From positions 90 to 64,089 of IMG/VR virus record IMGVR_UViG_3300026290_000011: 64,000 bases of DNA, one strand, 5' to 3'. The notes below the pieces were generated by a model. That model saw only the letters and a program-made list of their open reading frames with translations. It had not been told where the DNA came from and searched no databases. This stretch comes from a virus. The stretch's first letter is position 1. Each line of letters opens with the position of its first letter. Shown one piece after another: positions 1 to 64,000 of this stretch. A program made the position numbers and the translations under genes.

Positions 1-2
1 GC

Positions 3-233
3 AACAAGCGAGTAAAAAAGAGAAAGACTATAATCAAAGAGAAACTTGGTTTGGATAATATCGAAGGTATGAAGGAAGATGTCTTAAACGTTTGGAATGA
101 TTTAATAACGGAAGGTACAAAAAAGGAAAAAATGTGGGCAGCTAAAGAAATGAGCAAATACATCTTCCCTCAAAAGAGAGAACATTCCGGGGAAATAAAA
201 GAAAAAATAACAGTAACGATTAATTATGCCTAA
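3..233 (+). CDS. Terminase small subunit, C-terminal part (frame open from window start)
   Basis: Frame has no stop from position 3. Its TAA overlaps the terL ATG (TAATG at 231-235). The C-terminal EHSGEI..V motif is typical of TerS tails. Call rests mainly on position. Confidence 0.6.
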   Translation, partial: NKRVKKRKTIIKEKLGLDNIEGMKEDVLNVWNDLITEGTKKEKMWAAKEMSKYIFPQKREHSGEIKEKITVTINYA

Positions 234-1726
234 TGATAACACTAATTTTAGTTATTATAATATTTGTCATGCCGTCGTTTGAAAATATTGAAATAAACGG
301 CAAAGTATATTACCAACCTCAAGACAAGCAAAAAGTTTTTCATAATGCAATTCTAAACAGGAACGAAAACGGGTACAGAGATTTTTTATACGGTGGCGCA
401 GCGAGAGGCGGGAAATCTTATGCGTTGCGGTGGGAGGGGCATAGAAACTGTTTACAATATCCCCGCTTAAGAGGTCTGTTAATTCGCTCGTCCTTCCCCG
501 AACTTGAAAGAACCCATCTTGCACAAATAGAATTTGATTTACCCCAGGAAATTGTAAACTACAACCAACAAAAACACGTAGCATCATATTTCAATAATTC
601 AGTTCTTGAATTTGGTTACGGTACAAGGAGAGAGGATTTCCAACAATATCTTTCTGCCGAGTACGATTTTATAATGATTGATGAATTAACAACTATCCCC
701 TTCGAGTTTAGTTATTTATTACGTTCAAGGTTGACAGCTTCGAGAAAAGAATTTATCCCTTTTTGGGCGTGCGCAACAAATCCGGGCAGTATTGCCCATA
801 TCGATGTAAGAAATTATTTCGTCAAGAAGAACAATTTAGATCCTGACAAATTTCCTAACTATGACCCTAACGAGGTGTTTTTCATACCAGCCACAGTATT
901 TGATAACAAGGTTGTTTTAGAACGTGATCCTGGTGAGGTTTTGCGCTTAAAGCAGTTATCGAAGAAAGATCAACAGAAATTTCTTTACGGTAATTGGGAT
1001 ATATACGAGGGGCAATTCTTTGATAATTGGAACGCTGAAATCCACGTTGTCAAATCAAAGGATTATTTAAGCTATGAAGAAATTAAGGGGCTAAATGTTT
1101 TAGGTGGACTTGACTATGGCAATGTTACGGTTTTACTCTTAGGAGCGAAGGATTATAACGATAACGTAATAATTTTTGATGAATTATATCTTGAAAAAAT
1201 TAGCCGTTCAAGAAAAATAGAACTTAGCAAAAAATTTCTTGATGACAGGGGATTAGACAAGACGACTATAATTGCAGATACCAATATGTGGATACCGGAT
1301 GTTTTTGATATTTCTTCAAAAGAATCTCCGGCTAACGATTATCTTAATGCAGGAATACGTCTGATAAAAGTTAGCAAAGTTTCACCAGATAATAGGCGTT
1401 ATAGGATAGCTTGTAACGATGCTGTGTATGACGCTTTAGATTTTCAGTATGATCCAGAGACAAATATATTCGCAAAGGAACCAAGACTGAAGATATATGA
1501 AAGGTGTAAGCACTTAATAGAGACTTTACCTGGTTTAGTTAGAGATGAAAAAGATTATGAGGATATAGAAGACGGGCAAAACGACCACGCTTATGATGCT
1601 GGGAAGTATTTGTACATGGCACTTTCCAGACCGAAAAGCAAACCAAAAGACGACAGACCTATATGGCTAAAAGAAATGGAAAAAGAAAAACGGACAAAAA
1701 TCAACAATGATTTTATGGCTCTCTAA
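233..1726 (+). CDS. terL: Terminase large subunit
   Basis: Walker A GGAARGGKS, Walker B FIMIDE, coupling motif ATNPG, RNase H-like nuclease GLDYG and DHAYDA. Confidence 0.95.
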   Translation: MITLILVIIIFVMPSFENIEINGKVYYQPQDKQKVFHNAILNRNENGYRDFLYGGAARGGKSYALRWEGHRNCLQYPRLRGLLIRSSFPELERTHLAQIEFDLPQEIVNYNQQKHVASYFNNSVLEFGYGTRREDFQQYLSAEYDFIMIDELTTIPFEFSYLLRSRLTASRKEFIPFWACATNPGSIAHIDVRNYFVKKNNLDPDKFPNYDPNEVFFIPATVFDNKVVLERDPGEVLRLKQLSKKDQQKFLYGNWDIYEGQFFDNWNAEIHVVKSKDYLSYEEIKGLNVLGGLDYGNVTVLLLGAKDYNDNVIIFDELYLEKISRSRKIELSKKFLDDRGLDKTTIIADTNMWIPDVFDISSKESPANDYLNAGIRLIKVSKVSPDNRRYRIACNDAVYDALDFQYDPETNIFAKEPRLKIYERCKHLIETLPGLVRDEKDYEDIEDGQNDHAYDAGKYLYMALSRPKSKPKDDRPIWLKEMEKEKRTKINNDFMAL

Positions 1727-1740
1727 GGGGGGACTGAATT

Positions 1741-3876
1741 ATGTACCAGAGAAAAAGAAACTTCAGCATAAGAAACGATGATTTAATTTACGATATAATG
1801 AGAGAGCATCAGAACTTATCGGGCATATTTAGCCCCTTGGTTGATAGGATGACCAAGCTATTTGATTTTACATGTGCAGAGTTGCAATGGGATGAGACGG
1901 TTAAGAACAAAATAAAAAGTGAGGGAAGACCGGCGAATAGTTATAATTTAATCAGAACCATTCTTAACGTAATATTTTCTGTCGAACTTGAGAACAGAAA
2001 ACAAGGGATTGCCCGACCAAGAACTTCCGGCGATACTGAGCTTGCACATATATTAACAAAAGTCTTAAAATATTATATGTACCACGCAAGATTTAACAAA
2101 GCACAAAAGATAGTTTTTATGGATGCAGTGATAGCAATTTTTGGGGTTTATTATGTTGGATGGGATTTTAGGGGAGATGACGAAGTGGGTAAGTTAGTTG
2201 TTGAGCCATGCGACCCAAGAGAATTTATGTTTGAGCCAAATTTTGCGGATACTACTTGGGGAAACGCTGGTTATGTGATGCGTAAGCACTCGATGAGTGT
2301 TGAGGAAATACTTAACCGGTACGCCTTAAATGATTCTGAAATGCAAGAACAAATAATTGAAGAAGCTAAACAGTTCTATGACCAAGATGGCGTAAGTAAA
2401 GACAAGTTTATTACACGTAGATTAAAGGCATTGTTCTCGGCGGTCTATGAGACAGCAATGGGTTTTAGTTCTTCAAACGATAACGTTTACAGTAATCATC
2501 TGCAATGGTTTGATCCTCGTACAGGGAAATTCGACGTGTTGGAATACCACGAACAGCGAACAGAAAGAAAACTTATGGTGATGAATAATGAAGAAACTTC
2601 TCTATATGACATTACAGACCCGTATATATCGATGGTTAAAAGCAGAAATGACAAGTTTAGTTTTGATGGATTTAGGTTTGATGACAACGAAGCTGTGCAA
2701 GCAGTTAAGGAAAAATATCAATTAATTAAAGAACCAAAAATAGAATTAGTAACCCGCAGATATGTAACAGCATCAGTCCCATCTTTCAGAACTATAGTCA
2801 ACGAAAAAGCATATCCCTTTGAGAGTGATTATTATTGCTACATTCCTCAGTATTGTTATGACTTACATGCAGACCCGTTAAAATCACAATCCGTGATGGA
2901 TGATTTGTTAGACCCGCAATCGCATTTTAACAAAGCACAATCTTTGAAGTTAGAACTATTAGGCAGGTATCTTAACAAAGGTTGGATTATGGACGAGAAC
3001 GCTATAGATGGGTTAGAAGATGACTGGACTACTCAAAGAATAGCGCCTTACAGACGTGTTAGAGCAGGTTACTTGAACATGATACGTCCCGAAGAAGGGC
3101 AGACGATAAGCCCAGATTTAGTAAGAGACCCTATAGAGACCCAACAACTAATGAAGGTGATCAGTAATGCAGATGATGAGATTAGAGGACAACAGGGTAG
3201 TGATGTTAAATCAGGTAAGCATTTCATAGCTAAGGAACAACGTCAAAGTAAGAGTTTTTCTTATATCCTCGATAACAGAGACCATTCACAAAGAGCCGTA
3301 TATGAATTAGCGGTTAGTTTTATACAACATTTCGTAACAACGCAAAAAGTTTACAGAATTACTCAAGATGAAATACCAGAGATAAACGGGGTTGAAGAAG
3401 TAACTGTTAATCAAAGTAGGTTCGGCATAGACCAGAATACCGGAAGGATTATTGAAACGATAGTAAACGATCTTGATTCCGTTAAGTTCGACATAGAATT
3501 AAGCGATGAACCTTACAGCTTATCTGCTCAAGAAGATAGATACAGAAAATTAGGAGATGTATTTAACGCAGCTTTAGAAGTTGACCCACGCAAAGCGGAC
3601 GCCATGTTGCCGATATTGGTAGAAGAAAGTAACACCCCATCGGCAGACAAAATATTGAAAGCATGGAAAGCACTTGAAGCCCCAAACCCTCAACAGGTGC
3701 AAATGCAACAGTTAATGATGCAAGTACAGCAGATCATGGCAAAATTAGGAGTTGAAGAAAAGCAAGAAGAAATTAAAGACAAGAAGTTAAGGAATCTTGA
3801 AACGGTTCAGCGTATGCGCCACGCATCTAAAAATAGTGTGCTTGGCATGTTGCAAAAACCGCAAATGACAAACTAA
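1741..3876 (+). CDS. Portal protein (P22-like podovirus type)
   Basis: 711 aa directly after terL. GRPANSYNLI motif resembles the P22-type GRPxxxxN. Gln-rich coiled-coil C-terminus. Confidence 0.85.
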   Translation: MYQRKRNFSIRNDDLIYDIMREHQNLSGIFSPLVDRMTKLFDFTCAELQWDETVKNKIKSEGRPANSYNLIRTILNVIFSVELENRKQGIARPRTSGDTELAHILTKVLKYYMYHARFNKAQKIVFMDAVIAIFGVYYVGWDFRGDDEVGKLVVEPCDPREFMFEPNFADTTWGNAGYVMRKHSMSVEEILNRYALNDSEMQEQIIEEAKQFYDQDGVSKDKFITRRLKALFSAVYETAMGFSSSNDNVYSNHLQWFDPRTGKFDVLEYHEQRTERKLMVMNNEETSLYDITDPYISMVKSRNDKFSFDGFRFDDNEAVQAVKEKYQLIKEPKIELVTRRYVTASVPSFRTIVNEKAYPFESDYYCYIPQYCYDLHADPLKSQSVMDDLLDPQSHFNKAQSLKLELLGRYLNKGWIMDENAIDGLEDDWTTQRIAPYRRVRAGYLNMIRPEEGQTISPDLVRDPIETQQLMKVISNADDEIRGQQGSDVKSGKHFIAKEQRQSKSFSYILDNRDHSQRAVYELAVSFIQHFVTTQKVYRITQDEIPEINGVEEVTVNQSRFGIDQNTGRIIETIVNDLDSVKFDIELSDEPYSLSAQEDRYRKLGDVFNAALEVDPRKADAMLPILVEESNTPSADKILKAWKALEAPNPQQVQMQQLMMQVQQIMAKLGVEEKQEEIKDKKLRNLETVQRMRHASKNSVLGMLQKPQMTN

Positions 3877-3894
3877 AAACAAATCGGAGAGAAA

Positions 3895-4146
3895 ATGAGT
3901 ACACCTGAACTTATCTATGAGTTGACGAAGTTTTTCTTTTCTAATGTAGGGCATTTTTTATTATTGATGTTATTTATATTAACCGTGAGAGGAGATGTAA
4001 CAAAACTCATAATTAAAGTGAAAGACTTCTTTAAGAAACTAATCTTTAACTACAAGAACAAGTTCGTCCACGTAAAGCCACAGCCGGAATACCTCGATAG
4101 AGACACAAAGAAAATCCTTAACACAGACAGGGAGAAAAAGTCTTGA
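3895..4146 (+). CDS. Hypothetical membrane protein
   Basis: GGAG RBS; hydrophobic FFFSNVGHFLLLMLFILTV. Confidence 0.6.
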   Translation: MSTPELIYELTKFFFSNVGHFLLLMLFILTVRGDVTKLIIKVKDFFKKLIFNYKNKFVHVKPQPEYLDRDTKKILNTDREKKS

Positions 4147-4346
4147 TTACTAATTTGGTAATTAAAGATTGCGATAAAAAATTTGCTCAAATGGTCTACT
4201 CACTTCACAAAGCGTATGCAAAAAGATTGAGGTTTAATTTTGAGGCAAATTTTAGCGGTGATATAAGCGAGTTTAAGTATTTCTTTTCCAAAATGAACCC
4301 GGAAGATTTATACAACATAATAAAAGAAACATCGGAGACAAATTGA
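4143..4346 (+). CDS. Hypothetical protein
   Basis: Overlaps upstream stop (TTGA coupling). Confidence 0.5.
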   Translation: MITNLVIKDCDKKFAQMVYSLHKAYAKRLRFNFEANFSGDISEFKYFFSKMNPEDLYNIIKETSETN

Positions 4347-4359
4347 ATAAAGGATCGCT

Positions 4360-4599
4360 ATGAAAAGATTCTACGATTACAAATGTATAGCTTGTAACCA
4401 CGTCCAAGAATACCACGAAGAATATGAGGACAGGAACATAGAACATAGTTGCCCGGAATGTGGGTGCGCTATGCAACGCAAGATAGGCGCACCTTTGTTT
4501 AGCTTCACCAAACGCCCTAAAAACTGGGACATGAAACACAGCACCCGCAGAGAGCTATGGAACAGTCCCGATCCAAAAGATAAGAGAGAATTGGTTTGA
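4360..4599 (+). CDS. FmdB-like zinc-ribbon protein
   Basis: YDYKCIAC...CPECG pattern. Confidence 0.75.
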   Translation: MKRFYDYKCIACNHVQEYHEEYEDRNIEHSCPECGCAMQRKIGAPLFSFTKRPKNWDMKHSTRRELWNSPDPKDKRELV

Positions 4600-5198
4600 G
4601 AACTAAAGAAGAAATTCATAAGTATTGGAAGAACCCAAACGATAAGAATAATAACCCGGAATGTTATCTTGATAATGAAATAACTTTGTTGAGAAGTAAG
4701 TATTTATTTGAAGTGATAGACAAATATTTCCCATCAAAAGAAACGAAGATATTAGAACTTGGCAGCAACGTGGGGAGAAATCTTAATTATCTCTTTGAAA
4801 GAGGGTATAAAAATTTACTTGGCATAGAGATAAATAAAAATGCCATTGATATAATGAAGAAAGAATATCCCGATTGTGCTAAAGAGATTAGAATTATAAA
4901 CAATCCAATAGAGCATATCCTTTCTCAATTAACAGATAATCAATTCGATTTGATTTTTACATTTGCAGTATTAGAGCATATCCACCCAGAAAGTGAATTT
5001 GTATTTAGCGAAATGGTAAGGGCATCTAAAAATATACTTGTTGTAGAAGATGAAAAAAGTAGTTCTTGGAGACATTGCCCAAGAAATTACAAAGAAATAT
5101 TTGGTAAGTCTATGAGGGAAGTGCATAGCCAAAAATGCGGGAAGTTTAACGGACTATCAAAAAGATTCACAACGAGATTATTCGCAAAGGAGAATTGA
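4596..5198 (+). CDS. Class I SAM-dependent methyltransferase (small-molecule/glycan type)
   Basis: Motif I ILELGSNVGRNL, GIEIN, FDLIFTFAVLEHI; no DPPY/PC DNA-MTase motif. Confidence 0.85.
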   Translation: MRTKEEIHKYWKNPNDKNNNPECYLDNEITLLRSKYLFEVIDKYFPSKETKILELGSNVGRNLNYLFERGYKNLLGIEINKNAIDIMKKEYPDCAKEIRIINNPIEHILSQLTDNQFDLIFTFAVLEHIHPESEFVFSEMVRASKNILVVEDEKSSSWRHCPRNYKEIFGKSMREVHSQKCGKFNGLSKRFTTRLFAKEN

Positions 5199-5800
5199 TG
5201 GGATTATTCACAGGAAAGAAAGTAGTTATCACCGCACCAGCTCCTCATATAACAGAGGTAAAGCAAGATTTTAGCGATTATGATTTTGTATGTAGAGTTA
5301 ATGCGATGATCCCCTTGAGTGAAGAACTAATAGAAGCAACGGGAGATAGGGTTGACGTTTGGTTTCCGGCAAATAGTTTGTTAGAAAGACAACCGGAATT
5401 ATGCCAATACCCTAAAATAATAAGAACTACTAAGACGGGGCTTAGTTCAGTTCCCCAAGAATATAAGAGTAAAGTAAGTATAATGAATAAACACCACGAT
5501 AAGTTAAAGATTACTTTAGAGAGTACCCCGAATAGAGCGTTAAGGGCTATTGTTGACGTATTACTTGACTGTCCGGCTTTGCTTTATGTCACGGGGGTTA
5601 CGTTCTACAAAACGGGGGGATACTATAAAACATACGGATGTTACAATGTAAACGATAAAGCGGAAACTACCAAAGGAGATTTTGGAGGACACTCACAAGA
5701 AAGACAGTTGGGATATTTTGTTAAAGAAATAGCTCATAAAATAAAAATGGATACAACATTAGAGAAGATAGTAAAAAATTATGGCAAACAAACCAATTGA
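5195..5800 (+). CDS. GT29 (sialyltransferase-like) glycosyltransferase
   Basis: KKVVITAPA...DYDFVCRVN...GDRVDV resembles sialylmotif L; LYVTGVTFY and late H(SQERQ) resemble motifs S/VS. Confidence 0.55.
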   Translation: MMGLFTGKKVVITAPAPHITEVKQDFSDYDFVCRVNAMIPLSEELIEATGDRVDVWFPANSLLERQPELCQYPKIIRTTKTGLSSVPQEYKSKVSIMNKHHDKLKITLESTPNRALRAIVDVLLDCPALLYVTGVTFYKTGGYYKTYGCYNVNDKAETTKGDFGGHSQERQLGYFVKEIAHKIKMDTTLEKIVKNYGKQTN

Positions 5801-6518
5801 CATAGTTTACCCTTTAGGTGAAGGATTAAGTAATTTCAGAAACCAAGAAATAATGTTTTCCTTAAGGAGTGTTGAGAAACATTTAACGGGGTATAGGAAT
5901 ATTTTCATCATAGGATTTAAGCCAACGTTTTTGAATGAGAAGATTATCCATATTCCGCACAAAGATAACCCTTATTTCAACAAAGAACGCCGAATCATGG
6001 AGAAGTTTAAGAAAGCATGTTCGATACCGGAGATAAGCGATAAGTTCTTAATGTTCAATGATGATTATTTCTTCACTAAGCCGTTAAATGTTCAGAAAAT
6101 ACCTTACTACAACAAAGGCACTTTGGATGGGAGTGTTAAAAAAAGAAAGACAGGCAGTGTTTATAGGCATTCGTTAGAGAACACGTACAACGCATTAAAA
6201 GAGAAAGGTTACGGGACGAAGCATTTTGATATTCATTATCCTATGTATTACGACAAAAAGAAGTTCCCGGAAGTAATGGCTATGTACGATTGGGAGAACG
6301 CACGAAACGGTTTTGTGATAAAGAGTTTGTATGCTAATACATTAAAGATAAAAGGCGTTTACAGACACGACTGTAAAATAATGGGTTTGGTTACAAAGAA
6401 AGAAGAAGTAATTAAACAGATAAAAGACTACGACATGTTTAGTACATCTGAAATAACAAGAGCAATCATAGGTATATTGAGAGAAATGTACCCGGACAAA
6501 AGTATTTATGAAGTGTAA
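5781..6518 (+). CDS. Stealth-family sugar-phosphate transferase-like protein
   Basis: PIDIVY (CR1), EIMFSLRSVEKHL and ISDKFLMFNDDYFF (CR2). Confidence 0.75.
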   Translation: MANKPIDIVYPLGEGLSNFRNQEIMFSLRSVEKHLTGYRNIFIIGFKPTFLNEKIIHIPHKDNPYFNKERRIMEKFKKACSIPEISDKFLMFNDDYFFTKPLNVQKIPYYNKGTLDGSVKKRKTGSVYRHSLENTYNALKEKGYGTKHFDIHYPMYYDKKKFPEVMAMYDWENARNGFVIKSLYANTLKIKGVYRHDCKIMGLVTKKEEVIKQIKDYDMFSTSEITRAIIGILREMYPDKSIYEV

Positions 6519-6546
6519 AGTAATATGAAACAAAGTGAAAAACAGT

Positions 6547-6556
6547 TATATTTGCA
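6547..6556 (+). promoter_or_regulatory. TAnnTTTG-type (FCB-group) promoter box
   Basis: TATATTTGCA upstream of the 6574 gene; similar boxes occur at 43490 (+) and 44387-44395 (-). Confidence 0.45.
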
Positions 6557-6573
6557 ATAACAGTTGAGGGTTT

Positions 6574-6879
6574 ATGAAAACACTACTATTACTTACTTTC
6601 CTTTTTTGTTCAATCTTGACGGCACAGTCAAAGCCAAATGTAATTTATGCCGGAGGAGATACGTCTATAACTTCAAAGAGAATTGAAGGTCTTACAATAG
6701 GGCGCACAATACAATTCCATCGCATAGATAATTGGGGTTATAGAACTATGGTATTAACAGACAACATGGACACAATAAGAATCATAATCGACAAAGACAC
6801 CATCTACACAAAAGAATATTATTTGAAGGAATTTATCAAACGTTATTTTAGGATAACAGAACGGGAGGAAAAGGAATGA
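6574..6879 (+). CDS. Secreted hypothetical protein
   Basis: Signal peptide MKTLLLLTFLFCSILTA followed by Q. Confidence 0.6.
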   Translation: MKTLLLLTFLFCSILTAQSKPNVIYAGGDTSITSKRIEGLTIGRTIQFHRIDNWGYRTMVLTDNMDTIRIIIDKDTIYTKEYYLKEFIKRYFRITEREEKE

Positions 6880-7130
6880 AAAAAAATAGAATATCCCCGT
6901 GGCAAAAACTAAAAAAAGAAAGAGACGATGCGATAAAACTGAACAAACAATTTTATCAGGCAATATGGATGGCGAAAACGGAAGCTGGGTTTGAAACTGG
7001 ATATTGCCCGATACCATTGATGGGTAGAGAAGAAAGGCGAGTGCCGTTAAATGATGCTGAATATTTTAGAAACATTATTAAAAATATTCCTATAACGAGC
7101 AAAGATTTTGAAGGAACAATTTACCGATGA
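6876..7130 (+). CDS. Hypothetical protein
   Basis: ATGA overlap with upstream stop; GGAGG RBS. Confidence 0.6.
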   Translation: MKKNRISPWQKLKKERDDAIKLNKQFYQAIWMAKTEAGFETGYCPIPLMGREERRVPLNDAEYFRNIIKNIPITSKDFEGTIYR

Positions 7131-7272
7131 TAGTGAACCAAAATTTTCCGGCATAAGAATAACAGATTATGAATTAAAGTAAACAAAAATGAATTTGGGT
7201 ACTTGCATTTAAGTAAAAAAAAATACATTTTACAGTTGTTAATTGATGACCCTTGTTAAAGGGTGAGACCAA

Positions 7273-7327
7273 ACGGTAATCTAATAAAACAGAGCCGTAA
7301 TTCCCAAAGCGGGAGTTACGGCTTTTT
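7273..7327 (+). promoter_or_regulatory. Conserved leader hairpin plus overlapping intrinsic terminator, copy 1
   Basis: ACGG-TAA-TCT-AATAAAAC-AGA-G-CCGT, then terminator AGCCGTAATTCCC/GGGAGTTACGGCT-TTTT. Confidence 0.75.
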
Positions 7328-7354
7328 GTTTTTAAACAAAAGTTGGAGTAAAAG

Positions 7355-7654
7355 ATGGCTGATAAAACAGCGAAAGAAAGAGTAATTGAAAAGTTTAACC
7401 TTGCCGAAGATATAAGGGGAGCTAAAATTAAAACATCTATTTACCGAGTAGAACACATTGACGGCAAGTATAAAGCGGACTTTGAGATTAACGGACTACC
7501 GAGGGAAAAGACCAACAAAACTTTTGACTATCCAGACACCAGTAAAACAATCCCCAAGATATTCAACAACCCAAGCGAATTTACTACCTATACTGAAAAA
7601 TTCTTTTCAATGAGTGATGAAGATATAATTAATTTATGTAAAGAAACAAAATAA
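7355..7654 (+). CDS. Hypothetical protein
   Basis: GGAG RBS; first gene after the leader/terminator. Confidence 0.65.
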   Translation: MADKTAKERVIEKFNLAEDIRGAKIKTSIYRVEHIDGKYKADFEINGLPREKTNKTFDYPDTSKTIPKIFNNPSEFTTYTEKFFSMSDEDIINLCKETK

Positions 7655-7665
7655 TCGGAGAAAAA

Positions 7666-9054
7666 ATGGACAGCGACATTAAATTAAACAACGAGTACAA
7701 TCCAGATTCTAACGAAATTGACTTTATCGAAGAAGATAAAAGAATTGATGTAATAAAAAAACTAACCGACCCGGAAGAAATAACAGCCACACAGGAATTA
7801 TTAGAAGAAAAATATGATGCGCCCGAAGAGGAGACCGCATCAGAGGAAGCAGAACCCAAGAAACCCGAAGATACGAGTAAGGTTGAGGATACTTCTGGAG
7901 AATCAAAGGATAAAACCGAAACTAAGACCGACGAGGAACTTAAAAAACCGGAAGGTGATAAAGGGTTTATTCTTACAGATGAAGTAATACAGAAACAACC
8001 CGAAAACGTAAGGGATATTCTAAACAAGTATAAGGACAAAGGGAAAGATGATTTAGCAAAAGCAACGGCTCACGCCATTGCTGCAAAAACACCTTACCTA
8101 AAAGATGATGAAACGGCTATTAGCGCAATAACCGAGAAGATCAAAGTCTTGTCTGATGACGAGTTATTGAAAGCCCTTATAGACACACAAAAAGTAATCG
8201 GCGTGAACGAACAGCCGGACAAACCCAAAGAAGAAGTACAAAAACCCGCTAAGGTTGAATTGCCGGAAATCCCGGACACCGAAGAATTTAAGCAAGCTAT
8301 GAATTCGGAAGTCTATAAGAAGTTAAAGAAAAAGTACCCGGATATGCCTGAGTTCAATTCAGACGAATTCAAGGACTGGGAAGTAGACTTCAAGGATAGA
8401 AGCGGTTTGATTGGAGAAGGTAAGTTTGTACGTGATTTTGAATTAGCTGAGAACGAAGTTAAAGGCGAGTTACAAAAGGTTATTTATGCACAGACCGGAT
8501 TAAAAAACCTTTGGGTAGAATCACCGACTGAAATTTTACCAATACTGAACGAAGCTAATCTTCCTAAGCTAAAAGATTTGAACGATAACTTTGTAGAAGT
8601 GAATAATAAAGCACTTCAAGAAGAAGTAGAGACAATCAAGGAAGAATTAGAAAAGTACGGTGTAACAGAAAAAGATTTAGGTATTGACATGACGTTGACT
8701 AAAGATAAAAACGGTTCTTTGTATAATGAATACTTGAACTCGTTGATGTTTGCAGGCGATCAACCAGACCCAAATGTAATTAAACGAATTGGTAAAGTGC
8801 CGTTACTAAGCAAAGGACAATTAGCCGAAAAATTGATTTACAAGAATAATCTGAAAATAATGAATTTTCTTGTAGACAATAAAGCTAAAAAATCCAAAGC
8901 AGAAATTGAAAGATTAAAAGAAGACAACTTAAATACTATGGGAAGTTCTAAACCGGCGAATATAAAACCGATTGTGCAACCGGATAAAATTAGAAGTATA
9001 ACTAACAAAGACACTATAGGGAAGGTTCTTGACGATATAGAATCCAAGTATTAA
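7666..9054 (+). CDS. Putative scaffolding protein
   Basis: Acidic low-complexity N-terminus, helical body, immediately before the capsid gene. Confidence 0.65.
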   Translation: MDSDIKLNNEYNPDSNEIDFIEEDKRIDVIKKLTDPEEITATQELLEEKYDAPEEETASEEAEPKKPEDTSKVEDTSGESKDKTETKTDEELKKPEGDKGFILTDEVIQKQPENVRDILNKYKDKGKDDLAKATAHAIAAKTPYLKDDETAISAITEKIKVLSDDELLKALIDTQKVIGVNEQPDKPKEEVQKPAKVELPEIPDTEEFKQAMNSEVYKKLKKKYPDMPEFNSDEFKDWEVDFKDRSGLIGEGKFVRDFELAENEVKGELQKVIYAQTGLKNLWVESPTEILPILNEANLPKLKDLNDNFVEVNNKALQEEVETIKEELEKYGVTEKDLGIDMTLTKDKNGSLYNEYLNSLMFAGDQPDPNVIKRIGKVPLLSKGQLAEKLIYKNNLKIMNFLVDNKAKKSKAEIERLKEDNLNTMGSSKPANIKPIVQPDKIRSITNKDTIGKVLDDIESKY

Positions 9055-9082
9055 GGCAGTCTTAAAAGACTAATTAACTAAA

Positions 9083-9150
9083 AATTGTAATCTGATAAAA
9101 AGGAGCAATTATTACCCATAAGAGACGGGTGTAATTGCTTTTTCGTTTTT
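9083..9150 (+). promoter_or_regulatory. Conserved leader hairpin plus overlapping intrinsic terminator, copy 2
   Basis: AATTG-TAA-TCT-GATAAAAA-GGA-G-CAATT, then AGCAATTATTACCC/GGGTGTAATTGCT-TTTT. Confidence 0.75.
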
Positions 9151-9165
9151 AAAGGAGTAGAGAAA

Positions 9166-10455
9166 ATGGGATTAATAAATGATGATTTGAGAATGTACCG
9201 TGATGCGTTGTCGCAAGAACTTAAACTTTCTCAGTGGTATCCAGACTCAAAATGGGCTTCTATGATAGGTCATATTGGCGGGACTGATGCAAACGGTTAT
9301 CCAAAGTCTGTTAGTTATGGTAGCGTACAGGCAAAAACAATTAAAGGTACGGGTAAACCTATTGAAATGTTGACATCCTTAGACTTTCCTGGCGGATGGG
9401 CTATTGATGTTCCGGTAAAATTACCTTTGAGACAAAAACCGATTTACGGTGATAAACAAGCCAAAGATAACGAAGAGGATATGAATTGGGTTTACATGCG
9501 TGGTTTAATAAACCAAGTAAGATACCCGGTTAAAACCTCTGATGGTCTTATGGGTGATCAAGCATTAACTCCAAAGAGATTAATGCAAATATGGAAAAAT
9601 GTTAAGTCTGAGATTCAATCGGTTAACCAAAGATGGCAAGGGTATGCTCCTTACGATGCTATATATCGTGGATTCTCTGATAACTTATTCGACGACCCGA
9701 TAAACATAACACAAAAGTCGCATCCTAATTGCTATGTAGCAGGTTATGGTAGAGTACCATTCAATTCCGATAATGATACTTATGAAACAGCTATTGTAGC
9801 TCAATTGAATAATCTTGGTGCAGAAGACGGTCTGACAGTGCAAGCAATTAGAAACCTTACATATTTTGGTTCACATCACATGATTGTTCCAACGGTAGCA
9901 GGCAACAAACCAGTAAGAGGTATTTTATTTGTTAATGATGCCCAGATGGTTCAATTAGCTTCAGACCCATTGTTCGAAAAAATGGCAATAGCACTTATTA
10001 CAGCAGATGGTGAAAAATCACCATTCTTTAGCGGTTTCTACGAAGCATACTTAATTGAAGGTGTCTTGATTCTTGCCGATACAAATAATCCAGGTGTATT
10101 GATTAGCGGTGATTCCGGTTATGATTCTTCAAGAGGAATTATCAACTATGGTAATGTTAATCCTTTAGAGAATCCGATTCATGCAAGTGATATTAAAATA
10201 GCTGCTTATGTAGGTGCATCCGCAATACTTGGCGCACACACAGTACCGTTACAGTTTAAGAACAGAACAGATGACTATGATAACATTAGAGGCGAAGCCG
10301 GACGTACTGTAATCGGTTACACAAGAGCCGACAGATATGATCACGATAATTTCCTCGCAGCAAGTGAATTTCTTGGTAATACAAGTTCTCAAATACTCTT
10401 TACCAAGACACCGAATTCACCAACATGGTCTTCTGGATCAGGCAGCGAAGTTTAA
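9166..10455 (+). CDS. Major capsid protein (DUF4043/N4-gp56-like)
   Basis: 429 aa after scaffold. PIYGDKQAKDNEE...INQVRYPV matches the G..xEGNEE...IDQxR pattern of this family. Confidence 0.75.
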   Translation: MGLINDDLRMYRDALSQELKLSQWYPDSKWASMIGHIGGTDANGYPKSVSYGSVQAKTIKGTGKPIEMLTSLDFPGGWAIDVPVKLPLRQKPIYGDKQAKDNEEDMNWVYMRGLINQVRYPVKTSDGLMGDQALTPKRLMQIWKNVKSEIQSVNQRWQGYAPYDAIYRGFSDNLFDDPINITQKSHPNCYVAGYGRVPFNSDNDTYETAIVAQLNNLGAEDGLTVQAIRNLTYFGSHHMIVPTVAGNKPVRGILFVNDAQMVQLASDPLFEKMAIALITADGEKSPFFSGFYEAYLIEGVLILADTNNPGVLISGDSGYDSSRGIINYGNVNPLENPIHASDIKIAAYVGASAILGAHTVPLQFKNRTDDYDNIRGEAGRTVIGYTRADRYDHDNFLAASEFLGNTSSQILFTKTPNSPTWSSGSGSEV

Positions 10456-10519
10456 TTAATGATTAATAAACATGCCCCTTAAGTGGGGCAAAGATAAAAA
10501 ATATTAAAGGAGTATAAAG

Positions 10520-10855
10520 ATGTCAACTAAAACAGGAAAAAGAGCAAATTGGTCAGGGCTTTATGTATCTGATAGACCTCGTGATTTGTTAGGATTGACC
10601 GAAGCGCAAGAAGAAACGATAGATCAGTTTATTGGTTTCGTTGGTAAAAATCAAGACGGTGAAGTTAAAAATGCAAATCTATTAATTTTTACTGGTACAA
10701 GCGCACCAACAATAACTGATTATGCCAATACGCCGAAGGGTACGATTATTATAGCACCATTCTTAACACATTCGCTAATCTATGTGCATAAATCTCAATC
10801 TACACCCGCAGTGGTTGGTGATTGGGAAGTGTTCACAGCCGCAACGGTAACTTAA
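10520..10855 (+). CDS. Putative capsid decoration/minor head protein
   Basis: Follows MCP; AGGAG RBS; Thr/Ala-rich. Confidence 0.4.
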   Translation: MSTKTGKRANWSGLYVSDRPRDLLGLTEAQEETIDQFIGFVGKNQDGEVKNANLLIFTGTSAPTITDYANTPKGTIIIAPFLTHSLIYVHKSQSTPAVVGDWEVFTAATVT

Positions 10856-10932
10856 TTCTCAATTGATTAATTAAAACCGCCTCTTAGGTGAGGCGGTAAA
10901 CTTAAATAGTTAATTAACAATCGGAGAATTAA

Positions 10933-11382
10933 ATGCCAAAATTGGTAAGTAAAATAGATATTCAGTTGAATATACCTCCTAAGATGCGTGGTATTTTCCC
11001 AAATGAAGAAAGACTTATAATTGATTTAAGAGCAGGCGAACCAACTGAAGTTCCTAAATATGTTTTGGACTATTATACGAAAAATAGACCACATGTTTAC
11101 CGGGATGCTAAAAAGTCTGAACCGGAAACAGAACACGAAGAGAAAGCAACGCCTAAGCCAAAATTCGACCCATTAAAATTTCTTGAAACGTACTATAACC
11201 AAATAGAAGAAGGGATTCAAACGGTTAGCGATTGGAGGGACTTATTAAGTATTGCAAAAACACTTGGGCTAAAAGGTGCGCATAAACAAACCAAAGAAAG
11301 AGTTATTGAAAGAATAATCCATGATGTGGACGTAAAAAATGCTCAGCGAGAAAAACTTGATAAGCATGAGGACTCTAAATAA
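10933..11382 (+). CDS. Hypothetical head-completion region protein
   Basis: GGAG RBS; its TAA overlaps the next ATG. Confidence 0.55.
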   Translation: MPKLVSKIDIQLNIPPKMRGIFPNEERLIIDLRAGEPTEVPKYVLDYYTKNRPHVYRDAKKSEPETEHEEKATPKPKFDPLKFLETYYNQIEEGIQTVSDWRDLLSIAKTLGLKGAHKQTKERVIERIIHDVDVKNAQREKLDKHEDSK

Positions 11383-11996
11383 TGGATAACAGGAATAACT
11401 ATTTATACGGGAGAGTTAGGAATGAGTTAGACCTTAGAGATATTAGTTCAGAGCGAATACTCCCGGCGGATATTTATGATGCTTTATCTCAGGGGCAAAG
11501 ACAGATTTTTGCAAGGATAGGCGGGATAGAGAAACGATTTAAGATTAACCTTTCCGAAGGTAAATCTGAATACGGACTTGTGCCGGAATATAATCTGAGT
11601 TCAAGAATAATAGGGTTTATTACTCCCTCAACTTGGACATATAAATTAAACTATGTTGAAGAAGGTAAGTGGAGCGAAGTTGTAAAAGAAAGTATAAGTG
11701 TAAGCCAACCTATTTATGTAACGCTGTTTGAGAACAAACTAATATTTTACCCATCCCCTACGATTACAGGCGAACAAATAACAGTTCTTGCAAAAATAAA
11801 ATCACCATCAGAAAATATAAGTAATACGGAAGAGCCAATTCTTGATGAAGAATGGGACGATGCTTTAGAATATTACGCTTTATACAAGTTACTTAAAGAG
11901 GAAAGTTTTTTCGGAAAGTTTGAACATCAATTAAAAGAAATTAAGAACTCAACATCAAACAAAGGTTATCCCTTACAAAGATCGAGCGTGTGGTAA
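11382..11996 (+). CDS. Head-tail adaptor/ring protein 1
   Basis: N-terminal helix pair, LIFYPSP, and C-terminal P.LDEEWDDALEYYALY typical of podovirus adaptors. Confidence 0.65.
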   Translation: MDNRNNYLYGRVRNELDLRDISSERILPADIYDALSQGQRQIFARIGGIEKRFKINLSEGKSEYGLVPEYNLSSRIIGFITPSTWTYKLNYVEEGKWSEVVKESISVSQPIYVTLFENKLIFYPSPTITGEQITVLAKIKSPSENISNTEEPILDEEWDDALEYYALYKLLKEESFFGKFEHQLKEIKNSTSNKGYPLQRSSVW

Positions 11997-12631
11997 TGGC
12001 AACACCTAAAATAAATATTATCAGTTTGAGTTTTGCACGTCAGATAAACGACAGTAAAACAAGTGCCAATGCTGAGTTCACCGCAGGGACTGAGAACGGG
12101 AAAGTATTGAGTGCTTTGCAGAGAATGGAATTTATCAATAAGGCAATGTTTGAGTTGATAAACATTTATTGGAAAGAATCGGGGATGGATGTGAAATTAT
12201 TAGCAAGGATGTTCCCGGAATTAGTAGCTCTTAGAACAGGTACTACAAGTTCGGTAGGTGTATATACTATAGCAAATCCTAATCTTGATTTTTTCCAATT
12301 GATAGAAGTTGTAGCTGATGGTAAATATGCAGGTGTAGCTCCTAAACATTTATACCATGCTTCCGTATCTGGTGCAGAGCAATTCAGAGCAACGGCAGAT
12401 AATCCAAAAGCATTTGAATTTGGAGGCGCAATTTATCTTTTACCGGCTGCAAGTTTTAACACAAAGGGTTTGAGTTTCACAATGATAAAACAACCGTTAA
12501 ACCCTACTACAGGAGCTTGGTTAACTCAAGGCGGGGACTATGATTCGCCTTTTTACGATACGTGGAATCAAGACATAGTACAAATAGCAAAGAAAATCTT
12601 TTTTGAAGAAACAGGACAGTTGGAGGGTTAG
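11990..12631 (+). CDS. Head-tail adaptor/ring protein 2
   Basis: Same architecture (EFINKA...IYLLP...DSPFYDTWNQDIVQIA). Confidence 0.5.
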   Translation: MVMATPKINIISLSFARQINDSKTSANAEFTAGTENGKVLSALQRMEFINKAMFELINIYWKESGMDVKLLARMFPELVALRTGTTSSVGVYTIANPNLDFFQLIEVVADGKYAGVAPKHLYHASVSGAEQFRATADNPKAFEFGGAIYLLPAASFNTKGLSFTMIKQPLNPTTGAWLTQGGDYDSPFYDTWNQDIVQIAKKIFFEETGQLEG

Positions 12632-12633
12632 AA

Positions 12634-13266
12634 ATGAATAGTGTTGATTATACCTTGAATGATGCGATAAGTTTTTTGAGGATTTCCGTAGGACAAATAA
12701 GCCCGGAAAAAATAGTAGATCAACAGATAATAGACGCAATACATTTAGGTACGTGTGAAGTTGCTCAATTATTATCTGAGGTTAAATTAAACGATTATGG
12801 GACGAGTGCTACATTAACGGTTGCTAACGATGCAGCGAGTATTTCAAGTTTGGCAGTACAGAATATCATTAAGATAGTTGACTCTACAAACGGGCTTTGT
12901 ATTCCTAAGAATCAAAAGCAATTTGATGAGATAAGATTATCACCTCAAAATTTAGCTAATGTGTTCTGGGTAAGAAACGGAAATACGATAAATTTTTACA
13001 AAGGTAGTTTAGGAAGTTACGGCACAGTTACTATTTGGTATAATGCTGTACCTTCTAAAGTTACTTCAGGCTCCTCAAACCTAACCATTAAAGACACCTA
13101 TGCAGGAATAGTTTTAAGGAAAGCAAGGATTCATTTATTCCAACAGTTAAATATTGTGCCTCCGAAATCTTGGGAGCAGAGTGTGAACAATACTATTACC
13201 AGAGTGCGTAAACAATATATGGACACGTTGGAAAGTAAGAAAAGTAGTGCAACGAGGAGGAAATAA
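12634..13266 (+). CDS. Head-tail adaptor/ring protein 3
   Basis: Aligns by eye with 13266-14012 (YTLNDAISFLR/YTVSRAIGYMR; EVAQLL..DYG/EVALLI..DYG). Confidence 0.55.
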   Translation: MNSVDYTLNDAISFLRISVGQISPEKIVDQQIIDAIHLGTCEVAQLLSEVKLNDYGTSATLTVANDAASISSLAVQNIIKIVDSTNGLCIPKNQKQFDEIRLSPQNLANVFWVRNGNTINFYKGSLGSYGTVTIWYNAVPSKVTSGSSNLTIKDTYAGIVLRKARIHLFQQLNIVPPKSWEQSVNNTITRVRKQYMDTLESKKSSATRRK

Positions 13267-14012
13267 TGCCATCGATAACAAATTTAAGTTCTTACACGGT
13301 AAGCCGTGCAATAGGTTATATGAGAGGGATGCTCGATGAAGTAGCTCCGGGTAAATTAGACCAACTTCCTCTTGCAATGTACTTAAACCTTGCTCAAATG
13401 GAAGTAGCTCTATTAATCAACAGTAACAGATTACCGGATTATGGAGAAACCCTAACAATTAAAAATAGTGCTTCGGGTGCAGGTGAGGTTGAATTATCTG
13501 TTAGCGGTACAGATCCGACTTACGGATATGCAAATATAACCGTAGACGCTTCGACGGCTAAAATAAGAATAGACAATGTTGAAAGAGTTACCTACATCCC
13601 GGCAGAAGGCAGTCCGATAGCATGTAAAGAAGTTAGCCCGGTAGACTTTGAAGGATTAACAGGAAATACGTTAAAGGCAGGCGGAGTTTACTATTATTAT
13701 TTCGGTGGAGTTGTTTATGTGAAGAATTTAGTCTCAGGTATTACTCAAGAATCTCATTGGGGTTCGTTAAAAGTTTACTACAACAGATACCCGGCTAAAT
13801 TAAGTGCGGATAATGCGGATAGACTTGGCGATACTTTAGATGTAAGAGACGGCTATGTAAGAGCAGTTTTAGATAAAGCGATACTATTCGCTTTAGAAGA
13901 ACTCCAGGTGCAAATGCCTGAAGAAGCAAGTGAGAGCGTTAATTCACTTATTGAACAAATATCACAAGCGCAGACAGCAGAGACAAGTTTTATAAACACA
14001 GTAATGAGTTAA
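13266..14012 (+). CDS. Head-tail adaptor/ring protein 4
   Basis: Paralogue of the preceding gene. Confidence 0.55.
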   Translation: MPSITNLSSYTVSRAIGYMRGMLDEVAPGKLDQLPLAMYLNLAQMEVALLINSNRLPDYGETLTIKNSASGAGEVELSVSGTDPTYGYANITVDASTAKIRIDNVERVTYIPAEGSPIACKEVSPVDFEGLTGNTLKAGGVYYYYFGGVVYVKNLVSGITQESHWGSLKVYYNRYPAKLSADNADRLGDTLDVRDGYVRAVLDKAILFALEELQVQMPEEASESVNSLIEQISQAQTAETSFINTVMS

Positions 14013-14013
14013 A

Positions 14014-16488
14014 ATGCAATGGTTAAGACGGTTAATCAGATTAATAAAAAGATTCTTCTTAGGTAAAATGGAAATAGAATTCAAAAATTATACAGGTTTC
14101 CAAGAAAGTGTAACGCCGGATAAAAACGGATGTACAAAATTATATACCTATAATGTTGACCCAAGAGGTAGTAGAAAGGGTTCGCTTATTTTATCCCCAA
14201 AGATTGAGACTCATTTATCGAGACCGACTTCAGATACTCTTACCGACACTACCGACTTAGGTTTTTTCAATATGTATGTAACTCAATTTGGTGAATCTAA
14301 GAACGTAACATTTTTAATTCAGAAAGGGACTGTAAATAGAATAACGGGTTCAGGTGCAAGTATAACTACAAAAGATACAATAGCCGTATGGATGTACCCT
14401 TATTATGTAGCTGGTAGCGGATGGGTTAATGCTTGGCATTGGCTCAATAAGATGGAGATTACAAAAATAACAAGTGTAGGCGGATCGCTTAACCAGTTAT
14501 GTGAAATTACAATTTTCGGAGATAGTCTTACTGTCCCTAACGGTTCAACTGTTTATAATGTAACAAAAGACGAATATGCAACGGTACTTGATAACGCATC
14601 GATGGAATCTTTCACTATTTCAAGAACTATTAAAGAAACAGGGAATTGGGCTGAGAACGATACTGTAATATTCCAAGATCAGTTTACCCCTTTTGACAGA
14701 ATGGAAGCAAACGCAGACGCAAGTTTTAATGATGTTTCTTTTCATAGTGTAGCAAATGATATTCGTGTAGGATTCGGAGGATATTTAAATAGACTTGGAA
14801 TTGGTGTAGGACATAGATATAAATTTTTTAACATACACGCAATTACAGGCACGAGCAGTTCTACATTATTAAATAATGCAAGGAACATAGATAGATTTTT
14901 AGTAAATGCCTTTAATAATTCCGTAGCGGAAGACACGTTTAATCTTAGTGCTTCGTTATTAGATTCTTCTTATGGCAATACTCCTTTCCCATCAGACGCA
15001 AGGACTTTATATCTAAAGGTTACGGCAGTCTTAGACAATTATCAAGAGTTTGAAATCCCGGCAAGTACTAACTTCCCGGTAGGAGATGAAAACCCTTATT
15101 ATTTCTTGTATAATAATCCTAAAGCTGTCTACGCTTTGAATGTTTCTTTTAATATGCACTTCGCAACCTTAAATAAAAGGATTACCCATGTAAGATTTTA
15201 TATAGCAACAGGCGAAACTATGTATATGCCTCTTGAGGATGAAGGTAGCCAATATGTATCTAAGAGAAAAGAAGGTTATGTATTAGTAAGAGAAGTTGAA
15301 GTCGCTAATTCAGAAAGCGCAAAGGGTATTTTCACATTAAACGGATTAAGCAGGTTAGCTTTACCTCCTTTTAATATAACCTATAATATGTATACGGGTA
15401 ATCAAGGAAGATTACAAGATAATACAGGTTACATCCCGACAACGGATTATTTACAATCTTGGGACAAAGCAGTCCAATCGGGGAGTGAAGTTTTTTACAT
15501 AGGCGGGTTTTTAGGGGAAAGATATACTAATAAAGTTTTTGTATCTCATCAGAGTGAGGACGCACCAACGCCGGATATAGCAACAGGTACAAAGTTTGCG
15601 GATGCTGAGAGGAGAGACGGCGACGATATAATTACTGCCGAGATTTTACAGACAGGGCATATCGCTTTATTAAAGCAAAATTCGATTCAAGTATTAGACA
15701 GAAACACGTTACAAATTTCCGATATTATGCCAGGAACGGGGTGTGTTGCTAAGAACGGAGTAATAAATTTTGGTGATAGGATAGTCTTCCCTTCGAAACA
15801 CGGGATTTATACTTTTGACGGAATCCGGTTAGTAGATATTTCGGATGGATATTTTAGCGGAACATATAGCGAAGGTTCAACTTACCATAGCACGATAACA
15901 GCAGTAAAAGACCCTTTACAAAATTCATTTATAATGAATTGGAGTGGAGGTAATAAATTTTTATTTGTTCCGGGTAAAGGATGGTTTCAGTTTGCCGATT
16001 CTAATAATGTAAAACAGTACAGACTTAATAATGACGATAATCTTATTTACGGATTAACCGATAACGGAATAATAAAAATAACCAATACGAGAGAAGCGGG
16101 ATCAACGCTAAGCCCTTATTTAAGTTGGAACAGCGTTGAAATAAGCAATGCTACAACTGAAGAATTGAAAGATGTTGACAGATTTTTAATAACATATTTT
16201 TGGATGCAGTACAGCAGTCCAAAGCCCATATCGTTAATAATTTATCTTGACGATATATCGACTAATCCAATCACATTAACATTCCCGGCAACCACAGCAA
16301 TTATTTCGGGAGAGGCAGAAATAGGACGACAAGTGGAGGTTCATAGAATCCCGGTTAAAGCTGGTTCAACGTGCAGAAAATTTACTCACAGGATTACGTT
16401 AGGTCTTACAAGCGGTGATAAATACTTTGAACTATTATCTCACGGCGTAGGACTTGAGCCAAGAAAAGTTGGGATATGGGGTAGATGA
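14014..16488 (+). CDS. Tail nozzle / tubular protein B-like
   Basis: 824 aa beta-rich. C-terminal GTGCVAKNGVINFGDRIVFPSKHGIYTFDG is typical of P22 gp10-like beta-propeller nozzles; follows the adaptors. Confidence 0.65.
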   Translation: MQWLRRLIRLIKRFFLGKMEIEFKNYTGFQESVTPDKNGCTKLYTYNVDPRGSRKGSLILSPKIETHLSRPTSDTLTDTTDLGFFNMYVTQFGESKNVTFLIQKGTVNRITGSGASITTKDTIAVWMYPYYVAGSGWVNAWHWLNKMEITKITSVGGSLNQLCEITIFGDSLTVPNGSTVYNVTKDEYATVLDNASMESFTISRTIKETGNWAENDTVIFQDQFTPFDRMEANADASFNDVSFHSVANDIRVGFGGYLNRLGIGVGHRYKFFNIHAITGTSSSTLLNNARNIDRFLVNAFNNSVAEDTFNLSASLLDSSYGNTPFPSDARTLYLKVTAVLDNYQEFEIPASTNFPVGDENPYYFLYNNPKAVYALNVSFNMHFATLNKRITHVRFYIATGETMYMPLEDEGSQYVSKRKEGYVLVREVEVANSESAKGIFTLNGLSRLALPPFNITYNMYTGNQGRLQDNTGYIPTTDYLQSWDKAVQSGSEVFYIGGFLGERYTNKVFVSHQSEDAPTPDIATGTKFADAERRDGDDIITAEILQTGHIALLKQNSIQVLDRNTLQISDIMPGTGCVAKNGVINFGDRIVFPSKHGIYTFDGIRLVDISDGYFSGTYSEGSTYHSTITAVKDPLQNSFIMNWSGGNKFLFVPGKGWFQFADSNNVKQYRLNNDDNLIYGLTDNGIIKITNTREAGSTLSPYLSWNSVEISNATTEELKDVDRFLITYFWMQYSSPKPISLIIYLDDISTNPITLTFPATTAIISGEAEIGRQVEVHRIPVKAGSTCRKFTHRITLGLTSGDKYFELLSHGVGLEPRKVGIWGR

Positions 16489-17105
16489 TGAGTTTTTCGA
16501 GGGCGCATAAATTTTCCGAATATGATGAATTGGATATTAAAAAACTTGAAGCTGAGTTTGAGGGAATAGCAAGATTCTTAAACGTAAGCGTGATACCAAA
16601 TTTAGAAAAAGTAGTTAAGCAAGAGAAAATTCAAACGGGTACAACAGGCGAACCAAGTAACCCGGACTCTGAAGGACAACACGGTGGGATTGACAAATTA
16701 GTCAGGTATAGAAGTGCAATGCTAAGTAGTGTTGCTCAAGTAGCTCAAGAAAACTTATACCCGATTATAGGAATGAAAAAAACTTTAACGAAAGACGATA
16801 TAGGTGCAAATGTTTTAGTAGGGTCTGTACCTCAAGGATATACGATTAAAAGATTTTACTGGGATATAAAGGAAGGTTTTGAGGACAATAAAATAAAAAT
16901 AAATGATGGTGAAAAAGATATAGTAGCAAACGGAGAAGACGGAAGTTTTCAAATGGTTGATTTATCGATAGAAAATCTTGGGGATGCACCGATGAATTAC
17001 GAGTATTTAAGTCCGGCAGTTCTTACGGCAACCATAGAAGGAGCAGAGAGCGAAACGGGAGAGGTTGAATTGATTTTTGATTTACAAAAGATTCAGAAGT
17101 TATAA
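16485..17105 (+). CDS. Tail-associated protein
   Basis: Coupled to the nozzle gene; structural block. Confidence 0.45.
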   Translation: MMSFSRAHKFSEYDELDIKKLEAEFEGIARFLNVSVIPNLEKVVKQEKIQTGTTGEPSNPDSEGQHGGIDKLVRYRSAMLSSVAQVAQENLYPIIGMKKTLTKDDIGANVLVGSVPQGYTIKRFYWDIKEGFEDNKIKINDGEKDIVANGEDGSFQMVDLSIENLGDAPMNYEYLSPAVLTATIEGAESETGEVELIFDLQKIQKL

Positions 17106-17116
17106 GGAGATGTGAA

Positions 17117-17476
17117 ATGTTATTAACACCATATATGGATGACGATGGAAACCTTGTTGTAACACAGGGAGAGACTTTTGTCTATGCTTTGAATAATATA
17201 AAAGAAGACAATAATCTGATAGATTTTACTCAAGGTTGGTCTGTGGAAATGCAGGCAAGGACTGATGGGGAGACTTTGTTACTTGATTTGAGTTCTACAG
17301 GCGGGGAAATCATACTTGGAAACGGAACAATAACCATATCGGAATCAGCAAGTGCTATGAGTTCTTTGCCTGTAGGCACTCATAGGTACGACATAAAACT
17401 AACAGACCCAGACGGGAATGTTACACATTGGTTTAGGCGGAAAAGGTTTAAGGTGTTGAGGAGAGTTACGCAGTGA
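17117..17476 (+). CDS. BppU-N-like tail adaptor domain protein
   Basis: TQGETF...DFTQGWSVEMQAR...GTITI...YDIKLTDPDG pattern. Confidence 0.55.
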   Translation: MLLTPYMDDDGNLVVTQGETFVYALNNIKEDNNLIDFTQGWSVEMQARTDGETLLLDLSSTGGEIILGNGTITISESASAMSSLPVGTHRYDIKLTDPDGNVTHWFRRKRFKVLRRVTQ

Positions 17477-17961
17477 TTACGTTCACCGTAGAAAATAGGA
17501 TATTGAGTGTTACGCCTGAGAATATTGCCGGGGAGGTAAATGTATTTACAACCGATTCGCCTGAAATAAGCTTGCAAACAATAACAAAGGAAATAACATT
17601 TGATGTTATGGCAGGCGGGACAATAATAAATAATATTGTTGGCGGTGCAACATTAGAACTTCCTTTCACTTTTGAAGATTGGTCTTTGGGGTCTAAGAAG
17701 ATAGGTAAGGCATTGGGAGGTCTAAGGGTTGAGAAGACATCGACTGAAGTAACAGAATTATTCAACGGTGGAACGATAGTAATAGGTGATGCAGACGCAC
17801 ACGGTAGACTTGCAGCAGCAGCAGATATAAAATTAAACCAAGTGAAAAGGTTTCACACAGAACCAGATCATAAGTACGAAACAGACACAGACATATACGT
17901 TTATTTCGAGACCGGGACTCCGACACAGGGCGAGGGTACGGTTATAATTTATTTGCGGTAA
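17473..17961 (+). CDS. Tail-associated protein
   Basis: GTGA overlap; C-terminal beta-sandwich similar to the end of 16485-17105. Confidence 0.45.
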   Translation: MITFTVENRILSVTPENIAGEVNVFTTDSPEISLQTITKEITFDVMAGGTIINNIVGGATLELPFTFEDWSLGSKKIGKALGGLRVEKTSTEVTELFNGGTIVIGDADAHGRLAAAADIKLNQVKRFHTEPDHKYETDTDIYVYFETGTPTQGEGTVIIYLR

Positions 17962-17974
17962 TAGGAGATAGGAT

Positions 17975-18793
17975 ATGAGCTTACCAATAATTAAAAAATT
18001 AGACGGAACTTCTGAATCAAAGTTCTTAGTAGGTAGTGTAAACATTAAAGACAGTACTGGGGTTGCCGAAGTCAGAAATGCAGGTGATACCGATTACGGG
18101 GTGTTGCGTGCTAAGTCTATTCAGGCATCAAACGAATTAAATGATGTAGCTACTCTTATAGATGTTATGGATAAGGTAATTCAATTTAGCTTTGATGGAG
18201 CAAGTGCGCCAGCAGCAGGCACTAACACAAATAAGTATGGATTCTGCCATACCACGGGTGGAAGTTATACGGCTAATGATGTTGTCTATGACGATGGCGA
18301 TTCATTAATTAAACTACCACGAGACGTTGTAAAATTAATAGTTACGACCTCGGCAGTAAGTGGAACAGTTTCCTTAGACCCCAACGGTATCTATGGATGG
18401 AACGGATCGGCTTACGAACTTAAAGGCGATGGCGGAGCGACAAATACTGGAAAGATTCTTAATATCAAAGTAGCGTGGGATTTTGAAGATTCAACTGTTG
18501 ATAGTACTACCTCTATTCCCTCCGGTGCAGATGTAATAAAGACTGTGTTATATGTAACGACCGCTTTAAATGGTACAGCTCCAAAAGTGAATGTGAAAGT
18601 CAATGGTTCGACACCTTTAACTATTCTCGCCGATGATGACTTTAACGTTGGTGAAGCTAAACAATACACATCGGAAGAAGAGTTCGCAGTAAGCGGTGAT
18701 AATGCAGGGGTCGTAAGAGTAACAGTAACGCCAAGCACTTCAGATGCGGGTGCAGGCTATGTAAGAGTCTTTTATACAACAGCACATTCTTAA
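17975..18793 (+). CDS. Tail fibre-like structural protein
   Basis: Gly/Thr/Ser-rich; in tail block. Confidence 0.5.
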   Translation: MSLPIIKKLDGTSESKFLVGSVNIKDSTGVAEVRNAGDTDYGVLRAKSIQASNELNDVATLIDVMDKVIQFSFDGASAPAAGTNTNKYGFCHTTGGSYTANDVVYDDGDSLIKLPRDVVKLIVTTSAVSGTVSLDPNGIYGWNGSAYELKGDGGATNTGKILNIKVAWDFEDSTVDSTTSIPSGADVIKTVLYVTTALNGTAPKVNVKVNGSTPLTILADDDFNVGEAKQYTSEEEFAVSGDNAGVVRVTVTPSTSDAGAGYVRVFYTTAHS

Positions 18794-18804
18794 AGGATAG
18801 ATAA

Positions 18805-19629
18805 ATGGCTAAAGATGTTGTAAGTAAACAATTAGCAACTGAGAATATACCTCTTAGTTATTTAGACACGGACGAAGACTTAACAGCCGATTCCGACTTG
18901 AAAATACCGTCGCAAAAAGCAATTAAAGCTTATGTTGATGCTACGGCAGGCGGTGGAGAAGGATTTAATCCCCAGACAACTGTTGAAATAATGGAAGACT
19001 TTGTTGGAGGCAGTAACACTGCGAAGAATATAGGGTCTTTGGGTTGGAACATTACTATTGGTGGTGGAGGCGGGATTGCCAACGGTTTAGTATCTGGTGA
19101 AATGGAAAATAATGTTCTTGGTACGATACAAATTGATTCTGGAGCAGAAAACAATGGAACAGCGATTACTCTGGAAAACGCTGTAAATCAGTGCCCTATT
19201 TATTATGCTCAAGGTAATATGACAACTATAATAAGAGTCAGGAATATTCAGGCAGCCGATGCTAACACTACATTAAGAATAGGTCTCGTTACTTATGCCC
19301 GCACAAATAATGACGGTGTTCAGCATGGAATGTATTTTAAAGCTACTGGGACAGGGAATTGGTATGCAGTAACGGCAAATGCCGGCATATTAACAACGAC
19401 AGATACGGGAATAGCTCAATCGACATCTTATAAACAGTTTAAAATAGTTACCAACTCAAATTGTTCATCAATCGCATTTTATATTGATGGCGTTCTTAAA
19501 GCAACACATACAACTAATCTTCCGACAAAATCTCTATCTGGTTATTTACAGATTGATAATGCAGCAACAACGAGTATGAAAATGAATGTTGATTATTTTT
19601 ATTTGAAAGTAACCGGATTAACGAGGTAG
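18805..19629 (+). CDS. Tail fibre/spike with lectin-like C-terminal domain
   Basis: SDLKIPSQKAIKAYVD fibre motif; C-terminal IAFYIDGVLKATHTTNLP (ConA/LamG-like). Confidence 0.6.
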   Translation: MAKDVVSKQLATENIPLSYLDTDEDLTADSDLKIPSQKAIKAYVDATAGGGEGFNPQTTVEIMEDFVGGSNTAKNIGSLGWNITIGGGGGIANGLVSGEMENNVLGTIQIDSGAENNGTAITLENAVNQCPIYYAQGNMTTIIRVRNIQAADANTTLRIGLVTYARTNNDGVQHGMYFKATGTGNWYAVTANAGILTTTDTGIAQSTSYKQFKIVTNSNCSSIAFYIDGVLKATHTTNLPTKSLSGYLQIDNAATTSMKMNVDYFYLKVTGLTR

Positions 19630-19631
19630 CC

Positions 19632-20369
19632 ATGAGCCAACTAATTGAAAGTAAATTAAATCAAATAAAATTACTTGAAGAGCAGATGTATACAGATATT
19701 CGCTCCAACATTGAAGTGGTAGTTGAAGGTAATACAACAACCGAGATCATAGCGGATTGGAAGCGGAGTGAAATTGAAGATACATACTTGCCACAAATAG
19801 AATTGCTTAAGCAAGAGATTGTTGAGATAGAAGCTAACCCGCCTCACCCGCTTGAAACTTTTAGCAATGTTAACTTGCTTAATGAATTGCAGTCTGAAGA
19901 AATCTTAAGCAAAGTTAACGAAGAAGATTTAGAGGGCGAACAATTAGATACTTATAAAAAGGTCTATAATCGTAAGCTAAAATTTGAAGTGAGAAAAGAA
20001 TTTGTAAAAGAGGTTGGAGATTTACCAGACCAGTTAGCAGATGTTGATAAGCAAGTGCAAATGATTACTCCTATTGCGGTCAGGGTATTTATGTTCAATT
20101 TAGCTTTATTAAACAAATTGCATGAATTAGAGTTGATAGACAAAAATGCTTTCCTTTTAGATTTGGAAAACGATGGGATTATTGACGAAGAACTTATAGG
20201 TAAATATGAAACGTTTGGTTCTAATTATCTGGGGGCAATTGAAGCGGGTATATATGAAGATAGAGTAGATGTTGAACCAGACGAAGAAGTGTTGGTCAAT
20301 GATGTAATGCTTAAGAATATAAAGAAAGGTAATCTTGCAAAAACTTACATAGAAAATAAAAAGGTTTAA
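19632..20369 (+). CDS. Hypothetical protein (possible fibre chaperone)
   Basis: Acidic, helical; follows the fibre gene. Confidence 0.45.
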   Translation: MSQLIESKLNQIKLLEEQMYTDIRSNIEVVVEGNTTTEIIADWKRSEIEDTYLPQIELLKQEIVEIEANPPHPLETFSNVNLLNELQSEEILSKVNEEDLEGEQLDTYKKVYNRKLKFEVRKEFVKEVGDLPDQLADVDKQVQMITPIAVRVFMFNLALLNKLHELELIDKNAFLLDLENDGIIDEELIGKYETFGSNYLGAIEAGIYEDRVDVEPDEEVLVNDVMLKNIKKGNLAKTYIENKKV

Positions 20370-20371
20370 TA

Positions 20372-20968
20372 ATGTACAAAGCGAACTCGATAGTATTAAG
20401 TAATAATAAAAATAATGGTCTGTTTTCTGTTTCACGTTGGATAAGGTTCTTCACAGGCAAAGCATATGACGGAGTTGAACTAACTCATTCCATGTTTACT
20501 ATGGGGATTGATTTTAATTCCAGAGAGGAACAGGTTTTTTCAGCCGAACCCACGATGTCAATTTTACCTTTCAGCCATTTTAAGAATAACCCTAATATAG
20601 ATTATATGATTTACGAGTGGGTGGGAGTCCCGGAAGACTTTCTTAGTGAAATAGCTTACCACTTATATGATAAGTACGTTGTAGAGAGATACGCTAAGTG
20701 GCAATTGTTAGGACACATCTATCGTTGGTTTATGGAAAAGGTTTTTAGACAAAAGAACATGATTGAGAGACCTAATTTTTTCCCAAATGGGAATGTATGT
20801 AGTGAATTATGTATGCGGTCAATAAATATGATATTGGAAGTTTTTTTTGAAGGGATATTTAACAAAGTGAAAAAGTGGAATGTTAATTCCGTGAATCCCT
20901 TAGACATATATAAATTAATTCAAAAACACCCGGAAAATTTTAGATTGGTAGAAAAGCGGGGATTTTAG
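20372..20968 (+). CDS. Permuted papain-like (YiiX/NlpC-P60) amidase/peptidase
   Basis: His (LTHS) N-terminal to Cys (VCSEL), the permuted order. Confidence 0.7.
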   Translation: MYKANSIVLSNNKNNGLFSVSRWIRFFTGKAYDGVELTHSMFTMGIDFNSREEQVFSAEPTMSILPFSHFKNNPNIDYMIYEWVGVPEDFLSEIAYHLYDKYVVERYAKWQLLGHIYRWFMEKVFRQKNMIERPNFFPNGNVCSELCMRSINMILEVFFEGIFNKVKKWNVNSVNPLDIYKLIQKHPENFRLVEKRGF

Positions 20969-20976
20969 TACGGAGA

Positions 20977-21192
20977 TTGGCTATGGAGAAGATTAAATCA
21001 CTATTCCCTTTATGGTTGTTAAATCTTGGTGTAATTACAGCGACAAGTATTGGTGAAACTTTGAACTTTATCGAACAGGTATTAAAGATCGGGTTACTGG
21101 TATTAACAATTTATTTCACTTACAGAATAGGCAAGAAAAAATTAACAGAAAGAAAAGGGAAAGATGCAGATACAGATATTAAACCATTATAG
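20977..21192 (+). CDS. Putative holin/membrane protein
   Basis: Two hydrophobic segments and a basic C-terminus; lysis block. Confidence 0.5.
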   Translation: MAMEKIKSLFPLWLLNLGVITATSIGETLNFIEQVLKIGLLVLTIYFTYRIGKKKLTERKGKDADTDIKPL

Positions 21193-21200
21193 GAGGAAAA

Positions 21201-21545
21201 ATGAATAATCTACTTTATAACAACTTAGGCGACTGGGGTTTATTACTTATTCCCTTTGTTGCGGGAATTTTTACAAGTTTTGCAACTGGTTTTTTTGACA
21301 CAATAACGCCGGAAAAAATTAAGAGCAAGGGGATATTATTACTTGTTTCATTTGGTATCGTGTTTTTAATAATGAACATATTCCCGTCATATTATACAGG
21401 GGAGATATACGAATATATATTCTGGTATATAATAAACTTATCGGTAGCGTGGTTGTATTATAAAATATTAGGCAAATATACTGTTGATTTAGTTTTTAGA
21501 AAATTCAAACAACAATTAAACGACAAGGTTAAGAATGTCGAATAA
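21201..21545 (+). CDS. Putative holin
   Basis: Three predicted TM segments; GGAGG RBS. Confidence 0.55.
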   Translation: MNNLLYNNLGDWGLLLIPFVAGIFTSFATGFFDTITPEKIKSKGILLLVSFGIVFLIMNIFPSYYTGEIYEYIFWYIINLSVAWLYYKILGKYTVDLVFRKFKQQLNDKVKNVE

Positions 21546-22044
21546 GCATTTATTATTACTCGCAATATTAGCTTTGTTTGTGTTCTCTATAATAGGGAAT
21601 ATACTTAATTATTGTAATCCTCCAGAACCTATAGTCAAAGAAACTATAAGAACTGTTACTAAGACAGACACCATAGTTCAAGTAAAGCCGTTTTATTTGA
21701 CTAAGATTAGTTCAAAACTTGACACTATATATATAGATAGTAAACCGATAACAACGGCAACAGCCGACACCCTAATTAAAGAAGATTCCAGTTCTATAAG
21801 GATAACTTACTTCTTTCCTCCGGTGAATAAGTTTGACGTAAATATGAAGATAAGGGAAAGAACTATAACAAGAATCGATTCAATATTTAAGACAATAGAA
21901 AAGACACTGCCCTATCAAGAATCATTCTTTGATAGATTTAGCGTATCGGTACAAGCCGGATTAGGGCAAGGATTAATCCATAAGAACATAGACGTTTATT
22001 ATGGAATAGGAATCTCATACAAAATAACGAGTCTGTTCAAATGA
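21535..22044 (+). CDS. Membrane-anchored lysis accessory (spanin-like)
   Basis: N-terminal TM, TDT-rich linker, C-terminal YYGIGISY beta-strand. Confidence 0.45.
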   Translation: MSNKHLLLLAILALFVFSIIGNILNYCNPPEPIVKETIRTVTKTDTIVQVKPFYLTKISSKLDTIYIDSKPITTATADTLIKEDSSSIRITYFFPPVNKFDVNMKIRERTITRIDSIFKTIEKTLPYQESFFDRFSVSVQAGLGQGLIHKNIDVYYGIGISYKITSLFK

Positions 22045-22311
22045 ACTCCAAAGAACTTTTAGACTTCATACTGAAAAATCAAGGTGATTATGAACGTTGT
22101 TTATATACAATCGAATCAGAACTATTGCTCCGACAAATACACACACTTGCTACAAATGATAGAAAATATGAACGAATTGACAAAGAATATCCTATTGTTA
22201 GACTTACTACTGATGAAAGCAAGGTTGAAGGGTGTAAGTGTAGAACATCTGATAAAGGAGAAAGAGGATGCTATTAGTGAATTTAAGTCTTCCGTACAAT
22301 TACATGGGTGA
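22041..22311 (+). CDS. Two overlapping same-strand ORFs (22041-22277, 22084-22311), possibly one frameshifted gene
   Basis: ATGA coupling for the first ORF. An (AC)4 at 22139-22146 would fuse them if one AC were added. Confidence 0.35.
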
Positions 22312-22852
22312 TGCAGTAGAAACATGTAAGAAGTTCAACATAAATACAAAGCTAAGACAAGCGCACTTCTTTTCGCAATTAGACCACGAAAGCGGAGGGT
22401 TTAGAAGTTTAGAAGAAAACCTAAATTATTCGGCAACTGGTTTAATGAAAACTTTTGGTAAATACTTTCCCGATAAATCAAAAGCATTAACGTATGAGCG
22501 CAAACCGGAAGCCATAGCAAGTTTAGTTTATGGTAATAGATTAGGCAACGGTAATGAAGCGTCGAGAGAGGGATGGACATATAGGGGACGTGGGTTTATA
22601 CAGTTGACGGGAAAAGATAACTACAAATCAGCATCAGAATATTTCAACATAGATTTAGTTAATGATCCCGATAAGGTTAAAGAAATGCCTTTTCAAATTA
22701 GCGGGTGGTTTTGGTTTAATAAGAATCTTAATTCGTTTGCAGATAAAGGAAGCGATATAGAGACTATTAAATTAATTACTCGAAGGATTAACGGCGGGTA
22801 CAACGGATTAGAAGACAGAATAATAAAGTTTAGGAAGTATTATGGTTTATAA
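22268..22852 (+). CDS. Endolysin, glycoside hydrolase family 19
   Basis: AHFFSQLDHESGGF, YRGRGFIQLTGKDNY, RRINGGYNGLEDR. Confidence 0.92.
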   Translation: MLLVNLSLPYNYMGDAVETCKKFNINTKLRQAHFFSQLDHESGGFRSLEENLNYSATGLMKTFGKYFPDKSKALTYERKPEAIASLVYGNRLGNGNEASREGWTYRGRGFIQLTGKDNYKSASEYFNIDLVNDPDKVKEMPFQISGWFWFNKNLNSFADKGSDIETIKLITRRINGGYNGLEDRIIKFRKYYGL

Positions 22853-22903
22853 ATTTATACCCGGTGGGTACTATAATACACAAAACTAAGTAAAATAAAC
22901 CCG

Positions 22904-23128
22904 ATGGGGTACAATATGAAAGATGAAAACATAAAACACGTTTGTCAAGATTGCGGAAAAAAGAATAATTGGGATCAGTTTTCGGTTTCTACTTGGTATA
23001 TAGGAATTTGTGATATATGTAAACAACAAAAATCTGTAACACAATTTAGGGATTTTTTCTATGGAAGAAAAAGACAGAAAGAAATGCGACTCGGTGGAAA
23101 AGCTAACAAAGTTAGGAGTTCCTCTTGA
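22904..23128 (+). CDS. Small Cys-rich (CxxC...CxxC) protein
   Basis: CQDC and CDIC. Confidence 0.5.
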   Translation: MGYNMKDENIKHVCQDCGKKNNWDQFSVSTWYIGICDICKQQKSVTQFRDFFYGRKRQKEMRLGGKANKVRSSS

Positions 23129-23261
23129 TTCTGCATTAGTTATTAACGGAGTAAGTAAAGACCTTTATCAGCAATATCTTAATGAAAAGTTAAAAGAAGA
23201 TATACCGGATGTTTTGAAAGATATATTTAAGTAAATATTTATTAATAAAACGGAATAACTT

Positions 23262-24269
23262 ATGCCAAAAGAACCTGGATTAAAAGGTCAGACGATTATA
23301 AAGTATCTTACTGAAAACCCCGAAACACCTACCACTACTTTATCAAGGATAATTTACAAGGACAACCCATCATTATTTAAGGACAGTGAAACGGTACGTG
23401 GTTTAATCAGATGCTATAGAGGCGCACATGGAGATAAAATATATGCTAAGGGTAAGTTCAATAGGAAAGTAGAAAAACCATTCTCATTCCCTAAATTGCC
23501 TGAAGGGATAACAAGTCTTAATGATTGGCATTTAGTCAAAATAACCGGAGATTATAAAATATTATTACTTGGTGATATACATATCCCTTATCACTCAAAA
23601 AGCGCAGTTGAAATAGCTGTTAAGGAAGGATTAAGAAGAAAGATAGATTTAATTTTACTCAACGGCGATATAGCTGATATTTTTTCATTAAGTAAATGGG
23701 AGAAAGACCCACGTCAAAGACAATTTGATAGAGAACTTGAAACGTGCATTCAGTTCTTTGAATGGTTAAGATATAAATTCCCTAAGGCACGAATAATATT
23801 TAAGAAAGGGAATCACGAAGAACGATATGAAAGTTATATGCAGATAAAAGCGAAAGAACTTTTAGGAGTCAATAAGTTCGAGTTTGAAAGCGTATTTGAA
23901 TTAGACCGATTAGGGATAGAATGTATCGGTGATAAAAAACCGATTAAGTTGAATGAGTTGGTTGTTATTCACGGACACGAATACAAATTTGCAATAAGCA
24001 ACCCGGTGAACCCGGCACGTGGACTTTATCTAAAGAGTAAAGTGAACACGGTTACACATCACTTCCATCAATCGAGCCAACATAGTGAAAAGAACATTGA
24101 GGACAAAGTTACTTCTTGTTGGTCTTTGGGATGTCTGTCTGAATTACACCCGGAATATATGCCTTTGAATAAATGGAATCACGGATTTGCTATAGTGGAA
24201 ACAATGGGCGATAAATTGTTTAATGTTTATTCTTATAAAATAATCGATAACAAAATATATTCGGAATAA
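23262..24269 (+). CDS. Calcineurin-like metallophosphoesterase with N-terminal helical domain
   Basis: GDIH, GDIAD, GNHE, HGHE, HHFH motifs. Confidence 0.88.
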   Translation: MPKEPGLKGQTIIKYLTENPETPTTTLSRIIYKDNPSLFKDSETVRGLIRCYRGAHGDKIYAKGKFNRKVEKPFSFPKLPEGITSLNDWHLVKITGDYKILLLGDIHIPYHSKSAVEIAVKEGLRRKIDLILLNGDIADIFSLSKWEKDPRQRQFDRELETCIQFFEWLRYKFPKARIIFKKGNHEERYESYMQIKAKELLGVNKFEFESVFELDRLGIECIGDKKPIKLNELVVIHGHEYKFAISNPVNPARGLYLKSKVNTVTHHFHQSSQHSEKNIEDKVTSCWSLGCLSELHPEYMPLNKWNHGFAIVETMGDKLFNVYSYKIIDNKIYSE

Positions 24270-24503
24270 TAATGAACACATTAAGGTTCCTGACTAAAGA
24301 AGACATAAGATTTTTAGAACTATGGCACTTAAAAGCCACCAAAGGAATTAGCACTTTGGAGTTTTTAGAAAGGATAAAGACTTTTAGGTGTCGTAGGTTT
24401 TATGTTAGAATTATCAACGGAACTCTTACTTAATTACATTTTCTCCGAGATGTATGAGAGTAGGGGCTATGGGGCTGAATAAGCCCCAAAGATTGAGGTA
24501 AAT

Positions 24504-27500
24504 ATGAAAAAACTACTTTTATTATTACTTATCCCTTATTTAATCTTTGCTCAAGATGTTTTGCGCTTAGGTGCGTATAACGGAACTACTTCTTATTGGT
24601 TTCAGACAGGGCAAACCAAAGACGGAGCAAGACTTTATTTTAATAAAGATAAACAGAAATATTATTACATCACAAATTTACTTGGCGAAAAAGATACTAT
24701 CCCTTTAGGGGTAGATACTGCGGGAAATTACACTTGGGCAGGTAAACATACTTTTAAGAATATAGTAACGTTTGACTCTACGGTCTATGCGGATTCAGGT
24801 CAATTTTGGGGAAGTAAATCATTCGTTCCCGGATGGGCTGGTTCAGGATGGAAACTTGACTATGGGATAACCGATAGTGGGCGTACAAGTCTTACCTTAG
24901 ATGATCTAACTATAAGGGGTAGATTATCGGTTTATGAATTATTAGTCCGGCAGATAAGAGCCGTAAACGGGAATTTATTTGTTACATCTTCGGCTAAGGT
25001 AAAAGAGATTAGCGGTGATGACATATTATTTGACGATCCTACCGAGAATAATTTATGCCCTTTTAGTGAGGGTGATTTATTACTTGCACAAAGATATGAC
25101 CCTTCGGGAGATTTGATAAGACAGGTTAAGGCAACTGTAATAAGTGTAAGCGGTGCATCGGTAGAGGTAAGTTACGATACGGGAGAATTTAGGAAAGGTG
25201 ATGAAGTTGTAAGAGTAGGTAATACAACCGATGCGACAAAAAGAGGCAGTATATACTTAAGTGCCGATGACGTAGGTTCGCCGTATATGATGGTGATTGA
25301 CGGAGTTAGTTCTTGGGCTGAATGGGGTTCGTTTGATAAAGTAAAAGTAATAGTAGGGAAAATAGACGGTGTTGTTCATCCATATTGGGGTGAATTATCG
25401 GGCTATGGATTATTAGCTGATAATGTTTACTTGGATAACGCTTATTTCAGAGGAGAGGCAGTATTTACTAACCCTGGAGATATTGCCGATTCGTTAAAGA
25501 ATTACCTTTCAATAAGTGCGAACTGGGATTCCTTAACTAACAGACCTACATATTTTAATACTCCATCGGGAAGCGGATTATTCCTTTCAGCTACACACAT
25601 GGGTTATTACACAGGCGGGGCTTGGAAAACCTATTGGGATAATTCGGGGAATATGGTTCTTGGAAATATAGGTGCAGGCGGTCAAGGATTTAGTTGGAAT
25701 CAATCAGCAGGCACGATGTCAATATCCGGTTCTTTGAAAATATTTAACAAACAAGAAATTTCAGATTCGTTAAAATTTTCTACTGTATTTAGACAAGCGA
25801 GTGCGCCTACAATACGACCGGATGGGACGAGTTTAAAAGACAACGATCTTTGGATTGATAGTGATGACAATAATAGAAGATATATTCGTTCAGGCGGTTC
25901 GTGGGTTTCTATAAGTGCGGGATGGATTAATCCTACGTGGACTTCAGGCACTTCTTTCCCAGGTTCGCCTGCTGAGGGAGATTGGCATTTCTGGACCGGT
26001 GCTGAGGGGACATATCGTAAAAATACGTGGTATCAATATGTAAGTTCAACTTGGACAGCAAGGGGTCTTTATGGTACCTACATAGATGACACCGGATTAT
26101 ACACAGGAACGGTCGTTGCAAATAATATTCTCGCTGGTACGGGTCTTATAAATAATCTTTCTGTGTTATCAACTTTAACGGTGGGTTCTGCAGGTACTGA
26201 CGGCTATATACAAAGTTACGGATGGAACGGTACGGTAAACGGATTCCAAATTAAAGGTGGCAGCACACCGACTATAAATTTAATCGGTGGTAGTTTTACA
26301 AGCTCAACTATTACAGGCGGGACGTTAAGTATAGGTTCTGGTAATAATATTTTCAAAGCAACATCAGACGGTATACAATTAGGACATGCAACATTTGGAA
26401 GTGCGCCTTTTAGAGTTACAATGGCGGGAGCTTTAACGGCGAGCAATGCAACAATAAGCGGTGGAACTATCGGTGGTTTTTCGATTGGAGGGAATTATTT
26501 TACATCTAATAATATGGGTTTATATTCGGGTGCAACTTCTATGTTGTTGCTCGGACATGCTACAGACTATGCAAGTGCAAAGATAGGTTTTAAGAATGAC
26601 GGAAGTGGTAAAGTAGCCAGTGGAAATTTTTATTGGGACGCTTCAGGTAATATAACGGCGAGTACAATTACTTTAACAAATAGCACAGGCACAGGAATAA
26701 ATTTAATAAGTGGTGAGTCGAAAAGTTCCGCAACGATGACTTACGCAAGAGGTGTAGCGGGAACTGAATCCGGTTATTGGCTTGGTGATTTTGGTGGAAC
26801 GCCGTTATTTTTTATAGGAAGTTCAGCAACAAAACATCTCAAGTATGACGATAGTGGCAATCTTTCAATGGTAGGAGGTACTATTACAGGCGGAACTATA
26901 CAGACGGCTACGGGTGGAAAAAGAATAACTATTCGGAGTGCTGAAAATAGAATGGATTATTGGAACGCTTCGGGAGATAATATAGGTGGGCTGATATATA
27001 ATGCGGCTGATGCAAATGGTTTGCAATTGTTTTCAATTGGACAGCTTTCTTTATTATCAGGTTATGATGACCTATCTTTATCTGGTAATAATATAAACAT
27101 AACCGGAGCGCCACTTAAACTTGATGTAGGTGGTCTTTATATGGATAATTTAGGTTATGGAACTGGAAAAATCTATTTTGGTTCAAGTGCAGATGTCAAT
27201 CTTTATAGAAGTGCAGCGAATACCTTAAAAACAGATGATGATTTTATATGTGAGAATATCTATTCACCGGGTAGTATAAATATAGGTACTCCCGCATCTA
27301 AGTATTTTACGGTGGATTCAGACGGAGCTATAACTAAAGTAAACAACACGGCTGCAAGTGGAAACCAATATAAAGTCTTGGCAAGTAATAATACAAGTTT
27401 CACACCAGTAACCTTAAGCAGTTCACACTTACCCAGTGAAGTAGTTTATACAAATACAGCGCAAACAATAAGCGGAGCAAAAACTTTATCGGGTGTGCAA

Positions 27501-27770
27501 TCATTTAGTAATGAAGTAAGAACAACAAATGTTTTAACGGTTTACGGAACGGGGTCTTATAGTGTTGCGGGATACAATGTAGTTACAGCAACTCCTCCAA
27601 GTTCAGGGCATACAATCACGTTAACGGGTATGGCAACGGGTCAAAATATATTTGTTACCAATACAAGCGGTTCGCTATCAATAACAATATGCGGTGTTAG
27701 TTTACCTGCAGGCAAATCTATGTACGCCAGGTATAACGGTAGTTCTTGGAATACGGTAATAGGGAATTAG
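24504..27770 (+). CDS. Long tail fibre-like protein with N-terminal signal peptide
   Basis: LDDLTIRGRLSVYEL and Gly/Thr-rich ITGGTI repeats typical of fibres; begins MKKLLLLLLIPYLIFA-Q. Confidence 0.7.
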   Translation: MKKLLLLLLIPYLIFAQDVLRLGAYNGTTSYWFQTGQTKDGARLYFNKDKQKYYYITNLLGEKDTIPLGVDTAGNYTWAGKHTFKNIVTFDSTVYADSGQFWGSKSFVPGWAGSGWKLDYGITDSGRTSLTLDDLTIRGRLSVYELLVRQIRAVNGNLFVTSSAKVKEISGDDILFDDPTENNLCPFSEGDLLLAQRYDPSGDLIRQVKATVISVSGASVEVSYDTGEFRKGDEVVRVGNTTDATKRGSIYLSADDVGSPYMMVIDGVSSWAEWGSFDKVKVIVGKIDGVVHPYWGELSGYGLLADNVYLDNAYFRGEAVFTNPGDIADSLKNYLSISANWDSLTNRPTYFNTPSGSGLFLSATHMGYYTGGAWKTYWDNSGNMVLGNIGAGGQGFSWNQSAGTMSISGSLKIFNKQEISDSLKFSTVFRQASAPTIRPDGTSLKDNDLWIDSDDNNRRYIRSGGSWVSISAGWINPTWTSGTSFPGSPAEGDWHFWTGAEGTYRKNTWYQYVSSTWTARGLYGTYIDDTGLYTGTVVANNILAGTGLINNLSVLSTLTVGSAGTDGYIQSYGWNGTVNGFQIKGGSTPTINLIGGSFTSSTITGGTLSIGSGNNIFKATSDGIQLGHATFGSAPFRVTMAGALTASNATISGGTIGGFSIGGNYFTSNNMGLYSGATSMLLLGHATDYASAKIGFKNDGSGKVASGNFYWDASGNITASTITLTNSTGTGINLISGESKSSATMTYARGVAGTESGYWLGDFGGTPLFFIGSSATKHLKYDDSGNLSMVGGTITGGTIQTATGGKRITIRSAENRMDYWNASGDNIGGLIYNAADANGLQLFSIGQLSLLSGYDDLSLSGNNINITGAPLKLDVGGLYMDNLGYGTGKIYFGSSADVNLYRSAANTLKTDDDFICENIYSPGSINIGTPASKYFTVDSDGAITKVNNTAASGNQYKVLASNNTSFTPVTLSSSHLPSEVVYTNTAQTISGAKTLSGVQSFSNEVRTTNVLTVYGTGSYSVAGYNVVTATPPSSGHTITLTGMATGQNIFVTNTSGSLSITICGVSLPAGKSMYARYNGSSWNTVIGN

Positions 27771-27915
27771 TTGTGTAAAATGAATAAAAAATTTATTATA
27801 TTAAAAGTGCTTAAAAGTTGTCAAAACATTATTAGCTCGAAGTGTTTTATATCCGTGAGGATATAAGTCGGTTGACAAGCCGAAGCACACTTCGGGTTAA
27901 AATACGAGGTCTAAA

Positions 27916-28452
27916 ATGAAAAAATATTTATTCTTTTTTTTAATGTTGGTTTTACTCGCTTGTGGTCAAGAAATAAATGCTCCAGAGTCAAAACAAGGGG
28001 AAGCAGAAAAAACGAACATTAGCAGGAATGGTGTAGATACCCTAACTTTAGAGCGCATAAACTTTTCTAATTCGACCAGCAGTCTATATGGTTATCACGA
28101 TGGGGTCTTTGGTCATGTAATAATTGATGCGAATTCCATCATAGTAAAATCAGCCCTTAAATTTATGATTAAAGGTGCATCCCAAACATTCGGGACTTTC
28201 GAAGTAGACAATGCAAAATTTTTAATCAGTGCTGATGGTGAATTAACAAAAGTAAACGATTTGCACGCTTCTGAGTACAAGGGCTATATAATAAAGAGTG
28301 ATGGAGACAGTTTTACTCCTCAAAGAGTCGCAATGTGGAGAGGTGAACTTTACGAAGACCCTTTAGACGGAGCGAGTGGAGACACTTATTACAATTTGCC
28401 AACAAACAAAGAAAGAATATTTGTAAAAAATAATTGGCAAGACAGAAAATAG
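27916..28452 (+). CDS. Lipoprotein with a segment similar to the fibre tip
   Basis: Lipobox LLA-C; DGELTKVN...SFTP matches DGAITKVN...SFTP in 24504-27770. Confidence 0.65.
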   Translation: MKKYLFFFLMLVLLACGQEINAPESKQGEAEKTNISRNGVDTLTLERINFSNSTSSLYGYHDGVFGHVIIDANSIIVKSALKFMIKGASQTFGTFEVDNAKFLISADGELTKVNDLHASEYKGYIIKSDGDSFTPQRVAMWRGELYEDPLDGASGDTYYNLPTNKERIFVKNNWQDRK

Positions 28453-28481
28453 TAAAATAGGAAGTAGTAAGTTTTAGTATA

Positions 28482-28545
28482 ATCGGTAATTCGATAAAAA
28501 GAAGCCGATATTGGACGATGTAAGTCCGGTATCGGTTTTTTTATT
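28482..28545 (+). promoter_or_regulatory. Conserved leader hairpin plus overlapping intrinsic terminator, copy 3
   Basis: ATCGG-TAA-TTC-GATAAAAA-GAA-G-CCGAT, then AGCCGATATTGGAC/GTCCGGTATCGGTT-TTTTT. Confidence 0.75.
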
Positions 28546-28568
28546 TTTAAATAAAAAACGGAGAAAAA

Positions 28569-28817
28569 ATGAAGAAGTTATTAGTAATATTTTTTATAGC
28601 AGTTAGCATTTACGGACAAACAGACAGTTTAAAAGCACACCTTCAACAAGTAGCTTATGAAGAAATGAGGGTTAACATAAGAGTAATGGAAGTTAAGAGT
28701 ACAATTTTTGACCTACAGGAAGAACTTAAGGAATTATACAAATACAAAGACATTATAGACCGCAGAAAAAAAGAAGTAGAACTATTAATACTACAGGGGA
28801 AAGATAAGGAGAAATAA
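28569..28817 (+). CDS. Secreted coiled-coil protein
   Basis: Signal peptide MKKLLVIFFIAVSIYG-Q; GGAG RBS. Confidence 0.6.
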   Translation: MKKLLVIFFIAVSIYGQTDSLKAHLQQVAYEEMRVNIRVMEVKSTIFDLQEELKELYKYKDIIDRRKKEVELLILQGKDKEK

Positions 28818-28819
28818 CA

Positions 28820-29422
28820 ATGGGACGCAGAGAGGATATTTGGAACAAGACGTGGGCAGTAAACCCAACGGCTGCAAATAGGTTTGATAATTACGATACA
28901 CCTTTTAATTACAGTAATATGAGCAGTATTCTTGACCAAATTTATGACAGGAATAAAGGTGATGTGATTAAACAGGGTAATATGGCTTCGTCAAAAGCGA
29001 AACGAGGTTCATTAGCGAGGTTATCCTCTCAAGGAATTACGGGCGGAAGTACGTTTATGGATTATATGAATAATGCTGATGCAGACATACTTGACCAAAC
29101 CCAAAGTGTATTAGGGCAGTTAGGCACAAATAGAATGGCTCAAAGTGTACCTTTAATGCAAATGGAAAACCAAAATAAGTTTAACGTTACACAGGCGGGG
29201 CAGAGTACAGACTTTCAGAACATAATGAACGAACTTAGAAAAATGGGCATATTGCAAGGGCAGGTAAACGATTGGGAACAAATGGATATGCAGAGAGATG
29301 CACAGCCGGGATTCTTAGACGATTTATTTAGCGGGTTAGGATTAGTCACACAGGTATTAAGCATACCTACAGGGGAAAACACTAATGTTTTAACAGAATT
29401 ATTTCCTTCGTTAAAGGGGTAA
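28820..29422 (+). CDS. Putative ejection (internal virion) protein 1
   Basis: Gln/Met/Gly-rich, ARLSSQGITGGS, amphipathic C-terminus; precedes the giant protein. Confidence 0.55.
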   Translation: MGRREDIWNKTWAVNPTAANRFDNYDTPFNYSNMSSILDQIYDRNKGDVIKQGNMASSKAKRGSLARLSSQGITGGSTFMDYMNNADADILDQTQSVLGQLGTNRMAQSVPLMQMENQNKFNVTQAGQSTDFQNIMNELRKMGILQGQVNDWEQMDMQRDAQPGFLDDLFSGLGLVTQVLSIPTGENTNVLTELFPSLKG

Positions 29423-29425
29423 GAT

Positions 29426-30577
29426 ATGGCAGGTAATTTATTTAGAGCGACACAAAGGACGGGCGGACTTCAGCCGGTATTAGATTTATTCCGTTCCATT
29501 CAACAAGAGAGAGAGAAAAAAGATTACTACAACAATTTAGCCGATTTAGCGGGTAGGACACAGAGAAATATATCTGAGATAAAAGGCGGGTTTGACCCGA
29601 ATATGACTTTTATGCCTGGGCGTGGAAGTTCTGTAAACCAAGCGCAACCTTTTGACACAAAGAATCTTTTAGGTATTGATCCTAATCTTATTTCTGATAC
29701 GCCTCAAGTACCCTTAAGACCATCAAGACCTCAAGAACCGCAAATAGATGCAGGCACACCGGGAGATTATCTTTTGGGAGATGCTTTACTAAACCAAGAG
29801 GGAACTGGTTACGACAGAAAGAAAATGTATAACTTAGCCGGGGATGAACTAAGAAACAGTTTACTCCAAATGATAAGCGATGAGAATGCGGATTTACCAA
29901 GAGTTAATGCGTTAGGGAATTTGTTGGGTAACGAAGTGGCGAGTATGAAGCCGGGACAAATGACACCGATAAATCAAAATGTAAAAGCATTTATTGATGA
30001 TGACGGAAAGATAGTTCAGAATCCTTTTTATGAAAGGACTACATCACAAAGAAATCCTTTAAGTAAAGTTGGCAACGATGGATATATCCACCATTGGGAC
30101 GAGAACGAAAATAAATATACGAAAACCAACTTAAGAGCTAAGGAAGAAAAGACCGAGAAGGTAGAAAAATTACCGGATGTTTCTAAAAATATTGCCGAAG
30201 CAAGAGAAGGAATTAAAAAGATTAAGGACTTAAAATCTACAAGGAAAGCAACGGATAAAGGTAGCGAGTATAGAATAACCGGAGAAGAAAGAGGAGAAAC
30301 TGGTTATAAGAAAGGTAAACTTTATCCTATAAACGAAGAAGAATTTGGGAAACGTAGAAATAAATTAAAACAGCAATATACCAAACCGATTATTGAAGCC
30401 GTTCAGAAAAGAGGTTTACAAGAAGCTATTGACGTAATTAGAGAAGAATCCGAAAAGAGGGGTATGAAATCTTTAGATAAAATAGAAAACGCAATAGATA
30501 GTTTCATAAGAGTAAACCCGGATTACAGCACAGACAAAGAAACGTTAAAAGCATATTTTGAATTATTCTTGCTTTGA
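29426..30577 (+). CDS. Putative ejection (internal virion) protein 2
   Basis: Position and composition typical of podovirus pilot proteins. Confidence 0.5.
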   Translation: MAGNLFRATQRTGGLQPVLDLFRSIQQEREKKDYYNNLADLAGRTQRNISEIKGGFDPNMTFMPGRGSSVNQAQPFDTKNLLGIDPNLISDTPQVPLRPSRPQEPQIDAGTPGDYLLGDALLNQEGTGYDRKKMYNLAGDELRNSLLQMISDENADLPRVNALGNLLGNEVASMKPGQMTPINQNVKAFIDDDGKIVQNPFYERTTSQRNPLSKVGNDGYIHHWDENENKYTKTNLRAKEEKTEKVEKLPDVSKNIAEAREGIKKIKDLKSTRKATDKGSEYRITGEERGETGYKKGKLYPINEEEFGKRRNKLKQQYTKPIIEAVQKRGLQEAIDVIREESEKRGMKSLDKIENAIDSFIRVNPDYSTDKETLKAYFELFLL

Positions 30578-30587
30578 GGGATAAGAA

Positions 30588-33500
30588 ATGTTGCCAATAA
30601 AAAGAAGACCTATCAACAGAAATATATTTGGTGATGAAAACGAAGTATCTACATTGGAAAGTCCGAATAAAACACCTCTCAATAGAAAACCTATCAACAG
30701 AGATTTTTTATCTGATGCGCCTATAATAGAGCAACAAGAAACCGAACAAAGCAAACAACCATCATTAGCAACTCAAGAACTAAACAGATATTTCGGCGAT
30801 CCTTTAACCGGAGACGGTCAGATAAGACAGAATGAACTTGGGTTAAGCAATAAAGACAAAGACCGTGTTTATGACATAGCCAAGAAAAGAATAAAGCCCG
30901 AAGATGTTTTAGGGTTATTAGAACCGTCTCAGCCGAAAGGGAATATTTTAAGTACAATTATACCGGATGCAAAAGCAGAACCGAAATTTGATTCTTTCTT
31001 AGGAGATATTTCACCTATTAAAGATACTAAGGCGCAACCTTCAACATTAACACCCGCAGAATCTACACAAGGATTTCAAAAAGAAAGTCTTAACAGACAA
31101 TTACTAAAAGATATTTACGGGTTAAGTGATGAAGAAATTAATAAAGGAAGTTCTAAAAAAGCAGAAAGTATTTTGTTAGGTATTGAACAACAAGGAAAGA
31201 TTAACCAAAAAGAATATGATGAGATAGTTAAATCACTTGACACTAACACGAAGAACTTAGAAAAACTTCACATAAAGATTAACACGTTAAAAGATAATAT
31301 TAAAACTCCGCAAGACTTAGAAACCTTTAACCAAAGTATAGAAGAATATAATCAATTACTTAACCAGATAAATCCAAGTTTTAAGAGATTGATTGAATTA
31401 GATAAAAGCGGTGGGGAACTTGCAGACCGTTCAAAATTAGCACAGGATTATTTAAGCAGAAGTCAAAGGGAAGAAAGCAATGTTGGTGATTTACCAAAAG
31501 AATTTTGGAAGACATTGAAGTATATGCCACAACAAGCCATTGGCGGAAGTTTAGAAATGCTTAACGAAATCTTAGCTCAAATGAATTTAAACAAAGGAAT
31601 ACTTTACGATCCAGAGCAAACAGCTATTAAAAAAGCGGGTACGTGGTTACGTGAACAAGGTAAGTTAAAAGAAAGAGAATTAAAACCAAAGACCGGATTT
31701 TGGGGTGAACTTGGAAGCGGTGCAGCTACAATGGCAATAGCAGCCCCTTTAACAGCCGGAGTTTCAGTTGCTACAGGTAATCCAGTAGCGGGATTTGTAG
31801 CGGGTTTTATCCCTTCATTTGTTTTAGAAGGCGGGTTAGCTTATAACGAAGCTAAAGAATACGGACTTAGTGATAAAGAAGCATCTTTATATTCTTTGCC
31901 CGTAGGTTTAATTAGCGGAGCTATTGAACAGTTGAGTGAACTTAAGATATTGAAGAAGTTAGGACTTACAAAAAAGATTGCTCAAGAAGTAACCGAAAAA
32001 CTTGCACAGAAAAAGTTATTGCCTAAAATTGGCGAAGCTATGATAACTGGTGCAAAGTGGGAAGGAATAGAAGAACTATCTCAAGAAATCACCCAGTTAA
32101 TTTCCGAAAGTTTATATAAACGTTCCGAAGATTTACCCGGATTAAACGAGATATTAGAACGCATAAGTACAAGTGCATTATACGGAAGTATTTTAGGCGG
32201 GTTTATGGGCGGAGGTACTGCATTATTAACACATCCTCAGAGTAAAAAAATAGCCAAAGATTTAGGCATAAGATTAAAAGCAGCCGAAGAAAGAACACTA
32301 CAGGACGATACCGATAGAATAGAACAGATTAATAAATTATTTGACCGTAAGCAACCGATTCAAGAAAGAACGTCTCAACCACAAATGGGAGAAAGGATAA
32401 TCCCCGATGCAGAACAACAAACGGCAGACTTGCCAAGTTTAGAAGAATTACAAGGAATTAAAAATGAACCAGTACGAACAGATATTGCAGAGTTACCTAA
32501 AGAGAGGAGTACCGCTAAAGACAGCCAAGAAGTTGGCGAAGAAAAAACTACTGACTTTGAAAAAGTAACGCAGAGAATTAAAGAAGCGGGAATTACTGAA
32601 CAGCAAGATATTGAAGATATTATAGCTGAGGCTGAGTTAGTTCAACAGGACGAGCCGGGAAAAACTATTGATGCGATAATAGATGAATCTTTGAGTTACT
32701 ATAAAGGTTTACAGCAACCAAAAGTAGATAACAACGCAAACGCAATAAAGAATTTAGCTGAGAGAGGGCGTAAACCGGAAGAAATATCTAAGGCATTGAA
32801 CGTGCCGATTGAAGAAGTAGCTAAACTTGTTCAGGAAAAACCCAAAACAGAAATTGCCGAACAGAAACCTTTAGAACCTCAACCTATCGAGAATGTCGAA
32901 CAGTCGCCAACCAAATTATCTAATATTGATTATGCGACCGTAGAGAAATCCTTGAAAGATATTCCAGATTTACAAAAAAAACCTACAGGTTGGAAGTTAT
33001 TCGAGACGAAGAAAGGAGAAAAATCTTTTGCATTAGTTGATCCAAATACAAAAGAGTATAAAACGTTTAATTCTTACCCTGAGGCACAATCTTATGCTAT
33101 CGATAACCCCATAACACTAAAAGAAATTCCTTCTGGAGAAATTATAACACAAAAATTAGTTCAACCAGAACCGATTATAGACAAAAGTATTCAAACAGAT
33201 ACAAAAGTAACTGAACAACCCTCTAATTCCAAAGAGCCGTATGATGATTTTATAAATGAATTAACAAATGAACTTGAAAGAAGCGGGAAGCAAAGACGTA
33301 AAGCGATATTAGAAGGTAAACAGTCAAAGGCAACTGTTAATATTGAAAGATTGGCAAATAAATATAATTTACCAAAAAAAATGGTTGATAATCTTGCGGG
33401 CATAGGCGAATTATCATCAGTAGATTCTGATCCTAAAATAATAAAAGATGTTATTAATAAATCTTTCAAACAAGAACTAAAAAAATATACAGACTTAGCA

Positions 33501-36500
33501 GAGAAATACAAACCCCTCGAACCAGAGATGGTTACAGATGTAACGCCAGAGGTTGCAAATGTAACCAAGACAGAGAAAGTCATAAAAGATGCTCAGTCTC
33601 AACTCGATAAACTTTTAGCCCGTAGAAAAGAAATATACAATCTAATGGAGCAGACAAGGGATAATTTACAGTTTCAGAAGTTGGCAAAAGAAGATAGCGA
33701 CTTAATTGGTAAGATTAACCAAATAGAAAAAAAATATAAAATTGGTGGACGTGGTAAGTTTGGGGAAAAGACAATTAAAGATATTGTTAACTTGGCAGTT
33801 AGAGAATATCAAGAACAACCCGCCTTTATTAGTTTCCAATTTCTTAACCCACAAGCCAGAGGAATGGGGATTAAGAAATTAGAAAAAGCTGGTTATAATG
33901 TTAAGAAACTTGACGACAATTACATTAAAATTGAAAAGCGAATAGGGGAAGAAGTTACAAAAGAAACCGATGTAATAAGCGATAAAGAAAAAATAGAGGA
34001 GAAAGAATCAAGGGTAAAATTCTATGAAGTAGCTCCAGATGAAGTTAATGTCAATACCGAAGCGATGCAGAACAGAGAAGCGAAATTCAGCAAAGAAACC
34101 TATAATAGTATTATTGAAGATGTAAAGAGTGGTGATTTTGATATAGCAAACATTCCGCCGGTAATGGTTTACAAAGATGAAACGGGTAAATTATGGACGT
34201 TAAACCATTCACGGTTGAAAGCATATCAAGACTTAAAAGCAGAAGGTAATGAAGATTTCCAAACAATCCCGGTTCAAGAAATCAAAGCAAAAAATTTAGA
34301 AGAAGCCGGGAAGTTAGCAAAAGAAAAAAGTAATATAGGCGCAAAAGAAACCCCTATTGAAAGAGCAAAAATTTATCGTAAGGATAGAGAGGGCGGTTTA
34401 CCGGAAAACAGAATTATTCAGAAAGCCGAACAATTAGAGGGTAGAAATAAAAATCACGTAATCAATCTTAGTTATCTTAACCCGGACGGTAAAACTATAA
34501 CTTCTTATTCTAATGTAGGCGAGAATGTAAGCGGCGGACGTGTAATGAGAGATGTTGCCGATTATATAGGTGAAGTAAGAAAGGAAAATAAAGAACTTAC
34601 AGACTTACACGAAGATGAATTATTTGAATGGTTATATACTAACGGAGCTATGGATAACTTCAAAAATAAAATTAAGTTTAAGGAAAACATAGAATCGTTT
34701 GTAAAACATGCCTCATTCAATCCGAATGAACTTTTAGGAGTTGGTAAGAATAAAGTAGTACGTGGAAGCCACACAATAGAAGTAGATAAAAAACTTGAAG
34801 GCGCACGTAAACGAAGAAAAGATTTAGAAAAAGAAAGAACTGATTTTGAAGCGGGCAAAACATCGTTACCTTTTGGGCTTACACCAAAAGAATACCTATC
34901 GGAAATATCCCAAAAAATTGCTAATATTGATAAGGACATTTTAGACCTTACCGAAGATAGGCGTACTGCTGTTCAGTCCGATAGGTTACAAGACGATTTA
35001 TTTAGTCAAATAACAGAGGAAGTAGAAAATGAACAAGCCGAAGAAATTATCGCCACAAGACCGACTGAAGAACTCGAAGAACTTGCTGAGAATACTGAAA
35101 GCATTGAAAAGTCTAAAAAGCGAATTAGCACTGAGGAAATCCAGCAAGCAGTAGATAAAGTTGAAGTAGTAATAAAACCCAAAAAATCCGCTCCTCTAAT
35201 AAAACCACCTAAAGGCACAAACGCCGTAATAGTAACCTTCAACAACGGTAAAGTAAGTAAACTTCCGGCAAAAGACCTTGATGTAATAGGCAATGATTAT
35301 TCCACAGTAAAAGAGCTTTCTTTTGGCAATGTAGAGTTTAACAAATCGGGCGGGTTGAAGTGGGACACGTTCAAAGAAGTTAAAAAAATTGTACCAAGCG
35401 AACAGACCTTACGCCAAAGTATTGAGAATGAGGGAGATAGTGAATATCTTTCTTCTGTGAAAAAAGATAAAGGGGCGGGCGTAAACCTTCCAGAGAACAA
35501 ACCCCAAACGCCGGAAGGGAAAAAAGTGTTACCGAAGACAGTCAATGATTTGCCAAGTTTAGGGACGGATAGTATCGGTAGGAATATTCCCAACTGGAAG
35601 GGATCAAGAGTTTATCATTCTACAAACGAACAAGGGCTAAAAGACATATCACAAAAAGGTTACAGATTTTTAGAAGGGGATTTAGAAGATGAGCAAATGG
35701 GTTATTATGGCAAGGCGATTTCATTCACCCCAGATTTAGAATATACCCGCCAATTTGGAAAATATATCACAGTCGCAAAATTGTCTGATGATATAAAGAT
35801 ACTAAACCTTAACAACGAGACAGATTGGAATAAATATTTACAACTAACAAAGAATATTTCATCCGACAAATATGGAGACGCAATAAGAGAAGCTGGTTAC
35901 GATGGACTTTATGATGCCGGAGCGGGTGATTTATTTATCGTAAATCCAAAGAAAATTAAATATGAGGGGATAGACAAGGATTATGAAGATTCCCAAAGTC
36001 AACTTTTTTATGAGATGAGCAGAGAGGATTACGGTAAAATAAAGGGCGAAAAGCCAAAATTTTACGCCAGATTTTCGGCGCATTTGCCAGATGATTTGAA
36101 GCGTAATTGGAGTTCTTGGAATTTTGGAGCAGAAGGATTTAAAGGGACACAAGAAGAATTAGAAAATTATCTTAATTCAGCGACAGATGAACTCCCTGCA
36201 TTTGTTTCAGGGTTTGACATATATCCTGGAACAAAAAATCAATTTGATATTAGAGAATTATACCCTAACTATTGGGTTGTTGTTGACAAGGGGTTTCTTG
36301 GCGGTCTTGCAGGTCACGAATTAGAAGCAGAAGATATACAGAGTGCATTAGAGGAAGTCAAAAAAAATAGACATGGCGGAACAGGAGAGGGCGACTTTTT
36401 TAATGCCGAACAATTTATACCCGTTTATTCAGAAGAACCTTATGGAAAATTTGGTTTACATATTTTAAGAACGGAAGATGCAGAGATCACTAAAGAACAT

Positions 36501-39500
36501 AAGGCGTTAGTTAAACAAGCTATTGAGAATGGTAAAATAAAATCGCATCCAGACTATCCCGAATTATCAAGTCAACCAAACCGCACACCAGATAAGGGTG
36601 TGCAAACACTTAATCAAGATATACTTGAAAGAAACGACTTACAAAAACTACAGGACAGAAAACGACATCTTGAATTAGTTATTGAGGAAGCCGGAAAGAA
36701 AAATAACACTAAGGCAGTAACAGACGCTAAGAACGAATTAAAAGAAGTAAACCGTAAACTTTCAAACCGTAGGTCAAAAGAATCTCAGTTTGATATTTTT
36801 GGCGATGCGCAAAACCAAGAAACTCTTTTCCAAACAAACCACAATAAAACACGTACAGCGTTTAACAAGTTAAGCCCGAAAGAACAGACCAAGTTTCTTA
36901 ACCAACTTGAAAAGATGTTAGCCGATAATTGGGGAGTGGAGTTTAAGAACTTAAGCAAAGAGCAAGCGGCGGGAATTACTCAGTTACTTAAAAGAATGAT
37001 TCAGTTAGACCCGGACACAGCTAACCTTACTACTGTTTGGGAGGAAGCGTTCCACGCAAGTATGATAGCCCTTGCTAAACCTTTTGCAGCAAGAAATATG
37101 TTACGGGAAGCCGGATGGAACGGCAAGGGTGAAATTTGGGATGTAGTTAATAATCAATCTTTAAGAGACGCACACGAAAAACTTGCAAAGGATTTTATCA
37201 AGTGGGCAGAAAGCAGTAAAGAACCAAGTACACGCACAGAGAAAGTATTTGCTTTACTTAAAGATTTGTGGAACAAGATAGCAGCGTTTCTTTATCAATC
37301 TGGTTTTCACACACACGCCGGATATTTTGAAATGCTTTACAGTGGAAAGTTAAAAGCGAGTGCGGAGGGAATTAATGTAGAAGACTTAGCCCAAAGTTTA
37401 GCGCAAGAAATTAACAGAGAAGAAAACTTTAAGCGTTGGTTTGGAAAATCAAAAGTAGTTGATAAAAAGAAAAATCCTTTGATAGTCTATCATTCCAGCA
37501 CAGAAAATTTTGATGAGTTCCAAATAGGTGATGTTGGTTTTCATTTTGGCACAAAAGAACAAGCCGAGAAACGAGCATCCCCTATTTACAAAAGGGGAAG
37601 AAAACCCCTTACAAGAATTGACGAAAATAACAAGGTGCTTATAACCTCAGAGAGAGCGGGTTTTTATCCCGCTTATTTAAGCATCCAGAACCCGATAGAT
37701 ATTATTGATAATGGATTTGAAGACCCGAATGCGTATGTAGAATCTTTGGCTGAATCAAATGAAATGATGTACGATAAAAAGTTATTCACCAGAAAAGAGT
37801 TAGACGATTTATCCGCAAAACTTGATAATGTTGGAAACAAAAAAGGATTTTCTATTATCCAAAAATTCTTAAAAGACAAAGGATTTGATGGGATAGTTTA
37901 TTTCAACAACTTTGAAGGTGATGGACGTAGTTATGCTGCGTTTAACCCCACCCAAATAAAATCCATCTTCAACAGAGGCACATTTGACCCGAACGATGCG
38001 AATATATTAGGACAATCATTCAGCCCTATTTGGTTTAGTAAGTTAGAAAGAGTAATTGAACAGAAAGCGCCGAATAAGAATATTAACCCTACTTCTTTAA
38101 TAGCGATGTTAAAGAATAACGGAGTAAAGGACGAAGAAATTAAGTGGTTAGATGTGAAAGGATTTCTTGAAGCTAACCCAAAAGCGACTAAGAAAGAATT
38201 AATAGATTATGTAAAGAGTAATCAGGTTGAGATTAAGGAAGTAACGAAAGGAGTTTCTAAAAACATTGAAGACCAATTCAAAGAAAATAATCTAAAAATC
38301 GAAATCAATAATGACGAAACCGAATATCAAAGAGATGGAGAGAACTATTACGATTTAATCGACACAAAAAATGGACATACACTATTTACTGGCGACAGAG
38401 AACAGGTTAGAGAATATGTGCAGAATGATCCGAGATTCAAACTTGGTGAACCAACAAAATTTGAGGATTACAAAACTGCCGGAGGTTCAAATTACAGAGA
38501 AGTGTTGTTTACGCTGCCGGATAATGATACTTATATGCAAAGACATAATGATTGGATAAATTATGCAAGGAGTATGGAATCAAAATATGGTGGTGGATAT
38601 TATTCTCAAATGACACCTGAAGAAAAAATTAGGTATAAAGAATTAGAAGATAATGTAGGAACTCCGAAGAAGGTATTTTCATCCTCTCATTGGGACGAAC
38701 CAAACGTAGTTGCTCATGTAAGACTACAAGACTTTACCGATACAAAAGGAAGGAAAGTTTTATTAGTAGAGGAAGTTCAGAGCGATTGGCACCAAGCAGG
38801 GAAGAAGAAGGGGTATCAAGGCGACACATTAGGGGAAAACTATACGCAAGGCGTTGACGCAAAGGGTAGGGAAAACTATAAATTTCCTAATGCCAAATGG
38901 AGTATTTCTAAAACGCCATCGGGGTCTTATGTTGTCCTCGATGATGAGGGTTTAGCTGTTCATAGAGCAGATACCTTTGACAAAGCCAAAAACGAGATAC
39001 AAAAATGGGAGTTTGATACAAAGTCAACGCCTTCTGCGCCATTCAAATCAACATGGCACGAACTAACCCTTAAAAGAGTATTAAGACTTGCCTCAGAGGA
39101 AGGATATGACGGAATAGCACTAACTACAGGCGAACAGCAAGCGGATAGGTATGACTTGAGTAAACAAGTTGATGAAATAAGATATGACAAACTAAAAAAC
39201 GGTGATTATCAAGTAAACATTTTCAAAGATGGTAAGTCTATTGATTCTAAGAAGGGTGATTTAAAATCACTTGAAGATTATGTTGGGAAAGATATTGTAA
39301 AGAAGATTGCTGATAATAGTAACCCGACATTGAATAGAAATGATAATGTTGAATATAGTGGTTCGTTAAAAGGTGTTGATCTCAAAGTAGGCGGCGAGGG
39401 GATGAAGGGATTTTACGATAAAATGTTACCTTCATTCCTAAACAGTTACGCTAAGAAGTGGGGAGCGAGAGTTGATGAAATAACAATAAATGCCGAGGGA

Positions 39501-42239
39501 TTAGATTTTGATTCATGGTTAGAACAAAAATATCCCAACGAAATAGGGCAACAAATTTCAGCCCAAGACAGAACCCAACTTGTTAAGGAATGGGAAAAGC
39601 AAGTTGGAGATAAGAGCCAAAAAGTTCAATATCTTCCAATAACCGACGCAATGCGTAGTTCAGTATTATTTGAAGGACAGGCGTTATTCCAAAAGCTCCC
39701 GCAAGAACAAGTCAACGTAGAACAGAGAGGAAAGGAAATATACGATTCTGGTAAGACCCGTTACGCAGAATGGGTTAAGGAGATGAGGAAGGAGTTTGGG
39801 GAAAACCAAGATTATAGAAGTATTTATTTATTATCAAAAGTGAAAGATAGCTCTAAATTTAAGACCGATATAACAGCAGATATTTATGAAATGAACCGCA
39901 AAAACAGACAGGGCAAACTTTCCGAAAGTATCGGTAGGGAAAGTAAATCCGCCGTAGAATTTATGAGGAATAAACTTGTCCCGATTAGCACAAGACTTGG
40001 GAACATAGCTCCATCGTTAAAAAGTAGGTTAAGAGAATTTGAATTTGATTATGGCAAAGAAGTAACCGTACAACTAAAAAGGGTACAGCCATTTTTACAA
40101 AAGAGTTCGAAACTTGAAAAAGAAATACAGGCAGATTTAGACCTCGCATTAAAGAACGGCGATGTTAAAAAGATAAACGAAATAATAAAGAATAATGACT
40201 TAGAATCCGAATATAAAGAAGTAAGAACCTTGTTAGATGGATTGTATAAAAAAGCTATTGATGTAGGAATAGACTTAGGATATAGAGAAAATTACCATCC
40301 AAGAAGCGTTAAAGACCTTGAAGCGTTTATAGACTACTTTGAGAAATCCGGTGAATGGAATAGGTTCCAAGAATTGATAGACCAAAAGACAATCCAGAAG
40401 GGAGATATATTAACCCTTGAGGAAAAAGTAAACCTTATCAATAATGCGTTACGTGGTTATAATGACGGCATATCGCTTTCTAAAACCGCTAATATGAAAG
40501 AAAGAAAAGTTCCTATTATAGATTCGGAAATAAACAAATTCTATTATGATTCTAACACGTCTCTTGTAAGATACATCAGTGCAGTAAATGAAATTATAGA
40601 AGCGAGAAAATTCTTTGGTAAGAAGAAACAAGCTAAGGTAAGTAGCGAATTAACCGACATCAGGGATAAAACTAAGAGTTTAAGAAAAGCCAAAATTAAT
40701 GCTTTACAGAATCCAAACGGGGTAACGTTATCTATATATTACCAAGCTAAGAATGAGTTAGAAGATGCAAGGAAACAGTCAAAGGATTACCAAGAAAGAC
40801 TTAAACAAAGACGTGAAAAAACCCTTTATGAAAAGAGAATACTTGAAGGGCATACGGAACTAACTAAAAAGAAATTGATTCCGTTAGAAGAATTCAGCAT
40901 CGATAATTCAATAGGTAATTATGTATTGGATTTAATTAAAGAAAACCAACTAAATGCACAGCAAGCGCAAGAAGTTGAAAGTTTACTTAAAGCAAGGTTC
41001 AACCAACACGGAACTTCAGGACTTGTTTCTTCTATGAAAAACATAAGTTATGTAATAGCACTTGGTTCGCCAACGTCCGCAATTACTCAAATTGGCGATT
41101 TAGCCATACCTCTTTATAGGACAGGTCCCTTAAGAACGTTACAGGCGTTAGGGGAATCGGTATTTAATAGAGGAGCAATAAAACTTGAAGATTTAGGAAT
41201 TAACCCGGAGAAGATAGCCCAAGAATTTTCAGACCCAAGAAGAAGATCGAGAATGGTTCAGAAAGTGTTCACTCTTACGGGATTTAATAAAATTGACATA
41301 CTTGGTAAAGAAACGTTAGTGAATGCAACCTTAAAGAAATACCAGAGAAAAGCTAATAATCCTAATAAAGAGTTTCTTAGAAGATTAGAAAAGGTATTTG
41401 AAGGTGAAACAGACCAGGTAATAAAAGACTTACAAAACAAAGAGATTACCGAAAATGTAAAATTGTTATTATTCAATGAGTTATTAGACACTCAACCGAT
41501 AGCACTTTCAGAGATGCCCGAAGGATATTTAACGGCAGGCGATGGAAGAATATTTTATATGTTAAAAACTTTCTTTATTAGAAGAATAGATTACTACAGA
41601 AACGAAACCTTTAAGCTAATGAAGGATAAAGAAACAAGACCGGAAGGGATTAAAAATCTTATTTATTTGACTATATCTATTATGCTAATGGAAGCCGGGG
41701 CAGATGAATTAGAAGATTTATTACTCGGTAGAGAAACATCTCTAAAAGATAGGGTGATAGATAACCTTGCCCGTTTGGTGGGATTTTCAAAATATAGTGT
41801 AGATCAAGTTACAACCAAAGGACTTTTTTCCACAGTAGCCGGAATGATAGTACCTCCGTTTGATTTATTTGATGATATGCAAAAAGACATATTCAATTAT
41901 ATCAATGGTAAAGACGTACCTATTAGAAGCGTAAAAAACATTCCTGTATTAGGCAAGATAGCTTATAATTGGTGGATGGGTGCTTATATGGATAATAAAT
42001 CTTTACTTAGAAAACACGGATTAGATAAATCAGAACAAATTAAAGCCATTAAAGAAAAACAAAAAGAAGTAGACAAATTACGTGAAGACGTTCTTAAGGG
42101 TAAAATAGATAATAGAGTTTACCAGGATGCAAAGGACGACTTAGAATATATGAAACGTGATTCAGAAGATTATGACAGGTATAAATACTTACAGAACGAA
42201 AGGAAAAGAGAGAACGAAAGAATCCTTGAGGGTAGGTAA
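30588..42239 (+). CDS. Giant polyvalent ejection protein (3883 aa)
   Basis: Hydrophobic Gly/Ala segment near aa 380-420; ParB-like fold (IPPVMVY...TLNHSRL); two ART-like segments (VYHST..., FKRWFGKSKVVD...IVYHSS); zincin-like WEEAFH; LVEEVQSDW domain; helical C-terminus. Confidence 0.8.
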   Translation: MLPIKRRPINRNIFGDENEVSTLESPNKTPLNRKPINRDFLSDAPIIEQQETEQSKQPSLATQELNRYFGDPLTGDGQIRQNELGLSNKDKDRVYDIAKKRIKPEDVLGLLEPSQPKGNILSTIIPDAKAEPKFDSFLGDISPIKDTKAQPSTLTPAESTQGFQKESLNRQLLKDIYGLSDEEINKGSSKKAESILLGIEQQGKINQKEYDEIVKSLDTNTKNLEKLHIKINTLKDNIKTPQDLETFNQSIEEYNQLLNQINPSFKRLIELDKSGGELADRSKLAQDYLSRSQREESNVGDLPKEFWKTLKYMPQQAIGGSLEMLNEILAQMNLNKGILYDPEQTAIKKAGTWLREQGKLKERELKPKTGFWGELGSGAATMAIAAPLTAGVSVATGNPVAGFVAGFIPSFVLEGGLAYNEAKEYGLSDKEASLYSLPVGLISGAIEQLSELKILKKLGLTKKIAQEVTEKLAQKKLLPKIGEAMITGAKWEGIEELSQEITQLISESLYKRSEDLPGLNEILERISTSALYGSILGGFMGGGTALLTHPQSKKIAKDLGIRLKAAEERTLQDDTDRIEQINKLFDRKQPIQERTSQPQMGERIIPDAEQQTADLPSLEELQGIKNEPVRTDIAELPKERSTAKDSQEVGEEKTTDFEKVTQRIKEAGITEQQDIEDIIAEAELVQQDEPGKTIDAIIDESLSYYKGLQQPKVDNNANAIKNLAERGRKPEEISKALNVPIEEVAKLVQEKPKTEIAEQKPLEPQPIENVEQSPTKLSNIDYATVEKSLKDIPDLQKKPTGWKLFETKKGEKSFALVDPNTKEYKTFNSYPEAQSYAIDNPITLKEIPSGEIITQKLVQPEPIIDKSIQTDTKVTEQPSNSKEPYDDFINELTNELERSGKQRRKAILEGKQSKATVNIERLANKYNLPKKMVDNLAGIGELSSVDSDPKIIKDVINKSFKQELKKYTDLAEKYKPLEPEMVTDVTPEVANVTKTEKVIKDAQSQLDKLLARRKEIYNLMEQTRDNLQFQKLAKEDSDLIGKINQIEKKYKIGGRGKFGEKTIKDIVNLAVREYQEQPAFISFQFLNPQARGMGIKKLEKAGYNVKKLDDNYIKIEKRIGEEVTKETDVISDKEKIEEKESRVKFYEVAPDEVNVNTEAMQNREAKFSKETYNSIIEDVKSGDFDIANIPPVMVYKDETGKLWTLNHSRLKAYQDLKAEGNEDFQTIPVQEIKAKNLEEAGKLAKEKSNIGAKETPIERAKIYRKDREGGLPENRIIQKAEQLEGRNKNHVINLSYLNPDGKTITSYSNVGENVSGGRVMRDVADYIGEVRKENKELTDLHEDELFEWLYTNGAMDNFKNKIKFKENIESFVKHASFNPNELLGVGKNKVVRGSHTIEVDKKLEGARKRRKDLEKERTDFEAGKTSLPFGLTPKEYLSEISQKIANIDKDILDLTEDRRTAVQSDRLQDDLFSQITEEVENEQAEEIIATRPTEELEELAENTESIEKSKKRISTEEIQQAVDKVEVVIKPKKSAPLIKPPKGTNAVIVTFNNGKVSKLPAKDLDVIGNDYSTVKELSFGNVEFNKSGGLKWDTFKEVKKIVPSEQTLRQSIENEGDSEYLSSVKKDKGAGVNLPENKPQTPEGKKVLPKTVNDLPSLGTDSIGRNIPNWKGSRVYHSTNEQGLKDISQKGYRFLEGDLEDEQMGYYGKAISFTPDLEYTRQFGKYITVAKLSDDIKILNLNNETDWNKYLQLTKNISSDKYGDAIREAGYDGLYDAGAGDLFIVNPKKIKYEGIDKDYEDSQSQLFYEMSREDYGKIKGEKPKFYARFSAHLPDDLKRNWSSWNFGAEGFKGTQEELENYLNSATDELPAFVSGFDIYPGTKNQFDIRELYPNYWVVVDKGFLGGLAGHELEAEDIQSALEEVKKNRHGGTGEGDFFNAEQFIPVYSEEPYGKFGLHILRTEDAEITKEHKALVKQAIENGKIKSHPDYPELSSQPNRTPDKGVQTLNQDILERNDLQKLQDRKRHLELVIEEAGKKNNTKAVTDAKNELKEVNRKLSNRRSKESQFDIFGDAQNQETLFQTNHNKTRTAFNKLSPKEQTKFLNQLEKMLADNWGVEFKNLSKEQAAGITQLLKRMIQLDPDTANLTTVWEEAFHASMIALAKPFAARNMLREAGWNGKGEIWDVVNNQSLRDAHEKLAKDFIKWAESSKEPSTRTEKVFALLKDLWNKIAAFLYQSGFHTHAGYFEMLYSGKLKASAEGINVEDLAQSLAQEINREENFKRWFGKSKVVDKKKNPLIVYHSSTENFDEFQIGDVGFHFGTKEQAEKRASPIYKRGRKPLTRIDENNKVLITSERAGFYPAYLSIQNPIDIIDNGFEDPNAYVESLAESNEMMYDKKLFTRKELDDLSAKLDNVGNKKGFSIIQKFLKDKGFDGIVYFNNFEGDGRSYAAFNPTQIKSIFNRGTFDPNDANILGQSFSPIWFSKLERVIEQKAPNKNINPTSLIAMLKNNGVKDEEIKWLDVKGFLEANPKATKKELIDYVKSNQVEIKEVTKGVSKNIEDQFKENNLKIEINNDETEYQRDGENYYDLIDTKNGHTLFTGDREQVREYVQNDPRFKLGEPTKFEDYKTAGGSNYREVLFTLPDNDTYMQRHNDWINYARSMESKYGGGYYSQMTPEEKIRYKELEDNVGTPKKVFSSSHWDEPNVVAHVRLQDFTDTKGRKVLLVEEVQSDWHQAGKKKGYQGDTLGENYTQGVDAKGRENYKFPNAKWSISKTPSGSYVVLDDEGLAVHRADTFDKAKNEIQKWEFDTKSTPSAPFKSTWHELTLKRVLRLASEEGYDGIALTTGEQQADRYDLSKQVDEIRYDKLKNGDYQVNIFKDGKSIDSKKGDLKSLEDYVGKDIVKKIADNSNPTLNRNDNVEYSGSLKGVDLKVGGEGMKGFYDKMLPSFLNSYAKKWGARVDEITINAEGLDFDSWLEQKYPNEIGQQISAQDRTQLVKEWEKQVGDKSQKVQYLPITDAMRSSVLFEGQALFQKLPQEQVNVEQRGKEIYDSGKTRYAEWVKEMRKEFGENQDYRSIYLLSKVKDSSKFKTDITADIYEMNRKNRQGKLSESIGRESKSAVEFMRNKLVPISTRLGNIAPSLKSRLREFEFDYGKEVTVQLKRVQPFLQKSSKLEKEIQADLDLALKNGDVKKINEIIKNNDLESEYKEVRTLLDGLYKKAIDVGIDLGYRENYHPRSVKDLEAFIDYFEKSGEWNRFQELIDQKTIQKGDILTLEEKVNLINNALRGYNDGISLSKTANMKERKVPIIDSEINKFYYDSNTSLVRYISAVNEIIEARKFFGKKKQAKVSSELTDIRDKTKSLRKAKINALQNPNGVTLSIYYQAKNELEDARKQSKDYQERLKQRREKTLYEKRILEGHTELTKKKLIPLEEFSIDNSIGNYVLDLIKENQLNAQQAQEVESLLKARFNQHGTSGLVSSMKNISYVIALGSPTSAITQIGDLAIPLYRTGPLRTLQALGESVFNRGAIKLEDLGINPEKIAQEFSDPRRRSRMVQKVFTLTGFNKIDILGKETLVNATLKKYQRKANNPNKEFLRRLEKVFEGETDQVIKDLQNKEITENVKLLLFNELLDTQPIALSEMPEGYLTAGDGRIFYMLKTFFIRRIDYYRNETFKLMKDKETRPEGIKNLIYLTISIMLMEAGADELEDLLLGRETSLKDRVIDNLARLVGFSKYSVDQVTTKGLFSTVAGMIVPPFDLFDDMQKDIFNYINGKDVPIRSVKNIPVLGKIAYNWWMGAYMDNKSLLRKHGLDKSEQIKAIKEKQKEVDKLREDVLKGKIDNRVYQDAKDDLEYMKRDSEDYDRYKYLQNERKRENERILEGR

Positions 42240-42255
42240 TCTTTGAGTGTTGCAT

Positions 42256-42552
42256 TTAAATTGCCAAAGCAAAATGTGAGTTTATTTCCTCTATTTTTTC
42301 TTCCACAAGTTGTTCGGTTAACTGATTGTGTTTTTCTAAATGGCAAATTTCGCAAAGCACTACTAAGTCTTCCATTTTTTCTGAATAAATCCTTGCATAA
42401 GTCTTATGGTGTACTTGTAGGTTCTTTATATTCCTGCACGACTCGCACATGCTACCTACTGACTTCAGTTTAGCACCCCTTTTTATTTTCCATTCACGGC
42501 TTAATAGATATGATTTATAATCAGCCCATACTTTTTGCTTCTTTCTTTTTTC
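42256..42552 (-). pseudogene. HNH endonuclease, 3' part (interrupted by IS)
   Basis: YKSYLLSREWKIKR...CESC...LQVHH...LCEICH; frame is open up to the TSD. Confidence 0.85.
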
Positions 42553-42567
42553 GGTAGTGTCTCAGTT

Positions 42568-43398
42568 TCATTTTTTATCTAATAATTGCACTAAATCTTC
42601 AATCGACCATAGTTTTTTTGTTAATCCCGCATCCATTGCAGGCGTAACCCTTAAAGATTTATGGATTCTTACAAAGTTATAATACATGAAATGAAGTGCT
42701 ATTGCATGAGCGTGGTTTTCTATCTTCTTAGAAAATCCATTTGTTAGGCGTGTAAATCTTCTCATACTCATTCGCATTGTTAAATTTTGACGTTCAACAA
42801 AACTTGTTGAAATATGTTTTGTCTTAGGTATGCCTGTAACAACATTTACTTTTGTTCCTGTGCATTCTGCCGGACTGTATCTGTGTCCCCTGTCTAAAGA
42901 TTCTCCATATAGTTTTACAAGTTGAGCATAATCTATGTCTGCTCCAAATGTTGTTTCAACAGCTTCTAAGTATGCTTTCAATCCGTCTGTGGTTAATTGT
43001 ACCCGATCACTTAATCTTGATGCTACGTCTTCCATAAATATTTTTGCATATTCTGCATCACGATTTCCAACAAGCCAAGATACTGCAAGTTTAGAATCAG
43101 AGTCTAAAGCAACCCAAGTCCAAACACTTCCAAGCCCAAACTTGCCCTGCATATCTTCGGGAAGATTTTTTTCTTTGGCATAAACGAAAGACCAAATTTC
43201 ATCACATTGAATTCTTTTTGCTTTAACATTTTTTACATTTTCATCGTGGTATTTTTGACAAGCCGTTCCAATATCAACTAATAATTTTGTTACTGTGTTT
43301 ATCGAAACATCTGCAAGTCTTGAAGTTGCTCTTAAACTATTTCCTTCAACAAGTAATCCAACAATCTGAATTCTTTTTTCTGTTGATAGCTTATTCAT
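42568..43398 (-). CDS. IS1-family DDE transposase (single ORF)
   Basis: N-terminal HTH (GNSLRATSRLADVSINTV), CDEIWSFV, LTTDGLKAY, VERQNLTMRM..RRFTR; stop codon lies inside the TIR. Confidence 0.92.
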   Translation of the reverse strand: MNKLSTEKRIQIVGLLVEGNSLRATSRLADVSINTVTKLLVDIGTACQKYHDENVKNVKAKRIQCDEIWSFVYAKEKNLPEDMQGKFGLGSVWTWVALDSDSKLAVSWLVGNRDAEYAKIFMEDVASRLSDRVQLTTDGLKAYLEAVETTFGADIDYAQLVKLYGESLDRGHRYSPAECTGTKVNVVTGIPKTKHISTSFVERQNLTMRMSMRRFTRLTNGFSKKIENHAHAIALHFMYYNFVRIHKSLRVTPAMDAGLTKKLWSIEDLVQLLDKK

Positions 43399-43424
43399 AA
43401 CAACCTCATTTATTTTCTAACGGC

Positions 43425-43458
43425 AATATAATAAACTATACTTAATCAGTCAAGTATA
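43425..43458 (-). promoter_or_regulatory. Transposase promoter with overlapping palindrome
   Basis: TTGACT-17 nt-TATATT on the minus strand; TATACTT-N8-AAGTATA spans the -35. Confidence 0.65.
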
Positions 43459-43509
43459 AAGTTCAGTTTGCAATTATTTGTATTTATCATTACGTTTGCA
43501 TCAAAATAG

Positions 43510-43577
43510 TGGAGCTGGAGGGAATCGAACCCTCATTTGTCGGGTGGGAATCCAGACTTTTTACCATAAACAGCCCC
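43510..43577 (-). tRNA. Degenerate tRNA-like RNA: Ala-type acceptor (G3.U70, A73), shortened D-arm, UCC anticodon
   Basis: GGGGCTG/CAGCTCC stem; T-arm GAGGG-TTCGATT-CCCTC; anticodon stem has one mismatch, loop ATTCCCA; no encoded CCA. Confidence 0.55.
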
Positions 43578-43581
43578 ATAG

Positions 43582-43673
43582 CGGTGAGTGTTGGATTTGA
43601 ACCAACGGAACTGAGTGCGAGTCAGTTCGCCGGATTTACAGTCCGGTCGTTTAAACCACTCACGCAACTCACC
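43582..43673 (-). tRNA. Type II tRNA with GUA (Tyr) anticodon and Ser-like body
   Basis: GGTGAGT/ACTCACC acceptor, CCGGA-CTGTAAA-TCCGG, 7-bp variable stem, GTTGG-TTCAAAT-CCAAC, discriminator G. Confidence 0.85.
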
Positions 43674-43682
43674 GATTTTGAT

Positions 43683-43706
43683 AGCCACTCTTTTGAGTGG
43701 CTTTTT
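43683..43706 (+). terminator. Intrinsic terminator on the + strand (antisense to the tRNAs)
   Basis: AGCCACTC-TTTT-GAGTGGCT followed by TTTT. Confidence 0.6.
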
Positions 43707-43763
43707 ATTAATACCTTTCATAAACATATAGTCGATTGATCCTCAAAAAAAACAAATTTAAAA

Positions 43764-43833
43764 CAAAAAAAGCCGGTACTATTCTCGCTTTCATACGAGT
43801 TTAATACCGGCTCCTTTTCATCGGATTACCGAT
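43764..43833 (-). promoter_or_regulatory. Conserved leader hairpin plus overlapping intrinsic terminator, copy 4 (upstream of the tRNAs)
   Basis: Minus strand ATCGG-TAA-TCC-GATGAAAA-GGA-G-CCGGT, then AGCCGGTA...TACCGGCT-TTTTTT. Confidence 0.75.
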
Positions 43834-43922
43834 TTTTCTGTTAATGGGTTACATTAACAGTATAAAGTATTTTATCAATGTGAAAATTCATTATAAACGC
43901 AAGTGGTTGGGGCAAGGGGGGG

Positions 43923-44141
43923 TTATTGCTTTATAGGTTCAAGTTGTTGGAAGGAAACCCCGATAGATTTTAATCTTTCGGATAGATTGACTACTTCTCT
44001 TTCGTTTAACTTTGTTCTTCTTCCGGCTTTTTGTCTTTGTACTTTATGTTTAACATTAGAATAACTTACGCCTGCAGAATCACATATTTGCTTTAAATTA
44101 AGAAATCGAGAATATTCGTCTAATCTTTTAATATCGATCAT
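43923..44141 (-). CDS. Small HTH-like protein (IS passenger)
   Basis: LNLKQICDSAGVSYSNVK helix-turn-helix pattern; ATGA coupling. Confidence 0.55.
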   Translation of the reverse strand: MIDIKRLDEYSRFLNLKQICDSAGVSYSNVKHKVQRQKAGRRTKLNEREVVNLSERLKSIGVSFQQLEPIKQ

Positions 44142-44383
44142 TTTTTGTTCTCCTTTTTACTCCATCTTACTTGTGCTGCTTTTTTTGCAATCTCTACTCT
44201 TTGTTTCTTTGTTAGTTTCTCTGCTCTTGCTTTACCACCCTTTAACCCTCCTAATCTTCCGAGTTCTACTGCGTGAGGGTTCTTTGTGGTTGCTTCCTCT
44301 TTTTCTTCCTTCTCTCCAATTGCAAGTTCTACAATGTTCTTTGCAAGTTGGTTAGTGTCTTTTGGTCTCTTTGGCTTTTTCAT
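44138..44383 (-). CDS. Small basic KGG-motif protein, commonly seen next to this IS1-type transposase
   Basis: KRPKDTNQLAK...KNPHAVELGRLGGLKGGKARA...EIAKKAA..RW. TTGACC-17-TATCTT promoter (44390-44418) would give a nearly leaderless mRNA. Confidence 0.8.
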   Translation of the reverse strand: MKKPKRPKDTNQLAKNIVELAIGEKEEKEEATTKNPHAVELGRLGGLKGGKARAEKLTKKQRVEIAKKAAQVRWSKKENKK

Positions 44384-44458
44384 AATGCAAAGATAATATA
44401 CTGTTCTTTATCGGTCAAGCATTAACGGATTCCACTATTTTGAAACTGAGACACTACC

Positions 44459-44538
44459 CTTTTTTCTTTGTACCACTTATTAGATGCAATTCTTGACATC
44501 CTTTCTCTTTTTGTCTCCTTCATGTTCACCCTTGTCAT
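44459..44538 (-). pseudogene. HNH endonuclease, 5' part
   Basis: MTRVNMKETKRERMSRIASNKWYKEK joins in frame to RKKQKVWADY after removing the IS and one TSD copy. Confidence 0.8.
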
Positions 44539-44623
44539 CTCCCATAAATTAGTGCAAATCTATTTATTTCTTTAATAAAAATCAAACATAAAAAAAATAA
44601 TAAAAATATTTTTACGATTTTAC

Positions 44624-44652
44624 TTGACATGAAAATAATATTTCGTTAAGTT
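44624..44652 (+). promoter_or_regulatory. Rightward early promoter
   Basis: TTGACA-17 nt-TAAGTT in an AT-rich intergenic region. Confidence 0.65.
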
Positions 44653-44693
44653 GCTTGTAGAAACAATAAACAATAAATAGAATAAGGTTTCAA

Positions 44694-44915
44694 ATGATAA
44701 AAAATTATTTAAGGAAAGGGCAGCCGAACCAAGACAGAAGGGAAGAAATAAAGAAATGCCTGAAAGAGATGGGGAAGTCTCAAATTTATTTGGCTAAGGT
44801 TTTCAAAAGAAGACCTCAGCAGATAGGTCAAGCGTTTCAAGGTTTCCAACCAACTTTAATGAATAAAATTGAGAGACATTATTTATTACTAAAGGAGAGA
44901 GACAATGTTTCTTAG
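44694..44915 (+). CDS. Cro-like HTH regulator
   Basis: KSQIYLAKVFKRRPQQIGQAF HTH; first gene after the promoter. Confidence 0.6.
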   Translation: MIKNYLRKGQPNQDRREEIKKCLKEMGKSQIYLAKVFKRRPQQIGQAFQGFQPTLMNKIERHYLLLKERDNVS

Positions 44916-45029
44916 AATATTTTTTTCGGTTTCATCAATTTTAGGTTTGATGTACCTCTTAAGCGAAACAAGTTTGCCGGAATTGATTGCAGTACTTATC
45001 GGCACGATAGTCTGTGCGTTGTTAATCCT

Positions 45030-45380
45030 TTGGGTGGCATACAAAAATTTCAAATTCATACAAGACGAGGTAGAATCGTGGGAATAACAAACCAAAATGA
45101 AATTACCTTAGATAGTATTCTTAATAGTCCTCTCGGCTTTAAATACAATGGACTTGACAATAATGGAATGCCTAAAATAGAATATGTACAAAAAATATTA
45201 AAAATGAACGAAGAAGAGTTACTTGAAGAAACAGAGAGAAAAATTTGGCTAAGTGCTTATGCCAATAATAATGCACGAAGCGATTACCACTGGCAATGCG
45301 ATGCCTGTTACGCAGTCTCTTTCAAATACGGCAATTTGTATGAAAGAGCATATAAGAATGTTGAATCTACAGTCAAATAA
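45030..45380 (+). CDS. Hypothetical protein
   Basis: ORF in the early operon; true start uncertain. Confidence 0.5.
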   Translation: MGGIQKFQIHTRRGRIVGITNQNEITLDSILNSPLGFKYNGLDNNGMPKIEYVQKILKMNEEELLEETERKIWLSAYANNNARSDYHWQCDACYAVSFKYGNLYERAYKNVESTVK

Positions 45381-45396
45381 TTAAGGAGGAAGCAGA

Positions 45397-45720
45397 ATGA
45401 GTTTAGAAGCGGTAGTCGGAATACTAATGATCTTATCGATAGGCACTTTAATCTATGCAATAATAATATTGCTTACAGCAGAACTTTTGAAAAAGGAAAA
45501 GATGATAAAGCTGGAAAAGGAAAACGAGCGATTAAAGGAAGAGTTAAAAGTAAAACAAATATTTGAAAGAATGTTTATTGAAACAGACAAAAAGTATAAC
45601 TATTTGAAAAGTGAACTTGACAAGATAATGAACAGCAACGGAAGCGGAGCAAAGATAAAGTTAGATACTCCGCAAAGTGAAGCATCCCAAATATTGGAGA
45701 AGTGCCTTGAACAAGAATAA
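45397..45720 (+). CDS. Membrane-anchored coiled-coil hypothetical protein
   Basis: AAGGAGG RBS; N-terminal TM. Confidence 0.6.
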   Translation: MSLEAVVGILMILSIGTLIYAIIILLTAELLKKEKMIKLEKENERLKEELKVKQIFERMFIETDKKYNYLKSELDKIMNSNGSGAKIKLDTPQSEASQILEKCLEQE

Positions 45721-46005
45721 AAAATCTATTCCTATAATAATCTTTGAAACAAAAATCGAAGATGGCAAAAGGATTTATTTAGAAAGAGTTGAAGGGACGC
45801 AAAAAGCAATAGGTTTTAGAAAAGCGGATTGGGAGAGACACAAAGCAAGACAAGAAAGGTTACTCAAGGATAAAAAAAATGGAAATTAAATTTTACGATA
45901 AAGATAATAGGATAGTAGTGAACAAAGAGACGTTAATCTTTGATAAGTGGAATTATGAAAAAGCTAAGGCAAGATATTTAAGAATGTTAAAGAAAGAGGT
46001 AAGTA

Positions 46006-46287
46006 ATGGGAAGTGATATGGGCGAAGAATGGAGAGAATGGCATGAGCATTTTAAAGAAAAGAAAAGTATAACCGCTGCTCTAAATGAAACACGCCTTGA
46101 ACTTGTTTTTCCTAAAAGGTACAAGATAGTACAAGATTCAAGGGTTGCCATATTCAGAGAGCCGGGAAAGCCCAAAGTAGATTATTACTATTCACGTAAC
46201 AAGTGGAGAGTAGCGGGTAAGAGGAAAATATTTAACGGTGATTTCAACAGTTTTGAAAATTGGTATAATAAACAGGAGGAGAAATGA
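46006..46287 (+). CDS. Hypothetical protein
   Basis: GAGG RBS; coupled to the next gene. Confidence 0.55.
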   Translation: MGSDMGEEWREWHEHFKEKKSITAALNETRLELVFPKRYKIVQDSRVAIFREPGKPKVDYYYSRNKWRVAGKRKIFNGDFNSFENWYNKQEEK

Positions 46288-46682
46288 GTTTAACAGCACA
46301 GACACCACAGCAGATATATGATAACCAACACCCGGTAGAAAAAGAGTGGAAAGACTTTTCCTACGAAGAAAAGAAAGAATACTTAAAGGATAAGTACTCA
46401 GAAAAAGAACTCATAAAATTGTTAGTAGATAATGATTGCGGACACGTAGTAGTAGGAACTTTAATCGAAGTTTTAACTAACAGATTCAACAAGTTAAAGA
46501 AAGAGTTAGACCTTTATATAAAATATCGCAAACAACAACCCCACGAATGGGCAAAATGGAAAGGTTTAGCAGATGCAAAGAAACAAGAAATAGCAGATTT
46601 ATTACACGAGACTTGTTTTGAATACCACGATTATGCGCCGGAATTAATTAACACAGTAATGGATAACCAGATAGAAATATAG
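46284..46682 (+). CDS. Hypothetical protein
   Basis: GGAG RBS; ATGA overlap. Confidence 0.55.
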   Translation: MSLTAQTPQQIYDNQHPVEKEWKDFSYEEKKEYLKDKYSEKELIKLLVDNDCGHVVVGTLIEVLTNRFNKLKKELDLYIKYRKQQPHEWAKWKGLADAKKQEIADLLHETCFEYHDYAPELINTVMDNQIEI

Positions 46683-46689
46683 GGATCAG

Positions 46690-47271
46690 ATGCTAACTTT
46701 TAACGAGTCAAAACACGAATACAAATACAACGGTTTAATCATCCCCTCAGTTACGCAAATTCTAAGAGGTAGCGGATTAGTTAATCTTGATTGGATTCCG
46801 AAAGAACTATTAGAAGAAAAGGCGGACTTAGGTACTAAAATACATAAGACAACAGAATTATATGACCAGGACACACTTGATTATGAAAAACTACACTCCT
46901 TATTAAAAAATTATCTTAATGGTTGGATAAAGTTTAGAGAAACATTTCAGTTTGAACCTTTAGAGATAGAACCAGAGTATTATCATAAGATTTATAGATA
47001 TGCAGGTAGAATAGATAGAGTAGGCATCGTTAAAAAAGAGATAACTATTGTTGATATAAAAAGCGGGACACATCAAAAAACGCACGAAATACAAACTGCA
47101 GGCTATCAACTTCTTTATAATTCTAATAAACCTAAAAAAGAACAATCTACAAAAAGATTATTAGTATATCTGAAAGAAAATGATTTTAAGGTAGAAGAAA
47201 ATAAAAACAAAACAGATGAGTCGGTATTCCTTTCGGCTCTCACAATTTACAACTATAAAAGAGGTCTATAA
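46690..47271 (+). CDS. PD-(D/E)XK exonuclease
   Basis: PSVTQIL, YAGRIDR, IVDIKSG, QTAGY. Confidence 0.85.
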   Translation: MLTFNESKHEYKYNGLIIPSVTQILRGSGLVNLDWIPKELLEEKADLGTKIHKTTELYDQDTLDYEKLHSLLKNYLNGWIKFRETFQFEPLEIEPEYYHKIYRYAGRIDRVGIVKKEITIVDIKSGTHQKTHEIQTAGYQLLYNSNKPKKEQSTKRLLVYLKENDFKVEENKNKTDESVFLSALTIYNYKRGL

Positions 47272-47963
47272 TGAAAAATTTGATTGAAGTACAACCCATT
47301 GACGTGGAGGAAGTACAGTCTGAGACAAAAGATGTATCTCTACTTTACCAAAAGAGTAAAGAACTAAAAATTAATAGTCAAGAAAGTTATGAAGTTGCTG
47401 CCGATGCTCTTAAACAAATAAAAAATCGTTTCAAAGAAATTGACACACAAAGAAAAAAAATAACATCACCGCTTGATGCTGCAAAAAAAGAAGCTATGGA
47501 ATTATTCAAAAAACCACTTGACCAGTTAAGCGAAGCTGAATCCATCTTAAAGCGTAGCATGATTAACTATACTACTGAGCAAGAAAGAATAGCAAGAGAA
47601 GAAACGGAACGGCTTAAAAGGTTAGCAGAAAAACAAGCTGAAGAAGAACGTAAAAAACTTGAAGCGAGAATAGAAAGAGCCGAATCAAACGGTAAAATTG
47701 AAAAAGCTGAAGAACTTAAAGAGAAGAAAGAAAGCATTATCCCTATTAACGTTCCTATCGTTGCCCCTTCTATAGCAAAACCGAGCGGGGTTTCATATAG
47801 AGACAAATGGACGGCGAAGGTTGTTGATTTTTCTAAACTAACTGATGAATATAAATTACCGAATCAATCAATGTTAGATAAGATGGCTCAGGCATCAAAG
47901 GGAAATGCACAAATACCCGGCGTTGAGTTCATTTGTGAAAAAATATTATCAAGCAGGAGTTAA
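47271..47963 (+). CDS. Coiled-coil recombination-module protein
   Basis: Long coiled coil between exonuclease and ERF; C-terminal IPGVEF. Confidence 0.55.
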   Translation: MKNLIEVQPIDVEEVQSETKDVSLLYQKSKELKINSQESYEVAADALKQIKNRFKEIDTQRKKITSPLDAAKKEAMELFKKPLDQLSEAESILKRSMINYTTEQERIAREETERLKRLAEKQAEEERKKLEARIERAESNGKIEKAEELKEKKESIIPINVPIVAPSIAKPSGVSYRDKWTAKVVDFSKLTDEYKLPNQSMLDKMAQASKGNAQIPGVEFICEKILSSRS

Positions 47964-47965
47964 AA

Positions 47966-48706
47966 ATGGAAAATAATTTAGTAGTACAAGATGAAATGAA
48001 AGAGTTACAAAGTTATTCACCACAGGGATTAATTAGCCAAGCACTTGCTCAAAATTTACCCATTGAAACATTGGAAAGATTGATGGATTTAGCTGATAGA
48101 TGGGAAACTAAACAAGCTAAAACGGCTTTCCTAAGAGCATTAACGGAGTTTCAAAGTATTGTACCTGTATTAAAAAAGAAAAAAAGAGTTTCTTTCAATA
48201 CTACAAAATACAACTACACACCTTTAGCCGATATAGTAGCTGGTATTAAAGAAGCGGAAGAAAAAACCGGATTATCACATAGATGGGAAATAGAAGAAAA
48301 AGACGATAGTATTATTTGTACTTGTATTATATCCCATATAGCCGGACATTCTGAAAAAACATCATTATCAGCAAAGAGGGATTCATCAGGTAACAAAAAT
48401 GAAATACAAAGCAGAGGAAGTGCAGTAACGTATTTACAACGATATACGTTAATCGGTGCATTGGGTATTTCAACAGCAGACGAAGATAACGACGGATCGA
48501 CATCAGGGTCAGAAAAACAGAAAGAGGAAATTCCCGACCCAAAAGAAAAAGTGAATTGGAGTAAACTCATTAAGAATTGTGATTCTAAAGAAGAACTTAA
48601 CTCCGTTTGGAATAGGATGTCTGATTCTGAGAAAAAAGAACACAAAGCAACATTCACAAAAATTAAAACAAATATTGAATCCGCTAATAAAAAGGAAGGC
48701 AACTAA
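47966..48706 (+). CDS. erf: ERF-family single-strand annealing protein
   Basis: YNYTPLADI and GSAVTYLQRYTLIGALGI..ADEDNDG. Confidence 0.88.
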   Translation: MENNLVVQDEMKELQSYSPQGLISQALAQNLPIETLERLMDLADRWETKQAKTAFLRALTEFQSIVPVLKKKKRVSFNTTKYNYTPLADIVAGIKEAEEKTGLSHRWEIEEKDDSIICTCIISHIAGHSEKTSLSAKRDSSGNKNEIQSRGSAVTYLQRYTLIGALGISTADEDNDGSTSGSEKQKEEIPDPKEKVNWSKLIKNCDSKEELNSVWNRMSDSEKKEHKATFTKIKTNIESANKKEGN

Positions 48707-49125
48707 TGGCATTTTCATTAAACAAAGTAATGTTAATCGGTTCACTCGGCAAAGATGCCGAAACAAGATTCACCACAGACAATAAGTCTGTAACAAACTT
48801 CTCAATAGCAACAGAAAATAGTTATAAGGGGAAAGACGATAACTGGATAAAAGAAACAACTTGGCACAATATAGTTTCTTGGAATCTTTCAGACTTCTTC
48901 AAAGATGCCTTAAGGAAAGGTGCTAAGTTTTATGTTGAAGGTAGAATAAGTAAAAGAGACTACACAGACAAAGAAGGTATTAAGAAATACATCGTTGAGG
49001 TGGTTTCTGAAAAACTAATTCCCTTGAATAATGACCGACAGGTTCAAAACAATGAGGAAACTTATACTCCTAATGTAGATAACAATAAACCAGTAGAAGA
49101 AGACGGAGACGGACTCCCGTTTTGA
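48706..49125 (+). CDS. ssb: Single-stranded DNA-binding protein
   Basis: LNKVMLIGSLGKDAE, TTWHNIV, acidic tail DGDGLPF. Confidence 0.95.
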   Translation: MAFSLNKVMLIGSLGKDAETRFTTDNKSVTNFSIATENSYKGKDDNWIKETTWHNIVSWNLSDFFKDALRKGAKFYVEGRISKRDYTDKEGIKKYIVEVVSEKLIPLNNDRQVQNNEETYTPNVDNNKPVEEDGDGLPF

Positions 49126-49126
49126 T

Positions 49127-49537
49127 ATGAAGTTACTTGTTACAAATACCGAAAAAGGATTATTGCCAAAGTATGATTCAGACTTTGAAGAAAAAAAACG
49201 TTTGAAGATAGGTGAAGATTTTTGGTGTGATATTAAAAGAGCAAGGAATTATGAGTTTCATAAAAAATTCTTTGCTCTTATGAAAATAGGATGTGAAAAT
49301 TCTAAGAACGTAACAATGCCCTTAGATGCTTATAGGAAATATGCAACCATTAAAGCCGGATATTTTAAGACTTACAAAACGCCGAAGGGTTTATTTGTGG
49401 AAGCTGATTCAATATCGTTTGATAATATGAGCCAAGATGAATTTGAAAAACTTTATTCAGCTGTTTTAGATTTTATAATTCAAGATACTGAAGCTACAAA
49501 AGAAGATATAGAAAGCAATTTAATTAGTTTCTTTTAA
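49127..49537 (+). CDS. DUF1367/NinB-like protein
   Basis: RNYEFHKKFFAL...SISFDNMSQDEFEKLY. Confidence 0.7.
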   Translation: MKLLVTNTEKGLLPKYDSDFEEKKRLKIGEDFWCDIKRARNYEFHKKFFALMKIGCENSKNVTMPLDAYRKYATIKAGYFKTYKTPKGLFVEADSISFDNMSQDEFEKLYSAVLDFIIQDTEATKEDIESNLISFF

Positions 49538-49614
49538 ATAATTAGCACTTCATTGTGCCTCCTTCATCCGGTGAAATCGAAAGAGAGTAACCGGAGATTA
49601 AAAACGGAGTTAGT

Positions 49615-49881
49615 ATGCAAGAAATAATAGAGTATAAAGACGTTTTAAGTTTGGGCTTCCAGAGGGAAGATTTACAAGACAGTATATTCTTTAACAAGTT
49701 TGGATTCAACTATTATTTAATGACGTTAAAGTTATATAAGGGTATAAGTGCAGAGTGGGATATTAACGAAAGAACCGTAAAGATAATAAGATGCAACAAA
49801 GAAGGTGATATACTTGGACAGATATACGTGAAAGATTTAGCTGAACTTGAAATTTATATAAACTTTTTCAAAAACAAATAG
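49615..49881 (+). CDS. Hypothetical protein
   Basis: GGAG RBS. Confidence 0.55.
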   Translation: MQEIIEYKDVLSLGFQREDLQDSIFFNKFGFNYYLMTLKLYKGISAEWDINERTVKIIRCNKEGDILGQIYVKDLAELEIYINFFKNK

Positions 49882-49896
49882 AGGAGTAGGTCTAAA

Positions 49897-50805
49897 ATGT
49901 TTGTAAAATATCAGCACATAGAAAAATATGGAACAGACGAGACCCAAAATATAGAAATAGGAACGTGCTATATTTTCCCAAAAATAGATGGGACAAATGG
50001 AAGTGTATGGATAGAAAATAATATTATTAAAGCGGGTAGTAGAAGAAGAGAATTGAGTTTAGATGACGACAATGCGGGTTTTTATGAGTGGATATTAAAG
50101 CAAGAGAGCTTAAAACGCTTTTTGGAAGCATACCCTCATTTAAGACTATTTGGAGAATGGTTAGTTCCTCATAGTCTAAAAACTTATAGAGATGATGCCT
50201 GGGGAAAGTTTTATGTTTTTGATGTATGCCAAACAAGAGATGGCGATGAAGATGAACTATTAAAGTATCTAAGATACGAAGATTACAAACCTTTGTTAGA
50301 CCAGTTTGGTATTGAATATATACCCCCTATAAGGATTATTAAAAATGGTAGTTATGAAGATTTTATAAAACTTTTAGAAAGCAATAACTATTTAGTAAAA
50401 GATGGATTTGGTAGCGGAGAGGGTGTTGTAATTAAAAACTATAGTTATGAAAACAAATATAAACGACAAACGTGGGCAAAAATAGTAACAAGCGAATTCA
50501 AAGAAAAACATCACAAAGAAATGGGTGCGCCTATTGTGAATGGCAAACAGCTAATCGAAGATGAAATAGTAAAAGATTTTTGCACAGATGCTTTAATAAA
50601 AAAAACGTTTGGGAAAATTAAAGCTGAGAACGATGGATGGAATAGTAGATATATACCGCAACTTTTAGGGCGTGTTTGGCATGATTTAATTAAAGAAGAA
50701 ACTTGGACTTTCATTAAGAAATTTAAAAACCCGATTATAAATTTCAAAACATTACAATACAAGGTAACTTTAAAGATAAAAGAAACATTACCCGAAATTT
50801 TTTAA
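49897..50805 (+). CDS. RNA ligase (Rnl2-like nucleotidyltransferase)
   Basis: Motif I PKIDGTN, FGEW, FYVFD, EGVVIK, AKIV. Confidence 0.8.
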   Translation: MFVKYQHIEKYGTDETQNIEIGTCYIFPKIDGTNGSVWIENNIIKAGSRRRELSLDDDNAGFYEWILKQESLKRFLEAYPHLRLFGEWLVPHSLKTYRDDAWGKFYVFDVCQTRDGDEDELLKYLRYEDYKPLLDQFGIEYIPPIRIIKNGSYEDFIKLLESNNYLVKDGFGSGEGVVIKNYSYENKYKRQTWAKIVTSEFKEKHHKEMGAPIVNGKQLIEDEIVKDFCTDALIKKTFGKIKAENDGWNSRYIPQLLGRVWHDLIKEETWTFIKKFKNPIINFKTLQYKVTLKIKETLPEIF

Positions 50806-50916
50806 CAACAAAAGAGAGGAGTAAATTAATGCGTACCCTGTCCTATCAAAAAACAAACAACAATAGAATAGCCCTCAATCAAATACAGCAGGGTACGCTG
50901 ATTATTCACTAAGACT

Positions 50917-51183
50917 ATGAAAGAGATTAATTGTAAAATAATAATACTTGAGTGGATGAAAGAGAAAAATCCAATTACTTGTTTTCATCATAACATCGAA
51001 AAAGAAGTGCAGGAATACGGACTGGAAAAGTTTGGTAAGATGTATAGTTATGCTACTTATCACCGCAATTTTTGTTGGATAAAAAACGATGAAAAACTTT
51101 TAAGAGAAAACGGGATTGAGATTACCCCTTTGATAGAAGGTTCGGGGAAATTAAATAAATGGCGTATCACGTTGATTGTTTGA
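50917..51183 (+). CDS. Hypothetical (possibly winged-helix) protein
   Basis: Last gene before the cassette array. Confidence 0.5.
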   Translation: MKEINCKIIILEWMKEKNPITCFHHNIEKEVQEYGLEKFGKMYSYATYHRNFCWIKNDEKLLRENGIEITPLIEGSGKLNKWRITLIV

Positions 51184-51257
51184 AGGATGATAGCCGTTTT
51201 TCGGTATAACGATGTTGCGGTTAAGTTGCCTCTGGAAATTTTTATAGGGATAAAATA

Positions 51258-51587
51258 ATGAACAACAAAATTTATAAATGTATTCACTGTGGCAGAAACT
51301 TAGGCGATAAAGTGCCACATAGATGCAAAGGAACATTTAGAAAGAGAAAGTTACAATTTCGCAATCGGTTAAGCGGTCAACTTAAACCGCTTGTTATACC
51401 GAAAACGGCGGAAGTAGCCTTCTCGGAAGAATTAAACAAAATAATTGAAGCTGGCAATAAATTAGCCGAAGCAGCACATAAAGTTCAATCTGATTATGAC
51501 GGCATACATAGATTAAGATTAGCACTGTCAGAGTGGTATAAAGTGAGAGCTAATGAGTTTGACCGTGATAGCCGTTTTTCGGTATAA
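51258..51587 (+). CDS. Cassette 1 gene, CxxC zinc-finger hypothetical protein
   Basis: Starts in the attC loop, crosses GTT (51393) as Val, stops at the core TAA. Confidence 0.7.
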   Translation: MNNKIYKCIHCGRNLGDKVPHRCKGTFRKRKLQFRNRLSGQLKPLVIPKTAEVAFSEELNKIIEAGNKLAEAAHKVQSDYDGIHRLRLALSEWYKVRANEFDRDSRFSV

Positions 51588-51709
51588 CGGAATGGAAACT
51601 AAAGCGCAAAAAACTTATGAATGAATTAAATAAATATTTATAAACTAAATTATGCCAACAATCCTTAACTAACCAGCGATATTTTTTGTCGCTTTGAGTT
51701 TTTATTTAG

Positions 51710-51979
51710 TTGGATTTGAGGCGGGAGAAACTTATGAATTTTAAAAAAGGTGATAAGATAGAATGGACTTATGAACATTCTTTGAATCGAAAATCTAAAA
51801 CTCATATAACTAAAACCGGCATTTTTATTAGGGTACTTGATATGAGAAAATTAAGCAGAGCGAGAAGGATTCCGCAATATAATAGCGAAATATCATCTTA
51901 TGCAATAGTACATTTTGATGGGAATAAAAACCCGTCTAAAGTTTTAATTAATGAATTGCGAGCCGCAAATTCCAACTAA
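51710..51979 (+). CDS. Cassette 2 gene, SH3/KOW-like hypothetical protein (likely start 51734)
   Basis: FKKGDKIEW...TGIFIRV; GGGAG RBS before ATG 51734; stop is the core TAA. Confidence 0.65.
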   Translation: MDLRREKLMNFKKGDKIEWTYEHSLNRKSKTHITKTGIFIRVLDMRKLSRARRIPQYNSEISSYAIVHFDGNKNPSKVLINELRAANSN

Positions 51980-52033
51980 CGCTGCGGTTTTTAAGCCGTT
52001 GCGGAAATATTAACAATTTAATTTGAGGATAAA

Positions 52034-52393
52034 ATGAACACAGAAGAAAAGAAATTGCACAAAGAAATTGTTGAAGAATTAAAAAATAAAGGATGGACTA
52101 ACCCAGCAATAAATGAAAGTTTTGCACAGGAATTAATTTTAGATGTTTACAAGATAGCAAGCAATCGGCTTGAAAAAATTGTTAGCCAGAAAACGGCGGG
52201 CGGATGGAGAGACGCAAAGAAAGACCCGCCAGAGTTATCAACATCAATGAAAATAAATGCAGTATTAGTTATACACAGAAATTATATAAAATTTGGATGG
52301 AAAACAGAGATTGGGTGGCATATAGAAAATTCGCCAAGTTATTGGGACGAAGAAATTAAATATTGGATGCCATTACCAGAATTGCCAGAATGA
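52034..52393 (+). CDS. Cassette 3 gene, DUF551-like protein
   Basis: WRDAKKDPP...YWMPLPELP; crosses GTT 52181 as Val. Confidence 0.65.
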   Translation: MNTEEKKLHKEIVEELKNKGWTNPAINESFAQELILDVYKIASNRLEKIVSQKTAGGWRDAKKDPPELSTSMKINAVLVIHRNYIKFGWKTEIGWHIENSPSYWDEEIKYWMPLPELPE

Positions 52394-52566
52394 TAGCCGT
52401 TTTTCTGGCTAACAGATTTGCAACTAACAAGATTGCGGAAGCAAAGAATGAACTTAGATTTTTTAATTAACATAAAATTATTAACAAACAAAAATAGCCA
52501 AACCGTAATAGCAATTCTTTGTTGATTGCCTTGTTATACGGATTTTGGCGGACATAGGAGTATCTA

Positions 52567-52845
52567 ATGGAATTTACAAAAGAAGAAATATTGCAGTGCA
52601 TTAGCGGAGAATTGCTTGCCGAATGTATAGCAGATAAAATATTACAGAACAAAAAAAATCATTTTGAGGAATTTGATAAAGCCCTAATCGAGGGTATGAG
52701 AAAAGCTGCACGGATGGTAGTTGACGAACTGATTAAAGAATATGATTTTGAGAAGGAAATACAGACAAGAGTCAAAAACACTTTAACCAGTATGACGAAA
52801 GCGGAAGTATTAAGGCTTATAGCGAAAGAGGAAGTTATTTTTTAA
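52567..52845 (+). CDS. Cassette 4 gene, hypothetical protein
   Basis: AGGAG RBS just downstream of GTT 52533. Confidence 0.65.
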   Translation: MEFTKEEILQCISGELLAECIADKILQNKKNHFEEFDKALIEGMRKAARMVVDELIKEYDFEKEIQTRVKNTLTSMTKAEVLRLIAKEEVIF

Positions 52846-52930
52846 GGAATGCGAGCCAAAATTCCGTATAACGGATCGAGCATAAGCAGTTGCGGTAACA
52901 AATAAAAAAACTAAACAATAGGAGTTACAA

Positions 52931-53266
52931 ATGGAAACAGTAGTAAAAATTAAATGGGACGAACCGAGCGATAAAAATTGGTTGTGTCCAGACAACATCA
53001 AAACGGCTTTAAGTGCTTATTGCACAAATACAAAATTTGAGGTAAGCGAGGTTGATAGCAATCTGCTTGATGCGCAAGTTAGCCAAGCCGTTTCTCAGGC
53101 GATGCCGGAGCCGAACTCTCAAGTTTGCGCTAATTGTAAGTGGCTGGCTGATAGAGATGGAGAGAACAACTATTTCTGTAATTGTTATGAATCAGAAACT
53201 TGTGATATACTAATCATTTTGAAAGATACATTCGGGTGCAACAAATTTGAGCGCAAACTTTTGTGA
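52931..53266 (+). CDS. Cassette 5 gene, Cys-rich hypothetical protein
   Basis: AGGAG RBS in the loop; CANC...C.C...C; crosses GTT 53078 as Val. Confidence 0.65.
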   Translation: METVVKIKWDEPSDKNWLCPDNIKTALSAYCTNTKFEVSEVDSNLLDAQVSQAVSQAMPEPNSQVCANCKWLADRDGENNYFCNCYESETCDILIILKDTFGCNKFERKLL

Positions 53267-53429
53267 GGCGAAGGACTGGCTAACATTGTTGCAATTTACC
53301 CGATTGCGTGCATTGACAAATTGTTTTTATTAAAAGTTTAATGCCTTAAACAAGGCAAATTATAAACGACCGTATCTGATAGCAATTCGGAGTAGAATTG
53401 CGAGTTAGGCGGTAAAATTTGGACGTATT

Positions 53430-53642
53430 ATGAAAAAGAAAAAATTGAGTTGCTATTTTTATTTTGTAGGATGGGACTGTCTAAGTTTCGGAATTCATTT
53501 CTGTTGGAGACTGCCCAATATCGAAATACATATTCCCTTCGGATTTATAAGAATAGGTATAGAGAATCATTACGGGAAATGTATAAACGATGATTTCTGT
53601 AATAAAAGAACTTTTGGGTGGACGAAAATTTTATCCGCCTAA
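53430..53642 (+). CDS. Cassette 6 gene, hypothetical protein
   Basis: Starts after GTT 53404; stop is the core TAA. Confidence 0.55.
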   Translation: MKKKKLSCYFYFVGWDCLSFGIHFCWRLPNIEIHIPFGFIRIGIENHYGKCINDDFCNKRTFGWTKILSA

Positions 53643-53669
53643 CGAGTGGAAACTTACCCGATTGCGTAA

Positions 53670-54476
53670 ATGAAAAAGGAAAACATTTTGAAAGAAGAAA
53701 CTAACATAACAGCACAAACTAAACAGCCCGAAGATAAAAGCAATTCGGGTAGAGTTTTTAGTTATGTGCCGTTTTATGATTTAGATAATATTACATTGTT
53801 TAATAATGATTACCGAAATGTAATTGATAGCCTTGCGCCCGCAGATTTGATTATTGCCGATCCTCCTTATGGGGAAAAACAAGCAAGTTGGGATGAGGAG
53901 AAACCAGATGAAGAAGTTTGGCGGACATTCTATGATAAATTAAAAGACGGTGGTGTTTTATATTATTGGGGTTTTTGGGGGCACGCTGAATGGATATTGA
54001 GAAATGCAAGGCGAGCGGGTTTTACTGAACAGAGTAGAATCGTTTGGTGGTTTGCAACAGGAAGACCAGAGAAAAAAAGTTATAGGGAAGATACAGAAGA
54101 TTGTTATTACTTTTCTAAGGGTGAACCAAATTACTTCAATCCGAATAATTATTACGAACCTTATGACAAAGTTTCTAATTACGAACGATATAATAAAAAC
54201 GGCAAACATCCAGGAACGATATGGCGAGCGAGTCGGATAATGTGGAATCATCCCGAAAATGTCGGGCACGAAACCCAAAAACCCCTTACGCTTTATAAAA
54301 AAATAATTGATATATCTTGTCCGCCAAACGGCATTGTTTACGATTTCTTTTGTGGAAGCGGAACGACTTTATTAGCAGCTAAACAGTTGGGGCGCAAGGC
54401 GGTCGGAATAGAAAAAGAAGAAAAATATTGCAATATAATAACGAAGAGACTAAGCCAAATGGAAATGCAACTTTGA
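53670..54476 (+). CDS. Cassette 7 gene, beta-class N6A/N4C DNA methyltransferase
   Basis: ADPPY precedes HETQKP and DFFCGSGTT. Confidence 0.9.
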   Translation: MKKENILKEETNITAQTKQPEDKSNSGRVFSYVPFYDLDNITLFNNDYRNVIDSLAPADLIIADPPYGEKQASWDEEKPDEEVWRTFYDKLKDGGVLYYWGFWGHAEWILRNARRAGFTEQSRIVWWFATGRPEKKSYREDTEDCYYFSKGEPNYFNPNNYYEPYDKVSNYERYNKNGKHPGTIWRASRIMWNHPENVGHETQKPLTLYKKIIDISCPPNGIVYDFFCGSGTTLLAAKQLGRKAVGIEKEEKYCNIITKRLSQMEMQL

Positions 54477-54573
54477 AAAAATGAGGCACATAACGGAGTT
54501 GCGGCTAAGCGGTGCCGGAAAGGTAAGCACAAAACAGATTTGAATAACATAACCATAAACAAGGAGTAGTAAC

Positions 54574-54765
54574 ATGATTAATATAAGTGATTTAAACGAA
54601 CTCTATTCTGCCGTGCAAATGCTTGAAAGCATGACACAATTAGTAGAAAGTCTTAATAGTAAGACCAATAATAATATTTATGAAGAAACTAAATACGCGA
54701 GGATAGCAATTAAGCGAGCAAAAGAAGCGTATGAGAAAATTAAGACCTCTACCTATGTTAGTTAA
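54574..54765 (+). CDS. Hypothetical protein lying wholly inside the cassette 8 attC loop
   Basis: AAGGAG RBS; lies between the L arms at 54500-54515 and 54774-54791. Confidence 0.55.
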   Translation: MINISDLNELYSAVQMLESMTQLVESLNSKTNNNIYEETKYARIAIKRAKEAYEKIKTSTYVS

Positions 54766-55348
54766 AAATGATAGGCATCCGCTTGAGCCGCTTGTTATGC
54801 CGTTTGGGCACGACAAGAAATACGATATAATATTGGCAGACCCACCTTGGAATATACGCTGGGGAGGAAGTAACAGCATAGGGTTGAAACCTTTACAATA
54901 CCCCACAATGCTAATAACGGAACTTTGCCAATTGCCCGTTAAACAAATTGCAAATGATTGTAGCAAACTATTTTTGTGGACAACCAACGGCTTCTTGCCC
55001 GAAGCGTTGGGGATATTAAAATTTTGGGGTTTCCAATATGATAAACTTTGGACATGGTGCAAACCAACTGGAGCCGGAGGACACCCCAGAAATGCAACAG
55101 AACATTTAATTGAAGCAAGTAGAGGCGCAGTAAAGAGTATAGGCAGACATGAAAAAGCAGTAAACAATTGGTTTGAAGCCCCAACGCAAGGGCATAGCAC
55201 AAAACCAGAAAAGGCAAGAAGATTGATAGAATATTGTTACCCTAATACAACTAAGATTGAATTATTTGCAAGGCGTAAAGCCGTTGGTTGGGATGTGTGG
55301 GGGAACGAACTTGAAAATAGTATAGAGTTAGTGCCCAAATCGGCATAA
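54731..55348 (+). CDS. Cassette 8 gene, MT-A70-family adenine methyltransferase
   Basis: ILADPPW, LFLWTT, HSTKP, IELFAR; true start may be nearer 54797. Confidence 0.88.
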   Translation: MRKLRPLPMLVKNDRHPLEPLVMPFGHDKKYDIILADPPWNIRWGGSNSIGLKPLQYPTMLITELCQLPVKQIANDCSKLFLWTTNGFLPEALGILKFWGFQYDKLWTWCKPTGAGGHPRNATEHLIEASRGAVKSIGRHEKAVNNWFEAPTQGHSTKPEKARRLIEYCYPNTTKIELFARRKAVGWDVWGNELENSIELVPKSA

Positions 55349-55394
55349 CATATTGCGGTTAACCTTGCGAGCGGACTAAAACAGAAATGAAATT

Positions 55395-56048
55395 ATGAAA
55401 GAAAAAACAGGACAAAATAAAAATACTGAATTGACTGAGCGAATAGCGAAGTCAAGCGTTGAACCGCCAGTTATGCAGTTTGGGCACTGTAAGAAGTATA
55501 ATATTATTTACGCTGACCCACCGTGGTATAGAGGGCAAAGGATGTATAGCAGCAATAAGAACGACCACCACGTTGAAGCAGATAGACATTACCCGATTAT
55601 GAAAAAGAAAGCACTTTGCGATTTACCCATAAAACAAATTGCGGCGGATGATAGTGTATTATTTATGTGGGTTACTGACAGCAACTTAGACGAAGCAATG
55701 GGAGTCATTAAAGCGTGGGGGTTTAAGTATAAAACAGTTGCATTTATTTGGCTAAAGAAAGAAAAAAGCGGGAAGCAAGTTTGCTTTATGGGTTGTTGGA
55801 CTATGAAAAATGCGGAAATAGTTTTGTTGGCAACAAGGGGGAGAATGACTAAACACTTAAAAAGTCGCAAAGTGCGCCAATTACAAGAGGCAATAAGAGA
55901 GCGTAAGATACACAGCAGGAAACCACAAATAATTAGGGATAGGATAGTGGAAATGTTTGGGGATGAGCTACCTAAAATAGAATTATTTGCAAGGGAAAGG
56001 ATAGAAGGTTGGGATGCGTGGGGAAATGAAGTGCCCAAATCTGCATAA
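55395..56048 (+). CDS. Cassette 9 gene, MT-A70-family adenine methyltransferase
   Basis: IYADPPW, LFMWVT, HSRKP, IELFAR. Confidence 0.9.
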   Translation: MKEKTGQNKNTELTERIAKSSVEPPVMQFGHCKKYNIIYADPPWYRGQRMYSSNKNDHHVEADRHYPIMKKKALCDLPIKQIAADDSVLFMWVTDSNLDEAMGVIKAWGFKYKTVAFIWLKKEKSGKQVCFMGCWTMKNAEIVLLATRGRMTKHLKSRKVRQLQEAIRERKIHSRKPQIIRDRIVEMFGDELPKIELFARERIEGWDAWGNEVPKSA

Positions 56049-56075
56049 CGGTCAAAACTAAAGCGCAAAAACGGA

Positions 56076-56387
56076 TTGAATAAATTAAATGAATTACAAA
56101 CTAAAATAAGCCAAAAACCAACAACCCCAAGCGATGCTTTTGTCGCTTTGAGTTTGTTGTTGGTTTGCAAAAGGGCGGGAGTAAAAGATATGAAAATTAA
56201 AGAAGGTGGATCAACACAAAATATTAGGGGTAAGAAAATTGAGGAAATAAAAATTAATTGGACACAAAGTGAAAGTTATATATTTGAAATGTGGGTAAAT
56301 GATAGTTTGTCATACTTGACAATTAATGAATTGTTAGAATTAAAAACCGAAATACAAAAGGCATTAGATAAAGCGGTTAAATCTTAG
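56076..56387 (+). CDS. Cassette 10 gene, hypothetical protein
   Basis: Crosses GTT 56159; an internal ATG with RBS gives a shorter alternative. Confidence 0.5.
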   Translation: MNKLNELQTKISQKPTTPSDAFVALSLLLVCKRAGVKDMKIKEGGSTQNIRGKKIEEIKINWTQSESYIFEMWVNDSLSYLTINELLELKTEIQKALDKAVKS

Positions 56388-56456
56388 CCCTTTTGTCAAA
56401 CTAACGGAGTTGGCGATAATGCGCTATCACAAAATTAAAACAAAAGGAATGATGCA

Positions 56457-56819
56457 ATGGAAAACCAAAACAGAATTTACAAACTACTACTCGGAGTCGC
56501 ATTGATTGCCGAGTTAGTGGGATTTGCGCTCGTCCATTTCGATAACACAAAAAAACAAGAAAGAATTGAGCGACTTGAAAAGATTATTAACAACACACAT
56601 TTAGATACGCTGATTACAAAAACAGAAAGTATAAATATTGATGGTTGGTGGAGAAATTATTCTTCTTGGGAAGAACCTCTTAATCTTTTAGAAATGAATG
56701 ATAAACTTGATAAACTTATAAAAGCTACTGGTTATGAATATACGAGAGAAGTGCGATACAAGACTACACATTACGAAGATAGTAAACTTGAAAAAATAAA
56801 GAGCGCAAATTCCAACTAA
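56457..56819 (+). CDS. Cassette 11 gene, membrane-anchored hypothetical protein
   Basis: TM segment LLLGVALIAELVGFALV is encoded by the L arm and core; stop is the core TAA. Confidence 0.6.
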   Translation: MENQNRIYKLLLGVALIAELVGFALVHFDNTKKQERIERLEKIINNTHLDTLITKTESINIDGWWRNYSSWEEPLNLLEMNDKLDKLIKATGYEYTREVRYKTTHYEDSKLEKIKSANSN

Positions 56820-56862
56820 CGGTGTGGTTTTTTACCCGCACGGCTAAACAGAAAAAAATATT

Positions 56863-57501
56863 ATGGATGAAAATTTGGAACTAAAAGAGAACAAAATTAA
56901 CAGCACAAATTTAAGTGTCGGAGTAGAAAAACTTGTTAGCCCGATTGGGCACAACAAGAAATATAATGTTATTTATGCCGATCCGCCGTGGAGTTATAGT
57001 GACCAAGGATGCCAAGGAACGATGGCGAACCATTACCCCGGAATGAGCATGGACGAAATGAAGCAATTGCCGATAAAAGAAATTGCAGACAAAGATTGCA
57101 TTTTATTTATGTGGACTACTTACCCAATGTTGAAAGAAAGTTTAGAGCTGATAGACGCATGGGGATTCACATACAAAACAATCGCATTTAACTGGATTAA
57201 GAAAAACAAGAGCGATGCTGGGTTCTTCTTCGGGCTTGGAAGATGGACGAGGGGTAATGGTGAGCCGTGCCTTTTGGCGACAAAGGGGAAACCCAAAAGA
57301 GTAGCAAATAATATAAGCCAATTAATATTTGCCCCATTGACGAGACATAGTGAAAAACCCCCAGAGGTTAGGGATAAAATAGTTGAGCTTTGCGGGGACA
57401 TACCGAGAATAGAATTGTTTGCGCGCCAAAAGGCAAGTGGTTGGGATAGATGGGGTAATGAACTTGATAATAGTATAAACCTTGTGCCCAATTCGGGCTA
57501 A
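56863..57501 (+). CDS. Cassette 12 gene, MT-A70-family adenine methyltransferase
   Basis: IYADPPW, LFMWTT, HSEKP, IELFAR. Confidence 0.9.
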   Translation: MDENLELKENKINSTNLSVGVEKLVSPIGHNKKYNVIYADPPWSYSDQGCQGTMANHYPGMSMDEMKQLPIKEIADKDCILFMWTTYPMLKESLELIDAWGFTYKTIAFNWIKKNKSDAGFFFGLGRWTRGNGEPCLLATKGKPKRVANNISQLIFAPLTRHSEKPPEVRDKIVELCGDIPRIELFARQKASGWDRWGNELDNSINLVPNSG

Positions 57502-57549
57502 CGATGTTGCGGTTAAGTTGCCTCTGGAAATTTTTATAGGGATAAAATA

Positions 57550-57879
57550 ATGAACAACAAAATTTATAAATGTATTCACTGTGGCAGAAACTTAGGCGAT
57601 AAAGTGCCACATAGATGCAAAGGAACATTTAGAAAGAGAAAGTTACAATTTCGCAATCGGTTAAGCGGTCAACTTAAACCGCTTGTTATACCGAAAACGG
57701 CGGAAGTAGCCTTCTCGGAAGAATTAAACAAAATAATTGAAGCTGGCAATAAATTAGCCGAAGCAGCACATAAAGTTCAATCTGATTATGACGGCATACA
57801 TAGATTAAGATTAGCACTGTCAGAGTGGTATAAAGTGAGAGCTAATGAGTTTGACCGTGATAGCCGTTTTTCGGTATAA
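57550..57879 (+). CDS. Cassette 13 gene (duplicate of cassette 1)
   Basis: Identical translation. Confidence 0.7.
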   Translation: MNNKIYKCIHCGRNLGDKVPHRCKGTFRKRKLQFRNRLSGQLKPLVIPKTAEVAFSEELNKIIEAGNKLAEAAHKVQSDYDGIHRLRLALSEWYKVRANEFDRDSRFSV

Positions 57880-58001
57880 CGGAATGGAAACTAAAGCGCA
57901 AAAAACTTATGAATGAATTAAATAAATATTTATAAACTAAATTATGCCAACAATCCTTAACTAACCAGCGATATTTTTTGTCGCTTTGAGTTTTTATTTA
58001 G

Positions 58002-58271
58002 TTGGATTTGAGGCGGGAGAAACTTATGAATTTTAAAAAAGGTGATAAGATAGAATGGACTTATGAACATTCTTTGAATCGAAAATCTAAAACTCATATA
58101 ACTAAAACCGGCATTTTTATTAGGGTACTTGATATGAGAAAATTAAGCAGAGCGAGAAGGATTCCGCAATATAATAGCGAAATATCATCTTATGCAATAG
58201 TACATTTTGATGGGAATAAAAACCCGTCTAAAGTTTTAATTAATGAATTGCGAGCCGCAAATTCCAACTAA
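58002..58271 (+). CDS. Cassette 14 gene (duplicate of cassette 2)
   Basis: Identical translation. Confidence 0.65.
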   Translation: MDLRREKLMNFKKGDKIEWTYEHSLNRKSKTHITKTGIFIRVLDMRKLSRARRIPQYNSEISSYAIVHFDGNKNPSKVLINELRAANSN

Positions 58272-58329
58272 CGCTGCGGTTTTTAAGCCGTTGCGGAATA
58301 TTTATAAATTTAATTTGGAGTAGAAAACC

Positions 58330-58743
58330 TTGAAAGAAATAATTGATTTGATTGACAAATATTGGAAATTTGACGAAGACCAACAACCATTGTCAAGCTG
58401 GCACGATAAACAAGAATTATTGCAGATCATTAGCAATCGGCTTGAAAAACTTGTTAGCCAGAAAACGGCGGACACAGAAGAAATACTGAGCGCGGTTAAA
58501 GACACTATTTCTGATGGACAATTAATGAGTATGGAAGAATCTACAGAGAAGGAATTACAAAAACATTATGATAAAACTTTAACGGTACCCTTAATTGTAG
58601 GGTTAATAAATAATATTGAGCAATACTATCCAGCCGATGTTTTTGTAAGCGGTGCGGGGGCGATGGCGAGACACGTTTTGAAACTATTCAAACAAGAGTT
58701 AATACTTGCTTGCAAGATAGAGGATAGCCGTTTTTCTGGCTAA
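58330..58743 (+). CDS. Cassette 15 gene, hypothetical protein
   Basis: Shares SNRLEK-VSQKTA arm peptide with cassette 3; stop is the core TAA. Confidence 0.6.
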   Translation: MKEIIDLIDKYWKFDEDQQPLSSWHDKQELLQIISNRLEKLVSQKTADTEEILSAVKDTISDGQLMSMEESTEKELQKHYDKTLTVPLIVGLINNIEQYYPADVFVSGAGAMARHVLKLFKQELILACKIEDSRFSG

Positions 58744-58818
58744 CGATGTGGCAAATAGCCCGAAACGGCTTTGTAAAACAAAATTAATTAACAAATAATT
58801 TAGCTATGAGGCACACCG

Positions 58819-59067
58819 ATGGAAGGTGAACAAGATTTTAGAAATAGATTTATAAACGAAGCATTAGAGATTTGTGAAAGTCATAAACCTTTAATGACAG
58901 ATTGGGAAAGAAACTTTGTAATTGATATTGCAAGATTGCATAGAAAGAGTGGGAAAGGATTGACGCAAAAACAATACAACCAATTACAACTTATTGCTGC
59001 AAATGTTAAAAGACAAATTAATGAGGTGTGCCGGAATGAATATCCTTACCCAACCTATGAAAGATAG
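58819..59067 (+). CDS. Hypothetical protein inside the cassette 16 attC loop
   Basis: GAGG RBS; MTDWERNFV...LTQKQ phage motif; ends just before the 3' L arm. Confidence 0.6.
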   Translation: MEGEQDFRNRFINEALEICESHKPLMTDWERNFVIDIARLHRKSGKGLTQKQYNQLQLIAANVKRQINEVCRNEYPYPTYER

Positions 59068-59842
59068 TTTTCGGGCTGATTTGCTTGTTGGGCTGCCGAC
59101 AATAAACGTAAACGAAATTACTCTTGGCGATAGTTTAGAGCTGTGTGAGCGAATACCCGCCAAAACCGTTGACTTGATACTTGAGGACATGCCTTACAAT
59201 ACAACTGCTTGCGGCTGGGATAAAAAGATTGATTTAGAACTTTACTGGAAAACAAGATTAAGAATATTAAAGCCAACGGGCGTAGTAGTTTTGACAGCGA
59301 GCCAGCCGTTTACCGCTGAGTTGTTAATGAGTAACAAAACAATGTTCAAATATGAATGGATTTGGAAACGCGATAGAGTAACGGGATTTTTGAATGCTAA
59401 AATTATGCCGATGAAAGAACACGAATCAATTTTAGTGTTCGCAGAAAAAATACAAAAATATTATCCAATAAAATGGCTTGGCAGGAAAGCGCATAAGAAA
59501 GGAAAAATTGTTGGGAAAAAGGTAAACGGCGGAACTTATGGAAATTTTACTGCGGTTGATAGCATAAATGACTGGAAATACCCGACAAGTATTTTAGAAT
59601 TTGATAGACCTCATCCACCGATACACCCAACGCAAAAGCCCGTTGGCTTATTCGAATATTTGATTAGAACTTATACTGATGAGAACGATTTAGTATTTGA
59701 CGGTTTTGGCGGAAGTGGGACAACCGCTATTGCTTGCCATAGAAGCAAACGAAATTTTATCGTGATTGAGAAAGGATATACATATTATGACTTAGCAACA
59801 AAGCGGTTGGACAATGAGCGAACACAACTTAGTTTATTGTAA
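58994..59842 (+). CDS. Cassette 16 gene, beta-class DNA methyltransferase
   Basis: LEDMPY, HPTQKP, DGFGGSGTT; start probably nearer 59058. Confidence 0.88.
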   Translation: MLQMLKDKLMRCAGMNILTQPMKDSFRADLLVGLPTINVNEITLGDSLELCERIPAKTVDLILEDMPYNTTACGWDKKIDLELYWKTRLRILKPTGVVVLTASQPFTAELLMSNKTMFKYEWIWKRDRVTGFLNAKIMPMKEHESILVFAEKIQKYYPIKWLGRKAHKKGKIVGKKVNGGTYGNFTAVDSINDWKYPTSILEFDRPHPPIHPTQKPVGLFEYLIRTYTDENDLVFDGFGGSGTTAIACHRSKRNFIVIEKGYTYYDLATKRLDNERTQLSLL

Positions 59843-59903
59843 CGAGGTCAGCCCAACTATGTAATGACCAGACTAATTTGCAACGAAACGTTTATAAGGT
59901 ATT

Positions 59904-60107
59904 ATGAAAAAAGAGGTTAGTATAAAAACCATAAGATTAAACATTATAATAGAGCATCACAATGGTTTGATTGAAAGACATAACTTCTTAATAACCGGGT
60001 TTCTATTCCGGTTGCGACACTTGATTTATAATAAAAAGTTTTACTTAAGAACTTCAACAGAAATAAGAAATTGGATAGGTGATTTGTTACAGGGTATTAG
60101 GGAATAA
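59904..60107 (+). CDS. Hypothetical protein
   Basis: First ORF after the array. Confidence 0.45.
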   Translation: MKKEVSIKTIRLNIIIEHHNGLIERHNFLITGFLFRLRHLIYNKKFYLRTSTEIRNWIGDLLQGIRE

Positions 60108-60118
60108 GGAGAAAAGAA

Positions 60119-60550
60119 ATGTATGTAGAGAAAAAATTTAAGTACTATAAAAAACAGAACAAGTATAAAAATAAAATAATTGTAAACAACGGTCAAAAAT
60201 ACGATTCTATTCTTGAGAGCAAGGTTGGGCAAGACTTAGAAATTCTCAAAAAGGCGGGTGAGATAAAAGATTATGAGAGGCAAGTAAAAGTTGAGTTCAA
60301 CTTTATTTTTCAAGAAAATGGTGAAATTATATTTACTACCGAACCACGATTAGAATTAAAGAACTCTAATAAAGAAGTAATGCACTTGTTCAATTATTTT
60401 GTTGACTTTAAGGTATACCATAACGATGATATGATCGAGTTTATAGAAGTAAAGGGGATGTGGATAGAACCAGGTTTAACAAAGTTTAAGTTACTTGAAA
60501 TTTATCTTAAGAATAAACCAGAATATAAATTAACAGTAATGAAAAAATAG
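60119..60550 (+). CDS. DUF1064-like endonuclease
   Basis: YDSILE...YFVDF...IEVKG. Confidence 0.7.
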   Translation: MYVEKKFKYYKKQNKYKNKIIVNNGQKYDSILESKVGQDLEILKKAGEIKDYERQVKVEFNFIFQENGEIIFTTEPRLELKNSNKEVMHLFNYFVDFKVYHNDDMIEFIEVKGMWIEPGLTKFKLLEIYLKNKPEYKLTVMKK

Positions 60551-60646
60551 TAAAAATAAGTTAACAGAAATGAATAATAATAATTATATTGTTACTACAT
60601 TTCTATTAATCTTGGTCTTTCAAATAACAAAAATAATGGTGTAGTA

Positions 60647-61447
60647 TTGGAAGATGGATGGGTTAAAATTTATAGAAGAATACAAAGAAAATCCTATTAT
60701 AAAAAGTCTCACTATGTTCATCTTTGGATTCACTTATTATTAAAAGCTAATCACAAGGAGAATGAATTTATGTGGAATAATCAGACAATACTTATCCGGG
60801 AGGGTCAGTTTTTAACAGGCAGGAAAGAACTTAGCAAAGAAACGGGAATTTCAGAAACTACCGTCGAGAGAATACTCAAAATGCTCGAAAACGAACAACA
60901 AATTATTCAAGAAAAAACCACAAAATTTCGTATAATCACAATAATTAATTGGAAAGAATATCAAGGCGGACAACAGACGGACAACAAACGGACAACAGAC
61001 GGACAACAAACGGACACAAACAAGAATGATAAGAATGATAAGAATGATAAGAACTTAGTGGGGAGCGATAAACTTGAATATTTTGAATCTATATTTAATA
61101 TCCAAATTCCACCAGAACACCTAAACGCCTGGAGAACCTGGATTGAGTGGAAAGCAGAGAATGATAAACCGATAAAACGAATCGGTGCGCAAAGCGATAT
61201 TCAAATTCTTAAAGATGCAATGAGAGAAAGAATAAGTCCTACCAATTTGATAAAAGAAGCCATAGATAACAAACACGCCGGAATGAGAATAACCCTAAAT
61301 AAATTAATTGAGAAAAAAAATGGAAAAACAAAAAGCGATAGTACCACTTTCAGAAAATTTGCAAAAGGTTCAACTTCTATTGAGGACATCAACGCCGGGC
61401 TTAGTAAAGCATTCGCAAAAGACACAGTTGGAAGCGGGGAAATGTAA
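60647..61447 (+). CDS. Replication initiator (lambda O-like)
   Basis: GWVKIYRRI...HLWIHLLLKANH...GQFLTGRKELSKETG; contains internal iterons. Confidence 0.85.
   Translation: MEDGWVKIYRRIQRKSYYKKSHYVHLWIHLLLKANHKENEFMWNNQTILIREGQFLTGRKELSKETGISETTVERILKMLENEQQIIQEKTTKFRIITIINWKEYQGGQQTDNKRTTDGQQTDTNKNDKNDKNDKNLVGSDKLEYFESIFNIQIPPEHLNAWRTWIEWKAENDKPIKRIGAQSDIQILKDAMRERISPTNLIKEAIDNKHAGMRITLNKLIEKKNGKTKSDSTTFRKFAKGSTSIEDINAGLSKAFAKDTVGSGEM
60967..61053 (+). repeat. Origin iterons within the initiator gene
   Basis: CGGACAACARA x4 plus a partial copy, then AAGAATGAT x3. Confidence 0.75.
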
Positions 61448-62009
61448 ACCTGTATTTGTTGACGGAGATTTATATTATTCGACTGATTTAACATTTACTG
61501 AAGTTCATATAAAGTGCCGTGAGCTTGGATTAAAAAAAATGATAAACATTTCTGATGAGACTATTCAAATATGGTATATCGAATTTTTAAGAGAGAAATG
61601 GAGTAGCCAAAAATTCAACCAAAGAATTTCAGAAATGCGAAACATAAAAACCTATGGAGAAAGAATTGATATTGCAGATTGGTTTGAAAAAGAAGCTATG
61701 TATACGCCTATGCAAGTGGCTAACATCGTAGAACGGAAAATAAATAGTTTGATTAGAGAAGCTGAAAAAATATTATGTGATAAAATAATTGAGGTTGAAC
61801 TACAACCCTTGAAAATAAATTTAGAATCAGTTAGATATAAAATTGCAAAGACAATAACTACTTACTACAACAACGAATGCGAAGCAAAAGCAACAGAACT
61901 TTTTGAAATTATGTTGCCTGCAATATTAGAAAAATTGGGACTTAAAAAAGAAGCCGATAATTCTAAAATAGGAATCGGTTCAAGACTAAAATCAAAACTA
62001 TATTTTTGA
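61308..62009 (+). CDS. Replication-associated hypothetical protein (helicase-loader position; start probably 61320)
   Basis: Overlaps the initiator 3' end; no clear ATPase motif. Confidence 0.4.
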   Translation: MRKKMEKQKAIVPLSENLQKVQLLLRTSTPGLVKHSQKTQLEAGKCKPVFVDGDLYYSTDLTFTEVHIKCRELGLKKMINISDETIQIWYIEFLREKWSSQKFNQRISEMRNIKTYGERIDIADWFEKEAMYTPMQVANIVERKINSLIREAEKILCDKIIEVELQPLKINLESVRYKIAKTITTYYNNECEAKATELFEIMLPAILEKLGLKKEADNSKIGIGSRLKSKLYF

Positions 62010-62016
62010 GGTTGAC

Positions 62017-62217
62017 ATGACTGAAGAAAAACAAAAAGAACGAGATGAAAAAGTAAAGCAGTATAGGAAAGAGAAACTTCGTTTAGCAAAAGCAATCAAT
62101 CTGATTGATGAAGAAAGTAAATGTATAAAGAACAAAAAGGTAAGGTTAGGAATTGTTTATGCTACGGCTGTACTCCAGGATCGTTTAGAAGAAATAAGGG
62201 AGATTAAGAAATGTTGA
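62017..62217 (+). CDS. Hypothetical protein
   Basis: GAGG RBS. Confidence 0.55.
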   Translation: MTEEKQKERDEKVKQYRKEKLRLAKAINLIDEESKCIKNKKVRLGIVYATAVLQDRLEEIREIKKC

Positions 62218-62636
62218 CAAATGTTATTTATGAAAGTTTGAGTTATGAATTATTATTACAAGAATCATCGTCGCTTAAACAAAGAAAATCTGAAGTTGAG
62301 AATTTATTAACAGAATTAAAAATGCAGAACTTTGGAAAAACTCGTTGGGACAATAAAGACTGGGACTTGAAAACACGATATGGTGCGGAGTTAATGCGGT
62401 TAAACTATACCATTTCAAAAATAAGTTTAATAATTAAACACAAGCGAGTTGAAGCTGATAAAAGGTTTGCAAGCGAAGAATTAGATGTAAGAAATGGGAA
62501 CCATTTATTGCGCTGGTCTTTAAGGATTATAAGAAGCAATATTTCCATAGATGAATTGGACGAAAGAGATAAAACGATTTACAATATAGCCCAAGAAAAA
62601 CTAATGAATTATTTTGGAGCTTCGAGGTATATGTGA
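62211..62636 (+). CDS. Hypothetical protein
   Basis: Overlap coupling with the upstream gene. Confidence 0.55.
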   Translation: MLTNVIYESLSYELLLQESSSLKQRKSEVENLLTELKMQNFGKTRWDNKDWDLKTRYGAELMRLNYTISKISLIIKHKRVEADKRFASEELDVRNGNHLLRWSLRIIRSNISIDELDERDKTIYNIAQEKLMNYFGASRYM

Positions 62637-62665
62637 TTTTATAAAATAAAAACAAGGTATGTAAG

Positions 62666-62968
62666 ATGGAAATTACACACAGCATTGAAGAGGTTGCTCC
62701 TGTATTGACAAACACTAATCCGGCAGAATATCTACTACACCTAACGGCACGTGGCAATTATCAAGAAATACACTGGTTAGCCAGACAGTTAGAGGGACTT
62801 AGTGAAACTGATGGAACTTTGATAAATGTTTATGAGGACTATATAAGACTTTTAGCATCTGAAATTGAAGAGTTGGCTCCGATAGCACAATTACATGGAT
62901 GGTCGAGTACGAAGATAAAGCAAGGTTTAGAATTAAGAAATAAAATAAATGATTTGAAAAATCTTTAA
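62666..62968 (+). CDS. Hypothetical protein
   Basis: ORF in the operon. Confidence 0.5.
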   Translation: MEITHSIEEVAPVLTNTNPAEYLLHLTARGNYQEIHWLARQLEGLSETDGTLINVYEDYIRLLASEIEELAPIAQLHGWSSTKIKQGLELRNKINDLKNL

Positions 62969-62981
62969 TTAGGAGTGTAAC

Positions 62982-63290
62982 ATGATTAATATTTTTAAGA
63001 ATTTTTATAATCCACAGTTCAAACAGAAAACAAAATATTATGACCGGGATAGTCAATTCGAGAAAGCATATAAGCACGCAATGAAAGTATTACAAGATCA
63101 CATTAATAAAACAAAACAAGATGCTGAACGTTGGCTTAAAGAAAATAACAATAAAGAAAGTTATGAACACAAAAAAATGAAAGCACAATTTTTACATACA
63201 GCTAAAAGAATTATAGAAGAAAACATAAAGATTTACTTACAACATCCAGAAACCTTAGAGAGCAATGAAGATGAAAAAAAATCTAATTAA
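62982..63290 (+). CDS. Hypothetical protein
   Basis: AGGAG RBS. Confidence 0.55.
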   Translation: MINIFKNFYNPQFKQKTKYYDRDSQFEKAYKHAMKVLQDHINKTKQDAERWLKENNNKESYEHKKMKAQFLHTAKRIIEENIKIYLQHPETLESNEDEKKSN

Positions 63291-63666
63291 ACTAATCGTT
63301 CGTTTGTTAAAGTTTTTGAATCTTTTTATAAAAAGACTTATCGGGAAAAGACGCTACACTGGGTTTAGGGACTGTAATGACAAAAAGATATTTGAGGGTG
63401 ATTTTATTTTAATAAGAAACGGATGGGGCAGATTATTCGAAAATCAAAAGCGTCCTCATACATCTCTCCACATAGTAAGAAGGTATAAAAAAGAGTGGTG
63501 TATGTTTGGGGTAGACGTGGTTAATGATGAAGGCAGATGTTCTATTAATATACTAAGCCAGAATTGGTTTGAATATGATTGTTACCCTGCATTTGTAATT
63601 AGTAATATTTATAATAGTCCAGAATTATTATCACCAGAAGTCAGGGAATATATTATTCACTTATGA
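63265..63666 (+). CDS. YopX-family protein
   Basis: YTGFRDCNDKKIFEGD...VISNIYNSPELL. Confidence 0.75.
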   Translation: MKMKKNLIKLIVRLLKFLNLFIKRLIGKRRYTGFRDCNDKKIFEGDFILIRNGWGRLFENQKRPHTSLHIVRRYKKEWCMFGVDVVNDEGRCSINILSQNWFEYDCYPAFVISNIYNSPELLSPEVREYIIHL

Positions 63667-63854
63667 AACTATTTTGTAAAATATTAGGTCATAAGTGGTT
63701 CACTGAAAAAGAGAATGTTTATATGGAGTTTACCAATGAAGAGAAAAACATTCTGAACATAATAAAGAAACCTTGTAAATTAAAGTTACTAAAATGCAAG
63801 AGATGTAAAGAAAAAAAAGTAATTTTTTTATCAAGGAAAGGAAAAGAGAAATGA
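63663..63854 (+). CDS. DUF1660-like small protein
   Basis: MKLFCKILGHKW...CKRC. Confidence 0.6.
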   Translation: MKLFCKILGHKWFTEKENVYMEFTNEEKNILNIIKKPCKLKLLKCKRCKEKKVIFLSRKGKEK

Positions 63855-64000
63855 AAATTAGAAGAAATAAGGGGCGGGGCAATTGAATAAAGAATTAAAA
63901 CAAAGTGAAATAAGATTTATGCCCTTTACAGATTACTTAGTGAAGGAAAGTTAAAAAAGTAAAACCGATTCACCCTCCCCACTTGCATTTCATTAATTAT

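Follow-up and report, generated by a model that had tools for sequence, protein, structure and literature searches.

Predicted coding sequence in the loops of attC-type sites in a phage cassette array of probably reversed polarity

The window analysed here, a stretch of 64,000 nucleotides that makes up a whole 64-kb phage genome, contains 16 attC-type hairpin sites, all on the + strand between positions 51207 and 59089. We consider it probable, taking the three statements jointly, that the region from 51.2 to 59.9 kb represents a cassette array of integron type that lacks an integrase of its own (CALIN) in a complete phage genome, that the polarity of the array is reversed, and that the 5′ coding content of its cassettes lies inside the attC loops. 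The interval from TAAC to GTT was 107-342 nt between the boxes, or 113-348 nt from AAC to GTT inclusive, across the 16 sites, and the original prediction that such long loops hold ribosome sites, N-termini and whole genes was borne out. An arm-pairing scanner, at a score of at least 10, recovered 12 of the 16 sites and no other + strand match in the 64 kb; on shuffled sequence it gave 0-3 matches. A CALIN has at least two attC sites and no integron integrase nearby, and neither the integron integrase profile TIGR02249 nor a tblastn search with the IntI of L083, a related phage contig, matched anywhere in the complete 64-kb record. An intI adjoining the array, as in a complete integron, was absent from the window and present in L083, in which a gene for an integron integrase (349 bits with TIGR02249; cut-off 265) directly follows the array and runs in its direction.

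On the + strand, each site consists of a box ending in TAA|C, a spacer of 5-7 nt, the L stem, a variable loop (VTS), the returning L stem, which bears one additional T and one additional G at a distance of 6 bp, a spacer of 2-3 nt, the GTT box and, last, a bracket of 12-14 bp that pairs with the 3′ end of its own cassette. The AAC box was found in all 16 sites and GTT in 14, in the inverse core/core arrangement of attC; in sites 2 and 14, GTT is replaced by TTT, and the true 3′ box is TTTAG at 51703 and 57995. The extra G stands at -9 from GTT on the 3′ arm of 14 sites (A in sites 1 and 13), and the extra T, 6 bp further in, was always located on the + strand 3′ arm. In attC, T and G are the bases conserved at the two extrahelical positions of the bottom strand (PMC2727003). 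In a comparison of 27 sites, about 118 nt long and drawn from 8 contigs, compensatory changes were seen at all 12 predicted pairs of the L stem, and its G-U pairs fell on the + strand. The arms of the long loop also appear to be under selection, as those of window site 16 and of its L083 copy differ by double compensatory changes (GCAAAT/ATTTGC versus GCATTT/AAATGC).

The sites share with classical attC (59-base elements and the VCRs of Vibrio chromosomal integrons) the AAC and GTT boxes, the paired L boxes, the variable terminal loop and the two extrahelical bases, T and G, at a 6-bp distance. An unpaired spacer lies between the R and L boxes; it is asymmetric here and symmetric in textbook attC. 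The bracket adds an extra stem of 12-14 bp beyond the R boxes. A classical site measures about 57-141 bp as a whole. Its VTS is reported as 20-100 nt (PMC4889954). Nine of the window sites lie near the upper end (loop region of 107-120 nt), whereas the other seven of the 16 have 180-342 nt between the boxes, with a VTS of roughly 140-300 nt. Loops and 3′ arms are, in addition, predicted to be coding here.

The position of the extrahelical bases, the homology breakpoints and the position of intI in L083 together indicate that the coding (+) strand is the bottom strand of attC, with a predicted crossover at TAA|C. Homology breakpoints of cassettes fell at TAAC or CAAC. An internal duplication of 800 bp, which makes sites 13 and 14 duplicates of sites 1 and 2, begins at TAAC, and a 1.1-kb cassette with a 342-nt loop matched L083 at 83% identity, the match running precisely from TAAC to CCCAAC between neighbours that are unrelated on either side (upstream, a 137-aa ORF in the window and an RNA ligase in L083). 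Homology with L083 stops at the end of the array (59844-59857, + strand), where the 3′ bracket plus CCCAAC end the last cassette. With this polarity and crossover, the order of a cassette would be C, attC, gene body and TAA, and the hairpin would thus stand 5′ of its own gene. All ORFs of the array lie on the strand with the bottom-strand features and 11 of 16 start inside attC, whereas a canonical cassette has a top-strand ORF with attC at its 3′ end and a start past the preceding attC. Furthermore, a crossover at TAA|C would assign a start coded in a loop to its own cassette, along with the downstream body, and no neighbouring site would supply it. The suggestion that the site donates N-termini or actively captures cargo thus found no support, since the bottom-strand and TAA|C evidence makes loop and body one cassette.

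Some mosaic breakpoints fell near GTT and the bracket rather than at AAC (window sites 3 and 15, and contigs L082 and L090), and for those a single crossover at TAA|C would be insufficient. The arms and bracket of site 15 are the same as those of site 3 while loop interior and body are different, and in these two sites, L082 and L090 a bracket/linker coding EKLVSQKTA joins at least four loop modules and three bodies. It is conceivable, though we think it rather unlikely, that such an attC has two cargo slots, loop and body, connected by a translatable linker, and that independent swaps of the modules amount to integron-linked domain shuffling. The linker would comprise the 3′ arm, GTT box and bracket; the loop would supply the N-terminal module of a protein and the body its C-terminal module, and the near-identical arms would let the two swap independently.

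The joining of different loops and bodies by conserved arms and bracket in the same sites and contigs would also suit a canonical polarity, as implied by the original prediction, with the + strand as top strand, crossover at G|TT, and the attC of the upstream cassette donating ribosome site, start and N-terminus; the GTT frame is, moreover, open across the 3′ arm in 14 of the 16 window sites. We nevertheless hold this to be very unlikely. The extrahelical T and G are on the + strand 3′ arm, as for a bottom strand; both the duplication and the cassette shared by site 16 and L083 begin at TAAC, not GTT; the 343-nt site would have to be common to two unrelated upstream cassettes; and the side of the array taken by intI in L083 agrees with the + strand being the bottom strand.

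At sites 1, 3, 5, 7, 8, 9, 11, 12, 13, 15 and 16, an ORF begins within the loop and continues across the 3′ arm and GTT. A leader or a Shine-Dalgarno sequence with a start codon lies 27-59 nt after TAAC and is followed by 13-49 more codons; these amount to a small N-terminal domain or to a leader free of constraint, and the frame continues across the 3′ arm, GTT and bracket as far as the body. In what follows, the limits of each site (+ strand) are given with the positions of the C of TAAC and, after the sign >, the G of GTT or its counterpart. Site 1 (51207-51395; 51210 > 51393; 182-nt loop) contains a ribosome site and 45 codons of ORF 51258-51587, and its duplicate site 13 (57499-57687; 57502 > 57685; 182-nt loop) contains 45 codons of ORF 57550-57879, the N-terminus in both being zinc-ribbon-like (CxxC...HxC). 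A GAGGA ribosome site and 49 codons of ORF 52034-52393, whose body we take to be DUF551-like, are found in site 3 (51977-52183; 51980 > 52181; 200-nt loop), and an AGGAG ribosome site with 49 codons of ORF 52931-53266 in site 5 (52869-53080; 52872 > 53078; 205-nt loop). Site 15 (58269-58455; 58272 > 58453; 180-nt loop) has a GGAG ribosome site, TTG at 58330 and 41 codons of ORF 58330-58743. In site 7 (53640-53763; 53643 > 53761; 117-nt loop), ATG 53670 opens an N6_N4 methyltransferase ORF (53670-54476), with an alternative GTG at 53766 just after GTT. In site 11 (56402-56515; 56405 > 56513; 107-nt loop), ATG 56457 opens ORF 56457-56819, and a hydrophobic helix-like stretch, as read from the sequence, is coded across the 3′ arm, GTT box and bracket.

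The other loop starts belong to methyltransferase cassettes. At site 9 (55346-55472; 55349 > 55470; 120-nt loop), ATG 55395 gives a 25-codon leader on MT-A70 no. 2 (55395-56048), with an alternative ATG at 55473. At site 12 (56817-56937; 56820 > 56935; 114-nt loop), ATG 56863 is the sole usable start of MT-A70 no. 3 (56863-57501), as the next in-frame start, 57022, is past the DPPW motif. Site 8 (54491-54796; 54494 > 54794; 299-nt loop), in which the arms pair over 16 bp and extrahelical T and G are present, holds a complete 63-aa gene and possible starts of MT-A70 no. 1. Site 16 (58741-59089; 58744 > 59087; 342-nt loop), with arms that covary with those of its L083 copy, contains a whole 82-aa gene as well as the 17 initial codons of a methyltransferase. 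ORF starts are downstream at site 4 (52410-52535; 52413 > 52533; 119-nt loop; start 52567) and site 6 (53281-53406; 53284 > 53404; 119-nt loop; start 53430), and the loops are non-coding at site 2 (51585-51711; 51588 > 51709; about 114-120 nt; start 51734) and its duplicate site 14 (57877-58003; 57880 > 58001; start 58026). Site 10 (56046-56161; 56049 > 56159; 109-nt loop) has only TTG starts in the loop, and since a better ATG with a GGGAG ribosome site is present downstream at 56190, its loop start is doubtful. Of the 12 loop-start units counted earlier, 11 were therefore retained; that count refers to the whole array from 51.2 kb, whereas the interval given with it, 54494-59087, covers sites 8-16 only. 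GTT as an in-frame Val was recounted in nine units, as predicted (1, 3, 5, 8, 9, 12, 13, 15 and 16), but these include fewer independent cases, because 1 and 13 are exact duplicates, 3 and 15 have the same arms, and 8, 9 and 12 carry paralogous MT-A70 genes.

The claim that the recombination site is protein-coding was strengthened, as the loop-coded sequences appear to be under purifying selection. The 63-aa gene (54574-54765, + strand, AGGAG ribosome site) lies wholly inside loop 8 and the 82-aa gene (58819-59067, + strand, GAGG ribosome site) wholly inside loop 16, both with their own ribosome sites as foreseen. dN/dS was 0.12 for the former against L084, and 0.10 for the latter, which has an 84% identical homologue at the same position in L083; by these values of about 0.1, both appear to be genuine genes kept under purifying selection. 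For the 45 codons of ORF 57550 that lie in the loop, dN/dS against L081 was 0.06 (11 synonymous and 4 non-synonymous changes). In addition, an in-frame loop ATG was present at 25 of 47 non-redundant sites, about four times the 6.5 expected by chance (maximum of 13 in 500 shuffles), and units 1/13, 12 and 16 have no usable start between GTT and the conserved motifs. As homologues of the 63-aa ORF (P0004-P0007) are free-standing, outside any attC, the loop must have acquired it at some point; no dedicated capture mechanism was indicated.

It might be argued that the loop ORFs are chance open frames, with real starts at or after GTT and the loops as untranslated spacers, given that units 7, 8 and 9 have ATG or GTG directly after GTT, that MT-A70 homologues elsewhere align from residue 33 only, that in arrays whose sites measure about 80 nt the MT-A70 start is downstream of GTT, and that one leader showed no purifying selection. 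Such an argument is highly improbable in view of the dN/dS of 0.06-0.12, of the excess of in-frame loop ATGs, and of units 1/13, 12 and 16, whose catalytic or conserved parts would then have no start ahead of them. Open loop frames of 41-64 codons occur, besides, in at least eight independent sites, each with p of about 0.01-0.05 at a stop-triplet frequency of 0.069.

Coding of the loops does not make every leader essential. MT-A70 no. 1 (54755-55348, + strand), the stop of which is the TAA of the next TAAC, has candidate starts at 54731 and 54755 in the loop and a native-like one at 54797 directly after GTT, which can be lined up with the N-terminal part of a homologue that is free-standing (MTMPFPNKKY versus VMPFGHDKKY). 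At both sites 8 and 9, the ATG directly after GTT matched the N-terminal region of free-standing homologues, so that the loop leader would be optional. Comparison with homologues outside arrays, proposed earlier as a check, thus pointed to these short MT-A70 leaders as add-ons without counterpart. The N6_N4 DNA methyltransferase of site 16 (59036-59842, + strand) starts in the loop at ATG 59036, conserved in L083, and overlaps the 82-aa gene by 32 nt, whereas ATG 59057 is not conserved there. Its 17-codon loop leader showed no purifying selection (8 non-synonymous and 1 synonymous change), in a tiny sample from a region that overlaps another ORF. In the cassettes of sites 8 and 16, the complete upstream gene (63 or 82 aa) overlaps the possible (54731/54755) or conserved (59036) loop start of the DNA methyltransferase by 11-35 nt.

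A reading of the hairpins as purely RNA elements, stems for processing or translational control in a polycistronic mRNA, is suggested by the folded strand being mRNA sense with G-U pairs on it and by the start codons in the unpaired loop. It is highly improbable, since the AAC box is the exact point at which blocks of genes come and go, the homologous L083 array has a bona fide integron integrase beside it, the extrahelical T/G geometry is that of attC, and no Rfam family matched. An RNA role besides recombination may still exist.

The loop is the only part of attC free of structural constraint, and the 5′ coding content of the cassette has probably moved there. An attC hairpin in an mRNA is an obstacle to translation that short ORFs lying in the attC help to overcome (PMC8876359); a start codon in the unpaired loop could likewise escape the block on translation of the next gene. 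Recombination would presumably depend on an IntI, host-encoded or co-infecting, that acts on phage DNA in single-stranded form. Long loops cut attC recombination by up to four logs, except with single-stranded DNA delivery (PMC8946536), and the largest sites may therefore be nearly fixed. Coding in the loop would also save space in a packaged genome.

The promoter-early stem-loops (PeSLs) of T4-type phages are likewise repeated structured intergenic modules with expression signals that flank shuffled accessory genes; they carry promoters and work by homologous recombination, and to our knowledge have no integrase-type boxes, extrahelical bases or coding loops. Phage CALINs and integrons (Qi et al., 2023, PMC9892861) share with the present array an attC array without phage integrase and DNA methyltransferases among the cassettes, and IntI1 recombined such phage attC sites in that study. 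Here, by contrast, every gene is on the attC bottom strand with attC preceding it, and the coding loops reach 342 nt; neither layout nor coding loops were described in that work. ORF starts inside a recombination site are known from short ORFs in attC and ORF-11 in attI1 (Jacquier et al., 2009, reviewed in PMC8876359), which open the hairpin for ribosomes and couple to the next gene. Those are short top-strand peptides unfused to the cassette protein, whereas the loops here would encode the cassette protein's own N-terminus, a segment the size of a folded domain, or a conserved independent gene. A literature search found no papers on reversed phage cassettes with starts in loops, and the coding content of these loops exceeds what integron recombination sites are known to contain.

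The variable loop of an integron recombination site can, it would seem, hold start signals, domain-sized N-termini and whole genes, while the arms still covary and the cassette apparently still moves as a unit. The default attC length limit of IntegronFinder is 200 nt, and tools with such a limit, or that expect genes between sites, will miss or mis-annotate these cassettes; gene callers may also truncate their proteins. The array also provides a specific arrangement in which the handling of attC hairpins during translation could be tested. Finally, coding loops and reversed polarity suggest that phages have a cassette pool of their own, in which DNA methyltransferases, likely anti-restriction genes, are abundant.

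Sequence reading together with motif location gave 16 sites on the + strand of the window (51207-59089), each made up of a box ending in TAAC, two complementary arms on either side of a loop, and a box starting with GTT. Nine sites have 107-120 nt between the boxes and five have 180-205 nt; the distance rises to 299 nt in site 8 and to 342 nt in site 16. A local-pairing scanner based on TAAC, GTT and arm pairing only recovered 12 of the 16 sites and found no other match on the 64-kb + strand; shuffled sequences gave 0-3 matches. TTT was observed in place of the expected GTT at sites 2 and 14. Sites 1/13 and 2/14 are an exact duplication, in which an 800-bp segment (51207-52006 and 57499-58298, 99-100% identity) carries two whole cassettes and ends 26 nt into the next site. 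The original prediction had 12 ORFs starting in the loop and reading through the 3′ arm and GTT; this was borne out for 11 sites and was doubtful for site 10, where the loop has TTG starts only and a better start lies downstream. An in-frame Val at GTT was found in nine sites, as predicted, and both complete loop ORFs were present, one in loop 8 (54574-54765, 63 aa, ribosome site AGGAG) and one in loop 16 (58819-59067, 82 aa, ribosome site GAGG). The observation therefore stands, subject to the caveats of the duplication and of TTT at sites 2 and 14.

The window is nearly the full length of a viral record of 64,270 bp that is rated complete; its genes are almost all on the + strand. An RNA-ligase gene (49897-50805) is followed, up to about 59.9 kb, by a run of small genes together with five DNA methyltransferases, three of the MT-A70 type and two of the N6_N4 type. 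The integron-integrase model TIGR02249 had no match in the 64,270-bp record, and the array is a CALIN, an attC cluster without integrase; CALINs with methyltransferase cassettes have already been reported in virulent phages (PMC9892861). The array had no Megablast match in a set of 50,697 phage records, and the relatives of the terminase were below 33% identity. Rfam, searched with 50.5-60.2 kb at E<=1, returned no family; neither the loop ORFs nor the small two-part proteins had a significant match in Pfam or PHROGs, and the array showed no enrichment of promoter-like or terminator-like sites.

Sites of the same kind occur in a related Logan contig, L083, a phage contig with terminase, portal and capsid genes. 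At 8100-13821 it carries a complete integron, in which at least six such reversed cassettes are followed by a co-directional intI, and its tyrosine recombinase scored 349 bits on TIGR02249 (cut-off 265). With this linked intI, and with the arm geometry and covariation given below, the sites are thus attC sites of a real integron system. Just before intI in L083 stands a short GTTACCC...GGGTAAC element, which may mark attI, and RNA ligases are cassettes in this contig. A further phage array (L066:8592-12460 and L086:1444-2277), with sites of about 80 and 118 nt, has a tyrosine recombinase about 400 nt downstream; this protein of 277 aa is Xer-like, is without the integron-specific insert and was best matched by a XerA-type model at 194 bits, under that model's cut-off.

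All 16 sites carry, in the 3′ arm of the + strand, two bases that have no counterpart in the 5′ arm: a G at position -9 from GTT (replaced by A in sites 1 and 13) and, 6 bp further in, a T. Folded attC bottom strands conserve two such extrahelical bases, T and G, in the double-prime arm (PMC2727003). RNAalifold, applied to 27 sites that measure about 118 nt and come from eight contigs, predicted the L stem, with compensatory changes in 12 of 12 pairs and frequent G-U pairs that are possible on the + strand only. When single window sites were folded by MFE, z-scores were weak (0 to -0.7 for sites 9, 11 and 12) and the fold of sites 7 and 11 was not the attC, the z of -2.7 at site 7 belonging to another fold; the relatives' sites folded strongly (z -3.8). 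Covariation is thus a better test of these sites than MFE folding. Because the extra T and G lie on the 3′ arm and the G-U pairs occur on the + strand only, the + (coding) strand behaves as the attC bottom strand. Single-strand transposition of the HUH (IS200/IS605) type with TAAC as target was rejected on the geometry of the extrahelical T and G and on the IntI of L083.

If the + strand is the bottom strand, crossover should take place at TAA|C in the 5′ box. The internal 800-bp duplication starts at TAAC, and the last cassette (58741-59857) shares 83% identity with L083 exactly from TAAC to CCCAAC, with unrelated flanks on both sides; these comparative breakpoints agree with a TAA|C crossover. 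The cassette would then read C, attC, body, TAA, where the body is the downstream part of the gene, and each gene's 5′ end would be nested within its own attC. In 10 of the 16 cassettes the reading frame terminates on the TAA within the TAAC that follows. The suggestion that a site lends N-termini to incoming genes is not the best reading, since crossover at TAA|C would make the loop and its own downstream body one mobile unit.

The evolutionary evidence for loop translation is clear in several units. The 109-aa gene of sites 1/13 also occurs in the related viral contig L081, and between the two the 45 loop codons, which contain a CxxC...HxC pattern, differ by 11 synonymous and 4 non-synonymous changes (dN/dS 0.06), 10 of the 15 at third codon positions. 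The 82-aa loop gene gave a dN/dS of 0.10 against L083 and the 63-aa gene 0.12 against its homologue in L084. AlphaFold modelling of the 109-aa protein, with an alignment of 2 sequences as input, gave an N-terminal half at pLDDT about 50-60 and was uninformative. In units 1/13, 12 and 16, no start codon was found between GTT and the conserved parts; the next start lies beyond the DPPW motif in the third MT-A70 gene (site 12) and within the catalytic motif in the last methyltransferase (59036-59842, site 16). As the ATG equivalent to 59036 is alone conserved in L083, the latter gene probably starts 17 codons inside the loop and overlaps the 82-aa gene by 32 nt. Among 47 non-redundant sites from nine contigs, 25 had an in-frame loop ATG without an intervening stop, against a mean of 6.5 and a maximum of 13 when loop interiors were shuffled. 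At sites with a downstream start (L081:3158-3262, L083:11066-11185, L083:11566-11664), an ORF of 30-40 codons often begins within the loop and stops at that start codon or shortly after it, a layout that would suit a coupling ORF.

Between -33 and +21, the frame that reads GTT as Val had no stop in 14 of the 16 window sites and 23 of 36 relatives' sites (chance about 0.28). Of the other frames, one is mostly interrupted by a TGA at -10, around the extrahelical G, and by the TAG at +2 in GTTAG. The count of nine Val in 12 does not stand as a rule: it is partly a by-product of these closing stops and of shared ancestry. All three GTT offsets occur among relatives.

It had been asked whether loop-encoded N-termini are add-ons, and the answer differed between the short MT-A70 leaders and the long loop segments. 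The alignment of 80 viral homologues of the second MT-A70 (site 9) begins only at residue 33, and in arrays with sites of about 80 nt homologous MT-A70 genes start 25-100 nt past GTT. Free-standing homologues of the first MT-A70 (site 8) begin MTMPFPNKKY, which aligns with VMPFGHDKKY from an ATG just after GTT. The first and second genes keep this native-like start in addition to an in-frame loop start; the third has lost the native ATG (AGC instead) and relies on the loop start. The MT-A70 loop leaders are thus add-ons. The one testable short leader, the 17 codons of the methyltransferase at 59036, showed no purifying selection. Longer loop segments reach 41-49 codons in the window and up to 64 in L081; they are domain-sized, and the testable one (sites 1/13) is constrained.

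In site 16, where a whole gene lies in the loop, the arms pair with each other over a distance of 342 nt and differ between the window and L083 in a compensatory manner (GCAAAT/ATTTGC to GCATTT/AAATGC); the giant loop is therefore a maintained structure that moved as part of a cassette. L083 has a second large site, whose 333-nt loop contains a 72-aa ORF. The 63-aa gene of loop 8 had four homologues of the same length in a library of 1.8 billion proteins; contigs were inspected for two of them, and in both the gene is free-standing and lacks flanking attC arms, so this loop took in an independent gene at some point. No inner recombination boxes were found in the loop that holds it. The reading of the big loops as nested or fused cassettes was rejected: pairing and covariation link the outer arms, and the ORFs inside are not bounded by any inner GTT/TAAC pair.

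Each GTTA box is followed by a bracket of 12-14 bp, which is the reverse complement of the last bases before the TAAC of the same cassette (51393-59857), often with one bulged T; the bracket of the neighbouring cassette does not match. One bracket, GTTAGCCAGAAAACGGCGG / CCGTTTTTCTGGCTAAC, is common to at least three unrelated bodies. In the MT-A70 cassettes (window 55470-56049 and L092), the 5′ bracket encodes a native-looking N-terminus, MPFGH, and its reverse complement adds PKSA and a stop after the native WGNEV C-terminus, which may hint at the origin of these cassettes. Sites 3 and 15 have the same arms and bracket with different loops and bodies; L082 carries the site 3 body with another loop, and L090 a third loop and third body with the bracket of sites 3/15. 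The second MT-A70 is 80% identical to a gene of L001, yet the arms and bracket there are quite different. These mosaic breakpoints are not at AAC, and they suggest one attC type reused for many genes or exchange via the short conserved arms.

In mRNA, attC hairpins reportedly impede translation of the cassette that follows, an effect that short ORFs inside attC are reported to relieve (PMC8876359). For a reversed cassette, initiation within the unpaired loop, after which the ribosome would melt the 3′ arm, would be the simplest expression route; transcripts could come from phage read-through transcription, and a loop start would also save space. Long loops are reported to cut recombination strongly, except for DNA arriving single-stranded (PMC8946536), which phage replication may supply; the largest sites may be nearly fixed. 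CALINs in phages are already known, as are short attC ORFs, and our literature search found no paper on coding attC loops this large, on loop-borne domains or genes, or on reversed polarity. The window contributes the range of loop sizes, the evidence of selection, a loop gene with a homologue that is free-standing, and a cassette with a large loop that occurs in two different contexts.

The three non-coding loops of the site 2/10/14 type (51675-51703, 56129-56158 and 57967-57995) contain a small hairpin followed by a T-rich run, with a terminator-like score. The only sizeable minus-strand gene near the array is a 276-aa ORF (42568-43398) with weak matches to IS1-type DDE transposases, and 30588-42239 is occupied by one ORF of 3883 aa.
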